From Thermoflexia bacterium (lineage in GTDB: Bacteria > Chloroflexota > Anaerolineae > B4-G1 > DUEL01): 64,000 bases of DNA. A program made the translations under genes and the position numbers. The stretch lies in contig DUEL01000019.1 in assembly GCA_011192125.1 (NCBI GenBank), forward strand, positions 2,374 through 66,373, given 5' to 3'. The notes beneath the pieces are model-generated. The model saw only the letters and a program-made list of their open reading frames with translations. It was not told the origin of the DNA and did not search any database. Positions 1 through 64,000 of the stretch are shown piece after piece. Every line of letters starts with the position of its first letter. Within the stretch, counting starts at the first letter, position 1.

Positions 1-3000
1 CCGCCCCCCAGGCGACGAAGAGGACGGTGCGGGCCGGCCGATACCCCGTCTCCTTCCACGCCCGCGCCATCTCCAGCAGGGCCGCCACGCCGGACGCGTT
101 GTGGTTGGCCCCGGGGAACAGGAGACCGTCCGGAGCCCGCCCCACGTGGTCGTAATGGGCACCGATCAGCAACACTTCGTCCGTCAGTTCGGGATCGCTC
201 CCCGGCCAGAGACCGACCACGTTGGCGGTCAGCGTGGTGGTGAGGGGGGATCGGAGCAGGGTCAGCCGAAGACGGACCCCCAGCGGAAGGGCCGGTGGGG
301 AGGCCCGCACCTCCGCCAACGCCCACCCCGCCCGATCGAGCAGCCGCTCGAAGGCCGTCTCGGAGATGCGAAAGACGGGGACCGGGACCGCCGCCTGAGC
401 CGCCTCCCCCCCTGGCTCCAGGGGCTCCCGCGTCACCCAGACGACGCCTCTCGCCCCCCGTTCGACCAGTTGCGCCAGGCGGACCTGCGGATCGGACGGC
501 TCCTGTTCGATCACCACCGCCCCACCCAACCGCATCCCCTCCAGATCGGACGGCCGCACCCACACCAGATCGTCCTCCACCTCGCCTGCCCCACCCCACT
601 CCACGAAGTCGTCCCGGTAGGCCAACTCGAGAAGCGGCTCTCCCCTGTCGTTCAGCAGAACCAGCGAGGGGGTGGTCAGCACCTGAGTGAGGGAAATGGG
701 GAACCACTGAAGGTACCCTCGCGTCGCCGCCTCGGTGGCGGTGAGCGGGTCCCCCATCGGCTCCAGACCCAGCGCGGCGAACTGCTCGGCGATGTAGGCC
801 GCCGCGCGGTCCGCCCCGGGGGTCCCGGCCGCCCGGCCGTCGTAGTCCGAACCGGAGAGCACGGCGATGTCCTCCAGCGCCCGCTGCGGGTCGAACCGCT
901 GGGCCACCCCCACCAGATCCTCCGGCAGCCCACCGGCGAGGGCGTACTCCCGCCACGCATCCAGGAACGAAGCCGGGTCCACGCCCAGCGCCGCGGGCAA
1001 CGCCCGACTCAGGCTCCCCAACCGCACCGTTTCCGCCACCAATCGGTGCAGCGCAGCCATCCCGTACCGTGCGACGACGTAGTCGACCATCGACCAGGCC
1101 TGCGCCTGGGCCAACTCCACCTGGTCGTCGGGAAGGGATGCGAAGGACGAGAGCGCCTCCAGGGGAAGGTCTCGGTGGCGACGGACACCGTCCTGGGCCA
1201 CGGACGCGTATCGTTCCGCTACCCAGTGCTCCCCCAGCGGCACCGCCCTCCCCGCCTCGTAGGCCGCTACGCCCTCCAGCAGCCACGGATCCCGAAGCCC
1301 TCTGGCGAGGAGCACCTGGCGGGCGAGTCCGCGGGCGATCCCCTCCTGCAGATCTCCGCCGCCCAGCCACAACCGGATCGGCCCGGCTCCGTTCGAGGGG
1401 AGGGACAGGAACCGGAACAGCGATTCATCGTCGTAGGCTTCGATCACCTGCGGCAACCCCGGCTCGGCCCCCAGGTCGGCCGTGACCCGCCGGTAGGCCG
1501 CCTCGGCCATATCGAGCACGCGCTGCGTCCAGGTCGCGTCCTGCCCCCGGTACCTCAACACGAAGTGATCGCTGGCCCGCTCCTCCCAGTCCACCCCGGC
1601 GTAGCGCCACTCGCCGCCCTGGCGCACGAACCGCGCCTCGTAGGTCACCTCCAGTGGCCGTTCCCCAGAGAGGACCGACCGGGCGGTGAGGGCCACAACC
1701 GCCTCCGCGCTCCCCGGCGCCCAGCCGACGACCTGCCCGGATTCGGTGTAGGAGAGCACGGTACGGGCCTGCATGCCGACCAGCCAGTCCCGCTCCCCCG
1801 CCCGCAGGGCCGGGTCGTCGGCGACCAGGGTGGAGAGGAGCCGGTCGACGTCGCCGGTGCGGATCGCCTCGCTGCGAGATGCCAGCACATCCCGGATCGT
1901 TGCCGCGTCGGCCTGCGACGGCGCGAGCCACCCGGTCCGCCAGGCGGCTTCGACCTCCTCCGGGGAGAGTCCCAGGCCATCGCGGAACGCCCGGGCGGGG
2001 TCGCCCCACCTCCCCCAGGCCGCGCACAGCGACCGGAGCCCCTGTGTACCGAACCGGTCGAGGAGATAATCGACCAGCCCCCAGGCCGCACCCTGCGCAA
2101 GTGGGGAGGGATCGGTCCAGGATTCGATCTGGAGCGGAGAGGTAACGACTCGGGCAATGGAGAGCAGGGGAAGGAACCGACGGGGAGGGTCAGGCTCGTA
2201 CCGCAGAGCCAGCCCCTCCCGCAGCCAGGGGGCCTCCCCGGGCAGGAGCCCCATCTGGTTCAGCGCCAGGCTGACGAGGGCCGGGGTGATCGGCTCCCCC
2301 CAGGCGATCTCCACCTGTCCGGCAGAGGGAGCCAGCCAGCGCACCTCCCGGTCCGCCGCCGGGCGGGCGATGGCCCGCATCGTCGCGCCGTTGGGGTAGA
2401 AGATCACGCGGGCTCCGCGCGGCTCCAGCCCCAGGTCGGCCGCGATCCGCAGGTAGGCCCGCTCCGTCTCGGTGAGCAACTGTGCGGCCCCCACCGGCAC
2501 GTCGGGGAACCGGCCGACGGTCAGCGCCTCTCCCTCGGCGGTCTCCAGTTCCGGCCCGGCCAGATACCAGGCCCCGCCCCGCCGGACGAAGCGGATCTCG
2601 TAGGAGGCGGAGGAGGTGCGGCGCGGCGAGTCGGCCCAGGCGTAGGAGACGGTCAGATCGGCCCAGGCTTCTCCCTCCCCCACCCGGACCCGGTCCGGCT
2701 CCATCCGCACTTCGGTCAGATCGCGCGACCAGAGGTTGTCGAACCAGGCCGTCTGGGCGGCGATCAGGTCGGGATCGGTCGGGTCGATCAGAGCGAGGAA
2801 ACCCTGCCGGTCGCCCGTCGCCACCGCCGCCCACAGGCGGGCGACGGCCTCCTCCACGTCAATGTCGGCGTCGGCGAGGGCGGCCAGGGCGTGGGCGGCG
2901 ACGACGCCCGAGGCGCGCAGGTGCTCCGGGTTGATCGCCTCTACGGTGTCGTCGGGCGAGTGGTAGACGGGATCGGGCCACCAGATCGGCATCGCTGCTA

Positions 3001-4405
3001 GGACATCCGCCTCGATGAACGAGGCGTGGTCGCTGCGGCCGATGGAGGAATGGGTCGCCGTGATCCCGAAGGTCGACGCACTCACCAGCAACTGGGCGGC
3101 GACGGGGTCCTCCCCGTCGATCATCAGCGTCTCGCCGCCGCCCACCATATCGAGGTTCAACACCGCGACGGTCCGGGTGAGGGGCAGCAGAGGGTTCTCG
3201 ACGTAATACCGGGAGCCGAGAAGGCCCAGTTCCTCCCCGTCCCAGGCGGCAAAAAGGACAGTGCGCGCCGGTCGAAAGCCCGCGTCGTGCCAGACCCGGG
3301 CGATCTCCAGCATCGTCGCCACGCCGGACGCGTTGTCGTTGGCCCCGTGCATCACCGCCCCGTCCGGCTCCCGCCCCAGGTGGTCGTAGTGCGCGCCGAC
3401 GACCACCACCTCGTCCCGATGCTCAGGATCGGCCCCCAGCAGCAGCCCCAGCACGTTGCGGGCCTCCACCGCTTCTTTCTCCTCCACCCGCACCGCCATC
3501 CGCACGGTGGTCGAAAGGGGCGTGGCGGTGAAGCGGACGCTCAGGTCGTCCAGCGTGTAGTCGGTGCCGAGCAGGAGGTCCTGAGCCACCCGCTCCGAGA
3601 CGAGGTAGGCCGGGATCGTCTCCGGCACCCAGGCGATCTCCCGGTACGCCCCGCGACGGAAGAACGGCTCCTCCCGCTCCCAATCCACCAGGAGCAGCCC
3701 CGCCACCCCGTGCTCGATGGCCCGGCGGTAGACCTCTGGATCGGACCGATACCGGCAGAGGACGACCTTGCCCACCACGTCCTGCCCGAGGAAGGCGTCG
3801 TCGTCGCACCGGTTGAGCCAGACGACGGGCCCTTCTCCCTCGCCCGCGCCGACGTAGCCGCCGGTCAGCGCCCGGTAGTCGATGCGGTAGGCGTAGGTAT
3901 GGGTGAGCACCTCTCCGTCCGGCAGGACGATCTCCAGGAGCGGTAAATCGGTGATCCGGCCGTAGGGCAGAGTGAAGGTCTGGAAGTACGTGTGGTCCAG
4001 GCCCACTGGCTGCAGACCGTACTCGGCGAAGCGGGCGGCGATGTAGTTGCCAGCGGCCCGGCCGTCGGGCGTGCCCGCCTGCCGGCCACCGAGGTCGTCC
4101 GAGGCCAGGTAGGTGATGTGCTCCAACGCCCGCTCGACGTCGAAGCCCCGAGCCAGGTCCACGTGGTCGTCGGCGGGGACCGGTCCCTCACCGGCGATCG
4201 GCACAGGGGTCGGCGTCGGAGCCGGACGCGCCCCTCCGGGGACGACCGTGCGGGCGGAGGGGAGTTGGAACTGAGGAAGGGGCGTCGGCCCCGGTTCCCC
4301 GATCTCCATCGGTGGGAGACAGCCCGCCAGGCCCCCCAAGTAGAGGAGGGCCAGGAGGGTCACGACAAACAATCTTTGGTAGATCGGCGAGGGCGATCCA
4401 GACAT
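1..4405 (-). CDS. Giant secreted lipoprotein with two PA/M28 aminopeptidase modules; 3' end runs off the window (>1468 aa)
   Basis: Absent from the ORF track because no stop lies inside the window. The minus frame opened by ATG at 4405-4403 is shared by no listed minus ORF. N-terminus MSGSPSPIYQRLFVVTLLALLYLGGLAGC has a lipobox. M28 blocks VVVVGAHYDHLGREPDGAVMHGANDNASGVATMLEIARVW (~3290-3415) and LLIGAHYDHVGRAPDGLLFPGANHNASGVAALLEMARAW (~60-175) were both checked in frame with 4405. Confidence 0.8.
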   Translation of the reverse strand, partial: MSGSPSPIYQRLFVVTLLALLYLGGLAGCLPPMEIGEPGPTPLPQFQLPSARTVVPGGARPAPTPTPVPIAGEGPVPADDHVDLARGFDVERALEHITYLASDDLGGRQAGTPDGRAAGNYIAARFAEYGLQPVGLDHTYFQTFTLPYGRITDLPLLEIVLPDGEVLTHTYAYRIDYRALTGGYVGAGEGEGPVVWLNRCDDDAFLGQDVVGKVVLCRYRSDPEVYRRAIEHGVAGLLLVDWEREEPFFRRGAYREIAWVPETIPAYLVSERVAQDLLLGTDYTLDDLSVRFTATPLSTTVRMAVRVEEKEAVEARNVLGLLLGADPEHRDEVVVVGAHYDHLGREPDGAVMHGANDNASGVATMLEIARVWHDAGFRPARTVLFAAWDGEELGLLGSRYYVENPLLPLTRTVAVLNLDMVGGGETLMIDGEDPVAAQLLVSASTFGITATHSSIGRSDHASFIEADVLAAMPIWWPDPVYHSPDDTVEAINPEHLRASGVVAAHALAALADADIDVEEAVARLWAAVATGDRQGFLALIDPTDPDLIAAQTAWFDNLWSRDLTEVRMEPDRVRVGEGEAWADLTVSYAWADSPRRTSSASYEIRFVRRGGAWYLAGPELETAEGEALTVGRFPDVPVGAAQLLTETERAYLRIAADLGLEPRGARVIFYPNGATMRAIARPAADREVRWLAPSAGQVEIAWGEPITPALVSLALNQMGLLPGEAPWLREGLALRYEPDPPRRFLPLLSIARVVTSPLQIESWTDPSPLAQGAAWGLVDYLLDRFGTQGLRSLCAAWGRWGDPARAFRDGLGLSPEEVEAAWRTGWLAPSQADAATIRDVLASRSEAIRTGDVDRLLSTLVADDPALRAGERDWLVGMQARTVLSYTESGQVVGWAPGSAEAVVALTARSVLSGERPLEVTYEARFVRQGGEWRYAGVDWEERASDHFVLRYRGQDATWTQRVLDMAEAAYRRVTADLGAEPGLPQVIEAYDDESLFRFLSLPSNGAGPIRLWLGGGDLQEGIARGLARQVLLARGLRDPWLLEGVAAYEAGRAVPLGEHWVAERYASVAQDGVRRHRDLPLEALSSFASLPDDQVELAQAQAWSMVDYVVARYGMAALHRLVAETVRLGSLSRALPAALGVDPASFLDAWREYALAGGLPEDLVGVAQRFDPQRALEDIAVLSGSDYDGRAAGTPGADRAAAYIAEQFAALGLEPMGDPLTATEAATRGYLQWFPISLTQVLTTPSLVLLNDRGEPLLELAYRDDFVEWGGAGEVEDDLVWVRPSDLEGMRLGGAVVIEQEPSDPQVRLAQLVERGARGVVWVTREPLEPGGEAAQAAVPVPVFRISETAFERLLDRAGWALAEVRASPPALPLGVRLRLTLLRSPLTTTLTANVVGLWPGSDPELTDEVLLIGAHYDHVGRAPDGLLFPGANHNASGVAALLEMARAWKETGYRPARTVLFVAWGA

Positions 4406-4415
4406 AGGTTCTCAC

Positions 4416-4450
4416 ACGTGATACGTGATGCGTGATGCGCGGTGCGTGAG
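4416..4450. repeat. Heptanucleotide tandem array, 5 units (ACGTGAT ACGTGAT GCGTGAT GCGCGGT GCGTGAG)
   Basis: Read directly. Inverted copy of the array at 4985-5019. Lies between the start of the giant M28 gene and the stop of the four-helix-bundle gene. Confidence 0.85.
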
Positions 4451-4456
4451 TGGAGT

Positions 4457-4984
4457 CTAGGGTAAAGGTACATCACGCAAGAGAATTTCGAGGTCGTCAG
4501 GTTCATCAGTAGGAACGGTCTCCAAGACGGACGAAGTACCATACGGCACCGGGGCCTCGCCCAAAGTGCGGCCCCGCTGCTGGGGAATCATCGTCAAGAG
4601 CAAACGGATGACCTGAGTGAGAAGTCGTAGACGATGTGCAGTGACGGTAGGCCCTAGGATATGTCGGCCCTTGTAGTACCAATCCCGACTCTCACGGGCC
4701 GATCCCAGGGAATACTCGTAGAACCGCGCCCGATCTCGGCCCGAGCCGCGCGAATAGCCTTCAGCCAGATTGGCACTAATGGATCCAAGGGACCGATACA
4801 ACTGATCCGCCACCCCCCAGGTGCGCCGGTCCTTCATCAACTTGGTCACGTCATACCAGCCCAACTCTGCAGCAAACAGTGCCAATCGATATGCCTCCAT
4901 CCGCCACAGCACATCTCTTTTGAGTTCCTCAGGCACCGTACGTTCCCACTCCTCATACGTCATTTTCTCCTCCATCGACACCAT
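4457..4984 (-). CDS. Four-helix-bundle protein (23S rRNA intervening-sequence protein / Avd-like family)
   Basis: 175 aa. Family-typical core ADQLYRSLGSISANLAEGYSRGSGRDRARFYEYSLGSARESRDWYYKG. GC visibly lower than both flanks. Confidence 0.85.
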   Translation of the reverse strand: MVSMEEKMTYEEWERTVPEELKRDVLWRMEAYRLALFAAELGWYDVTKLMKDRRTWGVADQLYRSLGSISANLAEGYSRGSGRDRARFYEYSLGSARESRDWYYKGRHILGPTVTAHRLRLLTQVIRLLLTMIPQQRGRTLGEAPVPYGTSSVLETVPTDEPDDLEILLRDVPLP

Positions 4985-5019
4985 CTCACCTCACGTCTCA
5001 CGTATCACGCACCATATCA
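4985..5019. repeat. Heptanucleotide tandem array, 5 units (CTCACCT CACGTCT CACGTAT CACGCAC CATATCA)
   Basis: The reverse complement gives the ATACGTG-type units of the 4416-4450 array. Abuts the start codon of the four-helix-bundle gene and contains the stop of the permease-M28 gene. Confidence 0.85.
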
Positions 5020-7467
5020 GTACCTCGGCTCGTGCGCCGCCGTGATCAGGGTCAGGTTGACCACCTGGGCAGCACGGCTCAGGTGGTCGGCGTTCACCCG
5101 CTCCGCCGTGTCCTCAGCCAGGGCCGGGTCCGGGTCCCCCCAGGTGACGATGAGCGTGCCGTTCCGCCCCTGAAACAACTCCTGATATGGATGGAAGACC
5201 CGCCCGCCCTGCCCCACCGGCACGCCGAGGCGGCCCGCGCTGGCGGTGAAGAGATCGAGCAACTTGTTGAGCCCGCTCACCTGGCGGACCACCAGGCCCG
5301 GCCCCTCCCCTCCCAGCCGATCGAGGTGGATCACCGCCGAGAACCGGTACACCCCCACGAAGCCGGGGCGGTCCAGAAAAGCGTGCGCCCCCGAGTACTG
5401 GAGGTCGCCCCCGGCCCACGCGGCGAAGAGGACGCTGCGCCGTGGCTGGAACGACTGCTCCTGCCACAGCCGGGCGATCTCCAGCATCGTCGCCACGCCG
5501 GTCCCGTTCTCGTTGGCACCGGGATAGAGGGTGCCATCCAGCCCCCGCCCTGGTCCGTCGTAGTGAGCCGACACGACCACCAGGTCATCGGCCAACGCAG
5601 CATCGGCCCCGTCGAGCAGGGCCAGCACGTTGAGGAGGGCCACCGGCCTGGGCAACCCCAGCGCGACCCGCATCCGCACCCACGCCGAGAGGTCGCGCGC
5701 CACCCAGGGCACCTCCAGCTCCTCGGCCTCTGCCAGCAGGTCAGCCACCTGTAGCCCGTCCGCCGCGAGGATCGCGTCCGCCGTCTCCGGGGCGATGCGG
5801 AGGACCGGCAACTCCGGCCGCCCCAGGTCCTCCTCGGAGAGGATCTGATCGCGCGGATAGACGTCGGTGGAGACGATCAGCACCCCCTCCGCGCCGCGGA
5901 TCATCGCCTCCGTCTCGAAGTCGAACGGCGCGTTGCCCGCGATGAGCATCACCACCCGCCCCCGGAGGTCGAGCCCCCGATAGCGGGCGTAGGTCTCCAG
6001 CGACGGCGGGCGGCGAGCCTCGGAGGGGTGGAACAGGACAAGGGTCACCGGTCCCTCGGCCTCGCCGCTCCCCCCGTGCCGCTCCACGCTCTCGCCGAAG
6101 TCGGCGATGCGAGTGAAGGTCCGCACCACCCCACCCTCCCCGTCCAGCAGCGCCAGTTCCGGCGGCTCCACCGGATCGACCAGGGTAACCTCCACCTCGT
6201 CCAGCCACGCGGTCAGGCCGTAACTTACGAACTCGTCCCGGATGTACTCCGCCGCCCGGCGCGCCCCCTCCGTGCCGACACCCCGCCCTTCGAGATCGGG
6301 CGAGGCGAGGAACTGGACGTGGCGCATCAGGTCCTCCGCGCGTATCTGCTGGGCCAGGTGGCGGTAGGAGGGTGCGGGTCCCAGGGTCAGGATGACGTAG
6401 ACGCTGGCCGCCGAGATCAACCCGGCAGCGACCAGCGATCGCCAACCGAGCAGGACGCCGGTGTTGAACGACCCCCGCTCGATCAGCCGCCGCAATCCCT
6501 CTCCAAGGAGGTTGAAACCGGTCACGGCGATGAAGAAGGCCAGCGCGGGGTAGAGGATCATCCAGGGGCGGGACCGGGCCCAGGCGCGGGACCCGGCCAT
6601 CATCGCCCCCCACTCCGGCACGGTGAAGTACTGGCGACGGGCGAAGTCGTCCACCTGGATGGAGATGCCCCCGCCGATGTAGACGCCGAGGAACCCCAGT
6701 TCGCCCAGGATCATCAGCACTGCGCCCATCTCCAGCAGGGTGATGACGATCAGCGCGGGGAGGATGTTCGGCAACACGTGGCGCACCGCCAGTTGGAGGG
6801 GGGTCAGTCCGATCACGCGCCCGCTATCCAGGAAGGGCTCCTTCTTGATGCGGATGAACTCCGCCCGCACGTACTGGCCGATCTCTCCCCAGCCGATGAC
6901 GCAGAGGGCGACGATGAAGACGGGAAGACCGCGTCGGATGTCGAGGGCGAAGATGACGATCATCGCCACCAGGACCATCGGGAGGGAGGCGAGGACCTGG
7001 ACGGCCGCGGTCACGGCCCGGTCGATCAGACGGCCCTCATACCATCCTGCCAGGCCGCCGAGGATCAACCCCAGAGCCAACCGGGTCATCGTGATGAAAG
7101 CCGCGGCGACCAGCGTGTTGCGGGTACCGTAGAGGAGCATGCTCAGCGTATCGCGGCCCAACTCGTCGGTGCCCAGCGGGTGCTCGGGGGAGGGCGGGAA
7201 GGGCGGCCGGTAGAAGGTCCCCTCCCGGTACTCCAGCACCCTCCGCCCGTGGAGATAGGGGTTCTCCGGCGCCAGAAGGGGGCCGAAAAGGACGAGCAGG
7301 AAAAGTGCCAGGACGACGAACCCTCCGACAAGGAGCGGGAAGTTGAGGAGGACGTGCCGGAGTCGCACCCGCCGTTCGGGGACCTCGTCGGGCGGCCGGG
7401 TCCGCCGCAGCCGGGAGAGGTCGGCCCGGGGGTTCAGCAGCCGGCCGAGCGCGCGCAGCAGGCTCAC
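5017..7467 (-). CDS. Fusion: OppC/DppC-type ABC permease (N-terminal) + PA/M28 aminopeptidase (C-terminal, extracytoplasmic)
   Basis: 816 aa. Permease motifs PLGTDELGRDTLSMLLYGTRNTL and EPFLDSGRVIGLTPLQLAVRHVLPNILPALIV, then an extra TM helix. An M28 block VVVSAHYDGPGRGLDGTLYPGANENGTGVATMLEIARLW follows. Confidence 0.85.
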   Translation of the reverse strand: MSLLRALGRLLNPRADLSRLRRTRPPDEVPERRVRLRHVLLNFPLLVGGFVVLALFLLVLFGPLLAPENPYLHGRRVLEYREGTFYRPPFPPSPEHPLGTDELGRDTLSMLLYGTRNTLVAAAFITMTRLALGLILGGLAGWYEGRLIDRAVTAAVQVLASLPMVLVAMIVIFALDIRRGLPVFIVALCVIGWGEIGQYVRAEFIRIKKEPFLDSGRVIGLTPLQLAVRHVLPNILPALIVITLLEMGAVLMILGELGFLGVYIGGGISIQVDDFARRQYFTVPEWGAMMAGSRAWARSRPWMILYPALAFFIAVTGFNLLGEGLRRLIERGSFNTGVLLGWRSLVAAGLISAASVYVILTLGPAPSYRHLAQQIRAEDLMRHVQFLASPDLEGRGVGTEGARRAAEYIRDEFVSYGLTAWLDEVEVTLVDPVEPPELALLDGEGGVVRTFTRIADFGESVERHGGSGEAEGPVTLVLFHPSEARRPPSLETYARYRGLDLRGRVVMLIAGNAPFDFETEAMIRGAEGVLIVSTDVYPRDQILSEEDLGRPELPVLRIAPETADAILAADGLQVADLLAEAEELEVPWVARDLSAWVRMRVALGLPRPVALLNVLALLDGADAALADDLVVVSAHYDGPGRGLDGTLYPGANENGTGVATMLEIARLWQEQSFQPRRSVLFAAWAGGDLQYSGAHAFLDRPGFVGVYRFSAVIHLDRLGGEGPGLVVRQVSGLNKLLDLFTASAGRLGVPVGQGGRVFHPYQELFQGRNGTLIVTWGDPDPALAEDTAERVNADHLSRAAQVVNLTLITAAHEPRY

Positions 7468-8435
7468 AGCCCCTCCTCCGACGCGCGCAACCTCGGGTCG
7501 ATCCAGCGGTAGAACAGATCGACCAGCAAGGTGAGCAACAGGAAGGTGACACCGATGCTCAGGCCCAGCGCGGCTACCTGCTGCGCGTCTCCCTTAAGAA
7601 TCCCCTCCAGCATCGCCTGCCCGACCCCCGGCCAGGAGAAGAAGACCTCGACCACGGGCAGGCTGCCGAGGGCGAAGCGGAAGGAGACGAGGATGGCGGT
7701 CAGGATGGACACCCCGGCGTTCCGCAGCGCGTGCCGCCGGAAGACGACCGTCTCCCGCAGCCCCTTGGCCCGCGCGGTGCGGATGAAATCCCGCTCCAAC
7801 ACGTCGGAGAGGGTCACGAACGTGACGCGAGTGATGTGGGCCAGCGGACGGGCGGCCAGCACCAGCGCCGGTGCCACCATCGCGGGCAACAGGCTCTGGG
7901 TCCGATGGAGGCTGATCCCGTAGGCAGGGAACAGGCCCACGCCGGTCCGCTGGTAGAAGCGAATGTCGATCACCTGCAACAGGAGGGCGAGGAAGAAACT
8001 GGGGATGGAGATGCCGATCACGGTGAGCGTAAGCGTGGGAAGCGCGAAGGGAGAACGTCGCCAGGCGGCAGCCAACCCCCCGGCGACCACGCCGAGGATC
8101 GTTGCGACGCCGACGCCGGTCAGCAACAACCGCCAACTGGCGGGATAGGTCGTGGTCAGAACGGTCCCGAGCGCGTACCTCAGATCGCCCCGCAGGAGAC
8201 CCCCGAAGAAATCGACCGTAGCCCCCAGCGCCGGCCCGACCTGCGTCCAGACACTGCGAGGCTCCCCGGCGGACATCGAGTTGGTCCGCAAGCCCACGCC
8301 CAGAAAGCAGAAATAGACGATGGCAAAAGCCACGGCGGCGATGAAGGCCAGCCGCCGCGCCAACAGGGCCAGGAGGTCAACGAGGATCGAGTGTCGCTCG
8401 GCGTCGCGGGAAACGGGCCGCATCACATCTTTCAA
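7464..8435 (-). CDS. OppB/DppB-type ABC transporter permease
   Basis: 323 aa. IRTARAKGLRETVVFRRHALRNAGVSILT and C-terminal LVDLFYRWIDPRLR. 4-nt ATGA overlap with the downstream permease-M28 gene. Confidence 0.9.
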   Translation of the reverse strand: MKDVMRPVSRDAERHSILVDLLALLARRLAFIAAVAFAIVYFCFLGVGLRTNSMSAGEPRSVWTQVGPALGATVDFFGGLLRGDLRYALGTVLTTTYPASWRLLLTGVGVATILGVVAGGLAAAWRRSPFALPTLTLTVIGISIPSFFLALLLQVIDIRFYQRTGVGLFPAYGISLHRTQSLLPAMVAPALVLAARPLAHITRVTFVTLSDVLERDFIRTARAKGLRETVVFRRHALRNAGVSILTAILVSFRFALGSLPVVEVFFSWPGVGQAMLEGILKGDAQQVAALGLSIGVTFLLLTLLVDLFYRWIDPRLRASEEGL

Positions 8436-8450
8436 CTACCCTTGCCCCCC

Positions 8451-9503
8451 TCACGGTGTCGGCGTGGGAGTGGGCGTAGGCGTAGGCGTGGGCGTAGGCG
8501 TGGATGCGGGAGTGGGTGTGAAAGTAGGGGTGGGTGTGGACGTGGGCGACGCGGTGGGCGTCGGCGTGGGGGTGGGCGTGAACGTCGAGGTCGGCGTCGG
8601 CGAGGCGGTCGGCGAAAGAGTGACGGTCACGGAGGGCGTGGCGGTCGGCGTCGGCGTCCACGTCGGTGTGGCGGTGACCGTGGGCGTGAGGATCGGCGTC
8701 GGTGTGATCCCCACGGTCGGCGAGGGAGCAGGCGTCGACGTGTTCGTAGGCGAGGGGGTCGGGATCGGGGTCGGGGTGAGAGAGGGCGTGATCGACGGTG
8801 GCACGGTGGGCGTGGGGGTCAGCGGCGGCGGCAACGCGGGCAGGTAAAGGGGCTGCCCCAACCGGAGGAGATACCCCGTCATACAGTTGGCACGGCGGAT
8901 CGCTTCGATGGGGACCCCCAATCGATAGGAGAGGTTCCAGAGCGTGTCGCCCCGCTGGACGGTGTAGAGGACCCATCCAGAAGGCGGCCCGCAGGGAACC
9001 GGCGTGGGCGTGGCAAAGAAAGCGGACGGGAGATAGATCACCCGTCCGGGATAGATTACCTCCCCCTCCAGGCAGTTCCCTTCGGCGAGGGCAAGGACGG
9101 TCGTGCCCGCCCGCCAGGCGAGGCTATAGAGCGTGTCCCCGGGCTGAACCCAATACGGCTTCCATCCCGACGGCGGGGGGCAAGCGGGAAAGAGTATGGA
9201 AGCAACGGTCGGCGTGGGAGGCAACGGAGTGGGCGAAGGGGTAGGTTCAGGTGAGACCACGGCCACGGCGGGAGGGGTAGCGGACGGTGTTGGAACCGGC
9301 GTCGCCGTCGACGGGGGGGGCGGAGCCGTGGGGGTGAAGACGGCGACCGGCGTCCCACCCGAAGACGCCATCCGCCCCTCCATCCCCGCCAACCCCAGCA
9401 CGCCCACCAGCAGGCCGACCGACAGCAGAAGGACGAGCACCCCGGTCGCTATCTGTCGGGCTCCGGCGCTCAGGCTGCCCTCCCCCATCGAGAGACCGGT
9501 CAC
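8451..9503 (-). CDS. Membrane-anchored protein with two LysM domains and a long Pro/Thr-rich tail
   Basis: N-terminal TM helix. LysM-like WVQPGDTLYSLAWRAG...VIYLP and YTVQRGDTLWNLSYRLGVPIEAIRRAN...PLYLP. GTGA overlap with the upstream kinase stop; an alternative ATG lies at 9488. Confidence 0.85.
   Translation of the reverse strand: MTGLSMGEGSLSAGARQIATGVLVLLLSVGLLVGVLGLAGMEGRMASSGGTPVAVFTPTAPPPPSTATPVPTPSATPPAVAVVSPEPTPSPTPLPPTPTVASILFPACPPPSGWKPYWVQPGDTLYSLAWRAGTTVLALAEGNCLEGEVIYPGRVIYLPSAFFATPTPVPCGPPSGWVLYTVQRGDTLWNLSYRLGVPIEAIRRANCMTGYLLRLGQPLYLPALPPPLTPTPTVPPSITPSLTPTPIPTPSPTNTSTPAPSPTVGITPTPILTPTVTATPTWTPTPTATPSVTVTLSPTASPTPTSTFTPTPTPTPTASPTSTPTPTFTPTPASTPTPTPTPTPTPTPTP
8454..8837 (-). 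repeat. Low-complexity (ACN CCN)n region encoding the TPTPTP tail
   Basis: Residues ~223-350 of the LysM protein are almost pure P/T/S. The antisense GVGVGV ORF 8320-8847 is its shadow. Confidence 0.9.
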
Positions 9504-12175
9504 GCCCCCTCCCCCTCCTCCTCTCCGCGGTCGACCGGCAGGATGAAACTGAACGTGCTTCCGGCACCCATCTCGCTCTCCAGCCAGATTCGCCCGCCGA
9601 GCGCTTCAACCAGCGTCTTGGCGATCGCCATACCGACCCCCGTCTCCCCCAGACCAGCGATGAGGGGGCGGTCCGCCCGGTAGAACCGCTGAAACACCTT
9701 GGGTCGGTCCTCCGGGGCGATCCCTCCTCCCGTGTCGGTCACGGAGACCCGGACGTACGCGGGCAACCCCTCTTCCTCCGCCTCCTCCAGGTGCCCGGAC
9801 ACCACGATCTCCGTCCCCTCTTTCGAACACTGGCAGGCGTTGGAGAGCAGATGGAGCATGATCTGGTAGAGGGCATCCCGGTCCGCCCGCACCGGCGGCA
9901 ACGCGAGCGCCATATCCAGGCGGACGCTCAGGTCCCGCTCCCGGAAGCGGGCGGAGAGCCCCATAATGGCCTCCTCGATCACCGTAATGAGGTCCACCGG
10001 CTCCGGGCGCAGTTCGACCCGCCCGGACTCCATCGCGGTCACCTCGATGATGTCGTTCAGCAGGTCCCCCATCCGCTCGATGTTGGCCTTGACCCGCTGG
10101 AGGAACTTGCGCTGCATCTCGCCGAGAATCCCCACCGACTCCCCCAGCAGCAGGTCGGTATACCCGACGATGGAGGTCATCGGTGTGCGCAGTTCGTGGG
10201 CTAGAGAGGCGAGGATCTCGGCTCTGTTCTCCTCTTCCTCCGCTTTGCTTTGGAGAAGGACCGCGTAGCCCGACGGTCCTTCCGACCCCACCGCCAGCCG
10301 ACTCAACTCCGCCCGGATCAGATGTCCGTTCTGCTCCACGGTGATGCCGACCACCTCCTCTTCGGAATTGCCGGACATCAAGCCGTCGACAGCCTGAGCC
10401 CACAACGGGTCGGCGAAGAGAGCCCTCAGCGGCATACCACGCAACTCCTCCTGGGAGGTCCGCAATAACCGTTGGGCCCTCCCGTCGACCAGGATGATGT
10501 TCCCTCGGGCGTCGGCGACGAGGCTACCACTTGCCACGACCTCCTCCGACGCCTCCGCCTCCTTCGCCGCCTCCTGAAGGGCCTGCACTTGCTCTTCCAG
10601 CCGCTCCCGCTCCCGCTCCAACTCCGCGGCTCGCTGCTTCCATTGTTCCAATTCCTTCTCCAGGGCCTCCCGTGCCTCGGCCAGTTCCTTCAACTCTCCC
10701 TCATAGATGGCGATCTGAGCCGCCGCCTGGGCTGCCTCCCGCGCCTGTTCCTGTTCAGCCTGGAACAACTGAGCCAGCTCCTCCACCTGCTTTCGGTGGC
10801 GGGAGACCTCCTCTTCCATCTCAGCCACCCGACGGGCGAACGTCTGCGCTTCCTCGCGGGCCTGCTCCAGTTCCGACTGAAGCGAGGCGACGCTCTTGGC
10901 CCGCTCCGCCTCCTCTCGCTGCAGCGCGCCGCTCAGTTCCTCCGCTCGCTGCTCCGCCACCCGCCGAAGGTTGAGATGGGCAATCGCCACCGCCAGGGTC
11001 TGAGCGACCACCTGCGCCCGACGCTTCTCCCTCTCCGTCAACGGGCGCTTCCCGGCCGGGTTGGCCAGCACCAGCAGCCCCAACACATCCCCGTCGCTGA
11101 CCAGGGGGACCACCGCCAGAGGCCCAACCTGCTCAAAACCCAACCGCTCCAGCAGAGCGGCGGAATCCGGCTCCCGGTCTGGATCCGAGACCGTCTGCAC
11201 CTTCTTGGAACGGACCGCCCGAACCAGGACCGGGTGGTCGTCCAGCGGCACCATCATCGGCTCATCCGAGGCAGACGGGTACACGCCGATGAAACGAACC
11301 GCGGGGGCGGAGTCGACGGCGGGCACTCCCAGGGCCACGGCCTCCACACCGACGTAACGCGGGATCCGGGCAAGGGCGGCCACCAACCCCCGCTCCCCCT
11401 CCCTCGCCTCGCTCAGATGCCGCAGCAGGTCCAGCAAAGGCCGCTGATCCACGCCCTCCATCTGAACCGGACCCGGCACGCCAGCCATCGCGGTCACCTC
11501 CTGGAAGGCCACCGCGGCGACCAGAGAGACACCGACCAGATTGGCCAGCCGGACCGGGCCGGAGAGATGCGGAGTGATCGGTGAGGAGACCAACTGTACC
11601 GCGTAGGCCACCCCCCAGACGAGGAGGGCGGCAAACAGCAACGATCCACCGGGGCGCGACCAGATGACCAGCGCAACGACCGCCAGAGCGATGAGGGCCA
11701 ACGCCCAGCCGTCCCACACCCGCGCCTGCCAATACGTGTTGTACGCCACTCCCGTGGCCTCTACAGGGGGCCAGGTGACGCTGAAGAAGAGATAAACCAA
11801 CACCGTGGCGACCAGCCCCACAGCGAGGAAGCCGACCCCCAGGCGAGGATGCTGGCGGAACACCGGCAGAAACCCCCAGAGAAGGACGAAGAGGAAGATC
11901 AGATCAGCCGCCCGCTCCAGGGGGGGCAACACAACCGCCGGTCTGGGAACGACCGCTCCGGCGACCACACCGCCGAGCACCAGCGCCGCGCGGGCCAGCA
12001 GCATCCCCAGCGAGGCTCCCCAGAGCCGTCGGGCGGTCGGGTCCCCGCCGGACCGCCTCCAGTGAGCCCACGTGACCGCCAGGACAGCCTGGAGAACGAA
12101 GAGGAGAACAAGATGGTAGTAGAGATCACCAGGAGGGCGGAGGAGAAGCGATATAATCTCCCACACAAGAGGCAT
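9500..12175 (-). CDS. Sensor histidine kinase (multi-TM, GAF, long coiled coil, PAS, HisKA, HATPase)
   Basis: Start moved to ATG at 12175 (MPLVWEIISLLL, GGAAGGA SD upstream) because the track's 12712 start overlaps the upstream kinase in another frame. H-box LAHELRTPMTSIVGYTDLL; G-boxes DTGGGIAPED and GETGVGMAIAKTLV. Confidence 0.85.
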   Translation of the reverse strand: MPLVWEIISLLLRPPGDLYYHLVLLFVLQAVLAVTWAHWRRSGGDPTARRLWGASLGMLLARAALVLGGVVAGAVVPRPAVVLPPLERAADLIFLFVLLWGFLPVFRQHPRLGVGFLAVGLVATVLVYLFFSVTWPPVEATGVAYNTYWQARVWDGWALALIALAVVALVIWSRPGGSLLFAALLVWGVAYAVQLVSSPITPHLSGPVRLANLVGVSLVAAVAFQEVTAMAGVPGPVQMEGVDQRPLLDLLRHLSEAREGERGLVAALARIPRYVGVEAVALGVPAVDSAPAVRFIGVYPSASDEPMMVPLDDHPVLVRAVRSKKVQTVSDPDREPDSAALLERLGFEQVGPLAVVPLVSDGDVLGLLVLANPAGKRPLTEREKRRAQVVAQTLAVAIAHLNLRRVAEQRAEELSGALQREEAERAKSVASLQSELEQAREEAQTFARRVAEMEEEVSRHRKQVEELAQLFQAEQEQAREAAQAAAQIAIYEGELKELAEAREALEKELEQWKQRAAELERERERLEEQVQALQEAAKEAEASEEVVASGSLVADARGNIILVDGRAQRLLRTSQEELRGMPLRALFADPLWAQAVDGLMSGNSEEEVVGITVEQNGHLIRAELSRLAVGSEGPSGYAVLLQSKAEEEENRAEILASLAHELRTPMTSIVGYTDLLLGESVGILGEMQRKFLQRVKANIERMGDLLNDIIEVTAMESGRVELRPEPVDLITVIEEAIMGLSARFRERDLSVRLDMALALPPVRADRDALYQIMLHLLSNACQCSKEGTEIVVSGHLEEAEEEGLPAYVRVSVTDTGGGIAPEDRPKVFQRFYRADRPLIAGLGETGVGMAIAKTLVEALGGRIWLESEMGAGSTFSFILPVDRGEEEGEGA

Positions 12176-12243
12176 AGCCTGTCCTTCCTGACCTTGCGTT
12201 GTACTAAGATTATACCATAATATCCTGTAGAGCGACCAACGTC

Positions 12244-14628
12244 CTATCCCTGTACGCCTACCGCCTGGTCCAGATCGGGATAATCCACCCCTTCTTCCGA
12301 TGGGGAAGAGGACGGCCTGCGAATGGGGAGGAGCACCGTGAACGTGCTCCCCTCCCCAGGAGCGGAATCCACCCACACCCGTCCGCCGTGCGCTTCTGTC
12401 AGCGATCGGACGACAGCCAAACCCACCCCCAGCCCTCCCGCTTCCATCCGCAGGGGGTCTTTGGGCCGGTAGAACCGTTCCCAGATCAGGCTCTGCTCCT
12501 CGGGAGGGATCCCGATACCCGTGTCCTGGACCCATATGCGGCAGTAGCGAGCCGCCTCGTCTGATCCCTGCACCAACCCCGCCCCTACCGTGATCCGCCC
12601 GCCCGGGAACGTGTATTTCACTGCGTTGCTGACCAGGTTGGTGACGATCTGACGAATCCGTTCCGGGTCGGCCTCGATCAGCGGCAGATCGTCCTCGATC
12701 TCCAGGCTCCACTCCACCTGCCGGGATCGCATCTGGGGCACGAAGGCCTCCACCACCTCCCCCAGGATCAAGGCGAGGTCGGTCTCCTCATATTGCAGTT
12801 CCAGCCGACCACGCTCGGCCTCGGCCAGGGCGATCAGGTTATTGGCGATGGTGATCATCCGACGGGCGTTAGCGTGGATGGTCCGCACGAACCGCTGCTG
12901 AGCCGCCGTCAACCTGCCCGCCATCTGGCTGTAGAGCACCTCGGCGTAACCCAGAATGGCGGTCAACGGCGTCCGTAACTCGTGGGAGACGGTGGTGATG
13001 AACTCCCGCTTGGCCCGCTCCGCCTGAACCTCCTTGGTGATGTCCCGAAGGACAGCGACGAGGCCCATCATCTTCCCATCGTAGGGGGAACGAATGACCG
13101 CGGCGTGAACCTGGACCTGTTTCTGCTCGAGTTCGAAGAGTGTCTGAAGGGGCTCGATGGACTGGCGGAACCGGCCCCAGGCGATCTCTTGCCCCGTGGC
13201 CGAGGTCAATAACTGGGCAAGCGGGCGACCAAGGACACGCTCCCGGCTGACGCCCAGGATCCGCTCGGCAGCGGCGTTGACCCGCACCGCCCGCCCCTCC
13301 TCGTCGGCCACGATGATCCCCTCGGCGATGCTCTCCAAAACGGCCTCCAGCCAGCGTCCTTCCCGCTCCCGGGCCTCCAGCGCCCTCTTGAGTTCCTGGG
13401 CCTGCTCCTCGAGTTGCCGATACAGGCGGACGTTCTCTACGGCGGCAGCGATCTGCGCCCCGATCGCATCACACAACCGGGCTTCCTTCATACCGAAGGG
13501 CCGCTTGCTCCGATCGTTGCCCACCAGGAGCAAGCCCATCACGCGCTGCTCCCGCATCAAGGGCTGCAGGATCAACGGCCCCTCATCGCTCGCTCCGAGC
13601 ACCTCGTACAACGGTCGGATCCTGGAGGGATGGGCCCACGAGTTGACCATCAGTTGCTTCTTCCGCCGCATCACGTGCTGGAGCAAGGTATGCTGGGAAA
13701 GAGAGACCAGCCGTGGCTGGACTTCTCCTCGCCGCTGGAGCGGCACGTACTGAGCCACAAGCCGAAGATGTCCGACATCCTCGCCCCGCAGGAGGATCGC
13801 CACCCGATCCGCGTCCAGCGCATGGGCGACGTTTTCCGCCACCCGGGAGAGCGTCCCCTCCAGATCGAACGGCCGCTCCAATGCCTTGCCGACATCCAGC
13901 AGAAAGAGCAACTCCTGGGTCTGCCGAAGCGCGCCCTCGCTCAACGCCTCCAATTCGGTCCGGTAGGCCCACAGATCCTGCAGCGCAGCCCTGTAGACCG
14001 AGACGGCCAGCAACGGATAGCCGATCAGGTTGACCACCCGACCCAGACCAACCAGGTCGAAAAGGACGAGGCTGTTCCCCACCGCGATGAAAGCGAACGC
14101 GACGGCGGGCAAGAAATATCCCAGTCGACGGCGGTTGACCCAGTACAGGACCGCCGCCGCCAGGGCCAAGCCCACTCCCCACAGATCCCACAGAGGCTGC
14201 TGCCAGAAAGCAAGGTAGGAGAAAGCGGGCGTCGCGCTCAGCGTTCGAGACCACGAAGGAAGGAAGAAGAGCGTCGCTCCTACAACGGCGATCAGACTGC
14301 CGACGAGGAACAGCCGCGCCCCCCGTCGTCCGAGGAAGGGGGCCAGAAACGCCCAGACCATCAAGGTCAGGCTAACCACCTCCAGCGCGTACAACAACGG
14401 CGCCAGCAGCGCGTCCCCCAGCCAGCCGCCGATCAGAAGAGGGACCCGCAACAACACCAGGACAGCAAACGACCAGAGAAGCCGACGCTGATCGGGATTG
14501 CCGGTATGGCGATACTCCGTGAAAGCAATCCCGACGGCCGCCTCCAGAGTCAGAAGAATCAGGAAGTGGTAGACCGAGGAACCTGGTCCGGTAGACAGAA
14601 GATCGAGGATCTCCTGGATCTCCCCCAC
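12244..14628 (-). CDS. Sensor histidine kinase (multi-TM, GAF, PAS, HisKA, HATPase)
   Basis: 794 aa. H-box SHELRTPLTAILGYAEVL, NLVSNAVKYT, DTGIGIPPEE, GGLGVGLAVV. The N-terminal membrane sensor is paralogous to that of 9500-12175. Confidence 0.9.
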   Translation of the reverse strand: MGEIQEILDLLSTGPGSSVYHFLILLTLEAAVGIAFTEYRHTGNPDQRRLLWSFAVLVLLRVPLLIGGWLGDALLAPLLYALEVVSLTLMVWAFLAPFLGRRGARLFLVGSLIAVVGATLFFLPSWSRTLSATPAFSYLAFWQQPLWDLWGVGLALAAAVLYWVNRRRLGYFLPAVAFAFIAVGNSLVLFDLVGLGRVVNLIGYPLLAVSVYRAALQDLWAYRTELEALSEGALRQTQELLFLLDVGKALERPFDLEGTLSRVAENVAHALDADRVAILLRGEDVGHLRLVAQYVPLQRRGEVQPRLVSLSQHTLLQHVMRRKKQLMVNSWAHPSRIRPLYEVLGASDEGPLILQPLMREQRVMGLLLVGNDRSKRPFGMKEARLCDAIGAQIAAAVENVRLYRQLEEQAQELKRALEAREREGRWLEAVLESIAEGIIVADEEGRAVRVNAAAERILGVSRERVLGRPLAQLLTSATGQEIAWGRFRQSIEPLQTLFELEQKQVQVHAAVIRSPYDGKMMGLVAVLRDITKEVQAERAKREFITTVSHELRTPLTAILGYAEVLYSQMAGRLTAAQQRFVRTIHANARRMITIANNLIALAEAERGRLELQYEETDLALILGEVVEAFVPQMRSRQVEWSLEIEDDLPLIEADPERIRQIVTNLVSNAVKYTFPGGRITVGAGLVQGSDEAARYCRIWVQDTGIGIPPEEQSLIWERFYRPKDPLRMEAGGLGVGLAVVRSLTEAHGGRVWVDSAPGEGSTFTVLLPIRRPSSSPSEEGVDYPDLDQAVGVQG

Positions 14629-14631
14629 GTC

Positions 14632-15930
14632 CTATTCCTCTCCATCCACAGCCGCTTCACCTTCCAGAGGCCTCAGCGGCAACTGGACGATAAACCGACT
14701 CCCCGGACAGGCCTCCTCATCGTACCCTGGGCTTTCCGCCCAGATCCGTCCCCCGTGAGCCAGGACGACTCCGCGCGCGATCGCCAGCCCCAACCCCGGC
14801 CCTCCTCCCTTAAACGCCGTCGTCCCGGAGGAATGCAGGCTGGCCTCTCCGACGCGATAGAATTTCTCGAAGATCAGATCCAGATCCTCCGGCGCGATGC
14901 CGATGCCGGTGTCCTCTACCACGATCTGCACACACCGGCCCAGATCCGGCACCTCTACCTCCTCTCCTGTGACGGTGATCCGCCCCCCGTCCGGCGTGTA
15001 CTTGATCGCGTTGTTCACCAGATGGCGGAAGGCCTTGTAGATCAGGACGGGATCGGCCTGGCAGAAGGGCAGGTCGTGCAACCCTTTCACCTCGAAGGTC
15101 AGATTCCTCTCCTCCAACGCTTCCTGGAACTCGTCACGGATCCCCTGGAACACGACGGGGAAACTCACCGGACTGGGATGGATCTTCACATCCCCTTCGA
15201 TCACCCGTGAGAGGTCGAGAATACTGTTGAAGATCCGATGGAGACGGTCCGTGCTATCCACGATACCCTGGACCAGCGCCCGCAACTGCTCGTCCTTCTG
15301 GACCAGGGGATGGTCCTGCATCATCTGAGCATACCCCAGCAGAGCCGCGACCGGCGTCCGGAGTTCGTGGGCGGAGACCTGGATGAAATCGGTCTTGGTT
15401 CGATCGAGCCGCTCCAACCGCTCCAAGGCCAGCCGCAACTGCTCGTTGGCCTCTCGCAACTCGGCCAACGCTCGCCGATCAGCCTCAACGAGCCGACGGC
15501 CGAGCTGGACCAAGATGCGGACGGCCAGCGATGGGCTTGCGCCCAACACGCGCAGGAAGGGCTCACGCCCGATCTCCAGGACGGTGGTGGGTTCCAGGGT
15601 ACGCACGGTGGCGTTTCGCGTTCCCTCTTGCACCAGGGCCAATTCCCCGAAGAACTCCCCAGGACCCAGGCTGTTCAACCAGCGCTCCTCCGTATCGTCG
15701 ACCTGCTTGTAAACCCCCACCTGGCCTTCGACGATGACGTAGAACGCATCCCCCGGCTCCCCTTCCCGGCAGATCACTTCGCCCGCCGGAAACGCCCTTA
15801 CCCGAGCCGCCTGGGCGAGGCGGGCCAGTTCCTCTTCATCGAGGCCGAAAAAGAGGGAGCGGAGGAAATCTTCCACGGCCGGCAAGCCCTGATCCGAGAG
15901 TCGGTCCATAGCAAGGTTGGTATAGCACAT
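14632..15930 (-). CDS. Cyclic-nucleotide-binding-domain histidine kinase
   Basis: cNMP-binding fold FPAGEVICREGEPGDAFYVIVEGQVGVY...GEFFGELALV...RNATVRT, then SAHELRTPVAALLGYAQMM, NNAIKYTPDGG, DTGIGIAPED. Start is 15930 or 15909. Confidence 0.85.
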   Translation of the reverse strand: MCYTNLAMDRLSDQGLPAVEDFLRSLFFGLDEEELARLAQAARVRAFPAGEVICREGEPGDAFYVIVEGQVGVYKQVDDTEERWLNSLGPGEFFGELALVQEGTRNATVRTLEPTTVLEIGREPFLRVLGASPSLAVRILVQLGRRLVEADRRALAELREANEQLRLALERLERLDRTKTDFIQVSAHELRTPVAALLGYAQMMQDHPLVQKDEQLRALVQGIVDSTDRLHRIFNSILDLSRVIEGDVKIHPSPVSFPVVFQGIRDEFQEALEERNLTFEVKGLHDLPFCQADPVLIYKAFRHLVNNAIKYTPDGGRITVTGEEVEVPDLGRCVQIVVEDTGIGIAPEDLDLIFEKFYRVGEASLHSSGTTAFKGGGPGLGLAIARGVVLAHGGRIWAESPGYDEEACPGSRFIVQLPLRPLEGEAAVDGEE

Positions 15931-16068
15931 TTCTTTGATTAATGCAATTGCGCACCGAATCTGTAACAGTCTTGGAGGTAACGGCTTCGACGGCCGGAAG
16001 CCGCGGCTACGAGCGGCGAAGCCACCCCTCGGAGGCTCTTATCCCTTTGGGGGGAACGGGGAATCAAG

Positions 16069-16096
16069 TTGCATGACGAGAGACTAGGAATATAAT
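16069..16096 (+). promoter_or_regulatory. Candidate sigma70-type promoter (TTGCAT-16 nt-TATAAT)
   Basis: Read directly in an AT-rich divergent intergenic region. Implies a ~170-nt leader for the gene starting at 16276. Confidence 0.5.
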
Positions 16097-16275
16097 ATTT
16101 AACTATTTTTCAATCGTCCTACCACAAATCGGTCGAACTCGGGAAACCGCTCACCTGCGCCCCCAACGACACTCCACCAACCTGTAACTATTACCGCCAC
16201 CTCCCCGTTCCAGAAACTGAGGAGCGAACAGCAGCCGTGAGCTCACATCACATCTGATCTAATAAGGAGGAAACG

Positions 16276-18003
16276 ATGTTCAGGAGAAAGACCTTTCGAG
16301 AGATCGTGGCTGCCATCGTCCTTCTGGCGCTGGCAGCCATGGCGTGCGGGCCGATAGGGGGCGGCGAAGGAGGGCCCAGCATCACGATCACTGCCCCACC
16401 CAGTGGGACCGTCGTCCAGATCGGCGAGGAGGTTCAGATCGTCTCCACCGCCGCCGCCGACAAGGGGATCGCCCGCGTCGAACTCCTGGTTAACGGGCAG
16501 GTGGTGCGCACCGACACTCCGCCGGAGGGCAACCCCACCACCTTCAGCATCTCCCAGCCCTGGACCCCCATCGTCGAAGGAGAGGTCACGATCTCCGTAG
16601 TCGCCTACGACACGGAAGGAGAAGCCTCCGAGCCAGCGACGATCACCCTGCGCGTAGAGGCTGCCGCAGCGTTGATCACCCCTACACCGGTTGAGGACGT
16701 CACTGGTCCAGGTGGATGCACCCTCAACGCTTCCTTCGTCGCCGACGTGACGGTGCCGGACAACACGGAGTTCGCCCCCGGCGAGTCCTTCGTCAAGACC
16801 TGGCGAATCCGCAACAGCGGCACCTGCGACTGGGGGCCGGGCTTCAAGTTGGTCTTTATCGGCGGGGACGCGATGGACGGACCGGCGTCGGTCGATGTGC
16901 CGCCGACGGCCGCCGGAAGCACCGTGGACGTCAGCGTGAACCTGACCGCGCCCAACACTCCGGGCACCTACCGGGGCGACTGGCGGATGCAGTCGGACCA
17001 GGGACTCCTGTTCGGCACCAAGGTGTTCGTCCAGATCGTCGTGCCGGAACCGACGGAGGAACCCACCGAGGAGCCTACGGAGGAAGCCACCCCCACACCA
17101 CCGACCAACCTCCAGGCGAACGTCCAACCCGACGGCACTGTCCAGTTCACCTGGGAGGACGCGACAGGGGAGGCGGAGTACCAGTACGAGTTCGCCTTCA
17201 CCCCCGGCAGCGGATCGCCGGTCGCCAGTTCCTCCTCCCTGCCCGCGGACACCACCTCCTGGAGTCCGGGTGTGCTGGGTTGCGGCGGGAACGGGAGTTT
17301 CACCATCATCGCCCTGGCGGGGGACGGTTCGGAGATCGGGCGGCTCACGGTCAACTTCAACACGCCGGCCTGCCCGCCGACGGAGCAGACCTGGAGCCAT
17401 CCGATCCGTATCCTCAACTCCCGACGGATCTACTACCTTCGCCTGACCGGGCCAGGGGAGATCCGCGTCCGGGCCGAGTGGACCGATCCGGGAATCAGCC
17501 TGGCCCTGATCATCAACGGGCCGGGACAGGTGGGATACTACGCCCGAAGCGATGGCACCAGCCCCCTGGAGGTCGCCTACACCGTCACACCTGCGGACTT
17601 CGCGGCAGGCGACACCTGGCGGATCAGCATCGCCAACTTCGACGGCACCCGGGTGGAAGGAACCGTTGAGATCACCTACCCGAGCGGGTCGAGCACGACC
17701 CCATTCGTCGGCTCCTTCGTCGCCCAGGACGGTTACGGCTCTGCTACCAACCTCGTCGTCCTCAACGGACCCGGCGAGATCGCCGCTGAAGCGACCTGGA
17801 GCGGGTTACCGGCGACCCTCGCGCTGATCATCAACGGGCCGGGACAGGTAGGGTACTACGCCCGCAACGACGGCACCAGCCCCCTCTCGGTGAACTACAC
17901 GGTGACGGACGCGGATTTCGCCCACGGGGACACCTGGCGCGTCTCCTTCACGGCCTTCAGCACACCCGACGTTGAGGGGAACATCACACTCACCTACCCG
18001 TGA
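16276..18003 (+). CDS. Secreted lipoprotein: Ig-like + Nbr1_FW-like domain + PT linker + FN3-like + two PPC-like C-terminal modules
   Basis: SD TAAGGAGG. Signal/lipobox LLALAAMAC. Nbr1_FW-like FVADVTVPDNTEFAPGESFVKTWRIRNSGTCDWGPGFKLVFIGGDAMDG. Linker PEPTEEPTEEPTEE. Confidence 0.85.
   Translation: MFRRKTFREIVAAIVLLALAAMACGPIGGGEGGPSITITAPPSGTVVQIGEEVQIVSTAAADKGIARVELLVNGQVVRTDTPPEGNPTTFSISQPWTPIVEGEVTISVVAYDTEGEASEPATITLRVEAAAALITPTPVEDVTGPGGCTLNASFVADVTVPDNTEFAPGESFVKTWRIRNSGTCDWGPGFKLVFIGGDAMDGPASVDVPPTAAGSTVDVSVNLTAPNTPGTYRGDWRMQSDQGLLFGTKVFVQIVVPEPTEEPTEEPTEEATPTPPTNLQANVQPDGTVQFTWEDATGEAEYQYEFAFTPGSGSPVASSSSLPADTTSWSPGVLGCGGNGSFTIIALAGDGSEIGRLTVNFNTPACPPTEQTWSHPIRILNSRRIYYLRLTGPGEIRVRAEWTDPGISLALIINGPGQVGYYARSDGTSPLEVAYTVTPADFAAGDTWRISIANFDGTRVEGTVEITYPSGSSTTPFVGSFVAQDGYGSATNLVVLNGPGEIAAEATWSGLPATLALIINGPGQVGYYARNDGTSPLSVNYTVTDADFAHGDTWRVSFTAFSTPDVEGNITLTYP
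17430..18000 (+). repeat. Tandem duplicated ~106-aa module inside the 16276-18003 gene
   Basis: Near-identical ~63-bp DNA blocks at 17506-17568 and 17824-17886, 318 bp apart, encoding LALIINGPGQVGYYAR(S/N)DGTSPL. Confidence 0.85.
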
Positions 18004-18020
18004 GGTCGGCGGGGAACCGA

Positions 18021-18050
18021 CGTAGAGGCGGGGCGCGTCCCGCCTCTACG
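18021..18050. terminator. GC-rich hairpin between convergent genes (candidate bidirectional terminator)
   Basis: CGTAGAGGCGGG-loop-CCCGCCTCTACG, a 12-13 bp stem. Overlaps the sfsA stop codon. No clear T-run. Confidence 0.5.
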
Positions 18051-18750
18051 TCTTAACGACGATCGAGAGGCCCGGCGGAGCGATCGATATCGCCTTCCGC
18101 GTCACCCGGCATCGGTAGGCGTAGACCTCTACTCCCTGAGCGGCCGCCTCCGCCAGCATACGGGCGAAGGCGGGGTCGGTACGACCGTTGGGGGCGAAGG
18201 CCCTCGCATCGGGTCGCTGGACGACGAAGACCACCGCCGCCCGATGGCCCTCCCGGACCAAAGTGATCAGGTCCTCCAGATGACGTCGACCGCGCCCGGT
18301 CGGCGCGTCGGGGAAGAGCGCCACCCCATCCTCAACCAGCGTCACCGACTTGGCCTCCACCCAGCAGGTCCCCCACGCGCCCTCCAGCCGGAAGTCGATC
18401 CGGCTCCCCCCGTGCCGGACCTCCCGCGCGACGCGGGTCACGCCAGCGAAAGGGGCCAACCGACCGGCCGCGACCGCCTCGGCGAAGAGAGGGTTGGGCA
18501 ACCGAGCGTCCACCGACACAAGGACCCCAGCGTGGGCCACCAAAAGGAGGTCATACGGGGTGCGCCTCCCGGGCGAGGAACGGGGCACCAGATAACAACG
18601 CCGTCCAGGGACCAGCAGTCCGCCCAAACGGCCAGAATTGGGCAGATGGGCCGCCTCAACGCGCCCATCGACCTCGACGGCGACCCGAAAGCGGTTCTCC
18701 CGCCGAACGAAACGGCCTTCGACGGTCCGTGGCAGTTCCATCGGCCTCAC
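18046..18750 (-). CDS. sfsA: Sugar fermentation stimulation protein A homolog
   Basis: 234 aa. GRFVRRENRFRVAVEVDG...AHLPNSGRL...VEAKSVTLVEDGVALFPDAPTGRGRRHLEDL is typical SfsA. Confidence 0.9.
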   Translation of the reverse strand: MRPMELPRTVEGRFVRRENRFRVAVEVDGRVEAAHLPNSGRLGGLLVPGRRCYLVPRSSPGRRTPYDLLLVAHAGVLVSVDARLPNPLFAEAVAAGRLAPFAGVTRVAREVRHGGSRIDFRLEGAWGTCWVEAKSVTLVEDGVALFPDAPTGRGRRHLEDLITLVREGHRAAVVFVVQRPDARAFAPNGRTDPAFARMLAEAAAQGVEVYAYRCRVTRKAISIAPPGLSIVVKT

Positions 18751-20312
18751 GGGACAGGAGCGTCAGATGCCGCCCGTGGCAGCCAGAACCAGAAAGTGGA
18801 ACCCTTCCCCACTTCGCTCTCGACCCCCACGTGTCCTCCGTGCCGCTCCACCAGCGCGCGGACGATCGAGAGACCCAGGCCAACACCTCCCCTCCGACCC
18901 CCCGCTCCATCTACTCTGTAGAATCGCTCGAACAGCCGAGTCTGCGCCTCCGCTGGGATGCCCGGCCCGTTATCCACCACGGAAATGCGCACGCCGTCGC
19001 CCTCCTCACAGGCAACGACCCCAATCCGTCCTCCGGCCTGCGTGTACTTCACCGCATTCTCGATCAAATTGACCAGCACCCTCTGCAGATCCACACACTC
19101 CATCCGAAGCGCGGGTAAAGCGGTCGGGACATCGATCTCCAAAGCCTGTCCTTTCGCTTCGATCCGCTTGGACAGGTCATCGACCACGCTATCGATCACC
19201 GGCCTCAAATCGCACGAGGCTTCTGCAATGCGGTCCTCCTCCCCCTCTATCCGAGCCAGGTCAAGCAGATGGTCGATCAGAGCATACATCCGCCGCACGC
19301 CGGTGAGAATCCCCATCACACACCGCTCGGCCGTCTCCGAGAGATCTCCCTCCTGCAACAGAACCTCGGCAAAGCCCTGCACGTAGGCAAGAGGGCTGCG
19401 CAGATCGTGCGAGGTCGCGGCAACGACCTGTGATTTCAACTCGTCGAGGCGGCGCAACCGCGTGACGTCGTGCAGCCGCAAGACGATGCCCAGGCCGGGA
19501 ACCGGAACCAGGGCTGCGTCGAACACGGCCTTCCCTTCCAGATCGACCTCGATCTGCTGGACCTCACCCCGTTCGAGCGCGATTTGAAAGGCCGTGGTCA
19601 CCTCAGCAACGCCGACCACCTCGCGCAGAGGTCGATCGAGCACATCGCTGCCCAACAGCGCCCGCGCCTGCTCGTTAGCGAGCGTCACCCGGCCAGAGGT
19701 ATCGAGCAGGAGGACGGGGTCCGGCAGGGCGGCGATGAGCCCGCGCAGGATCCGCTGCTCACGGCGCATCGCATCGTGGAGGCGGGCGTTGGCCACCGCG
19801 ACGGCGACCTGGGCGGCGACCACCTCGGCGAGCAGCGTGTCATCGAGTCCGAAGAACCCTCGCTGTGTGTGCTGCAACGTCATCACACCGACCACCTCCC
19901 CCCGGTGGACCAGAGGCACGGCGATGGCGGACCCCGCCTCCTTCCGATCGCCGGGAAAACGGTGCCAACGTCCGTCCTTCTTCGTATCAGCCGCCAGGGC
20001 GACCTGCCGATGGCGCACCGCCCAACCCGCCAGGCCCCTCTCCATCACCTGCTCGACACGCCACGCGAACTCCTCCTCATCGAGCCCTCGCTGCGCCCCG
20101 ATCTGCCGGATCACCCGCCCGGCGCGGTCAAGAAGGAACAACGACCCCCGCTCCGCCCCCAGCGCTTCAATGGTCTGGGCGAGGGCTTCGTTCAGCGTCA
20201 TCTCCAGATCGAGGCTGGTCGAACACCGACGCAGAATTTTATAGAGAAGGCTAGCGAGATCCTCGGCGACGGGAGCCGGAAGGTCATCCCCTCTCCACTG
20301 TAACATACCCAT
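18747..20312 (-). CDS. Sensor histidine kinase (GAF, PAS, HisKA, HATPase)
   Basis: Start set to ATG at 20312 (MGMLQW) behind GGGAGGAAGG. H-box TSHDLRSPLAYVQGFAEVL, ENAVKYTQAGG, DNGPGIPAEA, GGVGLGLSIVRALV. Confidence 0.85.
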   Translation of the reverse strand: MGMLQWRGDDLPAPVAEDLASLLYKILRRCSTSLDLEMTLNEALAQTIEALGAERGSLFLLDRAGRVIRQIGAQRGLDEEEFAWRVEQVMERGLAGWAVRHRQVALAADTKKDGRWHRFPGDRKEAGSAIAVPLVHRGEVVGVMTLQHTQRGFFGLDDTLLAEVVAAQVAVAVANARLHDAMRREQRILRGLIAALPDPVLLLDTSGRVTLANEQARALLGSDVLDRPLREVVGVAEVTTAFQIALERGEVQQIEVDLEGKAVFDAALVPVPGLGIVLRLHDVTRLRRLDELKSQVVAATSHDLRSPLAYVQGFAEVLLQEGDLSETAERCVMGILTGVRRMYALIDHLLDLARIEGEEDRIAEASCDLRPVIDSVVDDLSKRIEAKGQALEIDVPTALPALRMECVDLQRVLVNLIENAVKYTQAGGRIGVVACEEGDGVRISVVDNGPGIPAEAQTRLFERFYRVDGAGGRRGGVGLGLSIVRALVERHGGHVGVESEVGKGSTFWFWLPRAASDAPVP

Positions 20313-20551
20313 CAGGCCTTCCTCCCTGCAAAGCCACACTCCAACCCTTGCACCACACCGCGGTCCACATACCACAGCAACCGCCCGGATCGAGGCTGTA
20401 TCCGTTCTGCCGGCAGGGCTGCCCCGTCGAGTGCGCGGGCCAGGGCCTCCGCCTTATCCCGCCCCGCCACCAGAAAGAGCACCTCCGCGTCTGCCACTTC
20501 TTCCCTCCTCCATCTGCGCCATAGAGACACAGAGGACACAGCGGCTCTCAA
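20312..20551 (-). pseudogene. pgl: C-terminal remnant of 6-phosphogluconolactonase (about the last 55 aa)
   Basis: AEVLFLVAGRDKAEALARALDGAALPAERIQPRSGRLLWYVDRGVV matches the conserved Pgl/DevB C-terminus. The N-terminal residues of the ORF (SSVSLWRRW) are encoded by the palindromic repeat at 20521-20588. Its stop overlaps the kinase ATG. Confidence 0.55.
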
Positions 20552-20588
20552 TTCCTGAGAACACTCTGTGTCCTCTGTGTCTCTGTGG
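20521..20588. repeat. Palindromic intergenic element, CTCTGTGTC family (full hairpin)
   Basis: ATAGAGACACAGAGGACACAG ... CTCTGTGTCCTCTGTGTCTCTGTGG. The arms are inverted copies built from 8-9-mer tandem units. Confidence 0.85.
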
Positions 20589-20612
20589 TATTTCCAAACA
20601 CCAAAGGAATTC

Positions 20613-22016
20613 CTATCCGACTGCCCGTGCCAACCCCAACTTACGCAAGACTTTCGCGGGGGTCACCCGCCGCGCCCTTTCCCACTGGGCGCGCAGCCAA
20701 CGCTTGAACACGTTGATGGGCTTGCGACGCTGGCTTTCCGCCATCGCCCACTTGAGAAACTCGTAGTCCTGTCCGCGAATCTTGGGCTCGGTAGGGTTAC
20801 GGCGGTAAGAGTCGTAATCGGTGATCCGACTCAAGTCGCGCTCCACGACGAAATCGTACAGATCGGTCCCAGGGTGCGGCGTGAAGAAGGCCGGACTGTA
20901 GTAGTCCGGATCGATCTCTTTCATCATCCGCACCGTCTCCATCACCTCTTCTTTCGTCTCCGTCGGCAGGCCCATCATGTAGTTGGCCCAGATGGCGACG
21001 CCGTACTTCTTACAGATCCGCGCCGCCTGCAGATTCTGCTCTACCGTCGTCCCCTTCCGAATGAACTTCAACACCCGGTCGCTGCCGCTCTCGAAACCGA
21101 TGAAATAGCCACGGAGCCCCGCCTCGACCATCCGTTCCACCATATCTTCGTGCTTGACAATGATATCCGCCCGGCTCTGACAGAAGAAGGGCATCGTGAA
21201 GCCCTCAGCGATATACTTCTCGGTGAACTCCATCACCCACTCCCGGTCCTCGGTCAAGCAGTCGTCGTGGAACATAAACGAGGCCAGATCATATTTGTCC
21301 ACCAGCATCCGGATCTCGGCCAGGACGTTGTCCACGCTCCGGCGGCGGGTCCGTTTGCCGAAGAGGTAATCCTCCCCCGGCTTGCAGAAAGCGCAATTAT
21401 AGATACAGCCCCGTCCAGCGATAATGGTAGCGAAGGGCGGGGGCAGTTCAGGAACGAAGGGAACCTCCGGGGAGTCCAGATCATATCCCCACTTTTTCCA
21501 CTCCTCGAGGAAGAGGTCCCGATCGCTGAACGGGATCGCGTCCAGATCGGGCGGCTCCCCCCGGATCACCCGCTGCTCGGGCGGACGGCCCTCTTCGATA
21601 GCCCGAAGCAACTTGGGAAAGGTGATCTCACCCTCGTGGAGGACCAGGTAGTCCACGTGAGGGATGCGGAGGCTGTCCTGGACGGCGATCGTCACGTGAG
21701 GACCACCGATGATCGCCACAATGTCCGGCTTGACCTCCTTGGCGATGGCGATAGCCTCCCGGGCCGGGTTGTAGTCCACGCTCATCATCGTCACCCCGAT
21801 CACGTCGGGGTCCCGCTCAGCCAACACCTCCCGAAAGTGATCCCAGCCCGAAAGCGCTCGCAGGTCGATCAGGTCGACCTCGAACCCCTGGGCCTTAGCC
21901 GCTGCGCTCAGCGAAGCCAGCCCGTGGGAGATCCACCCGGCGTCCATCCCCTGCTTCAGGGAGTTCCACCCCCGTCCCGCGATACCCGGATAGATCAGCG
22001 TCGTCTTCAACCCCAT
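20613..22016 (-). CDS. B12-binding-domain radical SAM protein
   Basis: 467 aa. N-terminal cobalamin-binding-like domain (DVIGVTMMSVDY...IIGGPHVT) and a radical SAM cluster motif GRGCIYNCAFC. Confidence 0.9.
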   Translation of the reverse strand: MGLKTTLIYPGIAGRGWNSLKQGMDAGWISHGLASLSAAAKAQGFEVDLIDLRALSGWDHFREVLAERDPDVIGVTMMSVDYNPAREAIAIAKEVKPDIVAIIGGPHVTIAVQDSLRIPHVDYLVLHEGEITFPKLLRAIEEGRPPEQRVIRGEPPDLDAIPFSDRDLFLEEWKKWGYDLDSPEVPFVPELPPPFATIIAGRGCIYNCAFCKPGEDYLFGKRTRRRSVDNVLAEIRMLVDKYDLASFMFHDDCLTEDREWVMEFTEKYIAEGFTMPFFCQSRADIIVKHEDMVERMVEAGLRGYFIGFESGSDRVLKFIRKGTTVEQNLQAARICKKYGVAIWANYMMGLPTETKEEVMETVRMMKEIDPDYYSPAFFTPHPGTDLYDFVVERDLSRITDYDSYRRNPTEPKIRGQDYEFLKWAMAESQRRKPINVFKRWLRAQWERARRVTPAKVLRKLGLARAVG

Positions 22017-22029
22017 AAGGCCTCCTACT

Positions 22030-22662
22030 CTATCCTGACTCGCCTGTCGGAGAGAGAAGATACGTACACCGATGGCTGTCCCCTGCAGAGGCAGAAGCGA
22101 TCCGCCGCGGCTCCTCCCCCAGCAACCAGGTCAACAAGCGGATATCCATCTTGCAAGGTTCCAGCCAATCCCGCGCCACGCGCTCAAAGGGACAATTGGC
22201 GATGTGGAGGATCAGCCCTCCCTCCCCGTCCTCATCGGTGGAGACCATATAACCCTGCTCATTCAGAAACTGCACCGCCGCATTGACCCGCTCGGAGAAA
22301 CTAGCGTCCTCTCGAATCTGTGCCCGCTGGGCCAACCGCTGGGCGATCCCATCCAGCAGATCCTCTACCTCTCCCGGCGAAAGGCGCTGGGCGATCTCCC
22401 GCAACAACTCGGCCGCCAAGAGGTCGTAATGCTTGGGGAAAAGGTGGGAAGCCTCCTCGGTCAGCCGGTACAGGTACTGGGGACGGCCGGGGCCCGGCCT
22501 GTGGAAAGGCTCTGGCGGAGTGATCAGCCCCTCGCGGTTCAACACGTCTAGATGGTGCCGGATCGTCACAGGCGTCAACCCAAGATCCCGGCTCAACTCC
22601 TCAACCGTCGCCGCGCCCCGAACTTTCAGTATGCGCAGGATCTGCTCACGCGTCTTCTGCAT
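22030..22662 (-). CDS. ArsR/SufR-like winged-helix regulator with C-terminal Cys motif
   Basis: 210 aa. wHTH REQILRILKVRGAATVEELSRDLGLTPVTIRHHLDVLNREGLI. C-terminal CPFERVARDWLEPC (C-X12-C) plus a third Cys 28 residues later. Confidence 0.75.
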   Translation of the reverse strand: MQKTREQILRILKVRGAATVEELSRDLGLTPVTIRHHLDVLNREGLITPPEPFHRPGPGRPQYLYRLTEEASHLFPKHYDLLAAELLREIAQRLSPGEVEDLLDGIAQRLAQRAQIREDASFSERVNAAVQFLNEQGYMVSTDEDGEGGLILHIANCPFERVARDWLEPCKMDIRLLTWLLGEEPRRIASASAGDSHRCTYLLSPTGESG

Positions 22663-22899
22663 CCGTTACCCCTTTTCAGGCCCTCATCCTCTGCCCTTGT
22701 CAGGATCTCCCACCCCCATCGGGGCGAGGGCATTATAGCACGCGGGGGGGGATTTGTCAAAGCCCAATGATATTTATGATTCATTTCTGCCTTTTCACGC
22801 ACGCCCGCAGCGTTCGACACTCCTTCCACCATGCAGGCACAGAGGGCACAACCGGCGGGCCACACCCGAACTCACGTCTAAACCTCAGCAGCCCCCATC

Positions 22900-22927
22900 T
22901 TGCCATCCCCTGGCAGAGGAGTATACT
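22900..22927 (+). promoter_or_regulatory. Candidate promoter TTGCCA-16 nt-TATACT, 8 nt before the ATG at 22936
   Basis: Read directly. The spacing implies a leaderless or near-leaderless transcript. Confidence 0.45.
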
Positions 22928-22935
22928 TTTTTGCG

Positions 22936-25281
22936 ATGAGACGCATCATCCTGTTATTCGCTCTTCTCGTACTGATCCGGGGGACCCCGAGCGCTGCCCT
23001 CGCCGAGGGTGGTGAGCCTCCCGGGGCAGACGTTTCCCTCGCCCACCGGTTCGTCCCGGTGCTATACTTCCACCCGGACGAACCTTTCCGTCCACAGCCC
23101 GTAGAGGTCCTGGTCGGTCAGGCTCGGCTCCGGCAAACCCGTACCGGCTGGTTCGACGTGAACGTCCTGAACGACCCCACCCTCCGCGACCTGTGCCGCT
23201 TCCGTGGTCCGGAGTACTTCCTAGACGTGTGGTACGGGGACGAGGGAACATCCGACTACAAGAACTACTCCGCCCACCGCGCCTACTACAAAGCGCACCT
23301 GAGCCCCGACTCGGGCGGCCCGCCCGCCACCGCCTACGCCCGCGTGGTGCGCGAGGATGGCCACATTATCATCCAATACTGGCTGTTCTATTACTACAAC
23401 GACTGGCTCAACAAGCATGAAGGCGACTGGGAGATGGTCCAGGTCATCCTGGACGAGATGGAGCAACCCCAGTGGGTGGTCGTGAGCCAGCACCACGGCG
23501 GCACCCGCCGGCCCTGGTCGGCTGTCCACGTCGAGGAGGGAACCCACCCCGCCGTCTATGTGGCCCTGGGGTCCCACGCCAACTACTTCTGGGGCGACGA
23601 GGTCTTTCCCAACGTGCGGGAGATGGGCAATACCTCCTTCACCGTCGTCGATCGAACCGGGCGCGCCCACCGCACGGTCCCCCAGGTCCTCCTGATCCCC
23701 CAACAAGGAGAGGTCGAGCGAAACCCCGACGCCTGGCCCGGGATGGAATGGCTTTGCTTCTCCGGGAACTGGGGAGAGCGGGCAGCACAAGCCGACCTGG
23801 GGGGTCCCCACGGCCCGCCGGAGAAAGAGTCCTGGGTCGCTCCCTACACCTGGGGGATGGAACAGCCACGTGACGAAGCGATCTGGTACACTCACCGGCT
23901 CCGGGTGGCGGTAAAAGCCGACGGGCCGGTCCGGATCGACGGGAAGACCCGGGATGATGACCTGGACTGGGTCCCGCAGCCCGACGACAGGGGCGGCACT
24001 CTATTGCTACACGAAGAGCCGACGACCCCCGTCTCGTTCACGGTTGAAGCGCTGACAGCGACGCAGGTCGCGATAACGACCACCTACCCCTTCCGGGAAC
24101 TGAACGTGGTTCGCCAGATCTCCTATCGTTCTATCCCCCTTATGCCCGGAGAACGTCTCTCGGGCCGACTGTGCGCGTCCTGCGGACCGGGGTTACGTAA
24201 GGTCACAACCGATGGCGCGGAGACGAACGTAGAAGTCGCCTACGAAGAGGTGATCAAACCAGCGGTGTGGGACGCGCCGGACGTGGTGTGGCTGGCTGGG
24301 ATGCTACCAGCGGAGGAGATCTCCCGCGGGCTCGGTTCCGCCTTGCTGGCAGGTCTGCTCCCCACTCTCCTCTACGTACTAGCCCTGTACTGGGCCGACC
24401 GGTACGAAAAGGAGCCCAAACGGCTTCTGGCGACCGCCTTCGTCTGGGGCGCGCTTCCGGCGATTCTGCTCACCCTGATCGTCCGGTTCATTTTCAACCT
24501 CCCCCCGGCTCTGGGGGCGAAAGCGGTAGAAGCGACTGGCGCAGGCTGGCTCGCCCCGTGGATCGAGGAGGTCCTGAAAGGCGCTGTCGTGATGTTCATC
24601 TTCCTCCGCTACCCGCGGGAGTTCGACGGCGTGGTGGACGGGATCCTCTACGGTGGGATGGCCGGTTTCGGCTTCGCGATGACAGGGAACACCATCGGTT
24701 ACCTGGGCGCGTTTCTCTTCCAGGGATGGGCTGGCCTGGGAGCACGGGCGTTCGTCCAGGGAGTCCTGCACAGCCTGAACCACGCCCTCTATTCGGCCGC
24801 TTTCGGCGCCGGGCTGGGCTGGACCCGAGCGATGCCGCCTCGCCGCTACCGCTGGGCCCCTGCGCTGGCCGGGTTCCTGCTTGCAGGTGCGGTCCACACG
24901 GGACACGTCCTGGCCCTCCGGGCGGCCTGGGGAGCGACCGCCATTGGGGTCCTGATCACCCTGGCTGGCCTTGCCGGGATGGTGGCCCTGCTAGTGGGAA
25001 TGCTAACCCGCCAGCAACGGGTCCTCCGGCGCGAACTGCTCGGGGAGGTGCCTGAGGAGGTCTACCGAGCGATCACCCGCCCCGGCGGGTGGACCCACGC
25101 TCAATGGCAGGCGCTGCGACAGGGAGGCATCCAAGGCTGGCTCAAGGTCCGGCGTCTCCACCAGATGTGCGCCGAACTGGCCTTCAAGCGGCAACGCGCC
25201 CGCCGCCGGCCCGACGATCCCGATCTCGCCGAGGAGACCGAACGCCTGCGAAAAGAAATCCAGGCGATGATCCAGTCCTAG
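22936..25281 (+). CDS. Fusion: secreted Vps62/DUF946-like domain + PrsW-family intramembrane protease
   Basis: Start set at MRRIILLFALLVLIRG (signal). Vps62-like YWLFYYYNDWLNKHEGDWEMVQV. PrsW motifs WIEEVLKGAVVMF (EExxK), DGILYGGMAGFGFA and LHSLNHALYSAAFG across multiple TM helices. Confidence 0.8.
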   Translation: MRRIILLFALLVLIRGTPSAALAEGGEPPGADVSLAHRFVPVLYFHPDEPFRPQPVEVLVGQARLRQTRTGWFDVNVLNDPTLRDLCRFRGPEYFLDVWYGDEGTSDYKNYSAHRAYYKAHLSPDSGGPPATAYARVVREDGHIIIQYWLFYYYNDWLNKHEGDWEMVQVILDEMEQPQWVVVSQHHGGTRRPWSAVHVEEGTHPAVYVALGSHANYFWGDEVFPNVREMGNTSFTVVDRTGRAHRTVPQVLLIPQQGEVERNPDAWPGMEWLCFSGNWGERAAQADLGGPHGPPEKESWVAPYTWGMEQPRDEAIWYTHRLRVAVKADGPVRIDGKTRDDDLDWVPQPDDRGGTLLLHEEPTTPVSFTVEALTATQVAITTTYPFRELNVVRQISYRSIPLMPGERLSGRLCASCGPGLRKVTTDGAETNVEVAYEEVIKPAVWDAPDVVWLAGMLPAEEISRGLGSALLAGLLPTLLYVLALYWADRYEKEPKRLLATAFVWGALPAILLTLIVRFIFNLPPALGAKAVEATGAGWLAPWIEEVLKGAVVMFIFLRYPREFDGVVDGILYGGMAGFGFAMTGNTIGYLGAFLFQGWAGLGARAFVQGVLHSLNHALYSAAFGAGLGWTRAMPPRRYRWAPALAGFLLAGAVHTGHVLALRAAWGATAIGVLITLAGLAGMVALLVGMLTRQQRVLRRELLGEVPEEVYRAITRPGGWTHAQWQALRQGGIQGWLKVRRLHQMCAELAFKRQRARRRPDDPDLAEETERLRKEIQAMIQS

Positions 25282-25330
25282 GCACTCCCAGGCAGCCTAT
25301 CCGCCTGACCCCGCGAAAGAGCGATGGACC

Positions 25331-26479
25331 TCACCCTGCCCCTATGAGTTGGGGCAGCACATCCCCCAGGATCACCCTGATGACAACGGGGACGGCATCC
25401 TGAAGGGGGAATCTGAGGGCCACAACGCCCGCCACCAGCGCGCCCAACCCGATCATCACCCCAACCAACGCCAGGATCCCGGCGATCCGATGGGCAACCC
25501 GCAACGCCTGTGTCAGCAGCGCGGGCAGATAACTCAGGGAGAGGAAGACGACCACGAAAGAGAGACCGGACAGGAGTCGTCCCTCCATCCCTGGGATCAC
25601 TACGGAGACCAACCACAAGAGGAAGACCAGCGCGGAGGTAACGAACATCCAGGCGGAGACGGCGACGGATATCAGATGAAAGTGAACCAGAAAACCTCCT
25701 GATCCCCCCATCAAGCGAGCCAGCAGGAACAGGACGAGGGCCAACGCGAGTGCGGCGATCCATATCCCACCAAGCCCCCAGGCGTCGATCTCGAGGAAAA
25801 GGGGAAGGGTCGAAAGGGCAGATAACGGACGCATCCCCCTTGGCCCTAACATCCATACCAGGGCAGGGACCACGCTTCGCAGGAGAACGAAGAAGAGGCT
25901 TCCAATGATAAGCGCCGAGAGCGACCGCCGCCACGAGGCCAGTTCCACCTCCGGTCCAAACGCCGCATCCCCGTTCAGCGCAATCGCGCCCGCCCAGGCC
26001 TCCATCACCGTGAGACCCTCCGAGGCGCGGGAATAGATCCGCTCCTCCTGCTGCACCACCCCCACAAGGTCGATCGTCTGGAGGACGGCCCCACAGCGGC
26101 TGCACGTGTACGCCCAGCCCGGATTAACCGTCCCGCAGCGGGGACAACGGCGCGGCGGCTCGCTCCCCAGCATCACCTGCTCATCGATCCCCTCCGTCCA
26201 CGGCGCACTCTCGGCCTGCCACTCCTGCCCCGGACGCAGACGACTGAGGAAGGCGAGGCCGCTACGGGCGTAGCCGTTATCGGGATTGATCTCCAGCACG
26301 CGATGGAGACACTCCCGCTGCGCATCGATCCCCCCGACCGCTGCGCTCAACCAGAACCAGGCCCACTCGTTCTCCGGCTCCTTGGCGATGACCTGGCGCA
26401 GCAACTGCTCGGCCTCCTGCTTCCGCCCGGCCCGCGCCGCCGCGATCCCCCGGCGCAACAGATCGGCCACCCCGCTCAT
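25331..26479 (-). CDS. TPR + zinc-ribbon + polytopic membrane domain protein
   Basis: 382 aa. TPR-like N-terminus, CPRCGTVNPGWAYTCSRCG zinc ribbon, then ~5 TM helices (Yip1-like impression). SD CAGGAGG. Confidence 0.75.
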   Translation of the reverse strand: MSGVADLLRRGIAAARAGRKQEAEQLLRQVIAKEPENEWAWFWLSAAVGGIDAQRECLHRVLEINPDNGYARSGLAFLSRLRPGQEWQAESAPWTEGIDEQVMLGSEPPRRCPRCGTVNPGWAYTCSRCGAVLQTIDLVGVVQQEERIYSRASEGLTVMEAWAGAIALNGDAAFGPEVELASWRRSLSALIIGSLFFVLLRSVVPALVWMLGPRGMRPLSALSTLPLFLEIDAWGLGGIWIAALALALVLFLLARLMGGSGGFLVHFHLISVAVSAWMFVTSALVFLLWLVSVVIPGMEGRLLSGLSFVVVFLSLSYLPALLTQALRVAHRIAGILALVGVMIGLGALVAGVVALRFPLQDAVPVVIRVILGDVLPQLIGAG

Positions 26480-26516
26480 CGCCCACCTCCTGTCCCCCTG
26501 CTCCTTCGCTTCTCCG

Positions 26517-27866
26517 CTACCCTACCAACTCCCTCGCGATCCGATTGTGCCGCTCCACCACCGGTCCCAGGTCCACCGTCAGTAAGTGTCCCTCCTCCAC
26601 CACCACTCGCCCGTTGATGACCGAGAGGTCCACCCGCTGCGGCGTGCAGAAGACCAGGGCCGCCATCGGGTCGTGGAGTGCGCCAGCGTAATCCACCCGG
26701 TCCAGCCGGAACCCGATGAAGTCCGCCGCCTTGCCCGGGGCCAACTGCCCGATGTCGTCCCGGCCCAACACCGCCGCTCCTCCCCGCGTCGCCAGCCACA
26801 GCGCCTCTCGCGCGGAGAGGCCGGCCGGATTGCCGGAGACCCGCTGCAACAGGAGCGCCATCCGCGCCTCGGCCAGCATATGGGAGGAATCGTTGCTCGC
26901 CGAGCCGTCCACCCCCAGCCCCACCCGGACCCCCCTATCTAGGTAAGCCCGCACCGGCGCGATGCCCGAGGCCAGCCGCATGTTGGAACTGGGGCAATGG
27001 CAGACCCCCGTCCCCGTCCGCGCCAGAAGGTCGATCTCCTGATCGTTGATGTAGACACCGTGAGCGTACCACACGTCGTCGCCCACCCAGCCCAGGTCCT
27101 CCGCGTACTCCACCGGCCGGCAGCCGAACTTTTCCAGACAGAACCGCTCCTCGTCCAGCGTCTCCGCCAGGTGGGTGTGGAGGTGGACCCCATAGGACCG
27201 TGCCAGCGTGGCCGCTTCCCGCATCAGGTCCGGCGTCACCGAGAAAGGAGAACACGGCGCGACGACGATGCGTACCATCGCATACGGCTCGGGGTTGTGG
27301 TACGCCTCAATGGCTCGCTGAGTATCTTTGAGGATGAAGTCCTCGTCCTCCACCACCCGGTCGGGCGGGAGACCGCCCTTGCTCTCCCCCAGGCTCATCG
27401 ACCCCCGGCTGGCGTGGAAGCGGATGCCGATCTCCTGGGCAGCCCGGATCTCGTCGTCGATCCGGCAGCCGTTGGGATAGATGTAGAGATGGTCGGCAGC
27501 GGTGGTGCAGCCGGAGAGGACCAGTTCCGCCAGCCCGACCAACGCGCTGGTGTAGACGGCCTCCGGCGTCAGGTTGGCCCAGATCGGGTAGAGGGTTTTC
27601 AGCCACTGGAACAGCGTCGCGTCCTGCGCTGCCGGCACCGCCCGGGTCAGCGTCTGGTAGAGGTGATGGTGGGTGTTGACCAGCCCCGGCAGGACGATCA
27701 TCCCATCGGCGTCGATCACCTCATCGGCCTCGGAGGGCAACTCCGCCGTGGGGCCCACCCGCTCGATGACCCCATCGCGGACAAAAAGCCCCCCGTCGGG
27801 GATCCGCCGATCGCCGTCGTCCATCGTCACCAGCAGTTCGGCGTGTCTCAAGAGCAACGTGCCCAT
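26517..27866 (-). CDS. 8-oxoguanine deaminase-like amidohydrolase
   Basis: 449 aa. LPGLVNTHHHLYQTLTRAVPAAQDATLFQWLKTLYPIWANLTPE...SGCTTAADHLYIYPNG is typical of this amidohydrolase subfamily. Confidence 0.85.
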   Translation of the reverse strand: MGTLLLRHAELLVTMDDGDRRIPDGGLFVRDGVIERVGPTAELPSEADEVIDADGMIVLPGLVNTHHHLYQTLTRAVPAAQDATLFQWLKTLYPIWANLTPEAVYTSALVGLAELVLSGCTTAADHLYIYPNGCRIDDEIRAAQEIGIRFHASRGSMSLGESKGGLPPDRVVEDEDFILKDTQRAIEAYHNPEPYAMVRIVVAPCSPFSVTPDLMREAATLARSYGVHLHTHLAETLDEERFCLEKFGCRPVEYAEDLGWVGDDVWYAHGVYINDQEIDLLARTGTGVCHCPSSNMRLASGIAPVRAYLDRGVRVGLGVDGSASNDSSHMLAEARMALLLQRVSGNPAGLSAREALWLATRGGAAVLGRDDIGQLAPGKAADFIGFRLDRVDYAGALHDPMAALVFCTPQRVDLSVINGRVVVEEGHLLTVDLGPVVERHNRIARELVG

Positions 27867-27888
27867 CGTTCCTCCTGCAGTCTGTCTT

Positions 27889-27960
27889 CCACCACAGAGA
27901 CACGGAGGGCACCGAGGTCTTCAGATTTTTTTCTCCGTGGTTCTCTGTGACTCCGTGGTG
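27889..27960. repeat. Palindromic intergenic element, CTCTGTGTC family (CACGGAG variant)
   Basis: CCACCACAGAGACACGGAGGGCACCGAGG ... CTCCGTGGTTCTCTGTGACTCCGTGGTG. Confidence 0.8.
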
Positions 27961-27988
27961 CTATTGAGTGTAGCACATCCCCTTGCCT

Positions 27989-28017
27989 TTGACAAAGGTC
28001 GAAACTTGTGGTATAAA
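27989..28017 (+). promoter_or_regulatory. Candidate tRNA promoter TTGACA-17 nt-TATAAA
   Basis: Consensus -35, 17-nt spacer. The -10 ends 10 nt before the tRNA 5' end. Confidence 0.65.
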
Positions 28018-28027
28018 CAGAACGCGT

Positions 28028-29508
<1,481 letters not shown>

Positions 29509-29512
29509 CGAG

Positions 29513-30118
29513 GTGCGACTGGGCGTCCTCGGCGGCACGTTCGACCCACCCCATTACGGCCACCTCCACCTGGCGCAGGTCGCTCTCGACCAGTTGAGTC
29601 TGGACCGCGTCCTCTTCGTCCCGGCAGGACAGCCCCCCCACAAGCCGGACCAACCCATCACCCCCGCCCTCCATCGTGAGGCGATGGTCTCCCTGGCGAT
29701 CGCCGACGATGAGAGGTTCATCCTCTCCCGGGCCGACCTGGACCGACCCGGCCCCCACTACACCGCCGACCTGCTCGCCATCCTGCGCCGGGCCTACCCA
29801 GAAGCCGACCTGTATTTCCTGATGGGCAGCGACAGCCTGGCCCAGTTCCTCACCTGGCATGACCCCGCCCGCATCGCGGCCCAGGCGAAACTGGCGGTGC
29901 TGCCCCGGCCCGGATGGGAGGCCGATCTGGAAGCTCTGGAGAAGGCGATCCCCGGCATCCGCGACCGTATCGTCTGGCTCGAGGGATCGATGATGGACGT
30001 CGCCGGGACCGAGATCCGCCGCCGAATCGCCGAGGGCTGGCCCATCTCCGGGATGGTCCCTCCAGCGGTAGAGACCTACATCCGGCGGCACCACCTCTAC
30101 GGAGGGCAACAGCCATAG
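29513..30118 (+). CDS. nadD: Nicotinate-nucleotide adenylyltransferase
   Basis: 201 aa. GVLGGTFDPPHYGHL, with the usual obg-nadD adjacency. GTG start. Confidence 0.9.
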   Translation: MRLGVLGGTFDPPHYGHLHLAQVALDQLSLDRVLFVPAGQPPHKPDQPITPALHREAMVSLAIADDERFILSRADLDRPGPHYTADLLAILRRAYPEADLYFLMGSDSLAQFLTWHDPARIAAQAKLAVLPRPGWEADLEALEKAIPGIRDRIVWLEGSMMDVAGTEIRRRIAEGWPISGMVPPAVETYIRRHHLYGGQQP

Positions 30119-30123
30119 GCCCA

Positions 30124-30729
30124 ATGATCGCTCCACCGGATTGCCGACGCTGCCCGGCGCTGGCCGCTAACCGGAACCGCGTGGTCGGTGGCTATGGGGC
30201 CGTCCCCGCCACGGTGATGTTCGTCGGCGAAGCGCCAGGCCGCCACGGGGCGGACCTCACCGGCGTCCCCTTCACCCGCGATCGGTCCGGCCGCCGCCTC
30301 CAGGCGATCCTGATCCGGATGGGCCTTTCCTCAGAAAGCAACCCTGCCGCCGAGCGACCGCGCCTGCGAGGCTGCTACCTGACCAACGTGGTCCGCTGCA
30401 ACCCACCGGGGAACCGCCGCCCCACCGCATCGGAGACAGCCGCCTGCCTGCTGTACCTGCTGGAGGAGATCGCCCACGTCCGTCCCCGCATCCTGGTGCC
30501 GGTCGGCCTGTTGGCCTCCCAGGCCCTGCTGGGATGGCTGGGACTGCCTGCGGGACGGATGCGGGACCTCCACGCCCGTCCCATCCCCGTCCCGTCAGGC
30601 ATCGGGCCGGACGGGCTGCAGTTCATCCTCCCCCTCCGCCACCCCTCCCGCGCCAGCAACGCGGAACTGGACCGGTTCGCCCGTGCCCTGTCCGATCTTT
30701 TGTGGACCACAGAGACACAGGGATTTTAA
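30124..30729 (+). CDS. Uracil-DNA glycosylase, family 4-like
   Basis: Start at MIAPPDCRRCPAL. VMFVGEAPGRHGADLTGVPFT, NVVRCNPPGNRRP, LRHPS. The last ~8 codons are encoded by the repeat at 30704-30756. Confidence 0.8.
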   Translation: MIAPPDCRRCPALAANRNRVVGGYGAVPATVMFVGEAPGRHGADLTGVPFTRDRSGRRLQAILIRMGLSSESNPAAERPRLRGCYLTNVVRCNPPGNRRPTASETAACLLYLLEEIAHVRPRILVPVGLLASQALLGWLGLPAGRMRDLHARPIPVPSGIGPDGLQFILPLRHPSRASNAELDRFARALSDLLWTTETQGF

Positions 30730-30756
30730 CGGTGCTCTCTCTGCCTCTGTGGTAAG
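30704..30756. repeat. Palindromic intergenic element, CTCTGTGTC family (short copy)
   Basis: GGACCACAGAGACACAGGG ... CTCTCTCTGCCTCTGTGG. Confidence 0.75.
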
Positions 30757-30869
30757 CCAACATTCCCCGCTGGGGTTTGCACAAGAGTTCGGACATACCC
30801 AATCCGCCCCGCCGTAAACAGACGGGGCCGGCAGGACATCGATCCAGCACCGGCTCTTCACAGATGTAC

Positions 30870-30898
30870 TTGACACCCCCCTCCCCGTCCAGTATCAT
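30870..30898 (+). promoter_or_regulatory. Candidate promoter TTGACA-17 nt-TATCAT, 7 nt before the cca ATG (leaderless)
   Basis: Read directly. Consensus -35, ideal spacer, and no SD between the -10 and ATG 30906. Confidence 0.55.
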
Positions 30899-30905
30899 AC
30901 CCTCG

Positions 30906-32435
30906 ATGAGCATCCACATCACCCTTCCCCGATGGCCCTGGGAGCCGATCCGCGCCATTGCCGACCGGCGCGGGGTCGCCATCTGGCCAGTGGGCGGCAT
31001 CGTGCGGGACATGCTGCTGGGCCGTCCCCTGCACGATTGGGACTTCGCCGTCGAGCGGGACGCGATGGGGCTGGCCCGCGCCGTCGCCGACGCCCTTGAC
31101 GGAGCGTATTTCCCACTGGACGAGGAGCGGGACACGGCACGGGTGGTGGTGCGCGATCGGCGCGGCCGCCGGGTCGAACTGGACTTCGCCAGGCTGCGCG
31201 GGGAGACCCTCCTGGCCGATCTGCGGGGTCGAGACTTCACCCTCAACGCGATGGCAGTGGAGCCGGAGGGAGTGTTGATCGACCCCCTCGGAGGACTGGC
31301 CGACCTGCAGGCCCGGCTTGTCCGCGCCATCGGCCCCCAGGCCTTCGACGCCGATCCCCTCCGGATGCTGCGGGCCGTCCGACTGGCGGCCGAACTGGAG
31401 ATGCGGTTGGAGGCCAAGACGGCCGCCTGGATCATCCAGCGGGCCGAGAGCCTCACCCAGGCCTCACCGGAACGGATCCGCGACGAGTTCGTCCGCATCC
31501 TCGCCACCCCCTCCCCCGCCGAACACGTCCACATGCTGGACGAGTTGCGGCTGCTGGCCCAGGTGATCCCCGAGGTGGACCCTCTCAAGGAGCAGCCTCA
31601 ATCCCCTCCGCACCGGTTCGACGTCTGGTGGCACACGCTGCTGGTGATCGACGCGGTGGCGGGCATCCTCGACATCGTGTATGGCCGCCCCCCCTTCCCC
31701 CGCCTGTACGCCGACACGACGGAGCAGGCCTGGGACGACGTGAAAACCCTACTGGGGCCGTTCGTCCCCCACCTGCGCCGCCACCTCTCCGTCCGACTGC
31801 GAGGAGGAAGAAAGCGTCGGGTCCTTCTGGTGCTGGCCGCTCTCTGTCACGACCTGGGCAAGCCGGTCACCTGCACTGAGGACGACCAGGGGCGCCTCCA
31901 CTTCTACGGCCACGAGCGGGAGGGGGCCAAGATCACGACCCGTCGGCTGCGCCACCTGCGTTTCAGTCAATCGGAGGTGAAGCGGGTCGCCACGGTGGTC
32001 CGCGCCCACCTACGACCGGGCCACCTGGCGCGGGTCCAGGGCCCGGTGACCCGCCGGGCGATCTACCGCTTCTTCCGGGATACCGGCAGCGCGGGCGTCG
32101 AGGTCAACCTGCTGAGCCTGGCCGACCACCTCGCCACCTGGGGACCCAACCTGGAGCCGGACCGCTGGGCGCGGCGGCTGGAGGTCGGTCGGTTGCTCCT
32201 GAGCCACTACTTCGAGCGGCACGAGGAGACCATCGCGCCGAAGCCGCTGGTGGACGGGCGGGAACTGATCGAGAGCCTGGGGATCGAGGAGGGTCCCCAG
32301 GTCGGGCGACTGCTGGCGGCGATCCGGGAGGCACAGGCGGCGGGAGAGGTGCGCACGCGGGAGGAGGCATTGGCCCTCGCCCGTCGATTAAAGGGGAAAG
32401 GCGCAGAGGACGCAGAGGAACCCCCGAGAGATTGA
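30906..32435 (+). CDS. cca: CCA-adding tRNA nucleotidyltransferase / poly(A) polymerase family with HD domain
   Basis: VGGIVRDMLLGRPLHDWDFAV, RDFTLNAMAV, DPLRMLRAVRLAAEL, HD region CHDLGKP. C-terminal KGKGAEDAEE is encoded by a repeat arm. Confidence 0.85.
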   Translation: MSIHITLPRWPWEPIRAIADRRGVAIWPVGGIVRDMLLGRPLHDWDFAVERDAMGLARAVADALDGAYFPLDEERDTARVVVRDRRGRRVELDFARLRGETLLADLRGRDFTLNAMAVEPEGVLIDPLGGLADLQARLVRAIGPQAFDADPLRMLRAVRLAAELEMRLEAKTAAWIIQRAESLTQASPERIRDEFVRILATPSPAEHVHMLDELRLLAQVIPEVDPLKEQPQSPPHRFDVWWHTLLVIDAVAGILDIVYGRPPFPRLYADTTEQAWDDVKTLLGPFVPHLRRHLSVRLRGGRKRRVLLVLAALCHDLGKPVTCTEDDQGRLHFYGHEREGAKITTRRLRHLRFSQSEVKRVATVVRAHLRPGHLARVQGPVTRRAIYRFFRDTGSAGVEVNLLSLADHLATWGPNLEPDRWARRLEVGRLLLSHYFERHEETIAPKPLVDGRELIESLGIEEGPQVGRLLAAIREAQAAGEVRTREEALALARRLKGKGAEDAEEPPRD

Positions 32436-32515
32436 AGGTCCACCCAGCATCCCGCAGGTTACAAGGAACCTGCGGGAGGCTCCTCTCAAAAGACCTCTGC
32501 GCCGTTGCGGTGAAA
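32397..32515. repeat. Diverged palindromic element (CGCAGAGG variant) with inner hairpin
   Basis: Left arm GGCGCAGAGGACGCAGAGG (32400-32418), right arm CCTCTGCGCCGTTGCGGTG (32494-32512). The arms overlap the 3' ends of both convergent genes. Confidence 0.6.
32451..32476. terminator. Hairpin between convergent cca and DUF2877 genes
   Basis: CCCGCAGG-ttacaaggaa-CCTGCGGG, an 8-bp stem with no T-run. Confidence 0.4.
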
Positions 32516-33370
32516 ACACCCACTCAGGAACCCCGCCAGCGCGTCGGCCCCTGAGGTCGCCCCGTGGGACAGGACCTCCTCTATCGCGGGCAGGATCGCC
32601 GTCTCGTCCCCTCCGGCAAGGGCAGCCAACAACCGGTGCCAGGAGACGCTGCACTCCCCCGCCGCCGCAACCCACAAGAAGGCCGCCGAAAGCATGGTGG
32701 TCAACGGCGCGGCTGCTTCGGCCACCGCCCGGCAGAAGGAGGCCGGGTCAGGGTGAGCCAGCCAGGCCCAGAGCATCATCCCGGTCAGGAAGTCATCCCC
32801 CGCCGGGGTCAGGCCCCCGCCCAGCCCAGCCAGCCGGGCCACGCCCTCCTGCAACGCACCGAGGTCCCCCTCCCACCCTCGCCGCAGCAAGCCCAGCCCC
32901 TCCCGAGCCCGCGCAAGCACCGCGTCGTGGCGGTCGGACGTCGTGATCGAGGGATCCGCCAACAAGGCTAACAGGCTCTCCCCCGCCGTGCGCTCCAGAG
33001 CCAGATCGCGCACGGTCGGCAGGCGGGCTTCGATCGCTGCCCGGCGGGCCCGCAGCGCGCTCCAATTTGGCTGGGGCTCCCACACTGTCACCCCCGTCAG
33101 ATCCACCCGCAGACGGCCCACGACGATGGTCAAGGAGGTCAACCGTGCGGCCATCCCGGCTTGCAGGCCGTCGAACAGGCCAGGGCTGTTCTCCACCACC
33201 ACGTTGAGCGGTCCCTCCCCCACCGCCGGAAGGACCAGGCCGATCACCTCTCCGTCCGCGGTCAACAGATCGCAGGCGTGGTCGAACACAGCAAGGACCC
33301 GCGCCGGCGCGGGTCCCTCCTGCACTCGGCTCCATACCCTCCGGCTTATGGTCCGGGCGATGGCTCTCAT
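32486..33370 (-). CDS. DUF2877 / AllH-like protein
   Basis: 294 aa. LAGLGGGLTPAGDDFLTGMM motif typical of the family. 17 nt downstream of the amidohydrolase gene. Confidence 0.7.
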   Translation of the reverse strand: MRAIARTISRRVWSRVQEGPAPARVLAVFDHACDLLTADGEVIGLVLPAVGEGPLNVVVENSPGLFDGLQAGMAARLTSLTIVVGRLRVDLTGVTVWEPQPNWSALRARRAAIEARLPTVRDLALERTAGESLLALLADPSITTSDRHDAVLARAREGLGLLRRGWEGDLGALQEGVARLAGLGGGLTPAGDDFLTGMMLWAWLAHPDPASFCRAVAEAAAPLTTMLSAAFLWVAAAGECSVSWHRLLAALAGGDETAILPAIEEVLSHGATSGADALAGFLSGCFHRNGAEVF

Positions 33371-33387
33371 ACCTGCGAGCGAAAAAC

Positions 33388-34599
33388 CTACGGCACGTCC
33401 TCCACCAACCGGCCGTGGCTGATCACGTAGGCAGGGGGCTCGTGGTGACGGAACGCCTCCAGGACGTCCGGCTGGGTCAACACGACCAGGTGAGCCGTCT
33501 TACCGACCTCCAGCCCGTAATCGGAGATCCCCATCGCCTGCGCGGCTTTGACGGTGATCATATCGTACAACGTCTCCATCTCCGCGCGGGTCGTCATCCA
33601 GAGGAGGTGGGAGGCCAGGAAGGCCACCTCCAGCATGTTGTTGCGGCCGTAGGGGTAGTAAGCATCGGAGATGTCGTCCTGGCCCAGGCAGACCAGCGCA
33701 CCCTCCTCTAGCAGCTCCTTGACCCGAGCGTGCAGCGGCCCGGTCTGCGGGTCGCTGACCACCCCCATCTGGGCCTGCTTGAGGAGCGCGGCCACTTTCT
33801 GGAAGTAGGGCTTGGGGTACAGCTCCATCGCCCGGGCGTGGTGGGCCAGCGACCGGCCGTGCCATCCCTCTTCGATGGTCTTCACCGCCAGCATCTCCAG
33901 CGTCCGCAGGCCAGGATCGCCCGCGTCGTCCACCAGCATCGAGATGGGCTTGTCGTACTCCTTGGCGATCTTGAACATCTCGTCGATGTGCCTCTGGGCA
34001 GCATCGTCGGTGTACTCGATCCAGGGGATCCCCCCGACCACGTCGGCCCCCAGGTCCATCGCCTGCCGGACCAGGTCGGCCGCGCCCGGCTCGCGGACCA
34101 CGCCATCCTGAGGGAAGGCCACCACCTGCACGTCGACGATCCCCTTGAACTCCTCCCGCGCCCGAATCAGCGCTTTGACCCCTTCCATCTTCGCCTTGGT
34201 GTCCACATCGGCGAAGGCGCGGATGTGGGTGTTGCCGAAGCGGGCCGCCTCCCGCAGCGCCTTGCGGACGTTCTCAATGATCCAGGATTCGTCGTACTTC
34301 TCCTTGACGCGAGCGGCCAACTCGATGGCCGTCATCGCCTTCCCCATCCCCTCACCGTGGTAATCCTTAAGGGCCTCCTCGTCCATCATCTGGAGCGTGT
34401 AAACCTTACATAAGTGCAAGTGAGGATTGACGAAAGACTCCGTCACCAGGTTGCCCTGGGCGTCGATCTCCTTACTCGCCTGCCCCTCGATGCGCTCCTC
34501 AATGGCAGCGATTCGGCCATCGGCGATGCCGATGTCGAACAGGCCGCCGGAGCGACCGCGTAGCCTCGCCCGTCGGATGAGAATGTCAAACTCGGCCAT
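33388..34599 (-). CDS. Cytosine-deaminase-like amidohydrolase
   Basis: 403 aa. FVNPHLHLCKV metal-binding HxH, and HIRAFADVD. SD GGAGGAGG. Confidence 0.8.
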   Translation of the reverse strand: MAEFDILIRRARLRGRSGGLFDIGIADGRIAAIEERIEGQASKEIDAQGNLVTESFVNPHLHLCKVYTLQMMDEEALKDYHGEGMGKAMTAIELAARVKEKYDESWIIENVRKALREAARFGNTHIRAFADVDTKAKMEGVKALIRAREEFKGIVDVQVVAFPQDGVVREPGAADLVRQAMDLGADVVGGIPWIEYTDDAAQRHIDEMFKIAKEYDKPISMLVDDAGDPGLRTLEMLAVKTIEEGWHGRSLAHHARAMELYPKPYFQKVAALLKQAQMGVVSDPQTGPLHARVKELLEEGALVCLGQDDISDAYYPYGRNNMLEVAFLASHLLWMTTRAEMETLYDMITVKAAQAMGISDYGLEVGKTAHLVVLTQPDVLEAFRHHEPPAYVISHGRLVEDVP

Positions 34600-34812
34600 T
34601 CCAAACCTCCTCCTGGAGTATGATCCCTAAGGTGGGCTCATTATATTCTCCCCCCTTCCTGTGTCAACTTCACCCTTGACACCACACCGAAATTGGAATA
34701 AGATAATGATGCACCTGGACAATTGGATCCCCTGTCCTCCGACCCACTTCGCTCCCTCTGGGACGGGTGGGCGATAAGGTGTGGGGAGCAATTCCCACGC
34801 CCGCCGTATTTG

Positions 34813-34867
34813 CAAAGGAGGCTTTCCACCGACCGATGAACCCGCCGGTCGGCGAGGGCCTCCTTTG
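34813..34867 (+). other. Perfect 10-bp-stem nested hairpin in the AOR leader
   Basis: CAAAGGAGGC ... CCGACCG-loop-CGGTCGG ... GCCTCCTTTG, ~50 nt upstream of the AOR start. Function unknown. Confidence 0.4.
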
Positions 34868-34917
34868 TTGCTTTATGACGCGTGTCGTTTCCAGAGGTTG
34901 TACGAAAGGAGGTCAAT

Positions 34918-36660
34918 ATGCCGAAGATCCTGCGCGTCAACATGACGGATCGGACCGCAACCTACGAAGACGTGCCAGAGAGGTACAAGTTCCTCGGCGG
35001 CCGTGGCCTCACCTCCACCATCGTCTACGACGAAGTCGATCCGACCTGCCATCCCCTGGGTCCGAACAACAAACTGGTCTTCGCCCCCGGCATCGTCACC
35101 GGCACCAACGCACCCACCAGCGGGCGGGTCTCCGTCGGCGGGAAGTCCCCTCTCACCGGCGGCATCAAGGAGTCCAACGCTGGCTCCTCCTGGGTACAGG
35201 CGGTCGCCAAACTGGGCATCAAGGCCATCATCGTCGAGGGCTTCCCCAAGGAGAGCGGCTGGTGGGGCCTGTACATCACCAAGGACGGCGTCGAGTTCTT
35301 CCCCGCCGACGAGTACGCCGGCAGGGGCCTCTACGAGGTCTACCCACAACTGTTCGAGCGCTTCGGCAAGAAGGCCCACATCTGCTCCATCGGCGTGGCC
35401 GGTGAGATGAAGATGGCGATGGCCGGCGTCTGCTTCAACGACAACCACGGTCGGCCCAGCCGGTACTCCGGCCGCGGCGGCCTCGGCGCGGTGATGGGGT
35501 CCAAGGGGCTGAAGTTCATCGTCGTCGACGACACTGGGGCCCCTGGCGTAGAGATCGCCAACCCGGACCTCTTCAACCAGGGTCGCAAGAAACTGCTGGA
35601 AGCGCTTCGCCAGCACGACATCACGAAGCCGAAGGGCGGCCTGAACACCTATGGCACCGCCATCCTGGTCAACATCATCAACGAGGCAGGCGGCTACCCC
35701 ACCCGCAACTTCCGCGAGGGCCGCTTCGAGGGCGCAGCGGCCACCTCCGGCGAGGCGATCTTCGAGAACAACAAGAAGCGGCTGGGCAAGGAACTGTACA
35801 ACCACGCCTGCCATCCCGGCTGCGTCATCCAGTGCTCCAACACCTACTACGACGAGAAGGGCAACGAGATCGTCTCCTGCATCGAGTACGAGACCACCTG
35901 GGCGCTGGGGGCCAACTGCGGGATCGATAACCTGGAGGCCATCGGCAAACTGACCTGGCTCTGCAACGACCTGGGTCTGGACACCATCGAAGCGGGCGGC
36001 ACCATCGCCGTGGCGATGGACGCGGGGCTCCTGTCCTTCGGCGACTGGGAGGGTGCCATCCGACTGCTGGACGAAGAGGTCCGCAAGGGGACCCCGCTCG
36101 GCCACATCATCGGCAACGGCGCGGCCTTCACCGGCAAAGCCTTCGGCTGGTACCGCGTCCCCGGCGTCAAGGGGCAGAACATGCCCGCCTACGAGCCGCG
36201 CGCCATCAAGGGCATCGGCATCACCTACGCCATCAGCACGATGGGCGCCGATCACACCTCCGGCTACACCATCGCGCCGGAGATCCTCGGCGTGGGCGGC
36301 AAGGTGGATCAGTTCGACGTCAACAAAGCGGAACTGGCGCGCAATTTCCAGTACACCACCGCCTTCATCGACACCACCGGTCACTGCCTGTTCATCGCCT
36401 TCGCCATCCTGGACATCCCCAGCGGCTTCGAGGGAATGGTGGAGGAATGCGCCGGCCTCCTGGGCGCAGACTGGACCCCGGACGACGCAGCCCGCATCGG
36501 CAAGGAGATCATCGACCGCGAGTTGGCTTTCAACCGCGCGGCTGGCTTCACCAAGTCGGACGACCGGCTGCCGGAGTTCATGAAATACGAGAAACTACCG
36601 CCTCACAACGTCGTCTGGGACGTGCCCGACGAGGTGCTGGACGCCGTCTTCGGCGAGTGA
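34918..36660 (+). CDS. aor: Aldehyde:ferredoxin oxidoreductase (tungstopterin enzyme family)
   Basis: Start at MPKILRVNMTDRTATYEDVP behind AAAGGAGG. GGRGLTS, GRVSVGGKSPLTGGIKESNAGS, and a C-terminal AFOR domain. Confidence 0.9.
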   Translation: MPKILRVNMTDRTATYEDVPERYKFLGGRGLTSTIVYDEVDPTCHPLGPNNKLVFAPGIVTGTNAPTSGRVSVGGKSPLTGGIKESNAGSSWVQAVAKLGIKAIIVEGFPKESGWWGLYITKDGVEFFPADEYAGRGLYEVYPQLFERFGKKAHICSIGVAGEMKMAMAGVCFNDNHGRPSRYSGRGGLGAVMGSKGLKFIVVDDTGAPGVEIANPDLFNQGRKKLLEALRQHDITKPKGGLNTYGTAILVNIINEAGGYPTRNFREGRFEGAAATSGEAIFENNKKRLGKELYNHACHPGCVIQCSNTYYDEKGNEIVSCIEYETTWALGANCGIDNLEAIGKLTWLCNDLGLDTIEAGGTIAVAMDAGLLSFGDWEGAIRLLDEEVRKGTPLGHIIGNGAAFTGKAFGWYRVPGVKGQNMPAYEPRAIKGIGITYAISTMGADHTSGYTIAPEILGVGGKVDQFDVNKAELARNFQYTTAFIDTTGHCLFIAFAILDIPSGFEGMVEECAGLLGADWTPDDAARIGKEIIDRELAFNRAAGFTKSDDRLPEFMKYEKLPPHNVVWDVPDEVLDAVFGE

Positions 36661-36675
36661 TCCCCCTGCATCAGA

Positions 36676-36718
36676 GCGACCTCGGGGGCCTCGGCAGAGG
36701 TCTCCGAGGTCGCTTTTT
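36676..36718 (+). terminator. Rho-independent terminator after aor
   Basis: GCGACCTCGG ... CCGAGGTCGC followed by TTTTT. Confidence 0.75.
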
Positions 36719-36728
36719 GCAAAGGCCA

Positions 36729-37925
36729 ATGGACAGGACCTCCGATCAGGAAGCAAGGACGCCGACCACCCACGGCCCGCTCCTCCAGGCCCTCGTCGTC
36801 GCCGACCTGCTGAGTCCGATCTCCCCCGCCGCGCTCCTCCCCGCCCTGGTCGGCCTCTCCGCCATCGGTGCGTGGCCCTGGCACACTTCCTCCCTCCAGA
36901 TCGCAGCCGGTGCACTGACCCTCGCCACGATCCTTGTGGACGGTATCTCCCTCTCCCTCCTGCCCCGCTTCGGCCGCTCCTACGGTCCCCCCACCCCGCC
37001 GCTCTTCGCCCTGGCCCTGCTCCGCACCGGGATCACGTTCGCCCTGGGTGCGATCTATCCTACCTGGACCGGCTTCGCCCTCTGCACCCTCCTCCAGGTC
37101 GGACTCGTCGCCACCCAGGCTTATGCCACCTGGATCGAACCGGCCCGCCTCACCATCACGCACCAGCGATTGACCTCCCCCAAACTGCGAGGCGACGCCA
37201 CCCTGCGTCTCCTCCACATCAGCGACATCCACTTCGAGGGCTGGACCCCCAGAGAGAAACGGCTGTTGGAAACGGTGAAGGATCTCCACCCCGATCTCGT
37301 CCTGCTCACCGGCGACTACCTCAACCTATCCTCCGCCGATGACCCCGAAGCCCGCCAGGAGGTGCGCGACCTGCTCGCCCAGATCGCCGCCCAGGCCCCT
37401 ACCTACGCCGTCACCGGCAGCCCCCCGGTCGACCTGGCCCACATCGTCCCGTCCATCTTCGACGGACTCCCTATCACGTGGTTGATGGACAGAGCGGTCG
37501 AGGTCCACATCAACGGCCTCCACCTTCGACTGATCGGCCTGCGCTGCACCCGCGACCGGCACGCCGATGGGGCGCGGCTACGACGACTCCTGCCCGACGA
37601 CACCGGCGACCTGTTCACCGTCCTCCTCTACCACTCCCCTGACCTGATGCCCGACGCGGTGGCGTGCGGGATCGACCTCTACCTGGCTGGTCATACCCAC
37701 GGGGGCCAACTCCGCCTCCCCCTCTTCGGCGCGCTGGTCACCAGTTCCGACTTCGGGAAACGGTATGAGATGGGACTCTATCGGGAGGGCAACACCGCCC
37801 TCTACGTCAGCCGAGGTCTGGGAATGGAGGGGCTGGGCGCACCCCGCGCCCGCTTCCTCGCCCCGCCGGAGATCATCGTATGGGACCTGGAGGCCGATCG
37901 ATCCAGGGTCCACAATGGAAGGTGA
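36729..37925 (+). CDS. Membrane-anchored metallophosphoesterase
   Basis: Start at MDRTSDQ. ~4 TM helices, then LLHISDIHFEG, LLTGDYLN and AGHTHGGQ. Confidence 0.8.
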   Translation: MDRTSDQEARTPTTHGPLLQALVVADLLSPISPAALLPALVGLSAIGAWPWHTSSLQIAAGALTLATILVDGISLSLLPRFGRSYGPPTPPLFALALLRTGITFALGAIYPTWTGFALCTLLQVGLVATQAYATWIEPARLTITHQRLTSPKLRGDATLRLLHISDIHFEGWTPREKRLLETVKDLHPDLVLLTGDYLNLSSADDPEARQEVRDLLAQIAAQAPTYAVTGSPPVDLAHIVPSIFDGLPITWLMDRAVEVHINGLHLRLIGLRCTRDRHADGARLRRLLPDDTGDLFTVLLYHSPDLMPDAVACGIDLYLAGHTHGGQLRLPLFGALVTSSDFGKRYEMGLYREGNTALYVSRGLGMEGLGAPRARFLAPPEIIVWDLEADRSRVHNGR

Positions 37926-37928
37926 ACG

Positions 37929-39296
37929 ATGTGCAAGGAGATCTACACCGACATCGAGGCCCACAAGACCGCCTATCTCGTCCGTTTGAAGCGTCTCCTG
38001 ACCCAGCCCAGCATCTCTTCTCAGGGTGTAGGGTTAGGCGAGACCGCCGACCTGCTGACCGGGATGCTGCGGTCCCTCGGCTTCAAGGTCGAGCAGGTCC
38101 CCATCGACGGCCCACCGGTCATCGTGGCCCAGATGGAGGGGAAACGACCCGAGAGGCTGCTTTTCTACAACCATTACGACGTCCAGCCGGTGGACCCGCT
38201 GGAGGAGTGGACCACCCCACCCTTCGAACCGACGGTTCGGGAGGGGAAACTCTACGCTCGGGGCGCGGCGGACAACAAAGGGGCCATCGCCGCCCGCCTG
38301 GGCGCCATCGAATCCTACCTGCGCGTCCACGGCTCCCTGCCGGTGGGATTGACCTGGATCATCGAGGGTGAGGAGGAGATCGGCAGCCCCCACCTTCACC
38401 AGTTTGTCGAATCCCAGCGCGAACTCCTGGAAGGCGCGATCGGATGCGTGTGGGAGGCAGGAGGGAAAAACGCCCGCGACCGGTACGAGATCGCTCTGGG
38501 ATGCAAGGGGATGCTGTACCTGGAACTGCGGGTGAAGGGAGCTGCCCGCGACCTCCATTCGGCGATGGCTGCCACCGTCGTCAACCCCGCCTGGCGGCTA
38601 CTGTGGGCGTTGAACAGCATCAAGGGGCCCGACGGAGCGATCCGCATTCCAGGGTTCTACGACGACGTCCGCCCTCCCACCGACGCCCAACGTCAGGCCC
38701 TCGCCGAATGGGAATATCCTGAGGAAGAGGTGCGCGCTCTTCTTGGAATCGACGCGTTCCTGGATGGACTGACCGGTATGGCGCTGAAAGAACGGCTCAT
38801 CTTCGCCCCAACCTGCAACATCGACGGTTTCCACGCAGGATACGCCGGTCCGGGCTCGAAGACGGTCCTCCCCGCCAGAGCCTACGCTAAGGTGGACTTC
38901 CGCCTAGTGCCCGACCAGCGACCTGAACGCGTGGTGGAGCAACTGAGAGAGCATCTGGACAGAGCAGGCTTCGACGATGTGGAGATCGTCTGGTGGAATG
39001 GAGAGGCACCGGCAGCGGGGGATCCAGACCATCCATTCGTGAAGGTCGCGGTACGTACAGCAGAGGTGGTTTACGGCCACCGCCCAACGGTGCTGCCGAT
39101 GATGGCCGGCACCGGGCCGGTGCATCTCCTGTGCGGGCAGTTTGGGGTACCGATCGTGACCGCCGGTATCGGCTATGCCGATTCCCGGGGCCACGCTCCT
39201 AATGAGAACATCCGACTTGAGGATTTCTACGAAGGGGTCCGCTACATCGCCACGCTGTTGGCCTATCTCGATCGGTCCGATCCTGAACGGCTATGA
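37929..39296 (+). CDS. M20-family dipeptidase/acylase
   Basis: 455 aa. NHYDVQPVDPLEEWTTPPFEPTVREGKLYARGAADNKG is typical M20. Confidence 0.85.
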   Translation: MCKEIYTDIEAHKTAYLVRLKRLLTQPSISSQGVGLGETADLLTGMLRSLGFKVEQVPIDGPPVIVAQMEGKRPERLLFYNHYDVQPVDPLEEWTTPPFEPTVREGKLYARGAADNKGAIAARLGAIESYLRVHGSLPVGLTWIIEGEEEIGSPHLHQFVESQRELLEGAIGCVWEAGGKNARDRYEIALGCKGMLYLELRVKGAARDLHSAMAATVVNPAWRLLWALNSIKGPDGAIRIPGFYDDVRPPTDAQRQALAEWEYPEEEVRALLGIDAFLDGLTGMALKERLIFAPTCNIDGFHAGYAGPGSKTVLPARAYAKVDFRLVPDQRPERVVEQLREHLDRAGFDDVEIVWWNGEAPAAGDPDHPFVKVAVRTAEVVYGHRPTVLPMMAGTGPVHLLCGQFGVPIVTAGIGYADSRGHAPNENIRLEDFYEGVRYIATLLAYLDRSDPERL

Positions 39297-39563
39297 ACGG
39301 AGGGGGTGACGCTCGGGCACATTTCGCTTCCAGGCACGCAGAAGAAGCGATACCTCGCGATAGAGGCCCAAGTCCGTCCCCAGCCAGGTGGTCAGTTCCT
39401 GCCTCGTTGGCCGATTGCCGTTCCAGTCCCCACCTGTGGCACGCTCGGCGACCAGCTGGAGGAAACGGCTCCGCCAGGGCTCGCTCAAGGAAAACAGGTC
39501 ATCCACCAGCCTCTCAATATCTTTCTGCACGCTCAACCACCTGATCACGTCTCCTCCGATCAA
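39291..39563 (-). CDS. Hypothetical Trp-rich 90-aa protein
   Basis: Natural-looking composition (DIERLVDDLFSLSEPWRSRFLQLVAERATGGDWNG...). Only TTG/GTG starts are available, and I recognise no family. Confidence 0.4.
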   Translation of the reverse strand: MIGGDVIRWLSVQKDIERLVDDLFSLSEPWRSRFLQLVAERATGGDWNGNRPTRQELTTWLGTDLGLYREVSLLLRAWKRNVPERHPLRS

Positions 39564-39662
39564 GCCGCACTGGCAGCAGAGCGGGCTTGCCCCCGTCAGA
39601 CAGCGAGGGCAAACCCATCATCTCCCGTGGTGGCGATAGGAGAGCAACTAAAAGGCTGATGC

Positions 39663-39869
39663 TCAGATCCCACAAGCGACCGCCTGGCACAGAGCGCCAG
39701 CCAGCGCCTCCACCGTATCGGCCCGCACCGAGAGCACTGCTCGCCGTTCCGCCTCTGTCAAATCCAGCGAAGCGAGGACCTCACCTCGCTGACCGTTCAA
39801 CAACCGGCCACGAAAAGCGGGGTCCGTCAACGCTGCCCATACTAGCTCATCGATCTTCCGCGTCGGCAT
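39663..39869 (-). CDS. Small NHLP/LigA-like protein (68 aa) ending in CQAVACGI
   Basis: ATG at 39869 behind AAGGAG. IDELVWAALTDPAFRGRLLNGQRGEVLASLDLTEAERRAVLSV resembles NHLP-clan / LigA-like small proteins. Confidence 0.65.
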   Translation of the reverse strand: MPTRKIDELVWAALTDPAFRGRLLNGQRGEVLASLDLTEAERRAVLSVRADTVEALAGALCQAVACGI

Positions 39870-39916
39870 GGGTACTCCTTTCAACGCAAACTCCCCTTAT
39901 ATATGAGCGTTATCCG

Positions 39917-40177
39917 TTAGGTCGCGCTGCTCCCACCGCCTACGGGCGGGTTCGCCAATAGACCCAGATCCCCGATCCCTGTCGCGCTGCTCCCACCGCC
40001 TACGGGCGGGTTCGCCAGCAGGTCCGAGCCCCCGACCCCCGTCGCGCTGCTCCCACCACCTACGGGCGGGTTGGCCAGCAATCCTACCGAGCGCGAATCA
40101 CCGATGCCCAGCACGAAGGCTGCCACCAGCACCGTCACGACGACGATCACTACAAACCGGCCCAGTCCTCTGTCCAT
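39917..40177 (-). CDS. Exported 86-aa peptide with three tandem LLANPPVGGGSSATG repeats
   Basis: Strong SD AAGGAGGGAGGG. N-terminal hydrophobic signal/anchor FVVIVVVTVLVAAFVLG. Three in-frame 20-codon repeats run to the stop codon. Confidence 0.7.
   Translation of the reverse strand: MDRGLGRFVVIVVVTVLVAAFVLGIGDSRSVGLLANPPVGGGSSATGVGGSDLLANPPVGGGSSATGIGDLGLLANPPVGGGSSAT
39921..40077 (-). repeat. 3 x 60-bp tandem repeat (37-bp conserved core + ~23-bp variable linker)
   Basis: Cores at 39921-39957, 39981-40017 and 40041-40077. Copies 1 and 2 are identical over 37 nt; copy 3 differs at 2 positions. Confidence 0.9.
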
Positions 40178-40216
40178 CTTACCCTCCCTCCTTACACTGC
40201 TGATAAGTTTCTCCGC

Positions 40217-40255
40217 TTTATATTATCAGGGAAACCTCTGAACAAACCTCTGAAC
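40217..40255 (-). promoter_or_regulatory. Candidate promoter of the repeat-peptide gene with a perfect tandem 12-mer over the -35
   Basis: Minus strand: GTTCAGAGGTTT x2 (40255-40232), -35 TTGTTC (40245-40240), 17-nt spacer, -10 TATAAA (40222-40217). The inverted repeat CTGATAA-N16-TTATCAG (40229-40200) spans the -10. Confidence 0.5.
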
Positions 40256-40280
40256 ATAAAAGGCCGCCGTTTGGCGGCCT
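40256..40280 (-). terminator. Rho-independent terminator after the STAND/SARP regulator gene
   Basis: Minus strand: AGGCCGCC-AAAC-GGCGGCCT followed by TTTTAT. Confidence 0.7.
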
Positions 40281-40318
40281 CCTAAATAGAGATGGTAGTT
40301 TACATCTTGGAGAAGGGG

Positions 40319-43300
40319 TTAACCCGCCGCCTTTCCAGCGATTTCCCAAAACAATGATTCTGTCTCCTCCGAGGGTTCGACACCCAGTTCACTAAGGAGG
40401 ATTTCCCGACATTGATGGTACTGCTTGATCGCCTCGGAACGTCGGCCTGCCTCCTTGTAGCAGAGCATGATCTGCCGGTGCACGTCTTCCCGCAACCTGT
40501 CCACCTCAAGCGCGCGTCGGAACCATTCGATGGCCTCCTCCCACTCTCGCCGTGCTTCATGGCAGCGCCCCACCCCGATCAGCGCCTCTACGTACATCTG
40601 CCGGAGGACCTCTCGCTTCGGGACACACCACAGCCGGCTCACCTCAGGCAGGAAATCCCCTTGGTAGAGCGTCACCGCCCGCCGCCACAGATCCTCCGCC
40701 CGCCAATCGTGATACGGCAACAGCCGTGCCTGTTCGACCAACGCCTCGAACTCCTCCACGTCGAACCAATAATCCACATCGCCCAACCGATACCGCCCCT
40801 CCTCTACTACGATGACCCCCTCCCCCACCGCTCGACGGATCCGATAGAGGGTCGAATGAAAATTGTCGATCATCTTTTTCGGGGGCAGGTCGGGCCAGAA
40901 GACCAGGCCGATCGCATCCCTCTCAACAGGGCCGTTTAACACGATGTAGAAAAACAACTCTTTTGCCATCGCTGCTCGCCAGTCGGACGAGGAGACCTCC
41001 TCCCCATCCCGAACGACCCGTCCCCCCCCCAATGCGTAGATCTCCAACCGCCCTCCTACTTCCTCTTTTTCTTCCGAGGGACCTGCGGATCGAATCCAAG
41101 CCACGGCGAAAGACCTCAGACGGTTGATCTTCTCGAGAGTTTCCTGGCAATTCAACCCTTCTGCAACACCCAACTGGAGGAGATCCTCCGCGTGCTGCCC
41201 CTCCACCACGATAGATTGATCAGTGCCGATCTCCGCTGCCAAAGCCAGGGCTTTCTCCAACGCCCCCAACGCCTCCTCCTGCCTCCCGGCCCTCAGGAAG
41301 GCCTTTGCCAGCAAGAAGCGAGCCCGGGCCGCCTCTCGCCTCGCTCCTCGTCGCTCCAAGAACCGAATCGCCTTCGCAAGAAGATCGATGCCTGCCTCGA
41401 CCTGCCCATCTTCCACCAGCAGGATCCCCTCTGCCAGAGGCAACAACCCGTGCTTCTCCAGATCCAGGCCCTCCCCCTCCACCATCTGCCGGGCTTGTCC
41501 CAGCAGGGCAAACGCCCGCGTCCGCTGTCCTCGCCAGCGGTACATATCTGCCCGTGCCAGGAGAATGTAGAAGGCCAGTCCAGGCTCACTCTTCCAGGCG
41601 ATCTGCCATCCGGCGTGATAGAGCGGCTCCGCGCGGTCATACGCCCCAATGTCTCGATACAGATCTGCCATTCCCACCAGAACGTTGGCCTGAAGCCAGG
41701 ACACGTTCCCTCGCCGGGCGGCAGCCAAACCCTCCTCATATAAAGCCAGCGCTTCGCGATACTCCCCTCGCACATAGTGAAGCCATCCCAGATTGTTCAA
41801 CACCCCAGCCAACTGGGCAGGCGCTCCTAGCCGCCGAGCGATGGCGAGGGCTTCGTTCAAACGGGAGGCAGCTTCTTCCAGCCGCCCCTGCGTGAAAAAG
41901 GCCAAGGTCAAATCCTGCAGGAGGTTGAAAACATCATAGAGACTGCCAGCCTCCCGGAACAAAGCCAGCGCCTGCTCCAGCATCGCGATCCCTTCCGAGA
42001 GCCGCCCCAGCCCGATGTACGCGCGGCCGATGTGCCGCTGTGCGTTGGCCCGCTCGATCGTCTCCCGCTCCCCCGCTGTCTCCAACGCGGTGCGGGCCTC
42101 CTGCATCGCCTCTTGGTAGTGCCCGGTGAAAAGGTTCAACGTCGCCCGCTGATTGTAGACCTTGGCCAGACTCGCCACGTCCCCTCGGGCAAGGAACCCT
42201 GCCTCGGCGTAGGCCAACGCCCGCTGCGCCCCCTCGTAATCGTACTGATCGGTCAACAACCGACTCTGGAACAGCATCAGCCGCGGGGCCCGCTCCTTCA
42301 CATGCTCGGGCAGGCTCTCTGCCCAGCGAAGCAGCGTCTCCGTCCGCCCCCGGGTGAACCACTCCATCGCTACCTGTTCCATCAACGAGGTAGCCTCCGA
42401 ATACGCTTCTGCCGCCAAATAGTGATACACCGCCTCTTCGACATCGTCCTCCCGCTCAAACCACCGGGCAGCCAGCAGATGGAGCTCCGCATACCGTCCC
42501 GGGTCCTGACGGCGCAACCGCTGATGCAGGAAATCTCGAAACAGGCCGTGATACCGGTACACCGCTTTCGGACCCGCCCCAAAGCGGGTGACGAAAAGGT
42601 TCCGCCGCTCCACCTCCGCCAGAAACGGACCCGCGTCCTCGATCTGCAGCGCCCGACGACACAGGCGAACCGACATCTCTCGCAACACGGAGGAGGTGTA
42701 GAGGAAATACTGAACATCGGGGGGTTGCCGGTTCAACACCTCCTGAGCCAAGTACTCATAGGTCTCGGTCGTCACCCTGCCGGATGCCAGCAGCGCCGTG
42801 GGTGTCCGATCCCGCAGGAGGCCGGCTAGGAGCAACACCCCCATGATCCAACCCTCAGCGTTCGCAGCGAGGGCCTCCGCTTCCTCCGCCGAGATCTCGA
42901 TCTTCGAGAGCTCAAGAAGGTCGCGGATCTCCCCGGGGGTGAACCGAAGGTCCGGCCCCGCCAGACCGACCAACTGACGCTGGGCGACCAGCCGGGTCAC
43001 CGGGACCTCCGGCAGCACACGACTGCCGATCATCAGGTGGCAGTTCGCGGGGAGAACCTCCAGTAGGCGGTTGAGGAACCCCCTCAACCCGTAGGCACCA
43101 TCTATCTCCTCAAAGTTGTCCACTATGAGGACGAACTCGACGGCCAGATCCGCGATCTCGTTGGTCAATGCTCCAGCCACCGGCGTAGGATCGCGGAAAA
43201 TAGCGCTGGAGACCCCCTCCAGCGTGGTGAGGGTGCGTTCGCCGAAGCCAGGGAACCGCTCGGCTATGGCTCCCACCAAGTAGTTGATGAACGTGCCCAG

Positions 43301-43528
43301 GTCTCGATCCCGCTCATCAACCGTGTACCAGCAGACCGGTAACGGAGCCCGTCGGGCAAAGTCCACCAGAGCCGAGGTCTTGCCATATCCCGCCGGGGCA
43401 GAGACGATGGTCAACTTGACCCTCGCACCCTGCTCCAGAATGGAGCAAACTCGTGGTCGGTGCAGAAGGGTAGCAGGGGTAGGGATAGCCAGTTTGGATC
43501 GGATCAGGATCGGCCTGGAAGTCTCCAA
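40319..43528 (-). CDS. MalT-like STAND ATPase + TPR array + C-terminal OmpR-type wHTH/BTAD (SARP) regulator
   Basis: 1069 aa. P-loop IVSAPAGYGKTSALVDF, many TPR-like helices, and a C-terminal DVDYWFDVEEFEALVEQAR...LYQGDFLPE...ELGVEPSEET typical of BTAD. Confidence 0.85.
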   Translation of the reverse strand: METSRPILIRSKLAIPTPATLLHRPRVCSILEQGARVKLTIVSAPAGYGKTSALVDFARRAPLPVCWYTVDERDRDLGTFINYLVGAIAERFPGFGERTLTTLEGVSSAIFRDPTPVAGALTNEIADLAVEFVLIVDNFEEIDGAYGLRGFLNRLLEVLPANCHLMIGSRVLPEVPVTRLVAQRQLVGLAGPDLRFTPGEIRDLLELSKIEISAEEAEALAANAEGWIMGVLLLAGLLRDRTPTALLASGRVTTETYEYLAQEVLNRQPPDVQYFLYTSSVLREMSVRLCRRALQIEDAGPFLAEVERRNLFVTRFGAGPKAVYRYHGLFRDFLHQRLRRQDPGRYAELHLLAARWFEREDDVEEAVYHYLAAEAYSEATSLMEQVAMEWFTRGRTETLLRWAESLPEHVKERAPRLMLFQSRLLTDQYDYEGAQRALAYAEAGFLARGDVASLAKVYNQRATLNLFTGHYQEAMQEARTALETAGERETIERANAQRHIGRAYIGLGRLSEGIAMLEQALALFREAGSLYDVFNLLQDLTLAFFTQGRLEEAASRLNEALAIARRLGAPAQLAGVLNNLGWLHYVRGEYREALALYEEGLAAARRGNVSWLQANVLVGMADLYRDIGAYDRAEPLYHAGWQIAWKSEPGLAFYILLARADMYRWRGQRTRAFALLGQARQMVEGEGLDLEKHGLLPLAEGILLVEDGQVEAGIDLLAKAIRFLERRGARREAARARFLLAKAFLRAGRQEEALGALEKALALAAEIGTDQSIVVEGQHAEDLLQLGVAEGLNCQETLEKINRLRSFAVAWIRSAGPSEEKEEVGGRLEIYALGGGRVVRDGEEVSSSDWRAAMAKELFFYIVLNGPVERDAIGLVFWPDLPPKKMIDNFHSTLYRIRRAVGEGVIVVEEGRYRLGDVDYWFDVEEFEALVEQARLLPYHDWRAEDLWRRAVTLYQGDFLPEVSRLWCVPKREVLRQMYVEALIGVGRCHEARREWEEAIEWFRRALEVDRLREDVHRQIMLCYKEAGRRSEAIKQYHQCREILLSELGVEPSEETESLFWEIAGKAAG

Positions 43529-43618
43529 GGTGGGACTCCTACACTGCCTTACAAGACCTATGCGGTTCCCGATACAGGCACACAGAGCACTCGGAGTGTT
43601 CCAACCCGCCTACCAGGA

Positions 43619-44284
43619 TCAATAGGCGACCACGACCGTAACGTTGCCCTCTCCCCACGTCTCCACCTGTCCATCCGGGCCCAACGCCAATGCGACTCCA
43701 TCCGGAATGCCGAGCCCCAGCATCCCTGGCCACCTTCGTAGCACCCTGCGCAACTGGGGTTCCTGCTCTGCGTCGCGGAAGCGGGGGATCACGACGCCCC
43801 CCCGGATCCAACCCCACCCCTGCTCGCCAACCGGATCCGGCCCTTCGTTCACGGCGAGAACCCATTCGCCCAACGGGGCGGCTCCTGCCCCCACCCCCAC
43901 GATCGTCGCCCCCCGTGCGAAGGCCTCCGCCACACCATACAACGCCGGCGTGCCGCGAAGGACTCGGGCTAACGTGATGCCGTCTCCATCCTCCAGAAGG
44001 ATCAGGCCGGCCTCCGCCAACAGCCGCTCATTCTCTTCCTCCTGGGCATCCGCGGGGGTGAAGACCGGCACGACGTAGCCGCGAGGCCCGCCGAGGTCAG
44101 CATACTCGTCGAGGAGCCGCTCCCCCCACGCTGCTGATCCACTGGCGGTAGGCAGAATGGCGATGGGACGGGAGAAGTCGGCGCGGGCCAGGAGGCGATC
44201 GCTCGCCTCAGGCACCTCCTCGCCCCCCATCAGCACCAGCCACCCGGCACCGGTAGCCCAGCGCAACGGGCCTGCCTTCGTCAT
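43619..44284 (-). CDS. Peptidase S51 (cyanophycinase/PepE)-like protein, nucleophile motif degenerate
   Basis: Start set at MTKAGPLRW. Overall S51 pattern (LVLMGGEE...ILPTAS...). The expected G-x-S-A-G-A reads GVGAGA, and GGDQ reads DGDG. Confidence 0.6.
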   Translation of the reverse strand: MTKAGPLRWATGAGWLVLMGGEEVPEASDRLLARADFSRPIAILPTASGSAAWGERLLDEYADLGGPRGYVVPVFTPADAQEEENERLLAEAGLILLEDGDGITLARVLRGTPALYGVAEAFARGATIVGVGAGAAPLGEWVLAVNEGPDPVGEQGWGWIRGGVVIPRFRDAEQEPQLRRVLRRWPGMLGLGIPDGVALALGPDGQVETWGEGNVTVVVAY

Positions 44285-44368
44285 CGCCCTCCTTTCGCAG
44301 GAAGATTCTACCACAGTGTTGCGAGGGGACAAGAGGCCCCCCTGCAAAATCACCCCTTTTTGCGATCC

Positions 44369-44396
44369 TTGACGCGCCGCCTTTCTGAGTTATAAT
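44369..44396 (+). promoter_or_regulatory. Candidate prfA promoter TTGACG-16 nt-TATAAT
   Basis: Read directly. A GGCGGCC-agag-GGCCGCC hairpin follows in the leader. Confidence 0.55.
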
Positions 44397-44449
44397 ACCC
44401 CTCGCCGAAGGGGGCGGCCAGAGGGCCGCCATTTCTGTGAGGCACGACG

Positions 44450-45535
44450 ATGTGGGAACGACTGCAAGAGATCGAAAGACGATACGAGGAACTGGGGCGT
44501 CTGCTGGCGGACCCGGCCGTAGCCTCGGATCCAGCACGCCTGACCGAACTGGCCCGCGAGCACAGCAGCCTGGAGGAACTGGTCACGCTCTACCGGGAGC
44601 ATAGGAACCTCCAGCAGGAACTGGAGGAGACGCGATCCCTGTTGGACGAAGGGGATCCGGAACTACGAGAACTGGCTGAAACGGAGGTCTCCAGGCTGGA
44701 AGAACAGTTGGAAGATCTGGAACGACGGCTGCGGTTACTCCTCCTGCCAAAGGATCCCCGCGACGAGCGGGACGTCATTATGGAGATCCGCGCCGGTGCG
44801 GGAGGAGACGAAGCAGGGCTCTTCGCCGCCGACCTGTATCGGATGTACACCCGGTATGCCGAGCGCCAGGGATGGAAGACGGAACTCCTGAGCGCCCACC
44901 CCACCGGCATCGGCGGCTTCAAAGAAGTGATCTTCGAGGTCCGGGGGAAGGGAGCTTTCTCCCGCCTCAAGTTCGAGAGCGGCGTCCATCGGGTCCAACG
45001 GGTTCCCGTCACCGAATCCTCCGGCCGCATCCACACCTCCACCGCCACCGTCGCCGTCCTGCCAGAGGCGGAGGAGGTGGAGATCCACATCGATCCGAAG
45101 GAGCTGGAGATCGAGGTCTACGGTGCCTCCGGCCCCGGCGGCCAGCATATGCAGAAGAACGCCACCGCCGTGCGCATCACCCACAAACCCACCGGCATCG
45201 TCGTCGCCTGCGAGTCGGAGCGGTCCCAGACCCAGAACAAGGCACGGGCGATGGCCATCCTGCGAGCCCGACTCTACGAGATCGAGCGACGCAAGCAGGA
45301 AGAAGAGATCGCCCAAACCCGACGCAGCCAGGTGGGCACCGGGGAACGGAGCGAAAAGATCCGCACATACAACTTCCCCCAGAACCGGGTCACCGACCAC
45401 CGTATCGGCCTGACCATCTATCGGTTGCCGGATGTGTTGGATGGGGATCTGGACCTTCTTATCGAGGAACTGATCGCTCACGAACAAGAGGAGCGGCTGA
45501 AGGAGATCGCGGAGAGGGAACCGGAGGCTACGTGA
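44450..45535 (+). CDS. prfA: Peptide chain release factor 1
   Basis: 361 aa. GGQ motif [11 protein letters not shown] and RF1-type P-x-T tripeptide (PVT). Confidence 0.95.
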
Positions 45536-46446
45536 CACCGCTCCGCTGGGGAGACGGAACCTTGAGGGATCCTCAGGCCCCTGTCGCAGCCGACCGAAAA
45601 ACAGAGGAGATCGTAGGCTTATCGGTGGGAGAGGCCCTGATCGAAGGGGCGGACCGCCTGCAAGCCACCACCGACACTCCGCGTCTGGAGGCGGAGACCC
45701 TCCTGGCCCACACCACCGGCCTCCCCCGAACGACGTTGCTCGCCTACCCCGAGCGACGGCTTGACCCGACGGCGGTCCACCGTTACCGAGCCCTGCTCGA
45801 CCGCCGGGCCGCGGGGTACCCCCTGCCCTACCTGACCGGCCACGTCGAATTCTACGGCCTGGACCTCATCGTCACGCCCAGCGTGCTGATCCCCCGACCC
45901 GAGACGGAGACGCTCGTGGACCTGGCCCTCGCACACCGCCCGCGACTGGTGGTGGATGTGGGGACCGGAAGTGGGTGCATCGCCGTAGCCCTGGCCGTCC
46001 ATCTGCCAGAGACACGGGTGTATGGCACCGACATCTCCGCAACCGCACTGCGGGTGGCAGCCGCCAACGCCCGCCGCCATAGAGTGTCCAACCGGATCCA
46101 CTTCATCCAATGCGATCTGATCGCCCCCCTCTTTGGCCCAGTGGACCTGGTGGTGGCCAATCCTCCCTATGTGGCGGCGGGGGAATGGGCCGACCTGCCC
46201 CACTCGATCCGCGAGCACGAACCCCACATCGCCCTGGACGGCGGTCCGGATGGGCTGGACATCATCCGCCGGCTCCTGAAATCCGCCCCCCGCATCCTCC
46301 GACCAGGCGGTGCCCTTCTGATCGAGATCGGCGCGACGCAGGGACAGGCCACGATGGATCTGGTCCACGCCCTTTGGCCTTCGGCGACATCGGTCATTCA
46401 TTCCGACCTTGCTGGGCGGGACCGAGTACTGGAGGTGCAGTGGTGA
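45532..46446 (+). CDS. prmC: Release-factor glutamine N5-methyltransferase
   Basis: GTG start overlapping the prfA stop (GTGA). [15 protein letters not shown] motif and VVANPPYV. Confidence 0.9.
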
Positions 46447-47066
46447 CCGAGGTGATCCGTGCGAGCGAAAAAGGAGCGGTGGAACGGGCCGCCGAGGTAC
46501 TCCGCGATGGCGGCTTGGTCGTCTTTCCGACCGATACCGTCTACGGCCTGGCAGCACACCCGGGCGATCGCCAAGCGGTCGCCCGGATTTACGAGGCGAA
46601 GGGACGGAACACCAGCCGCCCCATCGCCCTGCTGCTTTCCGACCTCGAACATCTCCCGACGGTTGCCGTGTTGCCGGATCCGATCCTGCCCCTAACCCGT
46701 CGCTTCTGGCCCGGGGGCCTGACGCTGGTGCTGCCCAAGACCGAAGCGGTGCCCCCCGTCGTAAGCCCTGGTCCTACAGTCGGCGTCCGTATCCCCGACC
46801 TGGACCTGGCGAGGGCCATCATCCGGGCCGCAGGGGGCGTATTGGCGGTCACCAGCGCCAACCTTTCCGGACAACCCGCCGCGCTGACGGCCCAAGAGGC
46901 GCTGGAACAACTGGAAGGGCGGGTAGAGTTGATCGTGGACGGAGGCCCATGCCAAGGCGGTGTCCCCTCCACAGTGGTAGACTGCACCGTCTGGCCGCCG
47001 GCCATCCTGCGGGAGGGGGCCATCCCCGAGACAGAGATCCAGGCGGCCCTGACGTTTGACAAATGA
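46440..47066 (+). CDS. tsaC: L-threonylcarbamoyladenylate synthase (YrdC/TsaC type)
   Basis: GTG start overlapping the prmC stop. LVVFPTDTVYGLAA, VTSANLSGQP. The last 5 codons lie in the heptamer array. Confidence 0.85.
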   Translation: MVTEVIRASEKGAVERAAEVLRDGGLVVFPTDTVYGLAAHPGDRQAVARIYEAKGRNTSRPIALLLSDLEHLPTVAVLPDPILPLTRRFWPGGLTLVLPKTEAVPPVVSPGPTVGVRIPDLDLARAIIRAAGGVLAVTSANLSGQPAALTAQEALEQLEGRVELIVDGGPCQGGVPSTVVDCTVWPPAILREGAIPETEIQAALTFDK

Positions 47067-47119
47067 CGTATGACGTATGACGTATGACACACGACGCATG
47101 ACCCACGATACAAGATACC
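47050..47119. repeat. Heptanucleotide tandem array, ~10 units of TGACGTA type
   Basis: TGACGTT TGACAAA TGACGTA x3 TGACACA CGACGCA TGACCCA CGATACA AGATACC. Contains the tsaC stop codon. Confidence 0.9.
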
Positions 47120-47145
47120 ACCTTTAGGAAAGGAGCACGTCGAGC

Positions 47146-48894
47146 ATGGAACAACGGGGCGTTACGGTCTGGTTCACCGGTCTCTCCGGATCTGGGAAGA
47201 CCACCATCGCCAAGCAGGTCGAGCAGGAACTGCGAAACCGCGGACTGCGGGTGGACCGGCTGGACGGAGATATCGTCCGCCAGGCGCTGACGCGTGACCT
47301 GGGGTTCAGCAAAGAGGACCGAGACAAGAACATCGAACGGGTGACCTTCGTCGCCAAGATGCTCACCAAGAACGGGGTGATCGTCCTGTGCTCGTTCATC
47401 TCCCCCTACCGGGAGCGCCGGGCGAAGACACGGCGGGAGATCGAAGAGGTCGGCACGTTCGTCGAGGTCTATGTGGAGTGCCCCCTGGAGGTTTGTGCGG
47501 AGCGGGACGTCAAGGGACTCTACGCCAAAGCGTTTGCCGGTGAGATCCAGAACTTCACCGGCGTATCCGACCCCTACGAGCCGCCGGAGAACCCGGAGAT
47601 CGTCTGCCACACGGCGGAGGAGACGGTCGAGGAGAGCGCGGCGAAGGTGATCCGTTACCTGGAAGACCACGGACTGATCCCCAAAGTGGAACGGCTCGCG
47701 CCGGAAGTCTATGTCGAGATAGAGGAGACCTACGGCGCTCACAACTACGCCCCGCTGGACGTGATCGTCACCCGTGCCGAGGGGGTGTGGGTGTGGGACG
47801 TGGAGGGGAGGCGGTATATCGACTTCCTCAGCGCTTACTCCGCCCTCAACCAGGGTCACGTCCACCCGCGCATCCTGCGGGCGCTGGTGGACCAGGCCCG
47901 ACGGGTCACCCTCACCTCCCGCGCCTTCCGCAACGACCAGTTGCCCCTGCTGGAGAAGGAACTGTGCGAACTGACCGGCTTTGAGATGATGCTGCCGATG
48001 AACTCCGGCGCGGAGGCGGTGGAGACAGCGCTGAAGGCGGCCCGCAAGTGGGGCTACACCGTCAAGGGGGTCCCACCCGACCGAGCGCAGATCATCACCT
48101 GCGCCGGAAACTTCCACGGGCGGACCATCACCGTCATCAGCTTCTCCACGGAAGAGCAATACCGGGAGGGGTTCGGCCCCTTCACGCCCGGGTTCGTCAC
48201 CATTCCCTACGGCGACGCAGACGCATTGGAGGCAGCCATCACCCCGGAGACCGTCGCCTTTCTGGTAGAGCCCATCCAGGGCGAGGGTGGGATCATCATC
48301 CCGCCCGAGGGGTATCTGCGGCGGGTGCGGGAGATCTGCGACCGACACAACGTCCTCTTCATCGCCGACGAGATCCAGACCGGCCTGGGTCGCACCGGTC
48401 GGCTCCTGGCATGCGATTGGGAGGGAGTTAAACCGGACGTGGTGACCCTGGGCAAGGCCCTGTCCGGCGGTTTCTACCCCGTCTCGGCGGTGCTGGCATC
48501 GCGGGATGTGCTGGGCGTCTTCCGCCCCGGCGACCACGGCTCCACCTTCGGCGGCAACCCCCTGGCCTGCGCTGTAGCGCGGGAAGCCCTGCGGGTTCTG
48601 GTGGAGGAAGGGCTGATCGAACGGGCCGAGGAAATGGGAGCGTATCTGCTGGGCCGATTGCGGCGGATCGAAAGCCCATACGTCAGGGAGATACGGGGCA
48701 AGGGGCTGCTGATCGGCGTCGAACTCACGCCCGAGGCGGGTGGAGCACGTCGCTTCTGCGAGGCGCTGAAGGACAAGGGGGTGCTCTGCAAGGACACCCA
48801 CGACACCGTCATCCGCTTCGCCCCGCCACTGGTGATCACCCGCGAGGAGATCGACTGGGCGGTGGAGCGGGTCGAAGCGGTCCTGACCGAGTAG
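47146..48894 (+). CDS. Fusion: adenylylsulfate (APS) kinase + ornithine/acetylornithine-class aminotransferase
   Basis: Single 582-aa ORF. CysC motifs [56 protein letters not shown]-like [11 protein letters not shown]..., [11 protein letters not shown], and TLGKALSGG with the PLP lysine. Confidence 0.85.
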
Positions 48895-49018
48895 GACAGA
48901 GGCGAGACATCCGCTACACAAACACAGAGCCGCCGTCGGACCGGCCGACGGTAGCACGGGCGACGTCGGCCTACTGCACGGCCGGACCCGGCCATAGAAG
49001 CGTGTCCCTCGCCCTGCC
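48894..49018. repeat. Possible degenerate member of the palindromic element family
   Basis: GGACAGAGGCGAGACA ... TGTCCCTCGCCCTGCC with an inner CCGTCGG/CCGACGG hairpin, between convergent genes. Weak call. Confidence 0.35.
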
Positions 49019-49030
49019 CACTCCCTTCGA

Positions 49031-52000
49031 TCAGGCCGCCCTCCCGGTCAGGTAGTCGATCAGCGGGTCGCTGATCAACGGCACGATGTCCGGGAGCATC
49101 TTCGGCATCAGGTTGTCCATCGCCATCGGCATCAGGTCGGGCATCTGCTCCTTCATATGCTGCGGCATCGGCACCCGCTTCTCCACCGCCTCCAGCATGT
49201 CCGGCATCACCTTGCCCATCATCCCCGGCATCATGATCGGGAAAAGGACCGGGAAGAGAGGCTTCATCGCTTTGAGGACCAACCGACCGCCGGGCATCCT
49301 GCCGACGGCCCGCATCATCTTCCCCATCCCCAGTGGCATCGCGTCCACCATCTGGGGGAACAGTTCCTCCATCAACTTGGCCATCGGCTCCGGCTTCATC
49401 AGCCAGATCATCGCCTCAAAGGTGGCCCAGAGGTTGAGGGCGTAGTCGGTGGGATCGGGCAACCGCTGCCCCAGCGCCTCCACCGCGATGTGGGCCAGGT
49501 CGATCACCGGCATATCCCGGTCGGTCTTCTGCATCGTCACCCGGAACTGGACCTCGCAGCAGGGGCAGGAGGCGACCAGTGCCTCCGCGCCGGTCTCCTC
49601 CGCCTCCCGCACCCGGATGTCGCCGATGACCTTGCCGGTGTCGGGATTCTCCAGGAGGGTGAGGACGCCGCCGCAGCAGTGGGCATGCTCTCGATTGTGC
49701 TCCATCTCCACCAGTTCCAGGCCGGGGATCGCCTTCAACACCTCCCGGGGCGGCTCGTAAATACCACCGGCCCGGCCCATGTGGCAGGAGTCGTGCCAGG
49801 TGACCTTCATCTCGACCGGGTGGGTGAACCGCATCTCACCGGCCTTGATCTTCGCGGCGATCAGTTCCGAGTAGTGCTTCACCTCAAAGTCGAAGTCAAT
49901 GCCCAGTTTCTCCGCCCACTCCGGATAATAGACCCTCCAGGAGAGCCAGCAGGCGGGACAGGAGGTGACGACCGTCTTGACGCCGCGTTCCTTCATCCCT
50001 TCGACGTTGTGACGCAGGATGTCGGCGAAATCGTCCCACAACCCCGCCACCAGCATCGGCAGGCCGCAGCAGGCCTCCCCGTCCCCCATATAGGTGAACT
50101 CGATGCCCGCCGCATCCAGCAGCCGAGCCGTCCCCTGGGCCACATCCTGCTCCACATAGGAGGCGGTACAGCCGGGGAAGTAGCCGATCTCGGCCCGCTC
50201 TTTGATCTTGGGCCTGATGTCTTCCGGCACCCAGTTCGCTCGGTCCTTGCTGTAGGAAGCCCAGATGTTCCGCTCCTTCCGGAGAGCAGCCCGCATGATC
50301 TCGAAAGGCGGGAAGGTCATGTGGCCCTGCTCGTGGATGAGGACCCCCCGCATCTGGAGCCAGGAGGGCTCGTTGGGCAACTCCAGCGGGCACTCGACGT
50401 TGCAGGTCTCGCAGGTAGTGCAGGCGAGGAACTTGTTGACCCAGGTCTGATCGAACTTCGCCCTGCCCTCCAGATACTCCCGGAGGAAGAACCACTTGGC
50501 GCGGGGGGAGAAAGACTCCCAACCCCGCCCGTAGAACTCGTCACACTCGTCGACGCAGTAGCCACACTGGGCACAGGCGTAGGCGTACCAGGCTACATCG
50601 TCGGGGATGTCCCGCCTGCCCGCCCCCTGGGGCCGCTCGCCGATCGGTGCCCTGGCCGCGTTCCCCACCGCCCGCACCAGCGGCTCGAAGGCCCCGGCCA
50701 CGCTCATAAAGGTGCCCAAGAGGCCGTTGCCCAGAATCTTGCCGGGGTTCATGATCCCCTTGGGGTCCACCTTCCGTTTGAACTCCCGCAACCGCCGGAC
50801 CCGGTCGGCCCCCAGGATGTTCTTGGCCTCGTGAGCGAAGTAGAGGCCGCTGGCGTAAGCCCGCCCACCGTGCTTCTTGGCCTTCTGGATAGCGGAGAGG
50901 GAGAGGGCGAAGGCCAGATTGAAAGTGAACCGGCGGCTGTCGTGGGGAATGAAGCCCAAGAGAATCACCTGCCCGCCTTTGGCGACCATTCCCTCGATGA
51001 CCAGCGGCTGGTGGATACTTCCTTCCAGATCGGCCAGCGCCTCGTCCAGAGTCTCCAGCGGCAGAACGACCTCGGTGGGGATAAGGGAAGGCCCGAGTCG
51101 CTTGATGTGCATAATCTTGAACCGCTCCTCCCACTCGTGCTCGGCCAACTCCGGAAGGAGCCGCTCGCCGCCATGCTTGGCGATGATACGCTCCAGATCC
51201 TGCCGCACCTCACCTTCCCGCGAGGCCGGGAAGACGAAGATCGCCAGATATGCTTCGGGCAGTTTGGGGCGGTGCTCGTCGTGGGCCGGATGTCCGTGCT
51301 CCATCTTGGGAGGACGCCGGTTCTTCAACCGGGCCATCTGTGGGTTGATGAAACTAATCGACCAGAGGGGGAGGCCCGCTTCGACCACCTCCCGCAACGC
51401 CGCCGCCAGCCAGCGGACCTCGCTGAAGCGGGCGCCGACCACGACCTCCTCCTCCAGCGGCCGGACGCGCAGCGTGATCCGGGTGATGATGCCGGTGATC
51501 CCCTCCGTGTCGGCGATCAGGGAGAGATCCTCTCCGGAGAATTCCCGCACCTCGCCGTTGGGGAGCACGACGCGGGCGGAGACGACGTTCTCAGGGAAGG
51601 AACCGTACTCAAACGAGCCATAGCCAAAGCCACCCTGCGCCAACCACCCACCGACAGTGGAGGAGGGGGCACTGGAGGGGTACAGACGGAGGGCCAGCCC
51701 CTGTTTCGCCAACTCCCGCTCCAGGTTCTCCCACACCAGCCCGGGCTGAACGGTCACGGTGAGGTTCTCCCTGTCGATCTCCAGGATCGACCGCATCCGC
51801 CAGAAATCGACGGTGATCCCTCCCTTCACCGGCAGGACCCCACCGTAGCCGGAGGTGGCCTTGCCACGTGGAACCAGGGGGATGCGGTTCTGCGCGGCCC
51901 AACGGACCAATTCGACGATCTCGTCCTCGCTCTCAGGTTGGACCACGGCGTCGGCCAGGGCCCTGCCGATCAGCGGTTTGACCAGCGGCGGCATCTCCCC

Positions 52001-52102
52001 CACGTCGTGGCTGTAGATCCTCCGTTCCATCAGGTCGGTGCTGACCCGATTGTGGAACCGCTCCCGGAGCCAGGATTCCTGTTCGACTGTCAATCCTCCC
52101 AT
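49031..52102 (-). CDS. YdiJ-like fused FAD-linked oxidase + Fe-S/CCG-domain oxidoreductase with Met-rich C-terminal tail
   Basis: Start set at MGGLTVEQ behind GGTGAGGAG. GlcD-like FAD domain, two ferredoxin-type Cys clusters (CAQCGYCVDEC, CTTCETCNVEC), CCG motifs (ACCGLP, HCCGG). The final ~130 aa are very Met-rich. Confidence 0.85.
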   Translation of the reverse strand: MGGLTVEQESWLRERFHNRVSTDLMERRIYSHDVGEMPPLVKPLIGRALADAVVQPESEDEIVELVRWAAQNRIPLVPRGKATSGYGGVLPVKGGITVDFWRMRSILEIDRENLTVTVQPGLVWENLERELAKQGLALRLYPSSAPSSTVGGWLAQGGFGYGSFEYGSFPENVVSARVVLPNGEVREFSGEDLSLIADTEGITGIITRITLRVRPLEEEVVVGARFSEVRWLAAALREVVEAGLPLWSISFINPQMARLKNRRPPKMEHGHPAHDEHRPKLPEAYLAIFVFPASREGEVRQDLERIIAKHGGERLLPELAEHEWEERFKIMHIKRLGPSLIPTEVVLPLETLDEALADLEGSIHQPLVIEGMVAKGGQVILLGFIPHDSRRFTFNLAFALSLSAIQKAKKHGGRAYASGLYFAHEAKNILGADRVRRLREFKRKVDPKGIMNPGKILGNGLLGTFMSVAGAFEPLVRAVGNAARAPIGERPQGAGRRDIPDDVAWYAYACAQCGYCVDECDEFYGRGWESFSPRAKWFFLREYLEGRAKFDQTWVNKFLACTTCETCNVECPLELPNEPSWLQMRGVLIHEQGHMTFPPFEIMRAALRKERNIWASYSKDRANWVPEDIRPKIKERAEIGYFPGCTASYVEQDVAQGTARLLDAAGIEFTYMGDGEACCGLPMLVAGLWDDFADILRHNVEGMKERGVKTVVTSCPACWLSWRVYYPEWAEKLGIDFDFEVKHYSELIAAKIKAGEMRFTHPVEMKVTWHDSCHMGRAGGIYEPPREVLKAIPGLELVEMEHNREHAHCCGGVLTLLENPDTGKVIGDIRVREAEETGAEALVASCPCCEVQFRVTMQKTDRDMPVIDLAHIAVEALGQRLPDPTDYALNLWATFEAMIWLMKPEPMAKLMEELFPQMVDAMPLGMGKMMRAVGRMPGGRLVLKAMKPLFPVLFPIMMPGMMGKVMPDMLEAVEKRVPMPQHMKEQMPDLMPMAMDNLMPKMLPDIVPLISDPLIDYLTGRAA

Positions 52103-52129
52103 CGAATACACTCCTCACCTTATGGGTTT

Positions 52130-52204
52130 CCATCACAGAGACACAGGGAACCCAGAAGGCTGGCAGACCCCTGTGTCTCCTGTGTCTCCTGTGTCTCTGT
52201 TGTG
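52130..52204. repeat. Palindromic intergenic element, CTCTGTGTC family
   Basis: CCATCACAGAGACACAGGGAAC ... CCTGTGTCTCCTGTGTCTCCTGTGTCTCTGTTGTG. Confidence 0.85.
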
Positions 52205-52206
52205 CT

Positions 52207-52587
52207 CTACCGCGGAGGGCCGGTGGCCCCCGCGCTTTCTTCGGACGACCGTCCGGCACCCAGCATGGTGGCCTGCCTGGACAGAAGGTCGGCCAGCATC
52301 TCCCGAAGGAGGTCCAGAGCCTCAATGATGCGATGGTCGCTCAGGGAATAGTAGATTGAGGTGCCCTCCCGCTCCGCCCGAACCAGCCCCCGGTCGCGGA
52401 GGATCTTCAGGTGATGGGAGACGGTGGGCTGAGAAACACCGAGCATCCCCGTCAGTTCGGAGACGTTGCGGGGACCGTCGGCGAGAAAGTAGAGGATGAG
52501 GACCCGCTTCGGATCCCCCAACCCCTCGCAGATGTGGGCATGCAGGATGTGAACCTCCCGCTCCAGCCGCTGCCGGGCGCTTTCCAA
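52207..52587 (-). CDS. ArsR/SmtB-family regulator (paralog 1)
   Basis: 126 aa. LHAHICEGLGDPKRVLILYFLADGPRNVSELTGMLGVSQPTVSHHLKILRDRGLV. Confidence 0.85.
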   Translation of the reverse strand: MESARQRLEREVHILHAHICEGLGDPKRVLILYFLADGPRNVSELTGMLGVSQPTVSHHLKILRDRGLVRAEREGTSIYYSLSDHRIIEALDLLREMLADLLSRQATMLGAGRSSEESAGATGPPR

Positions 52588-52667
52588 AGGCGGCCTCCTG
52601 TGGGGACGCTAACTGGGATCGTCGGTGAAATTATACCATATTAAACAAGCAGTGTCAATAGCGAAAT

Positions 52668-52679
52668 ATAGAAATCTAT
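52668..52679. promoter_or_regulatory. Candidate operator: inverted repeat ATAGA-AA-TCTAT
   Basis: In the AT-rich region upstream of ArsR paralog 1. Comparable 5-2-5 repeat upstream of paralog 2. Confidence 0.3.
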
Positions 52680-52791
52680 CGAAATTTGCAGCATCCTCAC
52701 AATGGACGCCCGGTATCCCGACCTGGCGAAAACAGCCACGAACGTGTACAATAGCCACCAAACACAGATCGACCCGGAGGGGGTAAAAGAG

Positions 52792-54030
52792 ATGAATCGG
52801 ACCGTTTGGCTCTCCTTAACCCTTATCCTTGCAACGGGCGCGCTGGCGTTGCTCCTCTGGGGGATCACTCCACCCGCGTCCGCCACCGCCGTGCAGGAAG
52901 TTCACTACGTCGCGCCGGAGGGGGACTGTGGCGGTGTGTCCCCTTGCTACGCCACCATCCAAGAGGCGGTGGACGCCGCCGCTCCTGGCGACGAGATCCG
53001 TGTGGCCCAGGGGGTGTACACCGACACAACCACCCGTCGGTATGGCCTGGGCGGTTTGACCTGGCAGGTGACCCAGACCGTCTTCATCAGCAAAAGCCTC
53101 ATCCTGCGGGGCGGCTACACGACGACCAGCTGGGCCACCGCCCGGCCCTCTCTCTACCCCACCGTGATCAATCCACAGGGGAAGGGACGGGGAATCTACG
53201 TGGTGCTCTCCGCCTTCGACGTCCCACTCAGCGTGACCCTGGAGGGCTTCTCCGTCACAGGCGGTTTCGCCACGGGGGACGGAGGCGGCCTTTATCTCTA
53301 CGCCACTGATGCGCAGATCAGCGGCTGCCACTTCTATGGCAATGAGGGGCAGTCCATCGGCAGCGGGGTCTACCTCTCAACCTATCGCCTCTCCTTTACC
53401 AACAACCTCGTCGAGCGGAACACCGGTGCCACCTACGGTTATGGAGTCGTGGTCAGCGGTGGGAAGGCGACGTTGGAGGGCAACCGGGTGGTGAGCAACT
53501 CCAACGGGCTTTTCCTCTGGAACAGCATCGTGACGATGACCAACAACATCCTGGCAGGCAACGGGGGAAACGGCCTCGCCATCTCCGGCGGTGAGGTGCG
53601 GGCCTGGCATACCACCCTCGCCGATAATCACGGCGAAGCCGTCGACGTGACCAACTCCGGGCAGACGACAGGGAGCCTGGCGATGACCAACACCATCATC
53701 GCCGGGGAGGGGGTCGGTGTGCAGGTCAGATGGTTCGCCACCGTCCGACTGGCGTCCACCCTATGGAATGTTCCCACGCCGACGAAGACAATGGGTGAGG
53801 GATGGAGCCTCACCCACGTCGGCGATCTCACTGGCGACCCCGCCTTCGTCGGCGGAGGCGACTACCATATCACGGCCGGATCGCCAGCCCGGAACCGGGG
53901 GGTTCCATCCTTCGTAAAGTGGGACATCGACGGCGAACCGAGGGATCCGCTACCGGACCTGGGAGCGGATGAGTATCCGGATCCGGGGAGCATCCAGCAG
54001 GTTTACCTACCGCTGATCCAGAAAGAATAG
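52792..54030 (+). CDS. Secreted right-handed beta-helix repeat protein
   Basis: Start at MNRTVWLSLTLILATGALALLL. YVAPEGDCGGVSPCYATIQEAVDAAAPGDEIRVAQGVYT, followed by parallel beta-helix-like repeats. Confidence 0.75.
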   Translation: MNRTVWLSLTLILATGALALLLWGITPPASATAVQEVHYVAPEGDCGGVSPCYATIQEAVDAAAPGDEIRVAQGVYTDTTTRRYGLGGLTWQVTQTVFISKSLILRGGYTTTSWATARPSLYPTVINPQGKGRGIYVVLSAFDVPLSVTLEGFSVTGGFATGDGGGLYLYATDAQISGCHFYGNEGQSIGSGVYLSTYRLSFTNNLVERNTGATYGYGVVVSGGKATLEGNRVVSNSNGLFLWNSIVTMTNNILAGNGGNGLAISGGEVRAWHTTLADNHGEAVDVTNSGQTTGSLAMTNTIIAGEGVGVQVRWFATVRLASTLWNVPTPTKTMGEGWSLTHVGDLTGDPAFVGGGDYHITAGSPARNRGVPSFVKWDIDGEPRDPLPDLGADEYPDPGSIQQVYLPLIQKE

Positions 54031-54034
54031 GGGG

Positions 54035-54781
54035 CTACAGCGCGGTCACCTCGGCGATGTGGCGCAACTTGCGCAACAGCACCAGTTGCTGTCGACCGAT
54101 ACCGGAGAGCGTCTCCCCCAACCGCTCCAGCAGGTCCATCAACCGCTCCGCCGCCTCCGCGTCGCGTCGCCGGATCGAGGGCAGGGCCTCTCGCAGTCGA
54201 TCGACGGGGAGATTGCAGGCGCTGGCCAGTTCCTCGATCCCGGTCTCGATCTCCTCCAGGGCCCCGTCGACGACGATCTGACCGGCGAAGACCATCGCCA
54301 CAAACTCGTCCTCCACCTCGATCCGACCGCGGGCGTAGAGAAGGCCTGCGTGGCAACGGTGCAGCTTTGGACGACGGGCGCGCTGGCTCGCCAAGGCCCT
54401 CCACGACCCGACACACCGCTGGTAGCCCTCAGGGGTACCCAGGATCAGGTTGCAGAACTCGCAAGAATTACTGATCTCCGTCAGCGGCTCACCATCCAAT
54501 CGGGTGACGACGGAGCCGACGTCCATCGCCTCGGCGAAGATAGCCTGGATGGACTGAACGCAGTCCAAAGACAACACGTCAGGGGAGGGTCGGACAGCCG
54601 TTGCGGGCGGCGCTGCCTGTTGCTCCCTCAACCAAGCCTCGATCTCCCTACGGGAGAACCGCCACTGCCCTCCCACCTTGAAGCCCGGCAGTTTACCTTC
54701 GCTGAGGAGGTTGTAGATGGTGGTCCGATCCAGCCGGAGGAACTCCTGCAGTTCTCGCGTCGTCATCAATTCGTCGGCCAT
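54035..54781 (-). CDS. Excisionase/MerR-type HTH + PocR-like sensory domain regulator
   Basis: Start at MADELMTTRELQEFLRLDRTTIYNLLSEGKLPGFKVGGQWRF. PocR-like Cys/His pattern CEFCN...CVGSW...HRCHAGL. Confidence 0.75.
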   Translation of the reverse strand: MADELMTTRELQEFLRLDRTTIYNLLSEGKLPGFKVGGQWRFSRREIEAWLREQQAAPPATAVRPSPDVLSLDCVQSIQAIFAEAMDVGSVVTRLDGEPLTEISNSCEFCNLILGTPEGYQRCVGSWRALASQRARRPKLHRCHAGLLYARGRIEVEDEFVAMVFAGQIVVDGALEEIETGIEELASACNLPVDRLREALPSIRRRDAEAAERLMDLLERLGETLSGIGRQQLVLLRKLRHIAEVTAL

Positions 54782-54895
54782 ATGTCTCCCCTCTACGAGG
54801 GGTATTCTACCACGTTTCCTTCTCCTTTTCAAAGAAAGGTGCGGCGCACCTTCCAAGATGCGTCGCACCTATCCGCCTCGGCAGGGTTCTTCCCG

Positions 54896-55225
54896 CTATT
54901 TCACCGGCTCCACCAGGCGGGCGCCGGGCGGGGGCTTGTGCTCCCTCACCCACTCCTCAAACCACTCCCGGTCGAGCCACTGGATCAGAAGCACTACCCG
55001 ATCCTCCCGCTGGGAGAAGAGGTTGCGCAGTTCGCACACCTCGCGGTAGATCTCCTCCAACGTCTCGTCCATCTCCGCGTAGGGGAGTTCCCCGCCACGC
55101 CACCGCTCCATCTTCTCACAGAGCGGTTCCATCAGGCGGCGCCACCGGTAGTCCCGGTAATCCTCGATCAGCTTCTGTTCCCACCGTTCCACCGACATCC
55201 CGCCGGGGTTCTCATGCTCGCCCAT
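54896..55225 (-). CDS. Hypothetical 109-aa protein
   Basis: ATG at 55225 behind GGAGGTG, 10 nt after the HdrD-like stop. Charged/Trp-rich; no family recognised. Confidence 0.5.
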   Translation of the reverse strand: MGEHENPGGMSVERWEQKLIEDYRDYRWRRLMEPLCEKMERWRGGELPYAEMDETLEEIYREVCELRNLFSQREDRVVLLIQWLDREWFEEWVREHKPPPGARLVEPVK

Positions 55226-55235
55226 CCCACACCTC

Positions 55236-56486
55236 CTAGAGGACCAGGGCATCGGCCACCAGGTCGATCACTCCCTTGATCTCCACATCCAGTTTGTAGT
55301 GCTCGTTCAGGTCCCGTAACTGCGCCTTACAGTTCTCGCAGGCGGTGACCACCCACTTTGCGCCGGTGCGCTGGATCTGCTCGACCTTCTTCCGGCCGGC
55401 CTTCATCCGCACCTCTTTCATCTCCGGCGCAGCGACCAGCCCTCCGCCCCCACCACAGCACCAGTTCAGTTCCCGATTGGGGGTCAGTTCGCGGAAGTCC
55501 GTCGCCACCGACCGGATCAGCAGCCTCGGCTCCTCAAATATACCACCGTTCCGCCCCAGGTTGCACGGGTCGTGATAGGTCAGCGGCACGTCGAAGGTAC
55601 CGGGCTGCACGCGGATCCTGCCCTCTTGCAGGTAGTCTGCTACCAGTTGGAGGATGTTGACCCGCTCGATGCCCGCGATCTCGTCGCCGAACCAGCCCTC
55701 AAAGAAGGAGAACAGTGTGCGGGTCGCGTGGCCGCACTCAGGGTAAGCGATCACCTTCACTCCTAGCCGCTTGGCTTCCTCCACGATCCAACGGGCAGCC
55801 TGCTTCGCCTTCGCCATGTCGCCCACGAAGTAGGAGTGATTGGTCGCGGTGAAAAGGCTTAGAGTCCAATCTTCTCCGGCAGCGTGGAAGATCTTGGCCG
55901 CGGGGACGATAGCGTGCTCACCGACCAGAGGGACGTAGAGGACGCGGGCCCCCTCCTTCTCCACCGGGATCTGGAGGTCGCTGGCGAACTCCTCCTGCAG
56001 CCGGGCCTCCAGCGACTTCACCTGCTCCAGGTAGAAATCCTTGATCATATCGATGATCTCGCCCTTGCTGACCTCGGCGTTGCCGATCTCGGCGATCATC
56101 TCCGGTCCGATCCCCTCCTGGAGCAGCGTGTATCGGCCGGCCGAGATCATCAGCGCTGTATCCAGGTCGAACGGGCAGAAGACGGCGCAGCGACGGCAGC
56201 CGGTGCACTCCCACATCGCCTTCTCCAGTTCCTCCACCGCCCGACCATCAAGCATCCCGAGGTCCCGGTACCAACGCACCAGTTCATTCGACCCGTTCCC
56301 GCCCTGGGTCAGCCGCTTGGCGAGCATCACGCGGTAGGCCGGGATGTGGGCCGGATCCCGCGAGTAGGAGTAAAAGTGGCAGGCATCGATACAAGCCCCG
56401 CAGCGCACACAGACGTCGTAATAATATTGCAGGGGCCGGCTGATCCGTTGTCGAAGGTTCTGTACCAGTTGTGTCAACACACCCAT
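55236..56486 (-). CDS. HdrD/DsrK-like Fe-S protein with CCG domains
   Basis: 416 aa. CVRCGACIDACHF and CTGCRRCAVFCPF ferredoxin motifs. CCG-type motifs YHDPCNLGR and NWCCGGGGG. Confidence 0.85.
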   Translation of the reverse strand: MGVLTQLVQNLRQRISRPLQYYYDVCVRCGACIDACHFYSYSRDPAHIPAYRVMLAKRLTQGGNGSNELVRWYRDLGMLDGRAVEELEKAMWECTGCRRCAVFCPFDLDTALMISAGRYTLLQEGIGPEMIAEIGNAEVSKGEIIDMIKDFYLEQVKSLEARLQEEFASDLQIPVEKEGARVLYVPLVGEHAIVPAAKIFHAAGEDWTLSLFTATNHSYFVGDMAKAKQAARWIVEEAKRLGVKVIAYPECGHATRTLFSFFEGWFGDEIAGIERVNILQLVADYLQEGRIRVQPGTFDVPLTYHDPCNLGRNGGIFEEPRLLIRSVATDFRELTPNRELNWCCGGGGGLVAAPEMKEVRMKAGRKKVEQIQRTGAKWVVTACENCKAQLRDLNEHYKLDVEIKGVIDLVADALVL

Positions 56487-56495
56487 CGCCGCCTC

Positions 56496-57209
56496 CTAAC
56501 TCCGCGCCACCATCTTGGAGAACATCCCCCCGATGGTGTGCATCAGTTTGCTGAACGGGAAGTAGACCATCAGGATCTGAACGAAGGCGAAATGGTAGAT
56601 GAAAGCCGTGCCTGTGCTGGTCGGGGCTGGCTGCCACTGGAAAGTGGCAAGACCGCGGAAGAACGTGTGCAGTTCATCGACCGCCACACGGGTGAGCAGT
56701 CGCATATGGAACCCGGTCAACGCGATGGTGATCAAGAGGAACAGGAGGAAATAATCCTCAGGGGTCGAAAGCCACTTGACCGGACCGCTCCACCGCCGCG
56801 CCAGGAGATAGAAAAGGGGCACGGTGAACAGGATCCCGGCGATCGTCCCGGCCACGGCGGAGAACTGGTGCTGCTGCTCCTCCCCCCACTGGAGAAGGTC
56901 CCAGAGGAAGTAGAAGTCGGTGAAGGCGCGGATATGACCGATCAGGATGAGAAGCAGCCCCAGATGCATAACGAATCCCCCGATCCAGAGCGGTTTGTTC
57001 ACGCGGAGCAACCCCTTCAGGGTAAACACGTCGACCAGGGCGTCGAGCAAACGGCCTGCCCGCCCGCGCGGACGGGGATAGAGGGAAAGGTGGGACGTCA
57101 CCGGCGGCCGTTTCCACCACCGGTACAGCCGATAGCCGATACCACCGAAGAAAACAGCGACCGCTATGTAAGGCGTAATGTAGTAGAACAGGAAGGCAAC
57201 CACTTCCAT
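56496..57209 (-). CDS. NarI/DsrM/HdrE-like membrane di-heme cytochrome b
   Basis: 237 aa, ~5 TM helices. His pairs in FVMHLGLLLILIGHIRAF and later helices, typical of the nitrate-reductase gamma fold. Confidence 0.8.
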   Translation of the reverse strand: MEVVAFLFYYITPYIAVAVFFGGIGYRLYRWWKRPPVTSHLSLYPRPRGRAGRLLDALVDVFTLKGLLRVNKPLWIGGFVMHLGLLLILIGHIRAFTDFYFLWDLLQWGEEQQHQFSAVAGTIAGILFTVPLFYLLARRWSGPVKWLSTPEDYFLLFLLITIALTGFHMRLLTRVAVDELHTFFRGLATFQWQPAPTSTGTAFIYHFAFVQILMVYFPFSKLMHTIGGMFSKMVARS

Positions 57210-57278
57210 TACTCGCTGACCTCCTGAAGGAAGGGGGGAGAGAACGCCGCCGGCATCCCCTCCCCCTCTACAACGGGA

Positions 57279-57521
57279 CTAGTTGGTACGGCGGATAAAG
57301 AAGACGAACACGCCCTCGCCTTGCTCCATCTTGACCAGTTCGTTGCCGGTGCTCTTGCACCAGGCCGTGATGTCGGCCATCGATCCCGGGTCGGTCGCCA
57401 TCACCTTGAGGATGCCACCGACAGAGACGTTCTTGATCTCCTGGCTGGTCTTGACCACCGGCATGGGGCACTGTAAACCCCGCGCGTCCAGTTCCTTTTC
57501 CGGAGTCAGTTCTTCGCTCAT
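57279..57521 (-). CDS. tusA: TusA/SirA-family sulfurtransferase
   Basis: ATG at 57521 behind GAGGAGGA. Active-site motif LDARGLQCPMPVV. Confidence 0.85.
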   Translation of the reverse strand: MSEELTPEKELDARGLQCPMPVVKTSQEIKNVSVGGILKVMATDPGSMADITAWCKSTGNELVKMEQGEGVFVFFIRRTN

Positions 57522-57550
57522 CCTATCCTCCTCTCTCAAAACTTGAAACC

Positions 57551-57575
57551 CTCTGTGTCCTCTGTGTCTCAGTGG
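57551..57575. repeat. Solo arm of the palindromic element family
   Basis: CTCTGTGTCCTCTGTGTCTCAGTGG between the dsrE-like and tusA genes. No partner arm found. Confidence 0.7.
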
Positions 57576-58055
57576 TTAGATGAACAGCGTAATATCAGCC
57601 TGCTGTGCCTCGAGGACGTAGGTGGCGGCACCGACCACGTCGGCCACCTCGTCGATCAGGTCCTCGCGGTCGATCTCCATCACGTCCATACTCATCTGGC
57701 AGGCCAGCAACTTGACCCCCATATCGATCGCCATCTGGCGGAGTTCGGGCAACGAGGTGACCCCCTTGTCCTTCATCATCTTCTTGAACATCCAGCGGCC
57801 CATGCCGCCCATGTTCAGTTTGCTCGGGCCAACGCCGTCGATGTCCTTGAGGAACATGCTCAGCATCCGACCGAAGAGCCCCTTGCCGGTTCCCTTCTTC
57901 TTCTTGATCGCCTGAAGGCCCCAGAACGTGAAGAACATCGACGTCTCCATCCCCATCGCAGCGGCCGTCGTGGCGATGATGAAGGCCGCCATCACGCGGT
58001 CCATGTCGCCGCTGAAGACGACGATCGATGCTCTCTTGGTCCCGTTCTCGCTCAT
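57576..58055 (-). CDS. DsrE/DsrF-like (DrsE_2-type) sulfur-relay protein
   Basis: 159 aa. SIVVFSGDMDRVMAAFIIATTAAAMGMETSMFFTFWG ... LLACQMSMDVM. SD GGAGGAG. Confidence 0.8.
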   Translation of the reverse strand: MSENGTKRASIVVFSGDMDRVMAAFIIATTAAAMGMETSMFFTFWGLQAIKKKKGTGKGLFGRMLSMFLKDIDGVGPSKLNMGGMGRWMFKKMMKDKGVTSLPELRQMAIDMGVKLLACQMSMDVMEIDREDLIDEVADVVGAATYVLEAQQADITLFI

Positions 58056-58108
58056 TCTGACTCCTCCTGATGGATTGGTTTTCCGCTCGACAAGCCGCGC
58101 AGCGCGGC

Positions 58109-58459
58109 CTACTCACTTTTCTGGGGGACGACCTGATCCACCAGATCGGCCTGACGAGCCAAAAGGTCCGCCAGGACCGCCCGCAACAAGTCCAACGCCT
58201 CGATGACCCGACGGTCGGTCAGCGCGTAGTAGACCTCAGTGCCCCGCCGCTCGCTCTGGACGAGCCCCCGCTCGCGGAGGATGCGCAGGTGGTGGGAAAC
58301 CGTCGGCTGCGGCAGATCGAGGGCTTCTGCCAAATCGGTCACCCGACGGGGGCCATCGGCAAGGTAATAGAGGAGCAGGATCCGCTTCGGATCCGCCAAC
58401 CCGCGGCACACCTGGGCATGCAGTAGGTTCACTTCGTTGCGTAGGGATCTGTCTTCCAT
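58109..58459 (-). CDS. ArsR/SmtB-family regulator (paralog 2)
   Basis: 116 aa. LHAQVCRGLADPKRILLLYYLADGPRRVTDLAEALDLPQPTVSHHLRILRERGLV. Roughly 60 percent identical by eye to 52207-52587. Confidence 0.85.
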   Translation of the reverse strand: MEDRSLRNEVNLLHAQVCRGLADPKRILLLYYLADGPRRVTDLAEALDLPQPTVSHHLRILRERGLVQSERRGTEVYYALTDRRVIEALDLLRAVLADLLARQADLVDQVVPQKSE

Positions 58460-58475
58460 TGCTGTGAATATCTAA

Positions 58476-58487
58476 ATATCTCGATAT
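58476..58487. promoter_or_regulatory. Candidate operator: inverted repeat ATATC-TC-GATAT
   Basis: AT-rich region just upstream of ArsR paralog 2, preceded by the direct repeat AATATCT AAATATCT. Confidence 0.3.
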
Positions 58488-58549
58488 GTAAATTATACTA
58501 CAACTCTTAAATCGCGCAAGTGACAGGTCCGGGGTTTAGTGCAGAGAGG

Positions 58550-59605
58550 TCAACCAGCGGTCGCCAACACTCCCGCCACGAGGCCGAAGCAGCCGGTAAG
58601 CATCATGTCGCCGTAAGGGGCGGCGAAGTGGTACCCCAGGTCCTTCGCCATATGTCGCTGCGGGCCGGTCACCGCCACGAAGGTGAACCCATCGCCTGGC
58701 CGGTAGTCCGGCGAGATGAAAGCGCCGTGCCCGTGGTCTGCGTACACCTCCTCGTCCGTCAACACCCCTTCCCGCAACCGGTTGACCAAGCGGGTCAATT
58801 TCTCCGGGTCCATCAGCACCGTGTGATGCTCGAACAGGCCCAGGATACGATGTCCCTGCAGCAACACGCCCAGCGTGTGCTGGTTGCCCACGTTGACGGC
58901 GATGAACCCCTCATCCTGATGGGCCGCCGCCACGGGGTCCTGCAGGATCCCCCACAGGGCCGCCGGGCCGGTATCCATCAGGACCGCGCCGGGGACGTCC
59001 TGCTGGACCGCCTGCATCCGCGTGTAGTGGTCCGGCACGTCCCAGTAGACCAGATCCTCCATCCGCCCGCCCGCCTCGAGGAACTGCCGCCAGAGTCGGA
59101 AGCGGAACTGCCGGTTCGACCCCTCCAGGCACCGACCGTGGTCCTGCACCGCCACCGCCACCGTCTCCGGCAGGTCCACATCGAAAGGGGTCAGCGCCCG
59201 TGCGATCACCTCCAGATCCACGTCGCGGGTGCGCAGCGTCAGCAGGTCGGGGTCGTCCGGCGGCTCCTCGACGATGGTATACCCCCGCTCCCGCACCTGG
59301 TCCAGATTATCCCGGATCGTCAGCGCGGCCCGCGGCGTCACATAGACCGGCAGACCAGCCCGCAGGTGGCGCTTCATCGCGCTGACGACCGGCCCGCCGC
59401 CCATCAGGTTGCCGGTGAGAAAGATAGGCCGCCCCTCCCGCGTAGCCTGCTTCACCCGCCGGGCCAGCACTGTGGTCCAAGAGGGCAGCACCAACTTGAC
59501 GTTGTTCTCCATCGGCTGCCCGGCCTCCCAGAGCAGGATGTCCTGGGTGCCCGCGCCGACGTCGATGGCCAAAATCCGGTCGATCTTCACGGCATCCTCT
59601 CCCAT
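58550..59605 (-). CDS. DUF1786-like ASKHA-fold protein
   Basis: Start at ATG 59605 (or GTG 59590, overlapping the moeA stop). ILAIDVGAGTQDILL phosphate-1-like motif. Confidence 0.7.
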   Translation of the reverse strand: MGEDAVKIDRILAIDVGAGTQDILLWEAGQPMENNVKLVLPSWTTVLARRVKQATREGRPIFLTGNLMGGGPVVSAMKRHLRAGLPVYVTPRAALTIRDNLDQVRERGYTIVEEPPDDPDLLTLRTRDVDLEVIARALTPFDVDLPETVAVAVQDHGRCLEGSNRQFRFRLWRQFLEAGGRMEDLVYWDVPDHYTRMQAVQQDVPGAVLMDTGPAALWGILQDPVAAAHQDEGFIAVNVGNQHTLGVLLQGHRILGLFEHHTVLMDPEKLTRLVNRLREGVLTDEEVYADHGHGAFISPDYRPGDGFTFVAVTGPQRHMAKDLGYHFAAPYGDMMLTGCFGLVAGVLATAG

Positions 59606-60825
59606 CGCAACCACAACACCTCCACCTCGGTCCCGGCGGGGAGAGACGTGATCCCCTCTGGGATCACCGCCAGGCCGTCGGCCAGGACCAGGGAGTTGAG
59701 GATCCCCGAGCCCTGATCTCCGGTGAGCCGGGCCTCGTACCCGTCTTCCGTCTCCCGGAGCACCACGCGCACGTAGTGACGCCGTTCGTCCTTGCTGGGG
59801 ATGGGGTCGAGCAACCGGGCCCGCACCGTGGGCCAGGGCCACTCGGTGAACCCTTGCATCTTCAGGAGGGCCGGCCGGGCGAACATCAGGGTGCCGATCA
59901 TCGCCGAGACCGGATTGCCGGGCAACCCCAGAAGCGGCACGCCTGCCACCACTCCGAAGGCCAGCGGTCGCCCTGGCTTCATGTTCAGCGACCAGAACCG
60001 CATCTCCCCTTCCGCCGCCAGCACCTGCTTCACCAGGTCGAAATCGCCGACCGACACGCCGCCGGAGGTGATGATGAAGTCGGCCCGCTGCTCCAGCGCC
60101 CGGCGGATCCCTTCCCGCACCAGCTCCTCCTGATCGCGGGCGACACCGAGGGGGATGGGGATGCCCCCCACGTACCGGACCAGAGCGGAGACGGTGTAGG
60201 TGTTGGCGTCGTAGATCTGGGCGGGTCCGGGCTCCTGACCCGGCGACACCACCTCGTCCCCGGTCGCCAGGATCGCGACGCGCGGTCGACGGATCACCGC
60301 CACCTCCGTTCGCCCCAGCGCGGCCAGCATCCCGATCTCCTGGGGACGGAGCACCTTGCCCGGCGAGAGAACCTCCTGCCCCGCCCGCACGTCCTCCCCC
60401 GCCGGCCGGACGTTCTTTCCCTTCGAGATCGGCACCAAGACCTCGACCCAGTCCCCTTCCAGACGGGTGTCCTCGAACCGGACGACGGTGTCGGCCCCCT
60501 CGGGGATCGGAGCGCCGGTCATGATGCGGACCGCCGTCCCGGGCCCCACCCGCGCCTCGCAGACGTACCCCGCCGCCGCCTCACCGATCACGCGCAGTCG
60601 CACCGGAGCCTGGGCGACGTCCTCCCCCCGCACCGCGTACCCGTCCATCGCCGAGTTGCCCAGCGGCGGGATGTTTCGGCTAGCGACGACCGGCTCAGCC
60701 AGCACCCGCCCCAGCGCGTCCAGGATGGAGACTCGCTCCGGCTCCAGCACCCGGACCGCCTCCAGGATCCGCTCACGGGCCTCCTCGACGCTCAGCGTGG
60801 GCCTTCGTCCGTGTCGCTTATGCAT
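59587..60825 (-). CDS. moeA: Molybdopterin molybdenum/tungsten transferase
   Basis: Start at MHKRHGRRPTLSVEEARERIL. PLGNSAMDGYAV, GLPGNPVSA. ATGCATAA overlap with the upstream gene. Confidence 0.9.
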   Translation of the reverse strand: MHKRHGRRPTLSVEEARERILEAVRVLEPERVSILDALGRVLAEPVVASRNIPPLGNSAMDGYAVRGEDVAQAPVRLRVIGEAAAGYVCEARVGPGTAVRIMTGAPIPEGADTVVRFEDTRLEGDWVEVLVPISKGKNVRPAGEDVRAGQEVLSPGKVLRPQEIGMLAALGRTEVAVIRRPRVAILATGDEVVSPGQEPGPAQIYDANTYTVSALVRYVGGIPIPLGVARDQEELVREGIRRALEQRADFIITSGGVSVGDFDLVKQVLAAEGEMRFWSLNMKPGRPLAFGVVAGVPLLGLPGNPVSAMIGTLMFARPALLKMQGFTEWPWPTVRARLLDPIPSKDERRHYVRVVLRETEDGYEARLTGDQGSGILNSLVLADGLAVIPEGITSLPAGTEVEVLWLRWERMP

Positions 60826-61330
60826 GGTGTGCCTCCCCGTGCGGATGGTGTTCCGTGTCGATCCCCCGCGCCATCTGGACCGCGTGGGGGAGGATCGGGG
60901 CCAGGATCCGCAGCCCATCACGGACCGCCTTGGGACTGCCTGGCAGGTTGATGATCAACGTCTGTCCCCGCAGCCCGGCGACCCCCCGAGAGATGACCGC
61001 CATCGGGGTCTGTCGGTACCCCTCGAACCGGAGCACCTCCGCCAATCCAGGCACCTCCCGGTCGATGACCGCCCGGGTCGCCTCCGGCGTGCGGTCCCGC
61101 GGCGTCAGTCCTGTCCCTCCGGTGGTGAGTACCAGATCCAGGTCCTCCCGATCCGCCCATTCGACCAGCACTTCCTGGATCTGTTGGGGCTCGTCGGGGA
61201 CGATCGTCCGCCGCACCACCTCGATCCCCATCTTCGCCAGGAGATCGGCCATCATCGCACCGCTCACGTCCTCCCGCTCTCCGGCGTACCCTTTATCGCT
61301 GATAGTGACAACCCCCGCTCGAATCCTCAT
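60818..61330 (-). CDS. MoaB/MogA-family molybdenum cofactor biosynthesis protein
   Basis: 170 aa. GVVTISDKG, LVLTTGGTGLTPRDRTPEA, INLPGSPKA. Confidence 0.85.
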   Translation of the reverse strand: MRIRAGVVTISDKGYAGEREDVSGAMMADLLAKMGIEVVRRTIVPDEPQQIQEVLVEWADREDLDLVLTTGGTGLTPRDRTPEATRAVIDREVPGLAEVLRFEGYRQTPMAVISRGVAGLRGQTLIINLPGSPKAVRDGLRILAPILPHAVQMARGIDTEHHPHGEAHHA

Positions 61331-61337
61331 CCCTCCC

Positions 61338-61400
61338 TGACCTCTGACGTTTGACGCTTGACGTATGACGCTTGACGCCCGACGTTTGACGCCTGATTAT
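61338..61400. repeat. Heptanucleotide tandem array, 9 units of TGACGYN type
   Basis: TGACCTC TGACGTT TGACGCT TGACGTA TGACGCT TGACGCC CGACGTT TGACGCC TGATTAT, immediately upstream of the moaB/mog start. Confidence 0.9.
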
Positions 61401-61493
61401 ACGATGGGAAAGAGCGGATGACAACCGAACGGTTGCACATAGACCTCGCTGTAGTATAATGAGTGCACATATCCACGACCGGAGGCAACCCGG

Positions 61494-62453
61494 ATGCAGA
61501 AGCAGAAAGCACTCCCCGGCCTGGTGCTGATATTGTTCCTTCTCACCGCGTGCAGTCCGGCAGTCTCACCCCCCACAGCAGCCCCACCGCCAGGGGGAGC
61601 CGTCGCCGAAGGGACCGTCGCCCCCACGCCGATCCCTGCCTCCCCCACCGCCGACCGCCCACTCGCCGCCCGGGTCAACGGCCAACCCATCTACCTGGTG
61701 GATTACGAACGGCAGGTCGCCCGGTACGAGGCGGCGATGATCTCCTCCGGTGTGGACCTCTCCACCGAAGAGGGGCAGGCTCAGTTGCTCCAGCTCCGCC
61801 AGGATGTCCTCACCGGCATGATTGAGCAGGCCCTCGTCGAGCAGGCGGCAGCGCGGGAAGGGATCACGGTGAGCGACGAGGAGGTGGAGGCTGCGCTGGC
61901 CCAACTCATCGAGGAGGTCGGCGGAGAAGAGGCGTTCCAGCAACAACTGGAGCAGAACGGCCTCACCGTGGAGGAGGTGCGCGAAGGCCAGAGGGCGACG
62001 ATGCTCTACCAGAAGGTCTTCGAATGGGTCACCTCCTCGGTGCCCGAGACCGCCGAGCACGTCCATGCCCGCCACATCCTGGTGGACACCCGGGAGGAGG
62101 CGGAGCAGTTACTGGCTCAGCTCCAGGCCGGTGCGGATTTCGCCGAACTGGCCCGGCGGTACTCCCAGGACGAGAGCACCCGGGAGGCAGGAGGCGACCT
62201 GGGATGGTTCCCCCGTGGCGTCCTGCTGGCCCCGGAGGTCGAAGAGGCCGCCTTCAGCCTCCAGGCTGGCCAGATCAGCCCGGTCGTTCAAAGCCCCTTC
62301 GGCTACCACATCGTCCAGGTCCTCGAGCGGGATCCCAACCGGTCTCTCAGTCCGGAGAACCTGCAACTGCTCAAGAGCCGGGTCTTCCAGGAGTGGCTGG
62401 ATAACCTGTGGGCGGAGGCGCAGATCGAACGGTTTGTGAATCTCTCCCCTTAA
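61494..62453 (+). CDS. SurA/PrsA-like parvulin peptidyl-prolyl isomerase lipoprotein
   Basis: Lipobox LLTAC. Parvulin domain HARHILV...GGDLGWFPRG...SPFGYHIVQV. Confidence 0.85.
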   Translation: MQKQKALPGLVLILFLLTACSPAVSPPTAAPPPGGAVAEGTVAPTPIPASPTADRPLAARVNGQPIYLVDYERQVARYEAAMISSGVDLSTEEGQAQLLQLRQDVLTGMIEQALVEQAAAREGITVSDEEVEAALAQLIEEVGGEEAFQQQLEQNGLTVEEVREGQRATMLYQKVFEWVTSSVPETAEHVHARHILVDTREEAEQLLAQLQAGADFAELARRYSQDESTREAGGDLGWFPRGVLLAPEVEEAAFSLQAGQISPVVQSPFGYHIVQVLERDPNRSLSPENLQLLKSRVFQEWLDNLWAEAQIERFVNLSP

Positions 62454-62483
62454 AGAGGGGACCAGAGGGCGGAGGGCGAAGCG

Positions 62484-63200
62484 ATGAAAACCGGCGGCTC
62501 GACCGTCCTGAACAGCCTGAGCATCGGCCTGCTGGCTCTAACTTTGGTGACCCTGATCGGCTACCTGGTCATCTTGATCAACCCCTACATCTTCTTCAAC
62601 CCGTTCCCGCCTCCGCGAAGAGCAGCGGTCTCTCCGACCCCCTTCGTGCTCCCCACTCCGTCGCTTCCGCCGACCTGGACGCCGACGCCTACCTTCACCC
62701 CCTTACCGACCGCTACTCCCCGTCCCACTCGCACGCCGACCAGCACGCCCACCGCCACCGCCACCTGGCCCCCCACCCCTACCCCCACCCCACGGGTCAC
62801 CCGAGCCCCCTATCCCTTCACCTGCGAGGTCATCTACCGCCGTCCAGAGTACGACCACTGGTCGGGCGTGGCCGGCCATTTCCAGGACCTGGACGGCAAT
62901 CCCCTCCCCGGCTACCGTGTCCGCGTCCAGTGCCCTGGCGTTCCCCAGATCTTTGACCTAGTAGCCGGTGCGGACGCCCGGTTCAACCTGATTTACGGCA
63001 ACGAGGCTGCCTGGGAGCGCTCCTGCGACCCCACAGCCTACCGCATGATGCAGATCCAGGTACAGGTGTGGTGCAAAGAGCCCGACGCCCAGGGTAACTG
63101 CGCTCCGCTTTCCGAGCCAATCACTGTGGAACTGGGAGGATACGCCAGCGCATCCCTCGGGTACGTCGTTTGCACCCTGAACTGGGAGAATTGGCGCTGA
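62484..63200 (+). CDS. Membrane-anchored PT-rich protein with Cys-containing C-terminal domain
   Basis: 238 aa. One TM helix, PT linker, and a C-terminal ~130 aa with 6 Cys. No family recognised. Confidence 0.65.
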   Translation: MKTGGSTVLNSLSIGLLALTLVTLIGYLVILINPYIFFNPFPPPRRAAVSPTPFVLPTPSLPPTWTPTPTFTPLPTATPRPTRTPTSTPTATATWPPTPTPTPRVTRAPYPFTCEVIYRRPEYDHWSGVAGHFQDLDGNPLPGYRVRVQCPGVPQIFDLVAGADARFNLIYGNEAAWERSCDPTAYRMMQIQVQVWCKEPDAQGNCAPLSEPITVELGGYASASLGYVVCTLNWENWR

Positions 63201-63259
63201 GCCGCACAGGGAGCATCACTCGTTTTCAGCAGGCACAGGAAGCAGGAAGGAGGGAACCG

Positions 63260-63994
63260 TTGACCAAGAGACGCGTCCGCACGGGCGTACCCGGCCTGGA
63301 CGAGATGCTGCACGGGGGATTCCTGCCTGGATCGGTGGTGCTTATCCGAGGTGCTCCTGGCACAGGCAAAACCTCCCTTGGGCTGCAGTTCCTCATCCAC
63401 GGCGCGACCGAAGAGCACGAACCCGGCTTGCTGATCTCTTTTGAGGAGTTCCCCCGTTCCTTGTATCGGGACGCTGCCTCGTTGGGATGGGACCTGGAGA
63501 GCCTGGAACGAGAACAACGGCTGCACCTGATGTTCACCTCGCCAGAGGTCTTTCTCGCCGGTCTGGAGACGCCGGAGAGCATCATCGACCGGCTGATCAG
63601 GGAACACGACATCCGTCGGGTCGTGCTGGATAGCATCACTCACTTTAACCGGCTGGCCCACGACCCCCACGAACTGCGCCAGATCTACACGCGGGTAGCC
63701 AACGGCCTGCGGCGAGAGGGGATCACGAGCCTGCTCCTGGGCGAGGAGGCCCGCTCCGAAGCCGTCCGGGCAGACAAGGGCGGCCTGGCCTTCGTCGTCG
63801 AGACCATCATCCTCCTCCGGTACGTCGAGGTGGAGAGCGCGATTCGGCGGGCGATCGTCGTCCTGAAGATGCGGGGCTCCGACCACGACAAAGCGATCCG
63901 GCAATACGAGATCCACAAGGGCGGACTGGTCATCGGCGACGTGTTCGAGGGGCGACAGGGGCTCCTGCGGGGGATCTCCTACCGGGCCACGTAG
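63260..63994 (+). CDS. Single-domain KaiC/RecA-superfamily ATPase
   Basis: TTG at 63260 behind GGAAGGAGGG is preferred over the track's TTG at 63170. GVPGLDEMLHGG, Walker A GAPGTGKTS, Walker B VVLDS, KMRGSDHDK. Confidence 0.8.
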   Translation: MTKRRVRTGVPGLDEMLHGGFLPGSVVLIRGAPGTGKTSLGLQFLIHGATEEHEPGLLISFEEFPRSLYRDAASLGWDLESLEREQRLHLMFTSPEVFLAGLETPESIIDRLIREHDIRRVVLDSITHFNRLAHDPHELRQIYTRVANGLRREGITSLLLGEEARSEAVRADKGGLAFVVETIILLRYVEVESAIRRAIVVLKMRGSDHDKAIRQYEIHKGGLVIGDVFEGRQGLLRGISYRAT

Positions 63995-64000
63995 CCGAAG

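What the first reader, a model, noticed from the sequence alone, without database searches (positions are those of the whole stretch)
4416..5019. Low-GC four-helix-bundle (Avd / rRNA-IVS protein family) gene precisely bracketed by inverted heptanucleotide arrays
Five tandem heptamers (ACGTGAT type) lie at 4416-4450. Five more (CACGTAT type, their reverse complement) lie at 4985-5019. Together they flank a 175-aa gene whose GC content is visibly below that of the surrounding operon.

The cassette sits between two functionally related M28 genes. Its right array contains the stop codon of the upstream gene. This looks like an insertion of a discrete module with array-type terminal inverted repeats, an arrangement I do not recognise from described mobile elements. 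The family includes the DGR accessory protein Avd, but no reverse transcriptase or template/variable repeat pair is visible here.
Basis: partly seen in the sequence, partly recalled or inferred. Interest (0 to 1): 0.65.

Follow-up and report, generated by a model that had tools for sequence, protein, structure and literature searches.

The report
Repeat-bracketed four-helix-bundle gene cassette in operon
A small conserved gene of the "23S rRNA intervening-sequence protein" family, bracketed by mirror-image runs of 7-base repeats, has been dropped between two co-transcribed peptidase genes; the same cassette occurs in at least ten bacterial phyla and looks like a messenger-RNA version of the selfish inserts known from ribosomal RNA genes.

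Summary
Window 4411-4450 and 4982-5019 carry inverted arrays of the heptamer RCGTGAN. They bracket a 168-aa PF05635/TIGR02436 four-helix-bundle (4HB) gene with GC3 of 0.63, against about 0.9 in the flanking genes.

It is a discrete insertion/deletion unit. A co-occurring strain joins 4432 directly to 5017, and syntenic relatives have tight gene junctions with no 4HB gene.

It is one copy of a widespread cassette. Of 82 homologous loci from at least ten phyla, 78 have such arrays and 55 have them on both sides. About 85% lie co-oriented between operon genes such as coxS-coxL and PDH E1-E2. Other 4HB subfamilies carry inverted arrays of other heptamers or of octamers.

Because each unit holds TGA or TAA and 7 is coprime to 3, the arrays close all three reading frames facing inward. 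Upstream genes usually stop in phase with the array.

The closest described relative is the S23p-encoding 23S rRNA intervening sequence (Coxiella: heptameric repeats, a 28-bp terminal stem, RNase III excision).

How the arrays work is unresolved: RNA stem, or binding sites for the pentameric protein. G:U pairs show no strand bias. No reverse transcriptase or transposase was found in the ORFs tested.

Verdict: a new variant of a known kind; interest 0.72.

The parts
5017..7467 (-). Upstream host gene: ABC-transporter permease (BPD_transp_1, OppC_N) fused to an M28 peptidase domain, 816 aa. Its TGA stop is at 5019-5017.
   Evidence: Relatives at 47-93% identity are listed.
4982..5019 (-). 5' array (U). 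On the sense (-) strand it reads TGATATG GTG CGTGATA CGTGAGA CGTGAGG TGAGATG. TGA occurs in all three frames (offsets 1, 13, 20, 27, 32).
4967..4973 (-). Shine-Dalgarno-like GGAGGAG, 4-10 nt upstream of the 4HB start codon.
   Evidence: Read directly. Leaders of this family are 72% purine.
4457..4963 (-). Four-helix-bundle protein gene, 168 aa (PF05635 / TIGR02436; S23p/Avd family). The ORF is also open from an earlier ATG at 4984.
   Evidence: The sequence relatives in the PDB, 2gsc and 2rld, each have 5 chains.
4411..4450 (-). 3' array (D). On the sense strand it reads CTCACGC ACCGCGC ATCACGC ATCACGT ATCACGT GTGAG. On the + strand (reading inward) TGA occurs in all three frames, at 4419, 4426 and 4433.
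   Evidence: A length variant with an extra TGCGTGAT is seen in run X6.
4433..5016 (.). The 584-nt segment that is absent from a co-occurring strain. It is the indel unit: the 5' array, the gene and the inner 2.5 units of the 3' array.
   Evidence: An 81-nt unitig in run X3 joins 4432 to 5017 at depth 5.7; the filled allele has depth 3-4.
1..4405 (-). Downstream host gene. ATG at 4405, lipoprotein-like signal, two M28 domains plus Peptidase_MA_2. About 1600 aa in the full contig; it runs off the window start.
47049..47105 (+). Solitary array of a related heptamer (TGACGNN, 8 units) with no 4HB gene. The TsaC/Sua5-like ORF reads two units into it and stops at the TGA of the third unit (47064-47066). 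The array lies about 40 nt upstream of the next gene's ATG (47147).
61335..61396 (-). Solitary array. On the + strand it reads TGACGYN (about 8 units). On the - strand it reads CGTCA, followed by a Shine-Dalgarno sequence and the mogA-like ATG (about 61331).

Best explanation
**What it is.** This is one copy of a chromosomal "stem-loop ORF" cassette. Its closest described relative is the S23p-encoding intervening sequence (IVS) of 23S rRNA. Here it sits in a messenger-RNA operon instead of an rRNA gene.

**Composition (shown).**
- A 5' array of RCGTGAN heptamers.
- A purine-rich ribosome-binding site.
- A conserved 168-aa four-helix-bundle (4HB) gene.
- A 3' array that is the reverse complement of the 5' array.
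- No sigma-70-like promoter or intrinsic-terminator-like site was found by consensus scan.

**Shown here.**
- It is a discrete insertion/deletion unit located exactly at the junction of two co-oriented genes.
- The family is spread over at least ten phyla, with the same layout.
- Other 4HB subfamilies have the same layout with different 7- or 8-base units.
- Each 5' unit contains TGA or TAA. Because the period is not a multiple of 3, the arrays close all three reading frames facing inward. The interrupted upstream gene therefore always terminates, usually at a stop codon in phase with the array.
- The gene is transcribed together with downstream host sequence in sponge metatranscriptome contigs.

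**Inferred.**
- The cassette rides on the host operon's transcript.
- The two arrays pair into a stem of about 28-35 bp. This loops out the 4HB ORF and brings the upstream stop codon next to the downstream start codon.
- By analogy with S23p IVSs, the stem is probably an RNase III substrate. Alternatively, or in addition, it may preserve translational coupling across the insert.
- The pentameric 4HB protein probably acts on the arrays.

**Unknown.** How the cassette moves. It encodes no recombinase.
For: **Anatomy.**
- Sequence and repeats.
- The minimum-free-energy RNA fold of 4400-5030 (-) pairs the two arrays (z = -3.1; 0 of 20 shuffles fold as well).
- No promoter-like or terminator-like sites in 4200-5300.

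**Discreteness.**
- Run X3 holds an allele that joins 4432 to 5017.
- In the Poribacteria locus L046, an allele joins 2957 to 3519. It restores an ATGA stop/start overlap and contains no arrays.
- Syntenic relatives L091, L094 and L097 lack the gene and have tight junctions.

**Family-wide pattern.**
- 477 relatives were found in species-representative genomes.
- Of 82 loci, 55 have arrays on both sides, 11 upstream only, 12 downstream only and 4 none. The background is 39 arrays in 380 kb.
- Neighbours are co-oriented in 63 of 74 (upstream) and 66 of 78 (downstream) loci.
- Examples inside obvious operons: coxS-coxL, PDH E1-E2, kdtA-lpxK, hisS-aspS.
- The unit flavour matches between the two sides of a locus: 0.78 against 0.51 when loci are shuffled, z = 7.5.
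- In 43 of 60 loci the upstream stop codon is in phase with the array. The 3' array ends a median of 12 nt before the next start codon. Median cassette length is 598 nt.
- All three frames are closed within 45 nt in 82% of loci on the sense 5' side (22% when shuffled) and in 74% on the antisense 3' side (7% when shuffled). Facing outward, the figures are only 6-9%.

**Other subfamilies.**
- L028 paralogue: GCGAAT / ATTCGC heptamers.
- L034, L098 and L099 paralogues: octamers TTRGTTCA, RGTCAATG and GGAAATTA, each with its reverse complement downstream.

**Precedent.** The Coxiella IVS has an S23p ORF, tandem GACAGAT heptamers whose copy number varies between strains, and a 28-bp terminal stem cut by RNase III in vitro (PMC4990558).

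**Transcription.** Contigs from runs X38, X40 and X41 span the 4HB gene, the 3' array and the downstream gene.
Against: - There is no excess of G:U over A:C at mismatched array positions: 60 against 74, p = 0.26. Sense and antisense duplex energies are equal (-37.2 and -37.7 kcal/mol).
- The order of unit variants in one array is not mirrored in the other (mean z = 0.16, p = 0.41).
- So nothing ties the complementarity specifically to the sense RNA, or to a fixed pairing register.
- RNA contigs read through the 3' array. This shows that transcripts uncut at the 3' array exist. The data are contigs, not reads, and DNA carry-over cannot be excluded.
- Copies within one genome are only 68-73% identical, so there are no recent transposition bursts.
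- Arrays also occur alone, as ORF-less hairpins, and around a response-regulator gene and an IS3 element.
- L004 has the cassette at the same junction, so this copy may be old.
- No mobility enzyme has been identified.
Confidence: 0.55

Rival explanations
1. **Iteron or REPIN-RAYT-like model.** The arrays act at the DNA level as multi-site binding platforms for the toroidal 4HB pentamer, roughly one unit per subunit. The protein is a domesticated factor that recognises ends or binds the nucleoid. It maintains, spreads or regulates a genome-wide population of array hairpins. Its own gene is flanked by those arrays, as RAYT genes are flanked by REPs. No RNA stem is needed.
For: - There is no strand asymmetry in wobble pairs, and the order of unit variants is not mirrored between the two arrays.
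- Arrays are typically 4-5 units long, and the solved family members have 5 chains. XCC0516 is described as a homopentameric toroid in PMC4990558.
- ORF-less arrays near a cassette share its unit flavour: 0.265 against 0.179, z = 2.9.
- CGTCA-flavour cassettes have each other as nearest protein relatives.
- Each 4HB subfamily has its own unit.
- In Geobacter metallireducens, paired tandem-repeat sites between operon genes were proposed to be protein-binding sites (PMC2700814).
Against: - No nucleic-acid binding has been shown for any non-DGR member of the family.
- Within the octamer subfamily, proteins that are 58-66% identical to the query paralogue have unrelated units (TTRGTTCA, RGTCAATG, GGAAATTA). 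This is hard to reconcile with sequence-specific recognition.
- The window's two solitary arrays are of a different flavour from its cassette, and no second 4HB gene lies in the 64 kb.
- The protein has no recognisable catalytic domain.
Confidence: 0.25
2. **RNA-mediated mobility.** The looped-out cassette RNA is copied by a reverse transcriptase supplied in trans, with the Avd-like protein as its cofactor. The terminal arrays are products of reiterative, telomerase-like copying of a short template. The cDNA then enters operon junctions by recombination.
For: - Avd is the obligatory partner of the DGR reverse transcriptase (own knowledge; PMC10053308 was listed).
- Inverted tandem arrays at both ends are the geometry expected from 3'-end reiterative extension (inference).
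- The cassettes are strongly co-oriented with host transcription.
- Neither empty-site comparison shows a target-site duplication.
- Array copy number varies between strains (PMC4990558).
Against: - No reverse transcriptase was found in the 20 largest other ORFs of the window or in any locus with gene calls.
- No poly-A or other retro-signature is present.
- Co-orientation is equally explained by the need of a promoterless gene to be transcribed.
- Slippage during ordinary replication explains the variation in copy number.
Confidence: 0.07
3. **Ancestral gene with incidental repeats.** The 4HB gene is an ordinary, vertically inherited member of the peptidase operon, and the flanking microsatellites arose incidentally. 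It is not an inserted module. A variant of this view is that it is a decayed DGR that has lost its reverse transcriptase.
For: - The cassette sits at the same junction in L004, whose flanking genes are 68-74% identical and whose 4HB protein is 74% identical.
- The protein is under strong purifying selection.
- 4HB GC content partly tracks host GC.
Against: - Alleles without the cassette exist in two species.
- Relatives with tight junctions lack the gene.
- The same cassette is found in unrelated operons across phyla.
- Finding arrays at 78 of 82 loci cannot be incidental.
- No template/variable repeat pair or reverse transcriptase is present.
Confidence: 0.04

Closest known systems
S23p-encoding intervening sequences (IVS) of 23S rRNA (Coxiella burnetii, Leptospira, Brucella, Xanthomonas)
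   Same: - The same protein family (PF05635, S23p) is encoded in the loop of a stem formed by terminal inverted repeats.
- It lies in the sense orientation within a host transcript.
- In Coxiella, tandem heptameric repeats (GACAGAT, copy number variable between strains) lie upstream of the ORF, and a 28-bp terminal stem is present.
- It is regarded as a selfish element, possibly once mobile (PMC4990558).
   Different: - Here the host transcript is a protein-coding operon, not 23S rRNA. Rfam finds no rRNA in the window.
- Both ends are made entirely of tandem arrays.
- The protein has an extra C-terminal tail of about 45 aa that ends in LLxxVPLP.
- The gene has a good ribosome-binding site and is strongly conserved, whereas the Coxiella ORF is decaying.
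- RNase III cleavage has not been tested here.
Avd, the accessory protein of diversity-generating retroelements
   Same: Distant membership of the same four-helix-bundle family. Both are reported as pentameric rings, and both are small basic helical proteins.
   Different: No adjacent reverse transcriptase, no template/variable repeat pair and no target gene. The genomic context is housekeeping operons.
REPIN-RAYT systems (REPtrons) of proteobacteria (own knowledge)
   Same: - A conserved, low-copy gene is flanked by inverted copies of the same short repeat.
- That repeat is also dispersed as hairpin doublets in the intergenic spacers of the same genome.
- The repeat flavour is genome-specific.
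   Different: The gene here is not an HUH/Y1 transposase. The repeats are tandem arrays of 7- or 8-mers, not REP palindromes.
Paired inverted tandem-repeat sites of Geobacter metallireducens (classes 1-3: octamer, nonamer, heptamer)
   Same: Three to five tandem units occur on opposite strands, about 100 nt apart, between consecutive operon genes such as nifD-nifK and proB-proA. They are also targets of IS elements (PMC2700814). They resemble the ORF-less hairpins seen here.
   Different: No ORF lies between the Geobacter pairs. They were interpreted as IHF/HU or global-regulator binding sites. No link to 4HB genes was reported.
Correia/NEMIS and ERIC miniature elements (own knowledge); heptamer direct repeats of Beggiatoaceae (TAACTGA) and cyanobacteria (STRR)
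   Same: - These are intergenic repeats that are co-transcribed with the flanking genes.
- Correia inverted repeats form RNase III-sensitive hairpins in mRNA.
- TAACTGA heptamers sit just upstream of start codons (PMC4679880).
   Different: Those elements carry no ORF. Correia and ERIC ends are unique inverted repeats with target-site duplications. The TAACTGA and STRR repeats are direct arrays, not inverted pairs.

Membership tests
PF05635 / TIGR02436 four-helix-bundle (S23p) protein family | A profile HMM score above the curated cut-off. | tested here: met
   PF05635: 52 bits, cut-off 33.8. TIGR02436: 59.6 bits, cut-off 24.
PF05635 / TIGR02436 four-helix-bundle (S23p) protein family | An all-helical four-helix-bundle fold that assembles into a pentameric ring. 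| tested here: inconclusive
   The AlphaFold2 model is all-helical but of low confidence (pLDDT 53.5), so it was not used for a fold search. A profile hit to PDB 2gsc (E = 1.4e-5) and a hit to 2rld each involve an entry with 5 chains. Oligomeric state cannot be tested with these tools.
DGR accessory protein Avd | Encoded next to a DGR reverse transcriptase, with a template repeat, a variable repeat and a target gene. | tested here: not met
   No RVT domain in the 20 largest other ORFs of the window, nor in the gene calls of L001, L004-L006 and L098-L100. No long direct repeat pair lies within 4380-5060.
S23p-bearing 23S rRNA intervening sequence | Inserted in a helix of the 23S rRNA gene. | tested here: not met
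   The element lies between two protein-coding genes. Rfam finds only a tRNA and a Moco riboswitch in the window.
S23p-bearing 23S rRNA intervening sequence | An S23p ORF enclosed by terminal inverted repeats that can form a stem of 20 bp or more; in Coxiella, also heptameric repeats. | tested here: met
   Arms of 28-30 nt that are 73-79% complementary. The minimum-free-energy fold pairs them. Both ends are heptamer arrays. Comparison with PMC4990558.
S23p-bearing 23S rRNA intervening sequence | Excision from the transcript by RNase III. | not testable with these tools
   Only assembled RNA contigs were available. They span the 3' array and break at the 5' array edge in three runs, which is not decisive.
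Classical DNA transposon / MITE | Target-site duplication, a transposase (or many near-identical non-autonomous copies) and unique terminal inverted repeats. | tested here: not met
   Neither empty/filled comparison shows a duplication; the microhomology at the window junction is 1 nt. No transposase is present. Copies within one genome are 68-73% identical. The ends are tandem arrays.
REPIN-RAYT (REPtron) | The gene is flanked by inverted copies of a repeat that is also dispersed as hairpin doublets. | tested here: met
REPIN-RAYT (REPtron) | The flanked gene encodes an IS200/IS605-like Y1 (HUH) transposase. | tested here: not met
   The only Pfam hit is PF05635.
Integron gene cassette | An attC recombination site and a nearby integron integrase with attI. 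| tested here: not met
   No integrase was found in the ORFs tested from the window. The cassettes lie singly in unrelated operons. attC structure was not modelled.

The most novel reading that the evidence does not exclude
PF05635 four-helix-bundle genes and their inverted tandem arrays form a previously unrecognised class of transposase-less mobile module. The toroidal pentamer reads the repeat units as iterons. Either it recruits host machinery to copy or excise the stem-loop, or the arrays are laid down by reiterative synthesis. The classical 23S rRNA intervening sequences would then be the special case in which this module landed in rRNA. The dispersed ORF-less array hairpins, including the Geobacter "global regulator sites", would be its non-autonomous derivatives.
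Probability: 0.2. Interest if true: 0.88.

Novelty: new variant of a known kind. Interest (0 to 1): 0.72.

Why it matters
- **Origin of rRNA intervening sequences.** Where 23S rRNA intervening sequences came from, and what S23p/Avd-like proteins do outside DGRs, have stayed open since the 1990s. If the same stem-loop ORF module populates messenger-RNA operon junctions in at least ten phyla, the IVS stops being an rRNA oddity and becomes one landing site of a general element. Thousands of natural filled and empty sites then become available for study.
- **Design features.** The cassette shows how a selfish insert can be made harmless inside an operon. It has no detectable promoter or terminator. 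It carries inward-facing stop codons in all three frames, because the repeat period is coprime to 3. Its ends are complementary and can loop it out.
- **Annotation.** Upstream genes often end inside the array, and gene callers start the 4HB gene within the repeats. Both cause annotation errors.
- **Tools.** The layout could inspire insulated, operon-neutral insertion cassettes.
- **A testable ligand.** The repeats give the four-helix-bundle family a concrete, testable candidate ligand.

Tried and rejected
1. **Metagenome scan.** I searched with the N-terminus of the downstream gene to find empty sites. Empty sites were found instead through read and contig laying, and through homologues of the upstream gene.
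2. **Rfam.** Nothing at the locus, even at E <= 1.
3. **Defence and phage libraries.** No PADLOC or PHROG hit. No tblastn hit in PLSDB plasmids or INPHARED phages, and no relative in IMG/VR. No vehicle for horizontal transfer was identified.
4. **Structure prediction.** From a 27-sequence alignment the model reached only pLDDT 53.5. It was not used for a fold search.
5. **Tests for a sense-strand RNA stem.** All were negative or neutral:
   - G:U against A:C asymmetry.
   - Sense against antisense duplex energy.
   - Mirrored order of unit variants.
   - Pairing of the 4HB leader with the pyrimidine-rich ORF tail, compared with shuffles.
6. **Promoter in the arrays.** The consensus scan found none.
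7. **DGR reading.** Rejected for lack of a reverse transcriptase or a template/variable repeat pair.
8. **Recent acquisition inferred from low GC.** Rejected as insufficient, because the GC deficit is family-wide.
9. **Literature.** Five full-text searches found no description of 4HB genes bracketed by repeat arrays outside the Coxiella IVS.
Full report
**1. The observation**

- The + strand at 4416-4450 reads ACGTGAT ACGTGAT GCGTGAT GCGCGGT GCGTGAG. At 4985-5019 it reads CTCACCT CACGTCT CACGTAT CACGCAC CATATCA, which is the reverse complement type.
- Tandem Repeats Finder reports both: 4417-4449 with 4.7 copies, and 4990-5009 with 2.9 copies.
- The arms 4417-4444 and 4982-5009 are 79% complementary over 28 nt.
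- A motif scan finds four arrays of this kind in the window. Shuffled sequence gives 0.06.
- Between the two arrays lies an ORF on the - strand, 4457-4984, of 175 aa. Homologues support a start at 4963, giving 168 aa. It matches PF05635 (23S_rRNA_IVP) and TIGR02436 (four helix bundle protein) above their cut-offs.
- The segment is 56% GC inside 70% GC flanks. Its GC3 is 0.63, against 0.90 and 0.88 in the flanking genes.
- The upstream gene (5017-7467, -) is an ABC permease fused to an M28 peptidase. The downstream gene starts at 4405, carries two M28 domains, and runs off the window.

**2. It is a discrete insertion/deletion unit**

Three lines of evidence agree.

- *An empty allele in the same population.* In a subsurface metagenome that holds this organism (run X3), an 81-nt unitig at depth 5.7 joins 4432 directly to 5017, skipping 584 nt. 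The filled allele is present at depth 3-4. On the coding strand the empty allele reads TGA|CGCATCACGTATCACGTGTGAGAACCT-ATG. That is the upstream stop codon, about 2.5 downstream-type units, and the next start codon. Only 1 nt of microhomology lies at the junction, so this is not a collapse of the assembly graph across a repeat.
- *An empty allele in Poribacteria.* At the homologous cassette L046, a sponge metagenome contig (X51, depth 10.6, against 44.9 for the filled form) joins 2957 to 3519, with CAA between the two sides. This allele reads ...TCA TTC AAA TGA TTA... It is a classical ATGA stop/start overlap of the two flanking genes, with no arrays at all. In that case the arrays arrived with the cassette, and the cassette landed in a translationally coupled junction.
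- *Syntenic relatives.* Homologues of the permease-M28 gene in L091/L092 (77% identity), L094 (70%) and L097 (63%) show the order permease-M28, Tricorn-like beta-propeller gene(s), then the double-M28 gene. Their junctions are tight (TGAaATG, an ATGA overlap) and contain no 4HB gene.

L004 (76%) does have the 4HB cassette directly upstream of the double-M28 gene, with 8 clean units on each side. Its flanking proteins are 68% and 74% identical to the window's, and its 4HB protein is 74% identical. L091 and L004 are 79% identical to each other. The tree therefore does not say whether this junction was hit once and later lost the cassette, or was hit twice.

**3. It is one copy of a very widespread cassette**

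- The protein has 6296 database homologues at E <= 1e-5. The best 120 are 64-82% identical.
- A scan of one genome per species found 477 relatives. The best 80, at 57-75% identity, come from Chloroflexota (the majority), Verrucomicrobiota, Poribacteria, Acidobacteriota, Calditrichota, Ignavibacteria, Rhodothermales, Marinimicrobia, Latescibacterota, Desulfobacterota, Lentisphaerota and Armatimonadota.
- Among 82 loci with usable flanks, 55 have arrays of three or more units on both sides in the expected orientation: RCGT[G/A/C]AN upstream and its reverse complement downstream. A further 11 have the upstream array only, 12 the downstream array only, and 4 have none. The rest of the same loci holds 39 arrays in 380 kb, which is roughly a 60-fold enrichment.
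- Arrays are typically 4-5 units long.
- The cassette spans a median of 598 nt.
- Neighbours are co-oriented in about 85% of loci. This comes from a crude longest-ORF call that errs towards underestimating co-orientation.
- Several sites are obvious operons: coxS-coxL (L005) and pyruvate dehydrogenase E1-E2 (L006).
- The protein tree is star-like: within-phylum identity is 0.675 and between-phylum identity 0.646. Copies within one genome are 68-73% identical, so there are no recent bursts.
- No copy was found on plasmids, phages or viral contigs.
- 4HB GC content follows host GC (r = 0.80, slope 0.70) but is lower by 0.058 on average, and by up to 0.14 in GC-rich hosts.

**4. The bracket is a property of the protein family, not of one repeat sequence**

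- A diverged paralogue in L028 is flanked by GCGAAT-type heptamers upstream and ATTCGC-type heptamers downstream.
- A classical paralogue of about 130 aa in L034 is flanked by four TTRGTTCA octamers upstream and TGAACCAA downstream.
- Relatives of that paralogue lie between kdtA-like and lpxK (L098: RGTCAATG x4 upstream, CATTGACT downstream) and between hisS and aspS (L099: GGAAATTA-type x4 upstream, CAATTTCC x9 downstream).
- The published Coxiella IVS has GACAGAT heptamers upstream of its S23p ORF (PMC4990558).
- What is conserved is the architecture: tandem units of 7 or 8 bases, in inverted orientation at the two ends.

**5. A translational feature follows directly from the sequence**

- Each upstream unit of the main family contains TGA or TAA. 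Because 7 is not a multiple of 3, three consecutive units put a stop codon in every frame.
- In 43 of 60 loci the upstream gene's stop codon is exactly in phase with the array: the distance from the stop codon to the first scored unit is 1 mod 7. So the array, or a degenerate outer unit of it, supplies the stop.
- Within 45 nt, all three frames are closed in 82% of loci on the sense 5' side (22% after shuffling). The figure is 74% on the 3' side read inward on the opposite strand (7% after shuffling). Read outward, only 6-9% are closed.
- In the window, TGA falls in all three frames in both arrays. The host stop at 5019-5017 abuts the array but is not in phase with it.
- The 3' array ends a median of 12 nt before the next gene's start codon.
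- The octamer units TTAGTTCA, AGTCAATG|AG and GGAAATTA|GG also carry a stop codon in each unit.
- CGTCA-flavour heptamers and the L028 unit do not, so the rule is frequent but not universal.

**6. What the arrays do mechanically is not settled**

*In favour of pairing.*
- The two arrays of a locus share their unit flavour far more than arrays of different loci do. At unit position 5 the match is 0.78 against 0.51, z = 7.5.
- Same-locus duplexes average -37 kcal/mol, against -31 for cross-locus pairs.
- The minimum-free-energy fold of the window cassette pairs the arrays (z = -3.1).
- ORF-less neighbours form near-perfect hairpins of -30 to -82 kcal/mol.
- The homologous rRNA element is cut by RNase III in its terminal stem.

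*Against a specifically sense-RNA constraint.*
- Mismatches compatible with G:U do not outnumber A:C mismatches (60 against 74, p = 0.26). Sense and antisense duplex energies are equal.
- The order of unit variants is not mirrored between the arrays.
- The pyrimidine-rich ORF tail does not pair with the purine-rich leader better than shuffled tails do. There is, however, a real synonymous pyrimidine bias in the C-terminal P-L-P codons: 0.74 against 0.50, p = 4e-7.

*Transcript data.*
- No sigma-70-like promoter or intrinsic-terminator-like site lies in 4200-5300.
- Sponge metatranscriptome contigs cover the 4HB gene and run through the 3' array into the downstream gene. In three runs they break at the outer edge of the 5' array. 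These are assembled contigs, so transcript ends cannot be read from them.

*In favour of the arrays being protein-binding sites.*
- Arrays are typically 4-5 units long, and solved relatives are pentameric.
- ORF-less arrays near a cassette share its flavour (z = 2.9).
- CGTCA-flavour cassettes cluster together in the protein tree.
- Against this, the octamer subfamily has unrelated units at 58-66% protein identity.

**7. Best reading**

This is an IVS-type selfish or domesticated cassette that lives in operon spacers.

- *Shown:* its boundaries, its presence/absence polymorphism, its distribution across phyla, its co-orientation with host genes, the all-frame stop codons, and the array bracket across subfamilies.
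- *Inferred:* co-transcription without its own promoter; looping-out by array pairing, with RNase III processing and/or preserved translational coupling; and action of the pentamer on the arrays.
- *Unknown:* how it moves. There is no target-site duplication and no recombinase.

It is not a DGR. No reverse transcriptase, integrase or transposase was found in the 20 largest other ORFs of the window, which are ordinary housekeeping and signalling genes. No second 4HB gene lies in the 64 kb.

**8. Arrays without the gene**

- The window holds two solitary arrays of a related unit, TGACGNN.
  - At 47049-47105 the TsaC/Sua5-like ORF reads into the array and stops at the TGA of its third unit.
  - At 61335-61396 the array, read on the - strand, sits directly upstream of the Shine-Dalgarno sequence and ATG of a mogA-like gene.
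- Related loci hold ORF-less U-D hairpins, arrays around a response-regulator gene, and arrays around an IS3 element.
- The empty allele in run X3 looks just like such a solitary array. Solitary arrays may therefore be scars or targets. I could not tell which.
- The nearest published analogues are the paired inverted tandem-repeat sites between operon genes of Geobacter metallireducens (PMC2700814).

**9. Novelty**

Five full-text searches found no account of four-helix-bundle genes bracketed by inverted repeat arrays in operons. The Coxiella paper describes heptameric repeats and a terminal stem in the rRNA IVS. I therefore rate the finding as a new variant of a known kind, with interest 0.72.

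Noticed in passing
window 20520-20587, 28158-28240, 52120-52197; solitary at 32402-32419 and 57550-57568: A second family of intergenic tandem arrays with a 9-base unit (GGACACAGA / TCTGTGTCC). Three of the sites are inverted pairs that form hairpins, and one of these lies just after the tRNA at 28028-28100. No associated gene was identified.
   Followed up: partly
L089 5452-5973 (hydrothermal-vent Chloroflexota MAG; its permease-M28 protein is 93% identical to the window's): At the same operon junction, right after the permease-M28 stop codon, this closest relative carries a different small cassette: a DUF559/MTES_1575 endonuclease-like ORF bracketed by copies of the palindrome CCCCCTCCCCCGCTTGCGGGGGAGGGG. 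The contig ends there, so what follows is unknown.
   Followed up: partly
L095 5545-5895; L091 3640-3720; L093 5557-5580: Other junctions of the same operon in relatives hold other repeat elements. L095 has five tandem palindromic units of about 62 nt. L091 has a hairpin of a different heptamer (CGGAACA... / ...TGTTGCG). L093 has a three-unit solitary array (TGCGTGG TGCGTAA TGCGTGA) right after the stop codon.
   Followed up: no
4HB family, last codons of the ORF (window about 4460-4471): The conserved C-terminal Pro-Leu-Pro codons show a synonymous pyrimidine bias: third-base C or T at 0.74, against 0.50 for Pro and Leu codons elsewhere in the gene (p = 4e-7). The result is a CCCCTTCCC-like tract opposite a leader that is 72% purine. 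Predicted leader:tail pairing is no better than for shuffled tails.
   Followed up: yes
L023 5913-6443: A second complete 4HB cassette lies 2.4 kb downstream of the first in the same locus. Its upstream units are CGTGA type, but its downstream units are TGACG type, so the two are not complementary at unit position 5.
   Followed up: partly
L055 1611-2980; L081 upstream flank: In L055 an IS3-family element sits between an upstream-type and a downstream-type array, next to the 4HB gene of Candidatus Leptofilum. This recalls the IS110/IS481 insertions at the Geobacter paired sites. L081 has an upstream array of 27 units.
   Followed up: no
L046 position 3003: The Poribacteria chromosome record carries one extra base near the start of its 4HB gene, which causes a frameshift. 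Contigs in one RNA run (X40) and two other runs (X51, X52) lack this base, so it is either an assembly error or a strain-specific pseudogene.
   Followed up: partly
window 39921-40080: A 60-nt tandem repeat, 2.7 copies and 89% matching, in an intergenic stretch upstream of a large TPR/BTAD regulator gene (40319-43609, -).
   Followed up: no
window 47147-48894 (+): A single ORF fuses an APS kinase domain to a class-III aminotransferase domain.
   Followed up: no
window 34725-34836 (+): A Moco/tungsten riboswitch (RF01055, 40 bits) lies directly upstream of an aldehyde:ferredoxin oxidoreductase gene (34879-36660). This is an expected pairing.
   Followed up: no
window 4416-4449 in run X6: A contig carries an expanded 3' array with an extra TGCGTGAT between two array stretches. 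This shows array-length polymorphism in natural populations.
   Followed up: partly

Follow-up and report, generated by a model that had tools for sequence, protein, structure and literature searches.

A conserved Chloroflexota regulatory cassette pairing a MalT-like STAND/SARP regulator with a small predicted exported peptide may be a peptide-signalling module

In PlcR-PapR and the other RRNPP systems, a cytoplasmic TPR regulator is followed by the gene of a small Sec-exported propeptide whose active part lies at the C-terminus, and a site for the PlcR regulator in front of the propeptide gene leads to autoinduction. In RRNPP quorum sensing, the mature oligopeptide returns into the cell by Opp import and is bound by the TPR domain of its receptor. 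To our knowledge, essentially no cell-cell signalling or small-peptide regulation has been characterised in the Chloroflexota, especially in the filamentous Anaerolineae, which dominate digesters, sediments and sludge. At the promoter level, the rule described for SARP regulators is that direct repeats stand 11 or 22 bp apart and that the 3' repeat lies 8 bp from the -10 element (PMC10936776). The SARP unit is N-terminal in all the described classes of these proteins, that is, small, medium, large and SARP-LAL (PMC10972967). The window considered here, by which is meant the whole 64-kb stretch of DNA that was analysed, contains a representative of a regulatory cassette conserved in Chloroflexota, in which a large regulator (REG) adjoins three small ORFs (A, B and C; Table 1). 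This cassette may represent a peptide-signalling module in a phylum with none known.

Table 1. Coordinates of the cassette features within the window.
Feature	Position	Strand	Description
REG	40319..43528	-	1069 aa; MalT-type STAND NTPase (NOD) + TPR sensor + C-terminal SARP (OmpR-type wHTH + BTAD)
REG intrinsic terminator	40256..40283	-	GC stem 40279-40273/40268-40262, loop AAAC, T-run 40261-40258
SARP-type box (predicted)	40236..40255	-	two GTTCAGAG direct repeats, 40255-40248 + 40243-40236, period 12
-10 element GATAAT	40222..40227	-	8 nt downstream of 3' repeat; read from sequence
ORF A Shine-Dalgarno AAGGAGG	40193-40187	-	read from sequence
ORF A	39917..40177	-	86 aa; exported or membrane-anchored peptide (predicted); signal/anchor residues 1-32
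ORF A LLANPPVGGGSSAT modules x3	40081-40040, 40021-39980, 39961-39920	-	TRF, 60-nt period
ORF B	39663..39869	-	68 aa; NHLP/LigA-like helical protein; invariant ...AGALC motif, variable short tail CQAVACGI
ORF C	39291..39548	-	85 aa, GTG start; four-helix Trp-rich protein

The ORF list of the window recovered all four ORFs on its minus strand, where a sequence-only reading of the same DNA had placed them. Neither REG nor ORF A gave a record when looked up by exact sequence, so the genomic context was taken from homologues. In about 35 orthologous Anaerolineae/Thermoflexia genomes, REG is succeeded by an ORF that has a signal peptide and a Gly-rich C-terminus, together with an NHLP/LigA-like ORF, and REG orthologues stand directly 5' of A-like and B ORFs in all loci with upstream DNA, with one exception. 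The order REG, Gly-tail peptide and B-like ORF is also kept in paralogous cassettes of about 35% identity across Chloroflexota, and the association holds in differing genomic neighbourhoods. A-like ORFs follow REG-type genes at 38 of 59 loci, against a background of 2 in 2747 ORF segments. Species-representative genomes contain about 300 relatives of the regulator, each with a neighbouring gene for a tiny, predicted exported peptide that stands behind a recognisable SARP-type box. The gene-neighbourhood comparison proposed in the sequence-only reading has therefore a positive outcome, since NHLP-like ORFs and small ORFs with a signal peptide repeatedly lie downstream of members of the regulator family. 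That reading had also envisaged that the small ORFs might lack conservation; they are instead conserved, purifying selection acts on them (dN/dS 0.03-0.35 for the three), and the four proposed genes are real. A chance origin of the small ORFs is ruled out by these dN/dS values together with the recurrence across loci. Some paralogous cassettes include a CheY-like receiver, and in others a polytopic DUF5317 membrane protein adjoins the A-like peptide. The flanks of the cassette loci hold no conserved exporter or maturase, and the module consequently looks self-contained; of more than 60 loci, none has a conserved maturase, PCAT exporter or active protease in its vicinity. A description of the cassette was not found in the literature on RRNPP in Chloroflexi, on DUF5317 and on Franean1_4349, and Rfam gave just one sub-threshold snoRNA match, at chance level. 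An anti-phage STAND (Avs-like) role was also considered and dropped, as PADLOC assigned no defence system and returned weak capP (M78) matches only.

The domain composition of REG is well defined by profile and structure-based comparisons. Its N-terminal 370 aa, which include the Walker A sequence SAPAGYGKTS, match the NOD of Escherichia coli MalT (PDB 8bob) with an E-value of 8e-32, and Pfam places TPR_12 and TPR_MalT above threshold (62.8 bits for the latter, against a cut-off of 45), while the score of 250 bits for the NCBIfam MalT equivalog stays under its cut-off of 537. The last 259 aa cover the whole AfsR SARP unit, with residues ~817-1058 aligned to AfsR residues 16-257 (8hvr/8k60) at an E-value of 4e-13, align to EmbR as well, and contain a Pfam BTAD domain (84 bits). 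The P-loop, the MalT-like STAND and TPR architecture and the C-terminal OmpR-type wHTH plus BTAD that had been read from the sequence were all correctly identified, the last of them despite the absence of a Pfam Trans_reg_C match in REG. No GerE/LuxR-type HTH was matched in REG either, its C-terminus being the SARP unit, which thus lies behind the NOD and TPR regions. REG is single-copy, its orthologues share 56-87% identity over their full length, and conservation is strong along the entire protein (mean column identity 0.64; 0.56-0.64 in the TPR region). The TPR region also matches the RRNPP receptors NprR and RapJ with E-values of 5e-4 to 1e-3, which are weaker than those for generic TPR proteins such as kinesin light chain. 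There is one lineage in which A, B and C are intact but three frameshifts interrupt REG.

Between REG and the first small ORF lies a compact regulatory region. The hairpin and T-run that end REG fold with -27 kcal/mol (z = -6.75), and relatives show a hairpin at the same place with compensatory stem changes; both observations bear out the hairpin-plus-T terminator that had been proposed for the gene. A simple promoter/terminator scanner missed this terminator and found no promoter. The predicted box, which TRF reports as a 12-nt repeat in two copies, sits between the terminator and the first small ORF, within a conserved promoter footprint, and is the only box-type site in the window. Its arrangement follows the rule for SARP target promoters, with two copies of GTTCAGAG, a period of 12 and 8 nt to the GATAAT element. 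Direct repeats with a period of 11-12, located 7-9 nt from a TAnnnT motif, were found at 21 further loci besides the window; among these 21, the spacing is 8 nt at 18 loci, 7 nt in L001 and L008, and 9 nt in the regex match of L016. Paralogues have different repeats at the same promoter position, and the repeat sequence varies with the regulator subfamily. A genome-wide box scan gave 61 matches, a number close to chance expectation overall and meaningful for the Chloroflexota subset only, in which the matches are located directly upstream of B-family ORFs in 15 of 18 cases. In one MAG, a second box precedes a receiver-domain gene. The conserved direct-repeat box and the -10 element support the separate promoter that had been suggested for the small ORFs. 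REG would be linked to the small-ORF operon through this predicted SARP-type direct-repeat box, and very probably switches on the adjoining operon.

The first product of this operon, ORF A, has a basic N-terminus and then a hydrophobic segment of 19 residues. It is predicted to be exported, although the cleavage site predicted for it (SVG) is a weak one and no good AXA site is present. It has no Pfam or NCBIfam match. The strong Shine-Dalgarno sequence, the N-terminal signal/anchor helix and the three repeat copies were all recovered from the sequence or by TRF, as first described. The repeat copies show 13 pairwise nucleotide differences, all of them synonymous, the repeat part has a dN/dS of 0.17, and one sister lineage carries a Val to Thr change in all three copies; a non-coding DNA repeat was rejected, given that all the differences are synonymous and that the frame is conserved across lineages. 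Homologues P0002-P0004 share 69-71% identity with ORF A, and single-module homologues with AXA signal-peptidase sites are found at nearly every related locus. What has been triplicated is the module [hydrophobic]-x-x-P-x(2-4)-GGGS-x(1-4), which the wider family keeps in single copy at the C-terminus. The idea of a multi-copy propeptide has then to be narrowed: three copies are indeed present here, but triplication is confined to the clade of the window and relatives have one module. Paralogous A-like peptides carry a conserved cytoplasmic [DNE]PR motif at the N-terminus and just 8-14 residues past the helix, and for this reason they resemble a membrane-anchored partner more than a pheromone.

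ORF B has homologues in 22 clusters (alignment A1) and a dN/dS of 0.03-0.11. Its assignment as an NHLP/LigA-like protein stands at the level of the clan but not of the individual families, as its scores against NF038399 (29.9 bits, cut-off 40) and PF14407 (23.3 bits, cut-off 48) are both below cut-off. The ORF B family profile reaches nitrile hydratase alpha with an E-value of 1e-3, and its AF2 model, which like that of ORF C rests on a shallow alignment, has five helices (pLDDT 79) and weak LigA, NHase and SonA neighbours. The tail is variable past the invariant motif, and in the B'-type paralogues the Cys tail is entirely absent.

The third small gene, ORF C, contains 5 Trp, three of them invariant, and evolves with a dN/dS of 0.09-0.35. 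The Trp-rich character that had been attributed to it holds, but not the length of 90 aa, since the orthologues place the start at the GTG of 39548 (85 aa) and not at the TTG of 39563. It has an AF2 pLDDT of 86 and no PDB neighbour by sequence or fold, which leaves a guess that it might be an HTH protein unsupported. ORF C aligns to the C-termini of M78-like proteins with E-values of 1e-13 to 1e-18 and, as judged from these alignments, is what survives, namely the C-terminal domain, of a B'-pseudoM78-C protein of the relatives, in which a B-like domain, an M78 peptidase-like domain and C are joined. These relatives have a Pfam Peptidase_M78 domain (42-46 bits, cut-off 22), and alignment to a canonical phage M78 protein revealed that HExxH is absent in 15 of 15 relatives' sequences, with RELYV in place of HELGH and the downstream Glu also lost; the M78 peptidase fold of the relatives is predicted to be catalytically dead. 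Neither IrrE nor ImmA was picked up when the M78-like proteins were searched against PDB sequences. The fusion of a B-like domain to a dead peptidase fold suggests a protein-binding role. No M78 domain is encoded in the window, and the lack of an adjacent protease, as first described, is accurate there, but it represents a lineage-specific loss, as the relatives encode the M78 peptidase-like protein.

A mechanism can be proposed for REG, a MalT-like STAND NTPase in which TPRs form the sensor and the SARP unit at the C-terminus is the output domain. Once activated, the SARP units of REG would bind the two GTTCAGAG repeats located 8 nt 5' of the -10 element, replacing a -35 element, and would activate a mini-operon that begins shortly beyond the terminator of REG and has a promoter of its own. 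ORF A would be a Sec-type exported peptide whose functional unit is the C-terminal module, present three times here; ORF B would be a helical, LigA/NHLP-like protein of the cytoplasm with an invariant Cys-bearing tail; and ORF C is a four-helix domain that in relatives forms the C-terminus of a B-like/dead-M78 scaffold. The exported peptide derived from A would act as an extracellular signal, and either this peptide or a complex of B and C would act back on the sensor of REG. The preferred reading, although it is held tentatively, is thus an autoinducing loop of the PlcR-PapR kind made of AfsR and MalT parts, and the feedback of any peptide on REG is speculative. The RRNPP-like logic of receptor and peptide that had been put forward gains from the recurrent pairing of the regulator with signal-peptide ORFs and from the promoter box, but is at odds with a conserved, single-copy REG. 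Given this strong conservation of REG and of its TPR region, a conserved ligand, or B, fits better than a variable peptide. Moreover, an exported peptide would need an importer because REG is cytoplasmic, and no linked peptide importer was found at the cassette. The lineage with a frameshifted REG and intact small ORFs, the long hydrophobic segment and weak cleavage site of the window's ORF A, and the anchored look of the paralogous A-like peptides also count against the loop.

An output-only circuit of the AfsR-AfsS type, in which REG senses an unrelated cue (its nucleotide state, a metabolite bound to the TPR or NOD region, or phosphorylation) and A, B and C are effectors without feedback on REG, suits the data about as well as the feedback reading and is a credible alternative, if still a somewhat doubtful one. 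The exported peptide would then act on the envelope or on neighbours and the small cytoplasmic proteins as modulators. AfsR, structurally the closest solved SARP, directly activates the adjacent afsS through two direct repeats (PMC10936776, PMC10972967), and the conservation of the REG sensor is as expected for a conserved non-peptide ligand. The second box in front of a receiver gene in one MAG and the CheY-like receiver of paralogous cassettes suggest signalling outputs as well. However, A has a signal peptide that the cytoplasmic AfsS does not have, the domain order of REG is reversed relative to AfsR, and a specific molecular partner is suggested both by the tight, phylum-wide coupling of the regulator to one type of peptide and by the fact that the repeat copies are kept identical. 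It is improbable that the cassette is a minimal RiPP-like locus, with B, and possibly A, as precursors, unlinked maturases and exporters, and REG as a cluster-situated SARP activator. B would then consist of an NHLP/LigA-like leader and, behind a double-glycine-like AGA site, a short core that contains Cys; it falls within a clan that includes the RiPP leaders ComX (PMC12353581) and Os1348 (PMC7726476), its tail varies after the invariant motif, and biosynthetic clusters are classically under SARP control (PMC10972967). Nevertheless, more than 60 loci show no conserved maturase, PCAT exporter or active protease nearby, the sole peptidase-like partner has no HExxH, B is under both family cut-offs and B'-type paralogues are devoid of the Cys tail. 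Finally, it is very improbable that A is an uncleaved bitopic mini-membrane protein that tethers or inhibits REG or B/C at the membrane as an anti-activator, its Gly-rich external tail being a sensor or cleavage site: the hydrophobic segment of the window's ORF A without a good AXA site, and the cytoplasmic motif, very short external tails and adjacent DUF5317 protein of the paralogous peptides, speak for it, but the N-region of the orthologous group, with just 5-8 basic residues, is too short for partner binding and canonical AXA sites are seen in the majority of its members.

The preferred reading of an autoinducing loop can be extended to a non-RRNPP class of peptide cell-cell signalling, widespread in Chloroflexota, in which a Gly-tailed Sec-exported peptide is sensed by a STAND/SARP TPR protein that activates its own operon, with LigA/NHLP-like proteins and the dead M78 fold as cytoplasmic modulators; this wider proposal is rather unlikely as it stands. 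In any case, the cassette constitutes a testable entry point, as it offers a defined promoter element, a regulator, synthesisable peptides and a "three-copy" variant that occurs in nature. What is known of SARP and MalT biology is also extended with a new domain order, with a use outside actinobacterial antibiotic clusters, and with new partners, namely LigA/NHLP-like domains and a pseudo-M78 fold that serve as regulatory parts and not as RiPP leaders or proteases.

Like AfsR of the Streptomyces AfsR-AfsS pair, REG joins a STAND-type ATPase, TPRs and a SARP unit in about 1000 aa, with homologous SARP units, and the neighbouring small ORF is the target of AfsR and the predicted target of REG, in both cases by way of two direct repeats that overlap the -35 region; AfsS contains three short repeats too. 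REG, however, has the order NOD-TPR-SARP and AfsR the order SARP-NOD-TPR, the NOD of REG is of the MalT type and not NB-ARC, and the cassette, found in Chloroflexota, gives A a signal peptide and adds NHLP-like and four-helix proteins to the operon. From the described SARP regulators in general REG is set apart by the C-terminal position of its unit. It resembles MalT and the LALs in its N-terminal NOD with an identical Walker A context, its MalT winged-helix domain and its MalT-like TPR sensor, but the C-terminal LuxR-type HTH of those proteins is replaced by the SARP unit. As in RRNPP systems, a TPR regulator is followed by a small, predicted exported ORF with a conserved C-terminus and a box in front of it; REG is nevertheless a 1069-aa STAND NTPase with a SARP unit, whereas RRNPP receptors have no NTPase and join the TPR domain to an HTH, in proteins of 300-450 aa, or to a phosphatase, and the cassette is conserved and single-copy, whereas RRNPP pherotype systems diversify fast. 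B and B' share a three-helix LigA-like core and a nitrile-hydratase-alpha-like motif with NHLP, Os1348, Frankia_peptide and ComX, and the short variable C-terminal tail of B recalls the ComX pheromone precursor; they differ from the NHLP/Os1348 leaders in that B is below cut-offs, no maturase or C39-peptidase ABC exporter is adjacent, and a B-like domain is fused to a dead peptidase. Lastly, the relatives carry a Peptidase_M78 domain in a regulatory operon, as do the ImmA/IrrE (M78) switches, but without HExxH, and the window keeps only the extra C-terminal domain.

At the protein level, REG, the 1069-residue regulator of the cassette, combines three regions. Its first ~370 residues, which contain the Walker A motif SAPAGYGKTS, align with the nucleotide-binding oligomerisation domain of E. 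coli MalT (PDB 8bob, E 8e-32), its middle part matches the Pfam TPR_12 and TPR_MalT repeats, and the alignment of its last 259 residues spans the entire SARP unit (OmpR-type DNA-binding domain plus BTAD) of AfsR (E 4e-13) and also EmbR. The Pfam Trans_reg_C model alone gave no match on REG, and the NCBIfam MalT equivalog scored it under cut-off. The P-loop, the TPR array and the C-terminal wHTH plus BTAD claimed by the sequence-only reading are present, the latter despite the silent Trans_reg_C model, and because of this combination REG is classified from its sequence as a STAND regulator of the MalT/LAL type in which a C-terminal SARP takes the place of the LuxR output. The terminator claimed for REG was confirmed by folding, as the GC hairpin and T-run located 3' of its stop codon reach -27 kcal/mol (z -6.75). 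In one widely sampled population (L001-L004, e.g. L001:6672-9849; assemblies from ENA, JGI and Logan) three frameshifts break the REG orthologue into pieces that are still 83-90% identical, with ORFs A, B and C intact; this split gene looks like a recent pseudogene.

Genes of the cassette in the window (ORF listing)
Feature	Coordinates	Strand	Length
REG	43528-40319	-	1069 aa
ORF A	40177-39917	-	86 aa
ORF B	39869 (or 39884) to 39663	-	68 (or 73) aa
ORF C	39563-39291 as listed; GTG start 39548 by orthologues	-	90 aa as listed; 85 aa by orthologues

The gap between this terminator and ORF A harbors the direct repeat GTTCAGAG-gttt-GTTCAGAG, followed by 8 nt and GATAAT, and a scan found no second such box elsewhere in the 64-kb window. 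An equivalent layout appears in 21 further loci whose flanking intergenic sequence is not conserved: two repeats of T[CAT]AGAG (three in L032 and L033) with GT ahead, a period of 11-12 nt and a TAnnnT hexamer at a distance of 8 nt (7-9). This shared layout agrees with the separate promoter previously proposed for the ORF A operon. It has been described that the repeats of SARP promoters are spaced by 11 or 22 bp, the 3' one lying 8 bp from the -10, and that AfsR contacts the first 8 bp in each 11-bp repeat (PMC10936776); the predicted box follows this published rule. Promoters of REG paralogues likewise display direct repeats, placed 8-9 nt from their -10 and with subfamily-specific sequences (CGTGAGT, GTAAGCA, GTTTACC, GTGTATA and AGTAAGT among others), so the box changes along with the regulator. 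When the whole database was scanned for the GTTYAGAG box, the overall match count was close to the chance number; within Chloroflexota, 15 of the 18 matches lie directly upstream of B-family ORFs. MAG F17_41, which also carries the cassette (L131), has a second box (GTTTAGAG x2 plus TATAAT; L174:808-1600) ahead of a 218-aa receiver-domain protein that may be a further regulon member.

Contigs of the three ORF A homologue clusters maintain the order REG-A-B-C, adjoining prfA/prmC and an S51 peptidase. The distant B members L010 (a 100-kb metagenome contig) and L013 (an Anaerolineae MAG) lie in quite different neighbourhoods, where B again follows a REG-type gene of ~1065 aa with a small signal-peptide ORF before B. 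Scanning genomes with the B alignment retrieved 23 species representatives, all of them Anaerolineae/Anaerolineales/Thermoflexia/Thermoflexales MAGs, and each B locus having upstream DNA, bar one, presents a REG orthologue (phmmer E = 0). The exception is MAG SRR6823440_binner13_Refined_23 (L040 and L027), with REG on one contig and the box plus A-B-C operon on another, behind an unrelated 901-aa gene. Because neither site is at a contig end, REG may act there in trans, unless the binning is wrong. Loss of conservation of the small ORFs, named beforehand as a refutation, was not observed, as dN/dS stays under 1 and gene order is shared among homologues. In the window, the gene immediately upstream of REG, read in the same direction, encodes a Peptidase_S51 (43619-44353, -), and a convergent Peptidase_M20 gene (37929-39296, +) shares 6 nt with ORF C at its stop codon; neither is likely to belong to the cassette, since they are syntenic only in the window's clade.

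A second genome scan, employing the REG alignment, yielded 305 relatives: ~35 orthologues (54-87% identity) and a full-length paralogous family (32-39%) spread over Anaerolineae, Aggregatilineaceae, Caldilineae, Phototrophicaceae and others. Paralogues also precede a small ORF that encodes a hydrophobic helix and a tail rich in Gly (e.g. ...ASGAPAGPGGSNGG at the stop codon); behind it there are often genes for a DUF5317 membrane protein, a B'-like product (E 1e-5 to 1e-18) and a receiver resembling CheY. By a simple heuristic for A-like ORFs, 38 of 59 loci score positive, as do 2 of 2747 background ORF segments. Whether REG homologues recurrently precede small ORFs is thus answered positively across B loci and paralogues. 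The polytopic DUF5317 protein (NGGYMP motif, Pfam 104-121 bits) stands between the peptide and B'-like genes, with the receiver after them, in L110:6859-7419, L084:6621-7205, L130 and L170; a literature search on DUF5317 found nothing. Behind a paralogous regulator in L074:6268-7368, an A-like peptide of 48-52 aa (…ALVPGGSALAGQASGGSGSPLP) is encoded by five genes in tandem, the copy number being raised by gene duplication, not internal repeats.

ORF A is preceded by a strong Shine-Dalgarno; its N-terminus is basic, it has a hydrophobic segment of 19 residues, and the unit LLANPPVGGGSSAT occurs in it three times at a period of 60 nt. Its homologues form three clusters (69-71% identity), and Nei-Gojobori estimates over five lineages give a dN/dS of 0.17 for the repeat part and 0.68 for the signal part, the latter being in line with constraint on hydrophobicity alone. 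All 13 pairwise differences among the window's three copies are synonymous, and each readable copy in the L001/L016 lineage shows the same two-nucleotide Val to Thr change (GTN to ACN), with all three copies readable in L001 (L001:10001-10261 versus window 39917-40177) and the last only in L016, whose inner copies are N-masked. The copies are therefore kept identical at the peptide level, and the parallel change indicates concerted evolution or co-selection. Nearly all B loci carry a 50-66-aa A-like ORF directly ahead of B, with a basic N-terminus, a hydrophobic core that in most cases runs up to an AXA site, and a short mature part, rich in Gly, Pro and Ala, that terminates in P-x(2-4)-GGGS-x(1-4) (e.g. 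DGGGSSST, DGGGSGA, GGGSSVA). The triplicated unit is the conserved C-terminal module of these ORFs. The multi-copy form of the proposed propeptide is limited to the window's clade (three copies in the window, L001 and L009; 2.5 in L008; at least two readable in L016, middle N-masked). Export of ORF A is likely, probably by Sec, and the C-terminal module is its probable functional unit.

ORF B, whose orthologues place the start at the ATG at 39869 (MPTRKIDEL...), has homologues in 22 clusters and a dN/dS of 0.03-0.11 (same method and lineages). It matches the Os1348 NHLP-clan and Frankia_peptide models, both sub-threshold, and its AF2 model, a five-helix domain (pLDDT 79), has LigA, nitrile hydratase alpha and the RiPP precursor SonA as weak structural neighbours. 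These fit the ECOD "LigA-like" group, whose other members include Frankia_peptide, Nif11 and ComX leaders (PMC12353581). The NHLP/LigA likeness noticed earlier holds at clan level, under the NHLP cut-off. A second B copy in L013 (L013:10330-10534) has an in-frame TAG after ...DELV and is a decaying paralogue.

ORF C is a real, conserved gene (dN/dS 0.09-0.35), shorter than first claimed according to its orthologues. Its AF2 model is a confident four-helix domain (pLDDT 86) for which no PDB neighbour was found. Downstream of B, relatives encode B' (a B-like domain that lacks the Cys tail, free or fused) and then a Pfam Peptidase_M78 domain (42-46 bits, cut-off 22), and in many of them a domain homologous to ORF C stands C-terminal to M78. 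C is kept alone in L022-L029 and the window clade, and M78 alone in L031-L038; ORF C is what is left of this larger protein. The absence of an adjacent protease claimed for the window is a lineage-specific loss, since relatives encode the M78 domain and the window clade only C. HExxH is absent from the catalytic position in 15/15 of these M78 sequences, being replaced by an invariant A-R-E-L-Y-V-A-F-C; compared with a canonical phage M78 protease (Pfam 70.9 bits), HELGH lies opposite RELYV and the downstream Glu opposite Arg or His. The zinc site of the domain is lost, and the domain was already a pseudo-enzyme before the window-clade loss. In the 114-nt B-C spacer (39549-39662, -), which takes the place of B' and M78 of relatives, there is a GC-rich inverted repeat (GGGTTTGCCC…GGGGGCAAGCCC), imperfect and without T-run. 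Eight loci of the M78-only subgroup (L031-L038, e.g. L037:9247-10059) encode, 3' of the cassette on the same strand, a 267-300-aa lipoprotein (…VGMDASFPPFEF) that by eye looks like a solute-binding protein.

In the proposed mechanism, REG would be a switch of the STAND type that, through its SARP output, turns on the neighbouring mini-operon at a promoter lacking a -35. This reading is well supported, and activation of the operon by REG is very probable. Feedback of an operon product on REG is somewhat less likely than not. An RRNPP-like loop, in which an A-derived peptide would act on REG as the sequence-only reading suggested, would have the right wiring, comparable to PlcR-PapR, and would account for the identity of the three ORF A copies; however, REG is conserved throughout, TPR region included, single-copy and vertically inherited, no importer is linked to the cassette, and the frameshifted population retains A, B and C. 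An output-only circuit like AfsR-AfsS would fit about equally well. For the paralogous cassettes, A as a membrane-anchored partner is plausible. A RiPP reading for ORF B finds no conserved maturase or exporter in the cassette flanks.

No description of the REG-A-B-C cassette was found in the searchable literature. The cassette couples a large SARP/STAND regulator to a small-peptide target next to it; it is noteworthy for its phylum-wide occurrence, for being self-contained and for lending itself to direct tests. The SARP unit is N-terminal in all SARP classes described by a review (PMC10972967), whereas that of REG is C-terminal. Unlike MalT/LAL proteins, REG has no LuxR output, and it does not qualify as an RRNPP receptor; ORF B falls under the NHLP cut-off and the relatives' M78 domain is devoid of HExxH. 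The cassette would work like AfsR-AfsS and/or PlcR-PapR, yet belongs to neither.

Follow-up and report, generated by a model that had tools for sequence, protein, structure and literature searches.

Peptide Gene with Tandemly Repeated Modules in an Anaerolineae-Type Bacterium: A Probable Multi-Copy Secreted Precursor from a So Far Undescribed Family

The repeat considered here is part of a small gene that an uncultured Anaerolineae-type bacterium carries on the minus strand; its product, an apparently exported peptide, is probably a multi-copy secreted precursor belonging to a so far undescribed family. This is a genuine coding gene, and strong purifying selection acts on the decapeptide PP[V/T]GGGSSAT. 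The window mentioned below is the whole stretch of 64,000 nucleotides that was analysed.

Repeat-Peptide Gene and Its Product

The array consists of three tandem 60-bp units at 39920-40099, or 3 × 20 aa in protein terms, and the gene includes the following elements.

40187..40193, minus strand: Shine-Dalgarno sequence AAGGAGG, 9 nt 5' of the ATG
40177..39917, minus strand: repeat-peptide gene, 86 aa (open reading frame; ATG at 40177, TAA at 39919-39917)
40100..40177, minus strand: codons 1-26, signal-peptide-like N-terminus (sequence features)
40040..40099, minus strand: module 1, aa 27-46, DSRSVGLLANPPVGGGSSAT
39980..40039, minus strand: module 2, aa 47-66, GVGGSDLLANPPVGGGSSAT; its 37-nt core is the same as that of module 3
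39920..39979, minus strand: module 3, aa 67-86, GIGDLGLLANPPVGGGSSAT; the stop codon follows immediately

The product reads MDRGLGRFVVIVVVTVLVAAFVLGIG, DSRSVGLLANPPVGGGSSAT, GVGGSDLLANPPVGGGSSAT and GIGDLGLLANPPVGGGSSAT in succession, with the repeats occupying codons 27-86 and the C-terminus being ...LLANPPVGGGSSAT-stop. In a preliminary description of this DNA, the repeat was reported with conserved cores and divergent linkers, and most of these details were reproduced: the cores at 39921-39957 and 39981-40017 coincide at 37/37 bases, the third core (40041-40077) deviates from them in 2 bases, each period spans exactly 20 codons, the final unit abuts the TAA, and the linkers GVGGSD and GIGDLG are present in the translation. 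The range given for the array, 39917-40097, does contain a real array, but the modules reach slightly further (39920-40099). Tandem Repeats Finder registered a period of 60 at 39921-40080 (2.7 copies, 89% matches, score 241). Chance falls far short of explaining an exact repeat of 37 nt that recurs at an offset of 60 nt.

GC content at codon positions 1/2/3 is 0.70/0.57/0.76 and resembles that of the adjacent genes, and AAGGAGG-like sequences also precede the start codons of relatives. No family in Pfam or NCBIfam matched the 86-aa protein. Its putative exported part contains 3 Asp and 1 Arg, is slightly acidic, lacks Lys, Cys and aromatic residues and consists of Gly to 27%; such a composition suggests disorder.

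Homologues, Selection and Family Structure

Three orthologues (P0002-P0004) with 69-77% identity have the same architecture. They preserve the frame, the start, all three units and a stop following ...SSAT, and so does L038, the one extra locus that a metagenome scan for PP[VT]GGGSSA revealed. Because the peptide PP[V/T]GGGSSAT is invariant in these orthologues and their synonymous sites are nearly saturated (pS ~0.6), selection must act on the peptide. The comparison of core and linker substitution rates proposed earlier gave pN/pS of 0.08 for the core, 0.23 for LLAN, 0.27 for the linkers and 0.56 for the signal region, i.e., purifying selection is strongest on the core. Loss of the frame in orthologues with retention of the DNA repeat had been named as the sign of a non-coding element, and the opposite was observed: the DNA diverges at synonymous sites and the peptide is retained. 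The idea of a translated multi-copy peptide gene has held up: all orthologues share the frame, the arrangement of the copies and a last unit that finishes at the stop codon.

A search of protein databases for the repeated unit had also been suggested in the preliminary description. This unit is the family-defining C-terminal module, which about 45 relatives carry in a single copy; all of them are unnamed or annotated as "hypothetical protein". They originate exclusively from MAGs of Anaerolineae, Anaerolineales, Thermoflexales or Chloroflexota, and the family is, by the origin of its known sequences, restricted to the Anaerolineae/Thermoflexales lineage. Its members are 50-70 aa long; a basic n-region and a hydrophobic stretch are followed by a short variable segment and then by the C-terminal module with the consensus ...[hydrophobic]2-x-P-x2-3-G-G-G-S-x1-5-COOH. 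The module is placed at the extreme C-terminus in all family members; GG[GS] occurs within the final 9 residues in 39/41 members and Pro 6-13 residues from the C-terminal end in 40/41. The residues after GGGS number 1-5 and vary in identity across the family, and the GGGS core itself is retained across order-level divergence.

Position-equivalent small ORFs beside the NHLP-like gene (see below) were spotted by eye in GTDB species-representative and further metagenome loci, and a profile search added 23 members, every one of them single-copy. An exhaustive profile search with the repeat-peptide alignment against 1.84 billion representatives returned, beyond P0003, just the repetitive proteins P0027 and P0028, which resemble translated eukaryotic repeats and were judged spurious.

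The linkers had been regarded as spacers between the cores, a view that was not confirmed: they make up the opening, less conserved portion of that same 20-aa module, and the equivalent segment in single-copy relatives is D-G-L-H-G-L-L. Three copies are limited to the clade of the window, five were found in one relative (L012), and the others have one; it should be kept in mind that MAG assemblies may mis-count near-identical repeats and that the array of L015 contains an N-gap. Sequence comparison shows the whole 20-aa module to have been amplified in tandem to 3 copies within the clade of the window. Where several copies are present, the terminal one finishes precisely at ...SSAT-stop, and internal copies always have Gly next. 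Copies from one genome differ at 3-9 of 42 nt (at up to 13 in the case of L006 with its shortened middle copy) and those from different genomes at 7-16. The V -> T substitution affects every copy in the lineages of L001 and L038. Evolution of the copies is partly concerted, with such a change seen in all three copies of one lineage.

Hairpin and Non-Coding Reading

The repeat could also be read as a non-coding DNA or RNA element, e.g., one that bears a hairpin and serves regulation or recombination, with the ORF being fortuitous. Two cores are indeed identical including synonymous sites, and the CCGCC-CGTA-GGCGG hairpin that was pointed out earlier does exist in every unit. The RNA- or DNA-level role suggested for it was not substantiated, though. 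The CCGCC/GGCGG stem arises because of the Pro-Pro/Gly-Gly codons, with 4/5 pairs dictated by CCN-CCN / GGN-GGN, and the one free pair is retained in only 9/15 units. Compared with shuffled sequence, the RNA fold has no extra stability (z = 0.08), and Rfam gave no match over 39000-40800 at E ≤ 1. Furthermore, many synonymous sites differ among the units of orthologues, whose peptide is invariant, and single-copy relatives retain the peptide motif without any DNA repeat. The non-coding reading is effectively refuted and has next to no probability left.

N-Terminus and Export

The N-terminus of the peptide comprises a basic n-region (MDRGLGR), an uncharged hydrophobic stretch of 19 residues and the small-x-small site G-I-G before D. 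Such an organization is general in the family: in 41/41 members tested, the net charge of the n-region lies between +1 and +4, and 14-25 uncharged residues in a row precede a small-x-small site. Single-copy relatives possess canonical c-regions with a helix breaker and A-x-A, e.g., LALGPVAPGVAA before P. On these features, the 86-aa peptide is apparently a Sec-exported protein, and we infer cleavage of its signal peptide after about residue 26.

Some other types of signals were considered and dropped. A type IV pilin signal would have the G|F...E5 motif, which is missing; a lipobox is absent, so that the peptide was not regarded as a lipoprotein; a C-terminal sorting signal was rejected in view of the lack of a C-terminal transmembrane segment and of any NCBIfam match. 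As for a double-glycine leader, the GGG is followed by merely 1-5 residues.

Regulator, Promoter Region and Neighbouring Genes

The peptide gene is part of a conserved module, in which the order is regulator, terminator, direct repeats, peptide gene, NHLP-like protein(s) and M78 peptidase or its C-terminal domain. This module is kept across related loci, while the flanking genes vary. In the window, it contains the following elements besides the peptide gene.

40319..43528, minus strand: 1069-aa regulator with a MalT-like STAND ATPase, a TPR sensor region and a C-terminal SARP (Pfam, NCBIfam)
40322-41071, minus strand: SARP domain (winged helix + BTAD), aa 820-1069 of the regulator (Pfam/NCBIfam and alignment)
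40258..40279, minus strand: regulator-gene terminator directly adjoining the direct repeats, a stem-loop GGCCGCC-AAAC-GGCGGCC with TTTT after it
40236..40255, minus strand: two direct repeats GTTCAGAG-GTTT-GTTCAGAG, period 12 (Tandem Repeats Finder), candidate SARP box
40217..40227, minus strand: putative -10-like region GATAAT / TAATAT / TATAAA (comparison with relatives)
39663..39869, minus strand: 68-aa NHLP/LigA-like protein MPTRKIDELVW...GALCQAVACGI, second gene of the predicted operon
39291..39563, minus strand: 90-aa four-helix protein, third gene (homology to the M78 C-terminal domain)

The regulator matched MalT-like STAND ATPase, TPR_12/TPR_MalT and BTAD/AfsR families in Pfam and NCBIfam (Pfam BTAD, E 1.7e-23). 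Its last 250 aa (residues 2-239) align with AfsR 18-257 (8k60_I, E 5e-11; 8hvr_I, E 2e-12) and also with EmbR; by these alignments, it carries a full SARP domain, composed of an OmpR-type winged helix and BTAD. The peptide gene starts 142 nt past the regulator gene on the same strand, and a homologue of the regulator is directly upstream of the peptide gene at all loci reaching far enough, with the exception of L026. Another long ORF of the window, 9500-12712 (1070 aa), was considered as a paralogue of the regulator and turned out to be an unrelated GAF histidine kinase.

The GTTCAGAG repeats are a candidate operator predicted for the adjacent regulator. A pair with a period of exactly 12 is present in 20/29 related loci vs 2% of shuffles, 3 further loci of the 29 show a TGTAAGAG variant, and the hexamer TAnnnT lies 7-8 bp past the 3' repeat in the same proportion of loci (20, plus 3 with the variant, of 29). 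According to the rule for SARP promoters, the 3' repeat has a distance of 8 bp to the -10 element, and the repeats are 11 or 22 bp apart (PMC10936776); the period here is 12 bp vs the canonical 11 or 22. No second GTTCAGAG-type box was found across the 64-kb window, 40236..40255 being the sole match, so autocontrol of the regulator through the same kind of site is unsupported. The terminator hairpin shows compensatory stem changes in relatives (GGCTGCC/GGCAGCC and others). A consensus promoter/terminator scanner reported nothing, and the hairpin and promoter features were recognized by eye and from related loci.

The 68-aa protein, which has 22 relatives, gave sub-threshold scores with PF14407 (E 7.9e-5, 23.3 bits at a cut-off of 48) and NF038399 (E 4.3e-7, 29.9 bits at a cut-off of 40). 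Its AF2 model consists of five helices (pLDDT 77), and the best Foldseek matches, SonA leader, NHase alpha and LigA, are all non-significant. The NHLP-like proteins end with ...GALC[Q/G]P and 0-12 variable residues; some members lack this tail past the invariant Cys, and neither the 68-aa protein nor its relatives contain a Gly-Gly cleavage motif. The literature searched on Franean1_4349, PF14407 and Os1348 provides background on the NHLP clan alone and does not describe the operon. At the position of the 90-aa protein, relatives have M78 (ImmA/IrrE-type) peptidases, with whose C-terminal domain it shares homology. An M78 peptidase belongs to the module in many relatives, and the M78 domain is missing from the clade of the window. 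The 90-aa protein (AF2 pLDDT 82) had no matches in Pfam or NCBIfam and no significant PDB fold matches (AF2 and Foldseek).

Genes within ~12 kb encode RF-1, PrmC, Sua5, S51 and M20 peptidases, a metallophosphoesterase, AFOR, an amidohydrolase, the CCA-adding enzyme and UDG. A pair of Opp/Dpp/Nik-type permeases, generic and below the curated cut-offs, is encoded 31 kb away.

Alternative Explanations

Earlier, the pattern of the repeat was assigned to multi-core RiPP precursors. If so, the Ser/Thr-rich GGGSSAT cores would be modified by maturases encoded elsewhere, and the NHLP-like protein would serve as a second precursor or a recognition partner. Multiple copies of a conserved core beside more variable flanks agree with this, as do the weak similarity of the adjacent gene to the NHLP-clan families, the loose resemblance of its predicted fold to SonA leader, NHase alpha and LigA, and the M78 peptidase in the modules of many relatives. 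Against it, no radical-SAM, YcaO, LanB/C/M, ATP-grasp or prenyltransferase enzyme, no RiPP recognition element and no peptidase-containing ABC exporter was found in the conserved module or within ~12 kb, and a Sec-signal-like N-terminus would remove the peptide from cytoplasmic maturases. In addition, the NHLP-family scores are under the curated cut-offs, the possible core of the NHLP-like protein is a tail of 0-12 aa at most, and the clade of the window has no M78 domain. The neighbourhood lends the RiPP label no support, and a precursor of this type is improbable here. Even more improbable is a secreted antimicrobial, bacteriocin-like peptide or another extracellular effector that is not a signal, with the repeats raising the yield. 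Small, apparently exported precursors in an operon under a dedicated SARP-type activator would suit such a role, since this class controls antibiotic clusters in Streptomyces (PMC10936776), and the NHLP-clan protein Os1348 has a link to antibiotic activity (PMC7726476). However, the slightly acidic exported part without Lys, Cys and aromatics is unlike typical membrane-active bacteriocins, the conserved module contains no immunity or exporter genes, and the core is conserved across orders instead of diversifying.

The product may also be an unprocessed small surface or membrane protein, whose hydrophobic segment is a type-II anchor or is simply removed and whose Gly/Ser/Pro-rich tail acts whole, e.g., by modulating a membrane sensor or envelope enzyme or serving as its tethered ligand, with the copies adding avidity or reach. 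A stretch of 14-25 residues (19 here) is enough for a transmembrane helix, a protease site between the modules is not obvious, the tail past GGGS varies in length, and the exported part seems disordered. On the other hand, the module is always at the extreme C-terminus, with ...SSAT-stop in the last copy and Gly after the internal ones; the c-regions of single-copy relatives are canonical; and amplification of whole modules with concerted change is the pattern of a multi-product precursor. In our opinion, this explanation is rather unlikely, although it deserves more weight than the two preceding ones.

Proposed Model and Comparison with Known Systems

Our preferred reading, for which we see about an even chance, is a regulator-controlled, exported, multi-copy pre-pro-peptide encoded by the first gene of a short operon. 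The STAND/TPR-SARP regulator would activate the operon via the two GTTCAGAG repeats, which would replace the -35 region. The peptide would be exported by the Sec pathway and lose its signal peptide after about residue 26, and the 60-residue Gly/Ser/Pro-rich product would be cut at the invariant junctions between T and G into three near-identical 14-20-mers. Three peptides per translation product would mean dosage amplification. The released peptides would act extracellularly, most likely as a diffusible signal; the adjacent TPR-bearing regulator would be linked to its production and perhaps also to its perception.

Several observations count against this pre-pro-peptide model. Besides the invariant T-G, a protease site between the modules is not recognisable, and the variability of the residues after GGGS would be odd if a precise free C-terminus were recognised. 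The repeat period is 12 bp vs 11 or 22, and the 19-residue stretch could be an uncleaved membrane anchor. Pheromone-receptor pairs usually diversify, and the order-level conservation of the GGGS core counts against a signal. So does the regulator, a 1069-aa STAND/SARP protein and not an RRNPPA receptor; a peptide-binding STAND regulator was not found in the literature searched. The roles of the NHLP-like protein and of proteins with the M78 C-terminal domain are not accounted for by the model.

RRNPPA propeptides are 50-120 aa long, Sec-exported and encoded beside the gene of a TPR receptor, with C-terminal activity and sometimes 1-4 tandem copies (PMC11343458). The pheromones undergo Sec export, extracellular proteolysis to 5-10 aa and re-import by Opp, and the receptors combine a peptide-binding TPR domain with an N-terminal HTH or three-helix bundle. 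The 86-aa gene lies within this range of size and adjacency (~50-120 aa, beside a TPR regulator gene). The likeness to Phr propeptides duplicated in tandem, which belong to RRNPPA quorum-sensing systems of Bacillota and of the phages of these bacteria (PMC11343458; PMC5199041), is analogous, not homologous: in both cases, a small co-oriented gene is directly downstream of a TPR regulator, a Sec-type signal peptide (predicted here) is combined with a C-terminal functional element, and the putative mature unit is in tandem (1-4 copies in Phr vs 1, 3 or 5 here) with identical or slightly different copies. In contrast to Phr, the present peptide comes from Chloroflexota, not Bacillota, and shares no sequence homology with them; its partner is a 1069-aa STAND ATPase-TPR-SARP activator with no RRNPPA-type match in Pfam/NCBIfam; the unit is a Gly/Ser/Pro-rich one of 10-20 aa vs a 5-10-mer; and the operon also contains NHLP-like and M78-related genes.

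Like SARP/AfsR activators (PMC10936776; PDB 8k60, 8hvr), the regulator aligns over its last 250 aa with the whole SARP domain of AfsR, and its predicted target has two direct repeats instead of a -35 element and a 3' repeat 7-8 bp from a -10-like element. The domain order differs, NTPase-TPR being first and SARP last here, whereas SARP is first in AfsR; other differences from SARP systems are the 12-bp period, the Chloroflexota lineage and the target, which is a small-peptide operon and not a biosynthetic cluster. The helical 68-aa neighbour, with its weak PF14407/NF038399 matches, loosely resembles leader-type proteins of the NHLP/Nif11/Frankia_peptide/Os1348 kind with a LigA-like fold (PMC2887384, PMC12353581, PMC7726476), but its scores are under the cut-offs, it lacks a Gly-Gly motif, its "core" of 0-12 residues may be absent, and neither a maturase nor a peptidase-containing ABC exporter is nearby.

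As in multi-core RiPPs, including graspetides, whose families are described in PMC8939145, there are several near-identical units per precursor, less conserved segments between them and a copy number that varies among relatives. The repeat peptide differs from them in having no linked modifying enzyme, no core-flanking recognition sequences and a signal-peptide-like N-terminus. Multi-core precursors are exemplified by cyanobactin PatE, multi-core graspetides, microviridins and the Kex2-processed fungal UstA, and bacterial RiPP precursors have cytoplasmic leaders. Class IIb (siderophore) microcins are characterized by a Gly/Ser-rich C-terminal tail, double-glycine leaders, ABC export and linked glycosyltransferase and acyltransferase genes. 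The present peptide, small and predicted to be exported, recalls them by its Gly/Ser-rich extreme C-terminus with S-A-T/S-S, which is a low-complexity likeness; the double-glycine leader, ABC export and the glycosyltransferase/acyltransferase genes are all absent here.

Biological Significance

Sediments, bioreactors and hot springs harbour abundant filamentous Anaerolineae and Thermoflexales, which are rarely cultured; no peptide signalling or secreted small peptides in Anaerolineae/Thermoflexales were found in the literature searched. The operon, conserved across the related loci examined, brings together a dedicated activator, a predicted operator and a putatively exported peptide with a 10-residue invariant core and natural 1/3/5-copy variants. 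It adds an unnamed small-protein family to those that gene callers frequently overlook. If the peptide is modified, a new precursor family is defined; if it is a signal, this would be tandem pro-peptide amplification outside Bacillota, with a STAND/SARP regulator tied to a peptide. A complete circuit of peptide cell-cell signalling in Chloroflexota, in which STAND/TPR-SARP drives and perhaps senses the Sec-exported pro-peptide and the NHLP-like and M78-related proteins are intracellular modulators, is a speculative and doubtful extension of the model. If true, it would be the first peptide pheromone system beyond the RRNPPA/Agr types in Chloroflexota and the first with a STAND-type receptor.

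The repeat-containing gene

The repeat array, for which Tandem Repeats Finder gives a 60-nt period, 2.7 copies and a score of 241, belongs to a minus-strand ORF, which leads a set of three small genes in the same orientation. The elements of the locus are as follows.

Features of the peptide operon and the adjacent regulator (window positions)
43528..40319, minus strand: regulator upstream of the peptide gene on the same strand, 1069 aa, MalT-like STAND ATPase with TPR repeats
40279..40258, minus strand: GC-rich hairpin with a T tract, terminator-like, the first element after the regulator stop
40255..40236, minus strand: two perfect direct repeats, GTTCAGAG-GTTT-GTTCAGAG, 3' of the hairpin
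After the direct repeats and an 8-nt spacer, before the peptide gene, minus strand: GATAAT
9 nt 5' of the peptide-gene ATG, minus strand: Shine-Dalgarno sequence AAGGAGG
40177..39917, minus strand: peptide gene, with the repeat in codons 27-86
39869..39663, minus strand: second gene, NHLP-like protein, 68 aa, helical
39563..39291, minus strand: third gene, 90-aa protein equal to the C-terminal domain of the M78 (ImmA/IrrE-type) peptidase proteins of relatives

The product of the peptide gene is MDRGLGRFVVIVVVTVLVAAFVLGIG / DSRSVGLLANPPVGGGSSAT / GVGGSDLLANPPVGGGSSAT / GIGDLGLLANPPVGGGSSAT-stop; the period equals 20 codons, and the stop codon terminates the third unit. Within 39917-40097 (plus strand), the 37-nt cores of the preliminary description were confirmed, those at 39921-39957 and 39981-40017 being identical at all bases and that at 40041-40077 differing at two. 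The GC content at codon positions 1/2/3 (0.70/0.57/0.76) is as in neighbouring genes.

A search of 5.8 billion proteins revealed three orthologues (P0002-P0004, 69-77% identity), all from Chloroflexi-type metagenome contigs and all sharing the start, the three units and a stop immediately after ...GGGSSAT. In nucleotide sequence, the units of the orthologues show many synonymous differences, both inside one genome and from genome to genome; in the related locus L006, for instance, Val-Gly-Gly-Gly is encoded by GTG GGC GGG GGC / GTC GGC GGC GGC / GTC GGC GGT GGC. The peptide PP[V/T]GGGSSAT is invariant across these units. In Nei-Gojobori counts on four sequences, pS was ~0.6 in every segment, and pN/pS was 0.08 in the decapeptide core, 0.23 in the LLAN segment, 0.27 in the linkers and 0.56 in the N-terminal 32 codons. 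The pattern named earlier as speaking against a peptide, a lost frame with the DNA repeat kept, was found reversed: the DNA diverges, whereas the peptide is kept.

The RNA- or DNA-level role once considered for the core hairpin gained no independent support from folding, codon constraint or Rfam. Shuffled sequence folds as well as the repeat mRNA does (z = 0.08), four of the five pairs of the CCNCC/GGNGG hairpin are forced by the Pro-Pro and Gly-Gly codons, the sole unforced pair is kept in just 9 of 15 units, and Rfam contains no match to the peptide-gene region. A non-coding repeat is effectively excluded, and the comparison establishes a selected, translated small gene with a tandemly amplified, family-defining C-terminal module.

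Peptide family and copy number

Relatives were gathered with the NHLP-like protein as an anchor. The gene module is present in 23 species-representative genomes (Anaerolineae, Anaerolineales, Thermoflexales) and in further metagenome contigs, and, because the flanking genes differ, it is itself the conserved unit. Its order, kept in all loci extending far enough except L026, is regulator, small ORF, 1-3 NHLP-like genes, and the M78 (ImmA/IrrE-type) peptidase and/or its C-terminal domain alone. The small ORFs encode 50-70 aa in all related loci and consist of a basic n-region, an uncharged hydrophobic stretch, a short variable segment and the C-terminal module (...DGLHGLLASPHGGGSSGGG, ...GLCPVDGGGSSST, ...APCGFDGGGSGA, ...TPTALDGGGSSGC). 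In many of them, the hydrophobic stretch is accompanied by a helix-breaker and a site of the A-x-A type, e.g., LALGPVAPGVAA|P.

A profile of the small-ORF sequences added 23 members, single-copy in every case and either unnamed or called 'hypothetical protein'. Among 41 members, the net charge of the n-region is +1 to +4 and the uncharged stretch has 14-25 residues; GG[GS] is located inside the last nine residues in 39 and Pro 6-13 residues before the end in 40. No family covering the peptide was found in Pfam, NCBIfam or Rfam, and no paper on the peptide or operon in the literature searched. Two products of the exhaustive search with the repeat-peptide profile, P0027 and P0028, were rejected: both resemble translations of eukaryotic satellite-type DNA, and what they share with the query is only low-complexity PP-x-GGG-S/T. 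They are highly repetitive, one having ~100-aa repeats in 2189 aa and the other 'SPPIGGGTSDW' repeats in 223 aa.

The 20-aa repeat aligns with the entire single-copy module (GIGD-LGLLANPPVGGGSSAT versus LDGLHGLLAS-PHGGGSSGGG). Therefore, the 'linkers' are not spacers but the front part of the module, where conservation is lower.

Multi-copy forms occur only in the window's clade: the window, L001-L007 and L038 have three copies each. L012, by regulator identity the closest outgroup, has five near-identical copies (GIGDTGLLANPIGGGGSSAT). Copies differ at 3-9 of 42 nt within a genome (as many as 13 where the shortened middle copy of L006 is compared) and at 7-16 of 42 nt between genomes, and a two-base Val -> Thr change is found in every copy of the lineage L001-L004, L015, L038. 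Owing to both facts, the two identical cores of the window genome are best explained by recent homogenisation. L015 has an array too, with a run of N in it (about 5650-5950), an assembly gap for which the repeat is probably responsible. At L027 (5906-5983), only a 25-aa remnant (MENKRSELVLMTAALGYYDGGGSNA) is left, with the signal and pro region largely missing; it may be a decayed copy. In the M20 peptidase gene of the window, a weak 13-nt tandem repeat (38937-38966; 2.4 copies, 83% matches, score 37) is probably due to chance.

Regulator and partner genes

Over its full length, the C-terminal 250-residue part of the regulator matches the SARP domain of AfsR (E 5e-11 to residues 18-257 of 8k60_I), and it also aligns with EmbR; the SARP domain is complete. 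Of 29 loci, 20 have a GTTCAGAG-like 8-mer pair with a period of exactly 12 before the small ORF, against 2% of shuffled sequences; three further loci have the TGTAAGAG variant, and two are cut by contig ends. The 3' repeat stops 7-8 bp ahead of a TAnnnT hexamer, and the box occurs once in the 64-kb window. SARP sites have direct repeats 11 or 22 bp apart, with the 3' repeat 8 bp from the -10 element (PMC10936776), whereas the period here is 12 bp. Because a complete SARP domain is combined with repeats ahead of a -10-like hexamer, the simplest inference is that the regulator would activate the peptide operon via this predicted box.

The terminator-like hairpin 3' of the regulator gene is conserved in the family (same position in L001, L007, L012, L017-L025), with compensatory stem changes (GGCCGCC/GGCGGCC, GGCTGCC/GGCAGCC, GGTTGC/GCAACC) and a few to ~25 nt between it and the direct repeats; the consensus scanner did not report it at 40258-40279. 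The window also encodes two GAF-domain histidine kinases (9500-12712 and 18747-20375, minus strand), of which the former, with 1070 aa equal in size to the regulator, was considered as its relative and rejected as unrelated.

The similarity of the NHLP-like protein to PF14407 (Frankia_peptide) and NF038399 (Os1348) is below the family cut-offs. In alignment A2 of such proteins, the sequences are highly conserved as far as an invariant Cys (...GALC[Q/G]P); the 0-12 aa beyond it are hypervariable, and some members have no such tail. Foldseek matches of its AF2 model (pLDDT 77) to the SonA leader, nitrile hydratase alpha and LigA were all non-significant. Relatives have 1-3 paralogues, and in L008 the M78 peptidase carries one more copy as an N-terminal fusion. 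This protein could be part of a protease-substrate pair, a ComX-like short-tail precursor or a regulatory partner.

The 90-aa protein matches no Pfam or NCBIfam family, and its confident four-helix AF2 model (pLDDT 82) had no match in a PDB fold search. The peptidase part of M78 is missing in the window's clade. M78 variants include M78 with the C-terminal domain, M78 only (Thermoflexales group) and the C-terminal domain only (window's clade and others); the M78-related comparison loci are L008 6333-7277 and L010 6872-7624.

Possible function

The function of the peptide rests on inference, with confidence falling from step to step. Most confidently, the peptide would be exported through a Sec-type signal peptide, and, next, the adjacent STAND/TPR-SARP regulator would control its operon. 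Cuts at the invariant T|G junctions may then give three near-identical peptides, for which an extracellular signalling role is the most tentative suggestion.

A serious alternative is that the product stays unprocessed, as an anchored or surface protein whose tail is repetitive: the hydrophobic stretch is long, a protease site between modules is not clear and the tail after GGGS varies in length. A bacteriocin-like effector is less likely, since the exported part is slightly acidic and contains no Cys, Lys or aromatic residues, and immunity or export genes are absent. The proposed RiPP precursor lacks its defining feature: neither a maturase nor a RiPP recognition element was found in the gene module or within about 12 kb.

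For a putative exported signalling precursor of this type, the closest known parallel is the RRNPPA propeptides of Bacillota, which have 50-120 aa, are Sec-exported, are encoded beside a TPR receptor, carry their activity at the C-terminal end and sometimes contain the pheromone in 1-4 tandem copies (PMC11343458; PMC5199041). As the regulator falls outside the RRNPPA family and the phylum differs, the gene may be said to work like such a propeptide, not to be one.

An Opp/Dpp/Nik-type ABC permease pair (5017-8435, minus strand; under NCBIfam cut-offs) is located 31 kb from the operon. Its OppC-like protein (5017-7467, 816 aa), with a C-terminal Peptidase_M28 domain, looks like an unusual permease-aminopeptidase fusion. 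Any tie of this pair to peptide import is speculative.

In our opinion, a multi-copy exported peptide precursor beside its regulator is a known kind of system, and the family, regulator type, partner genes and phylum are new. The system is real, cleanly delimited and testable, and it belongs to a poorly studied phylum.
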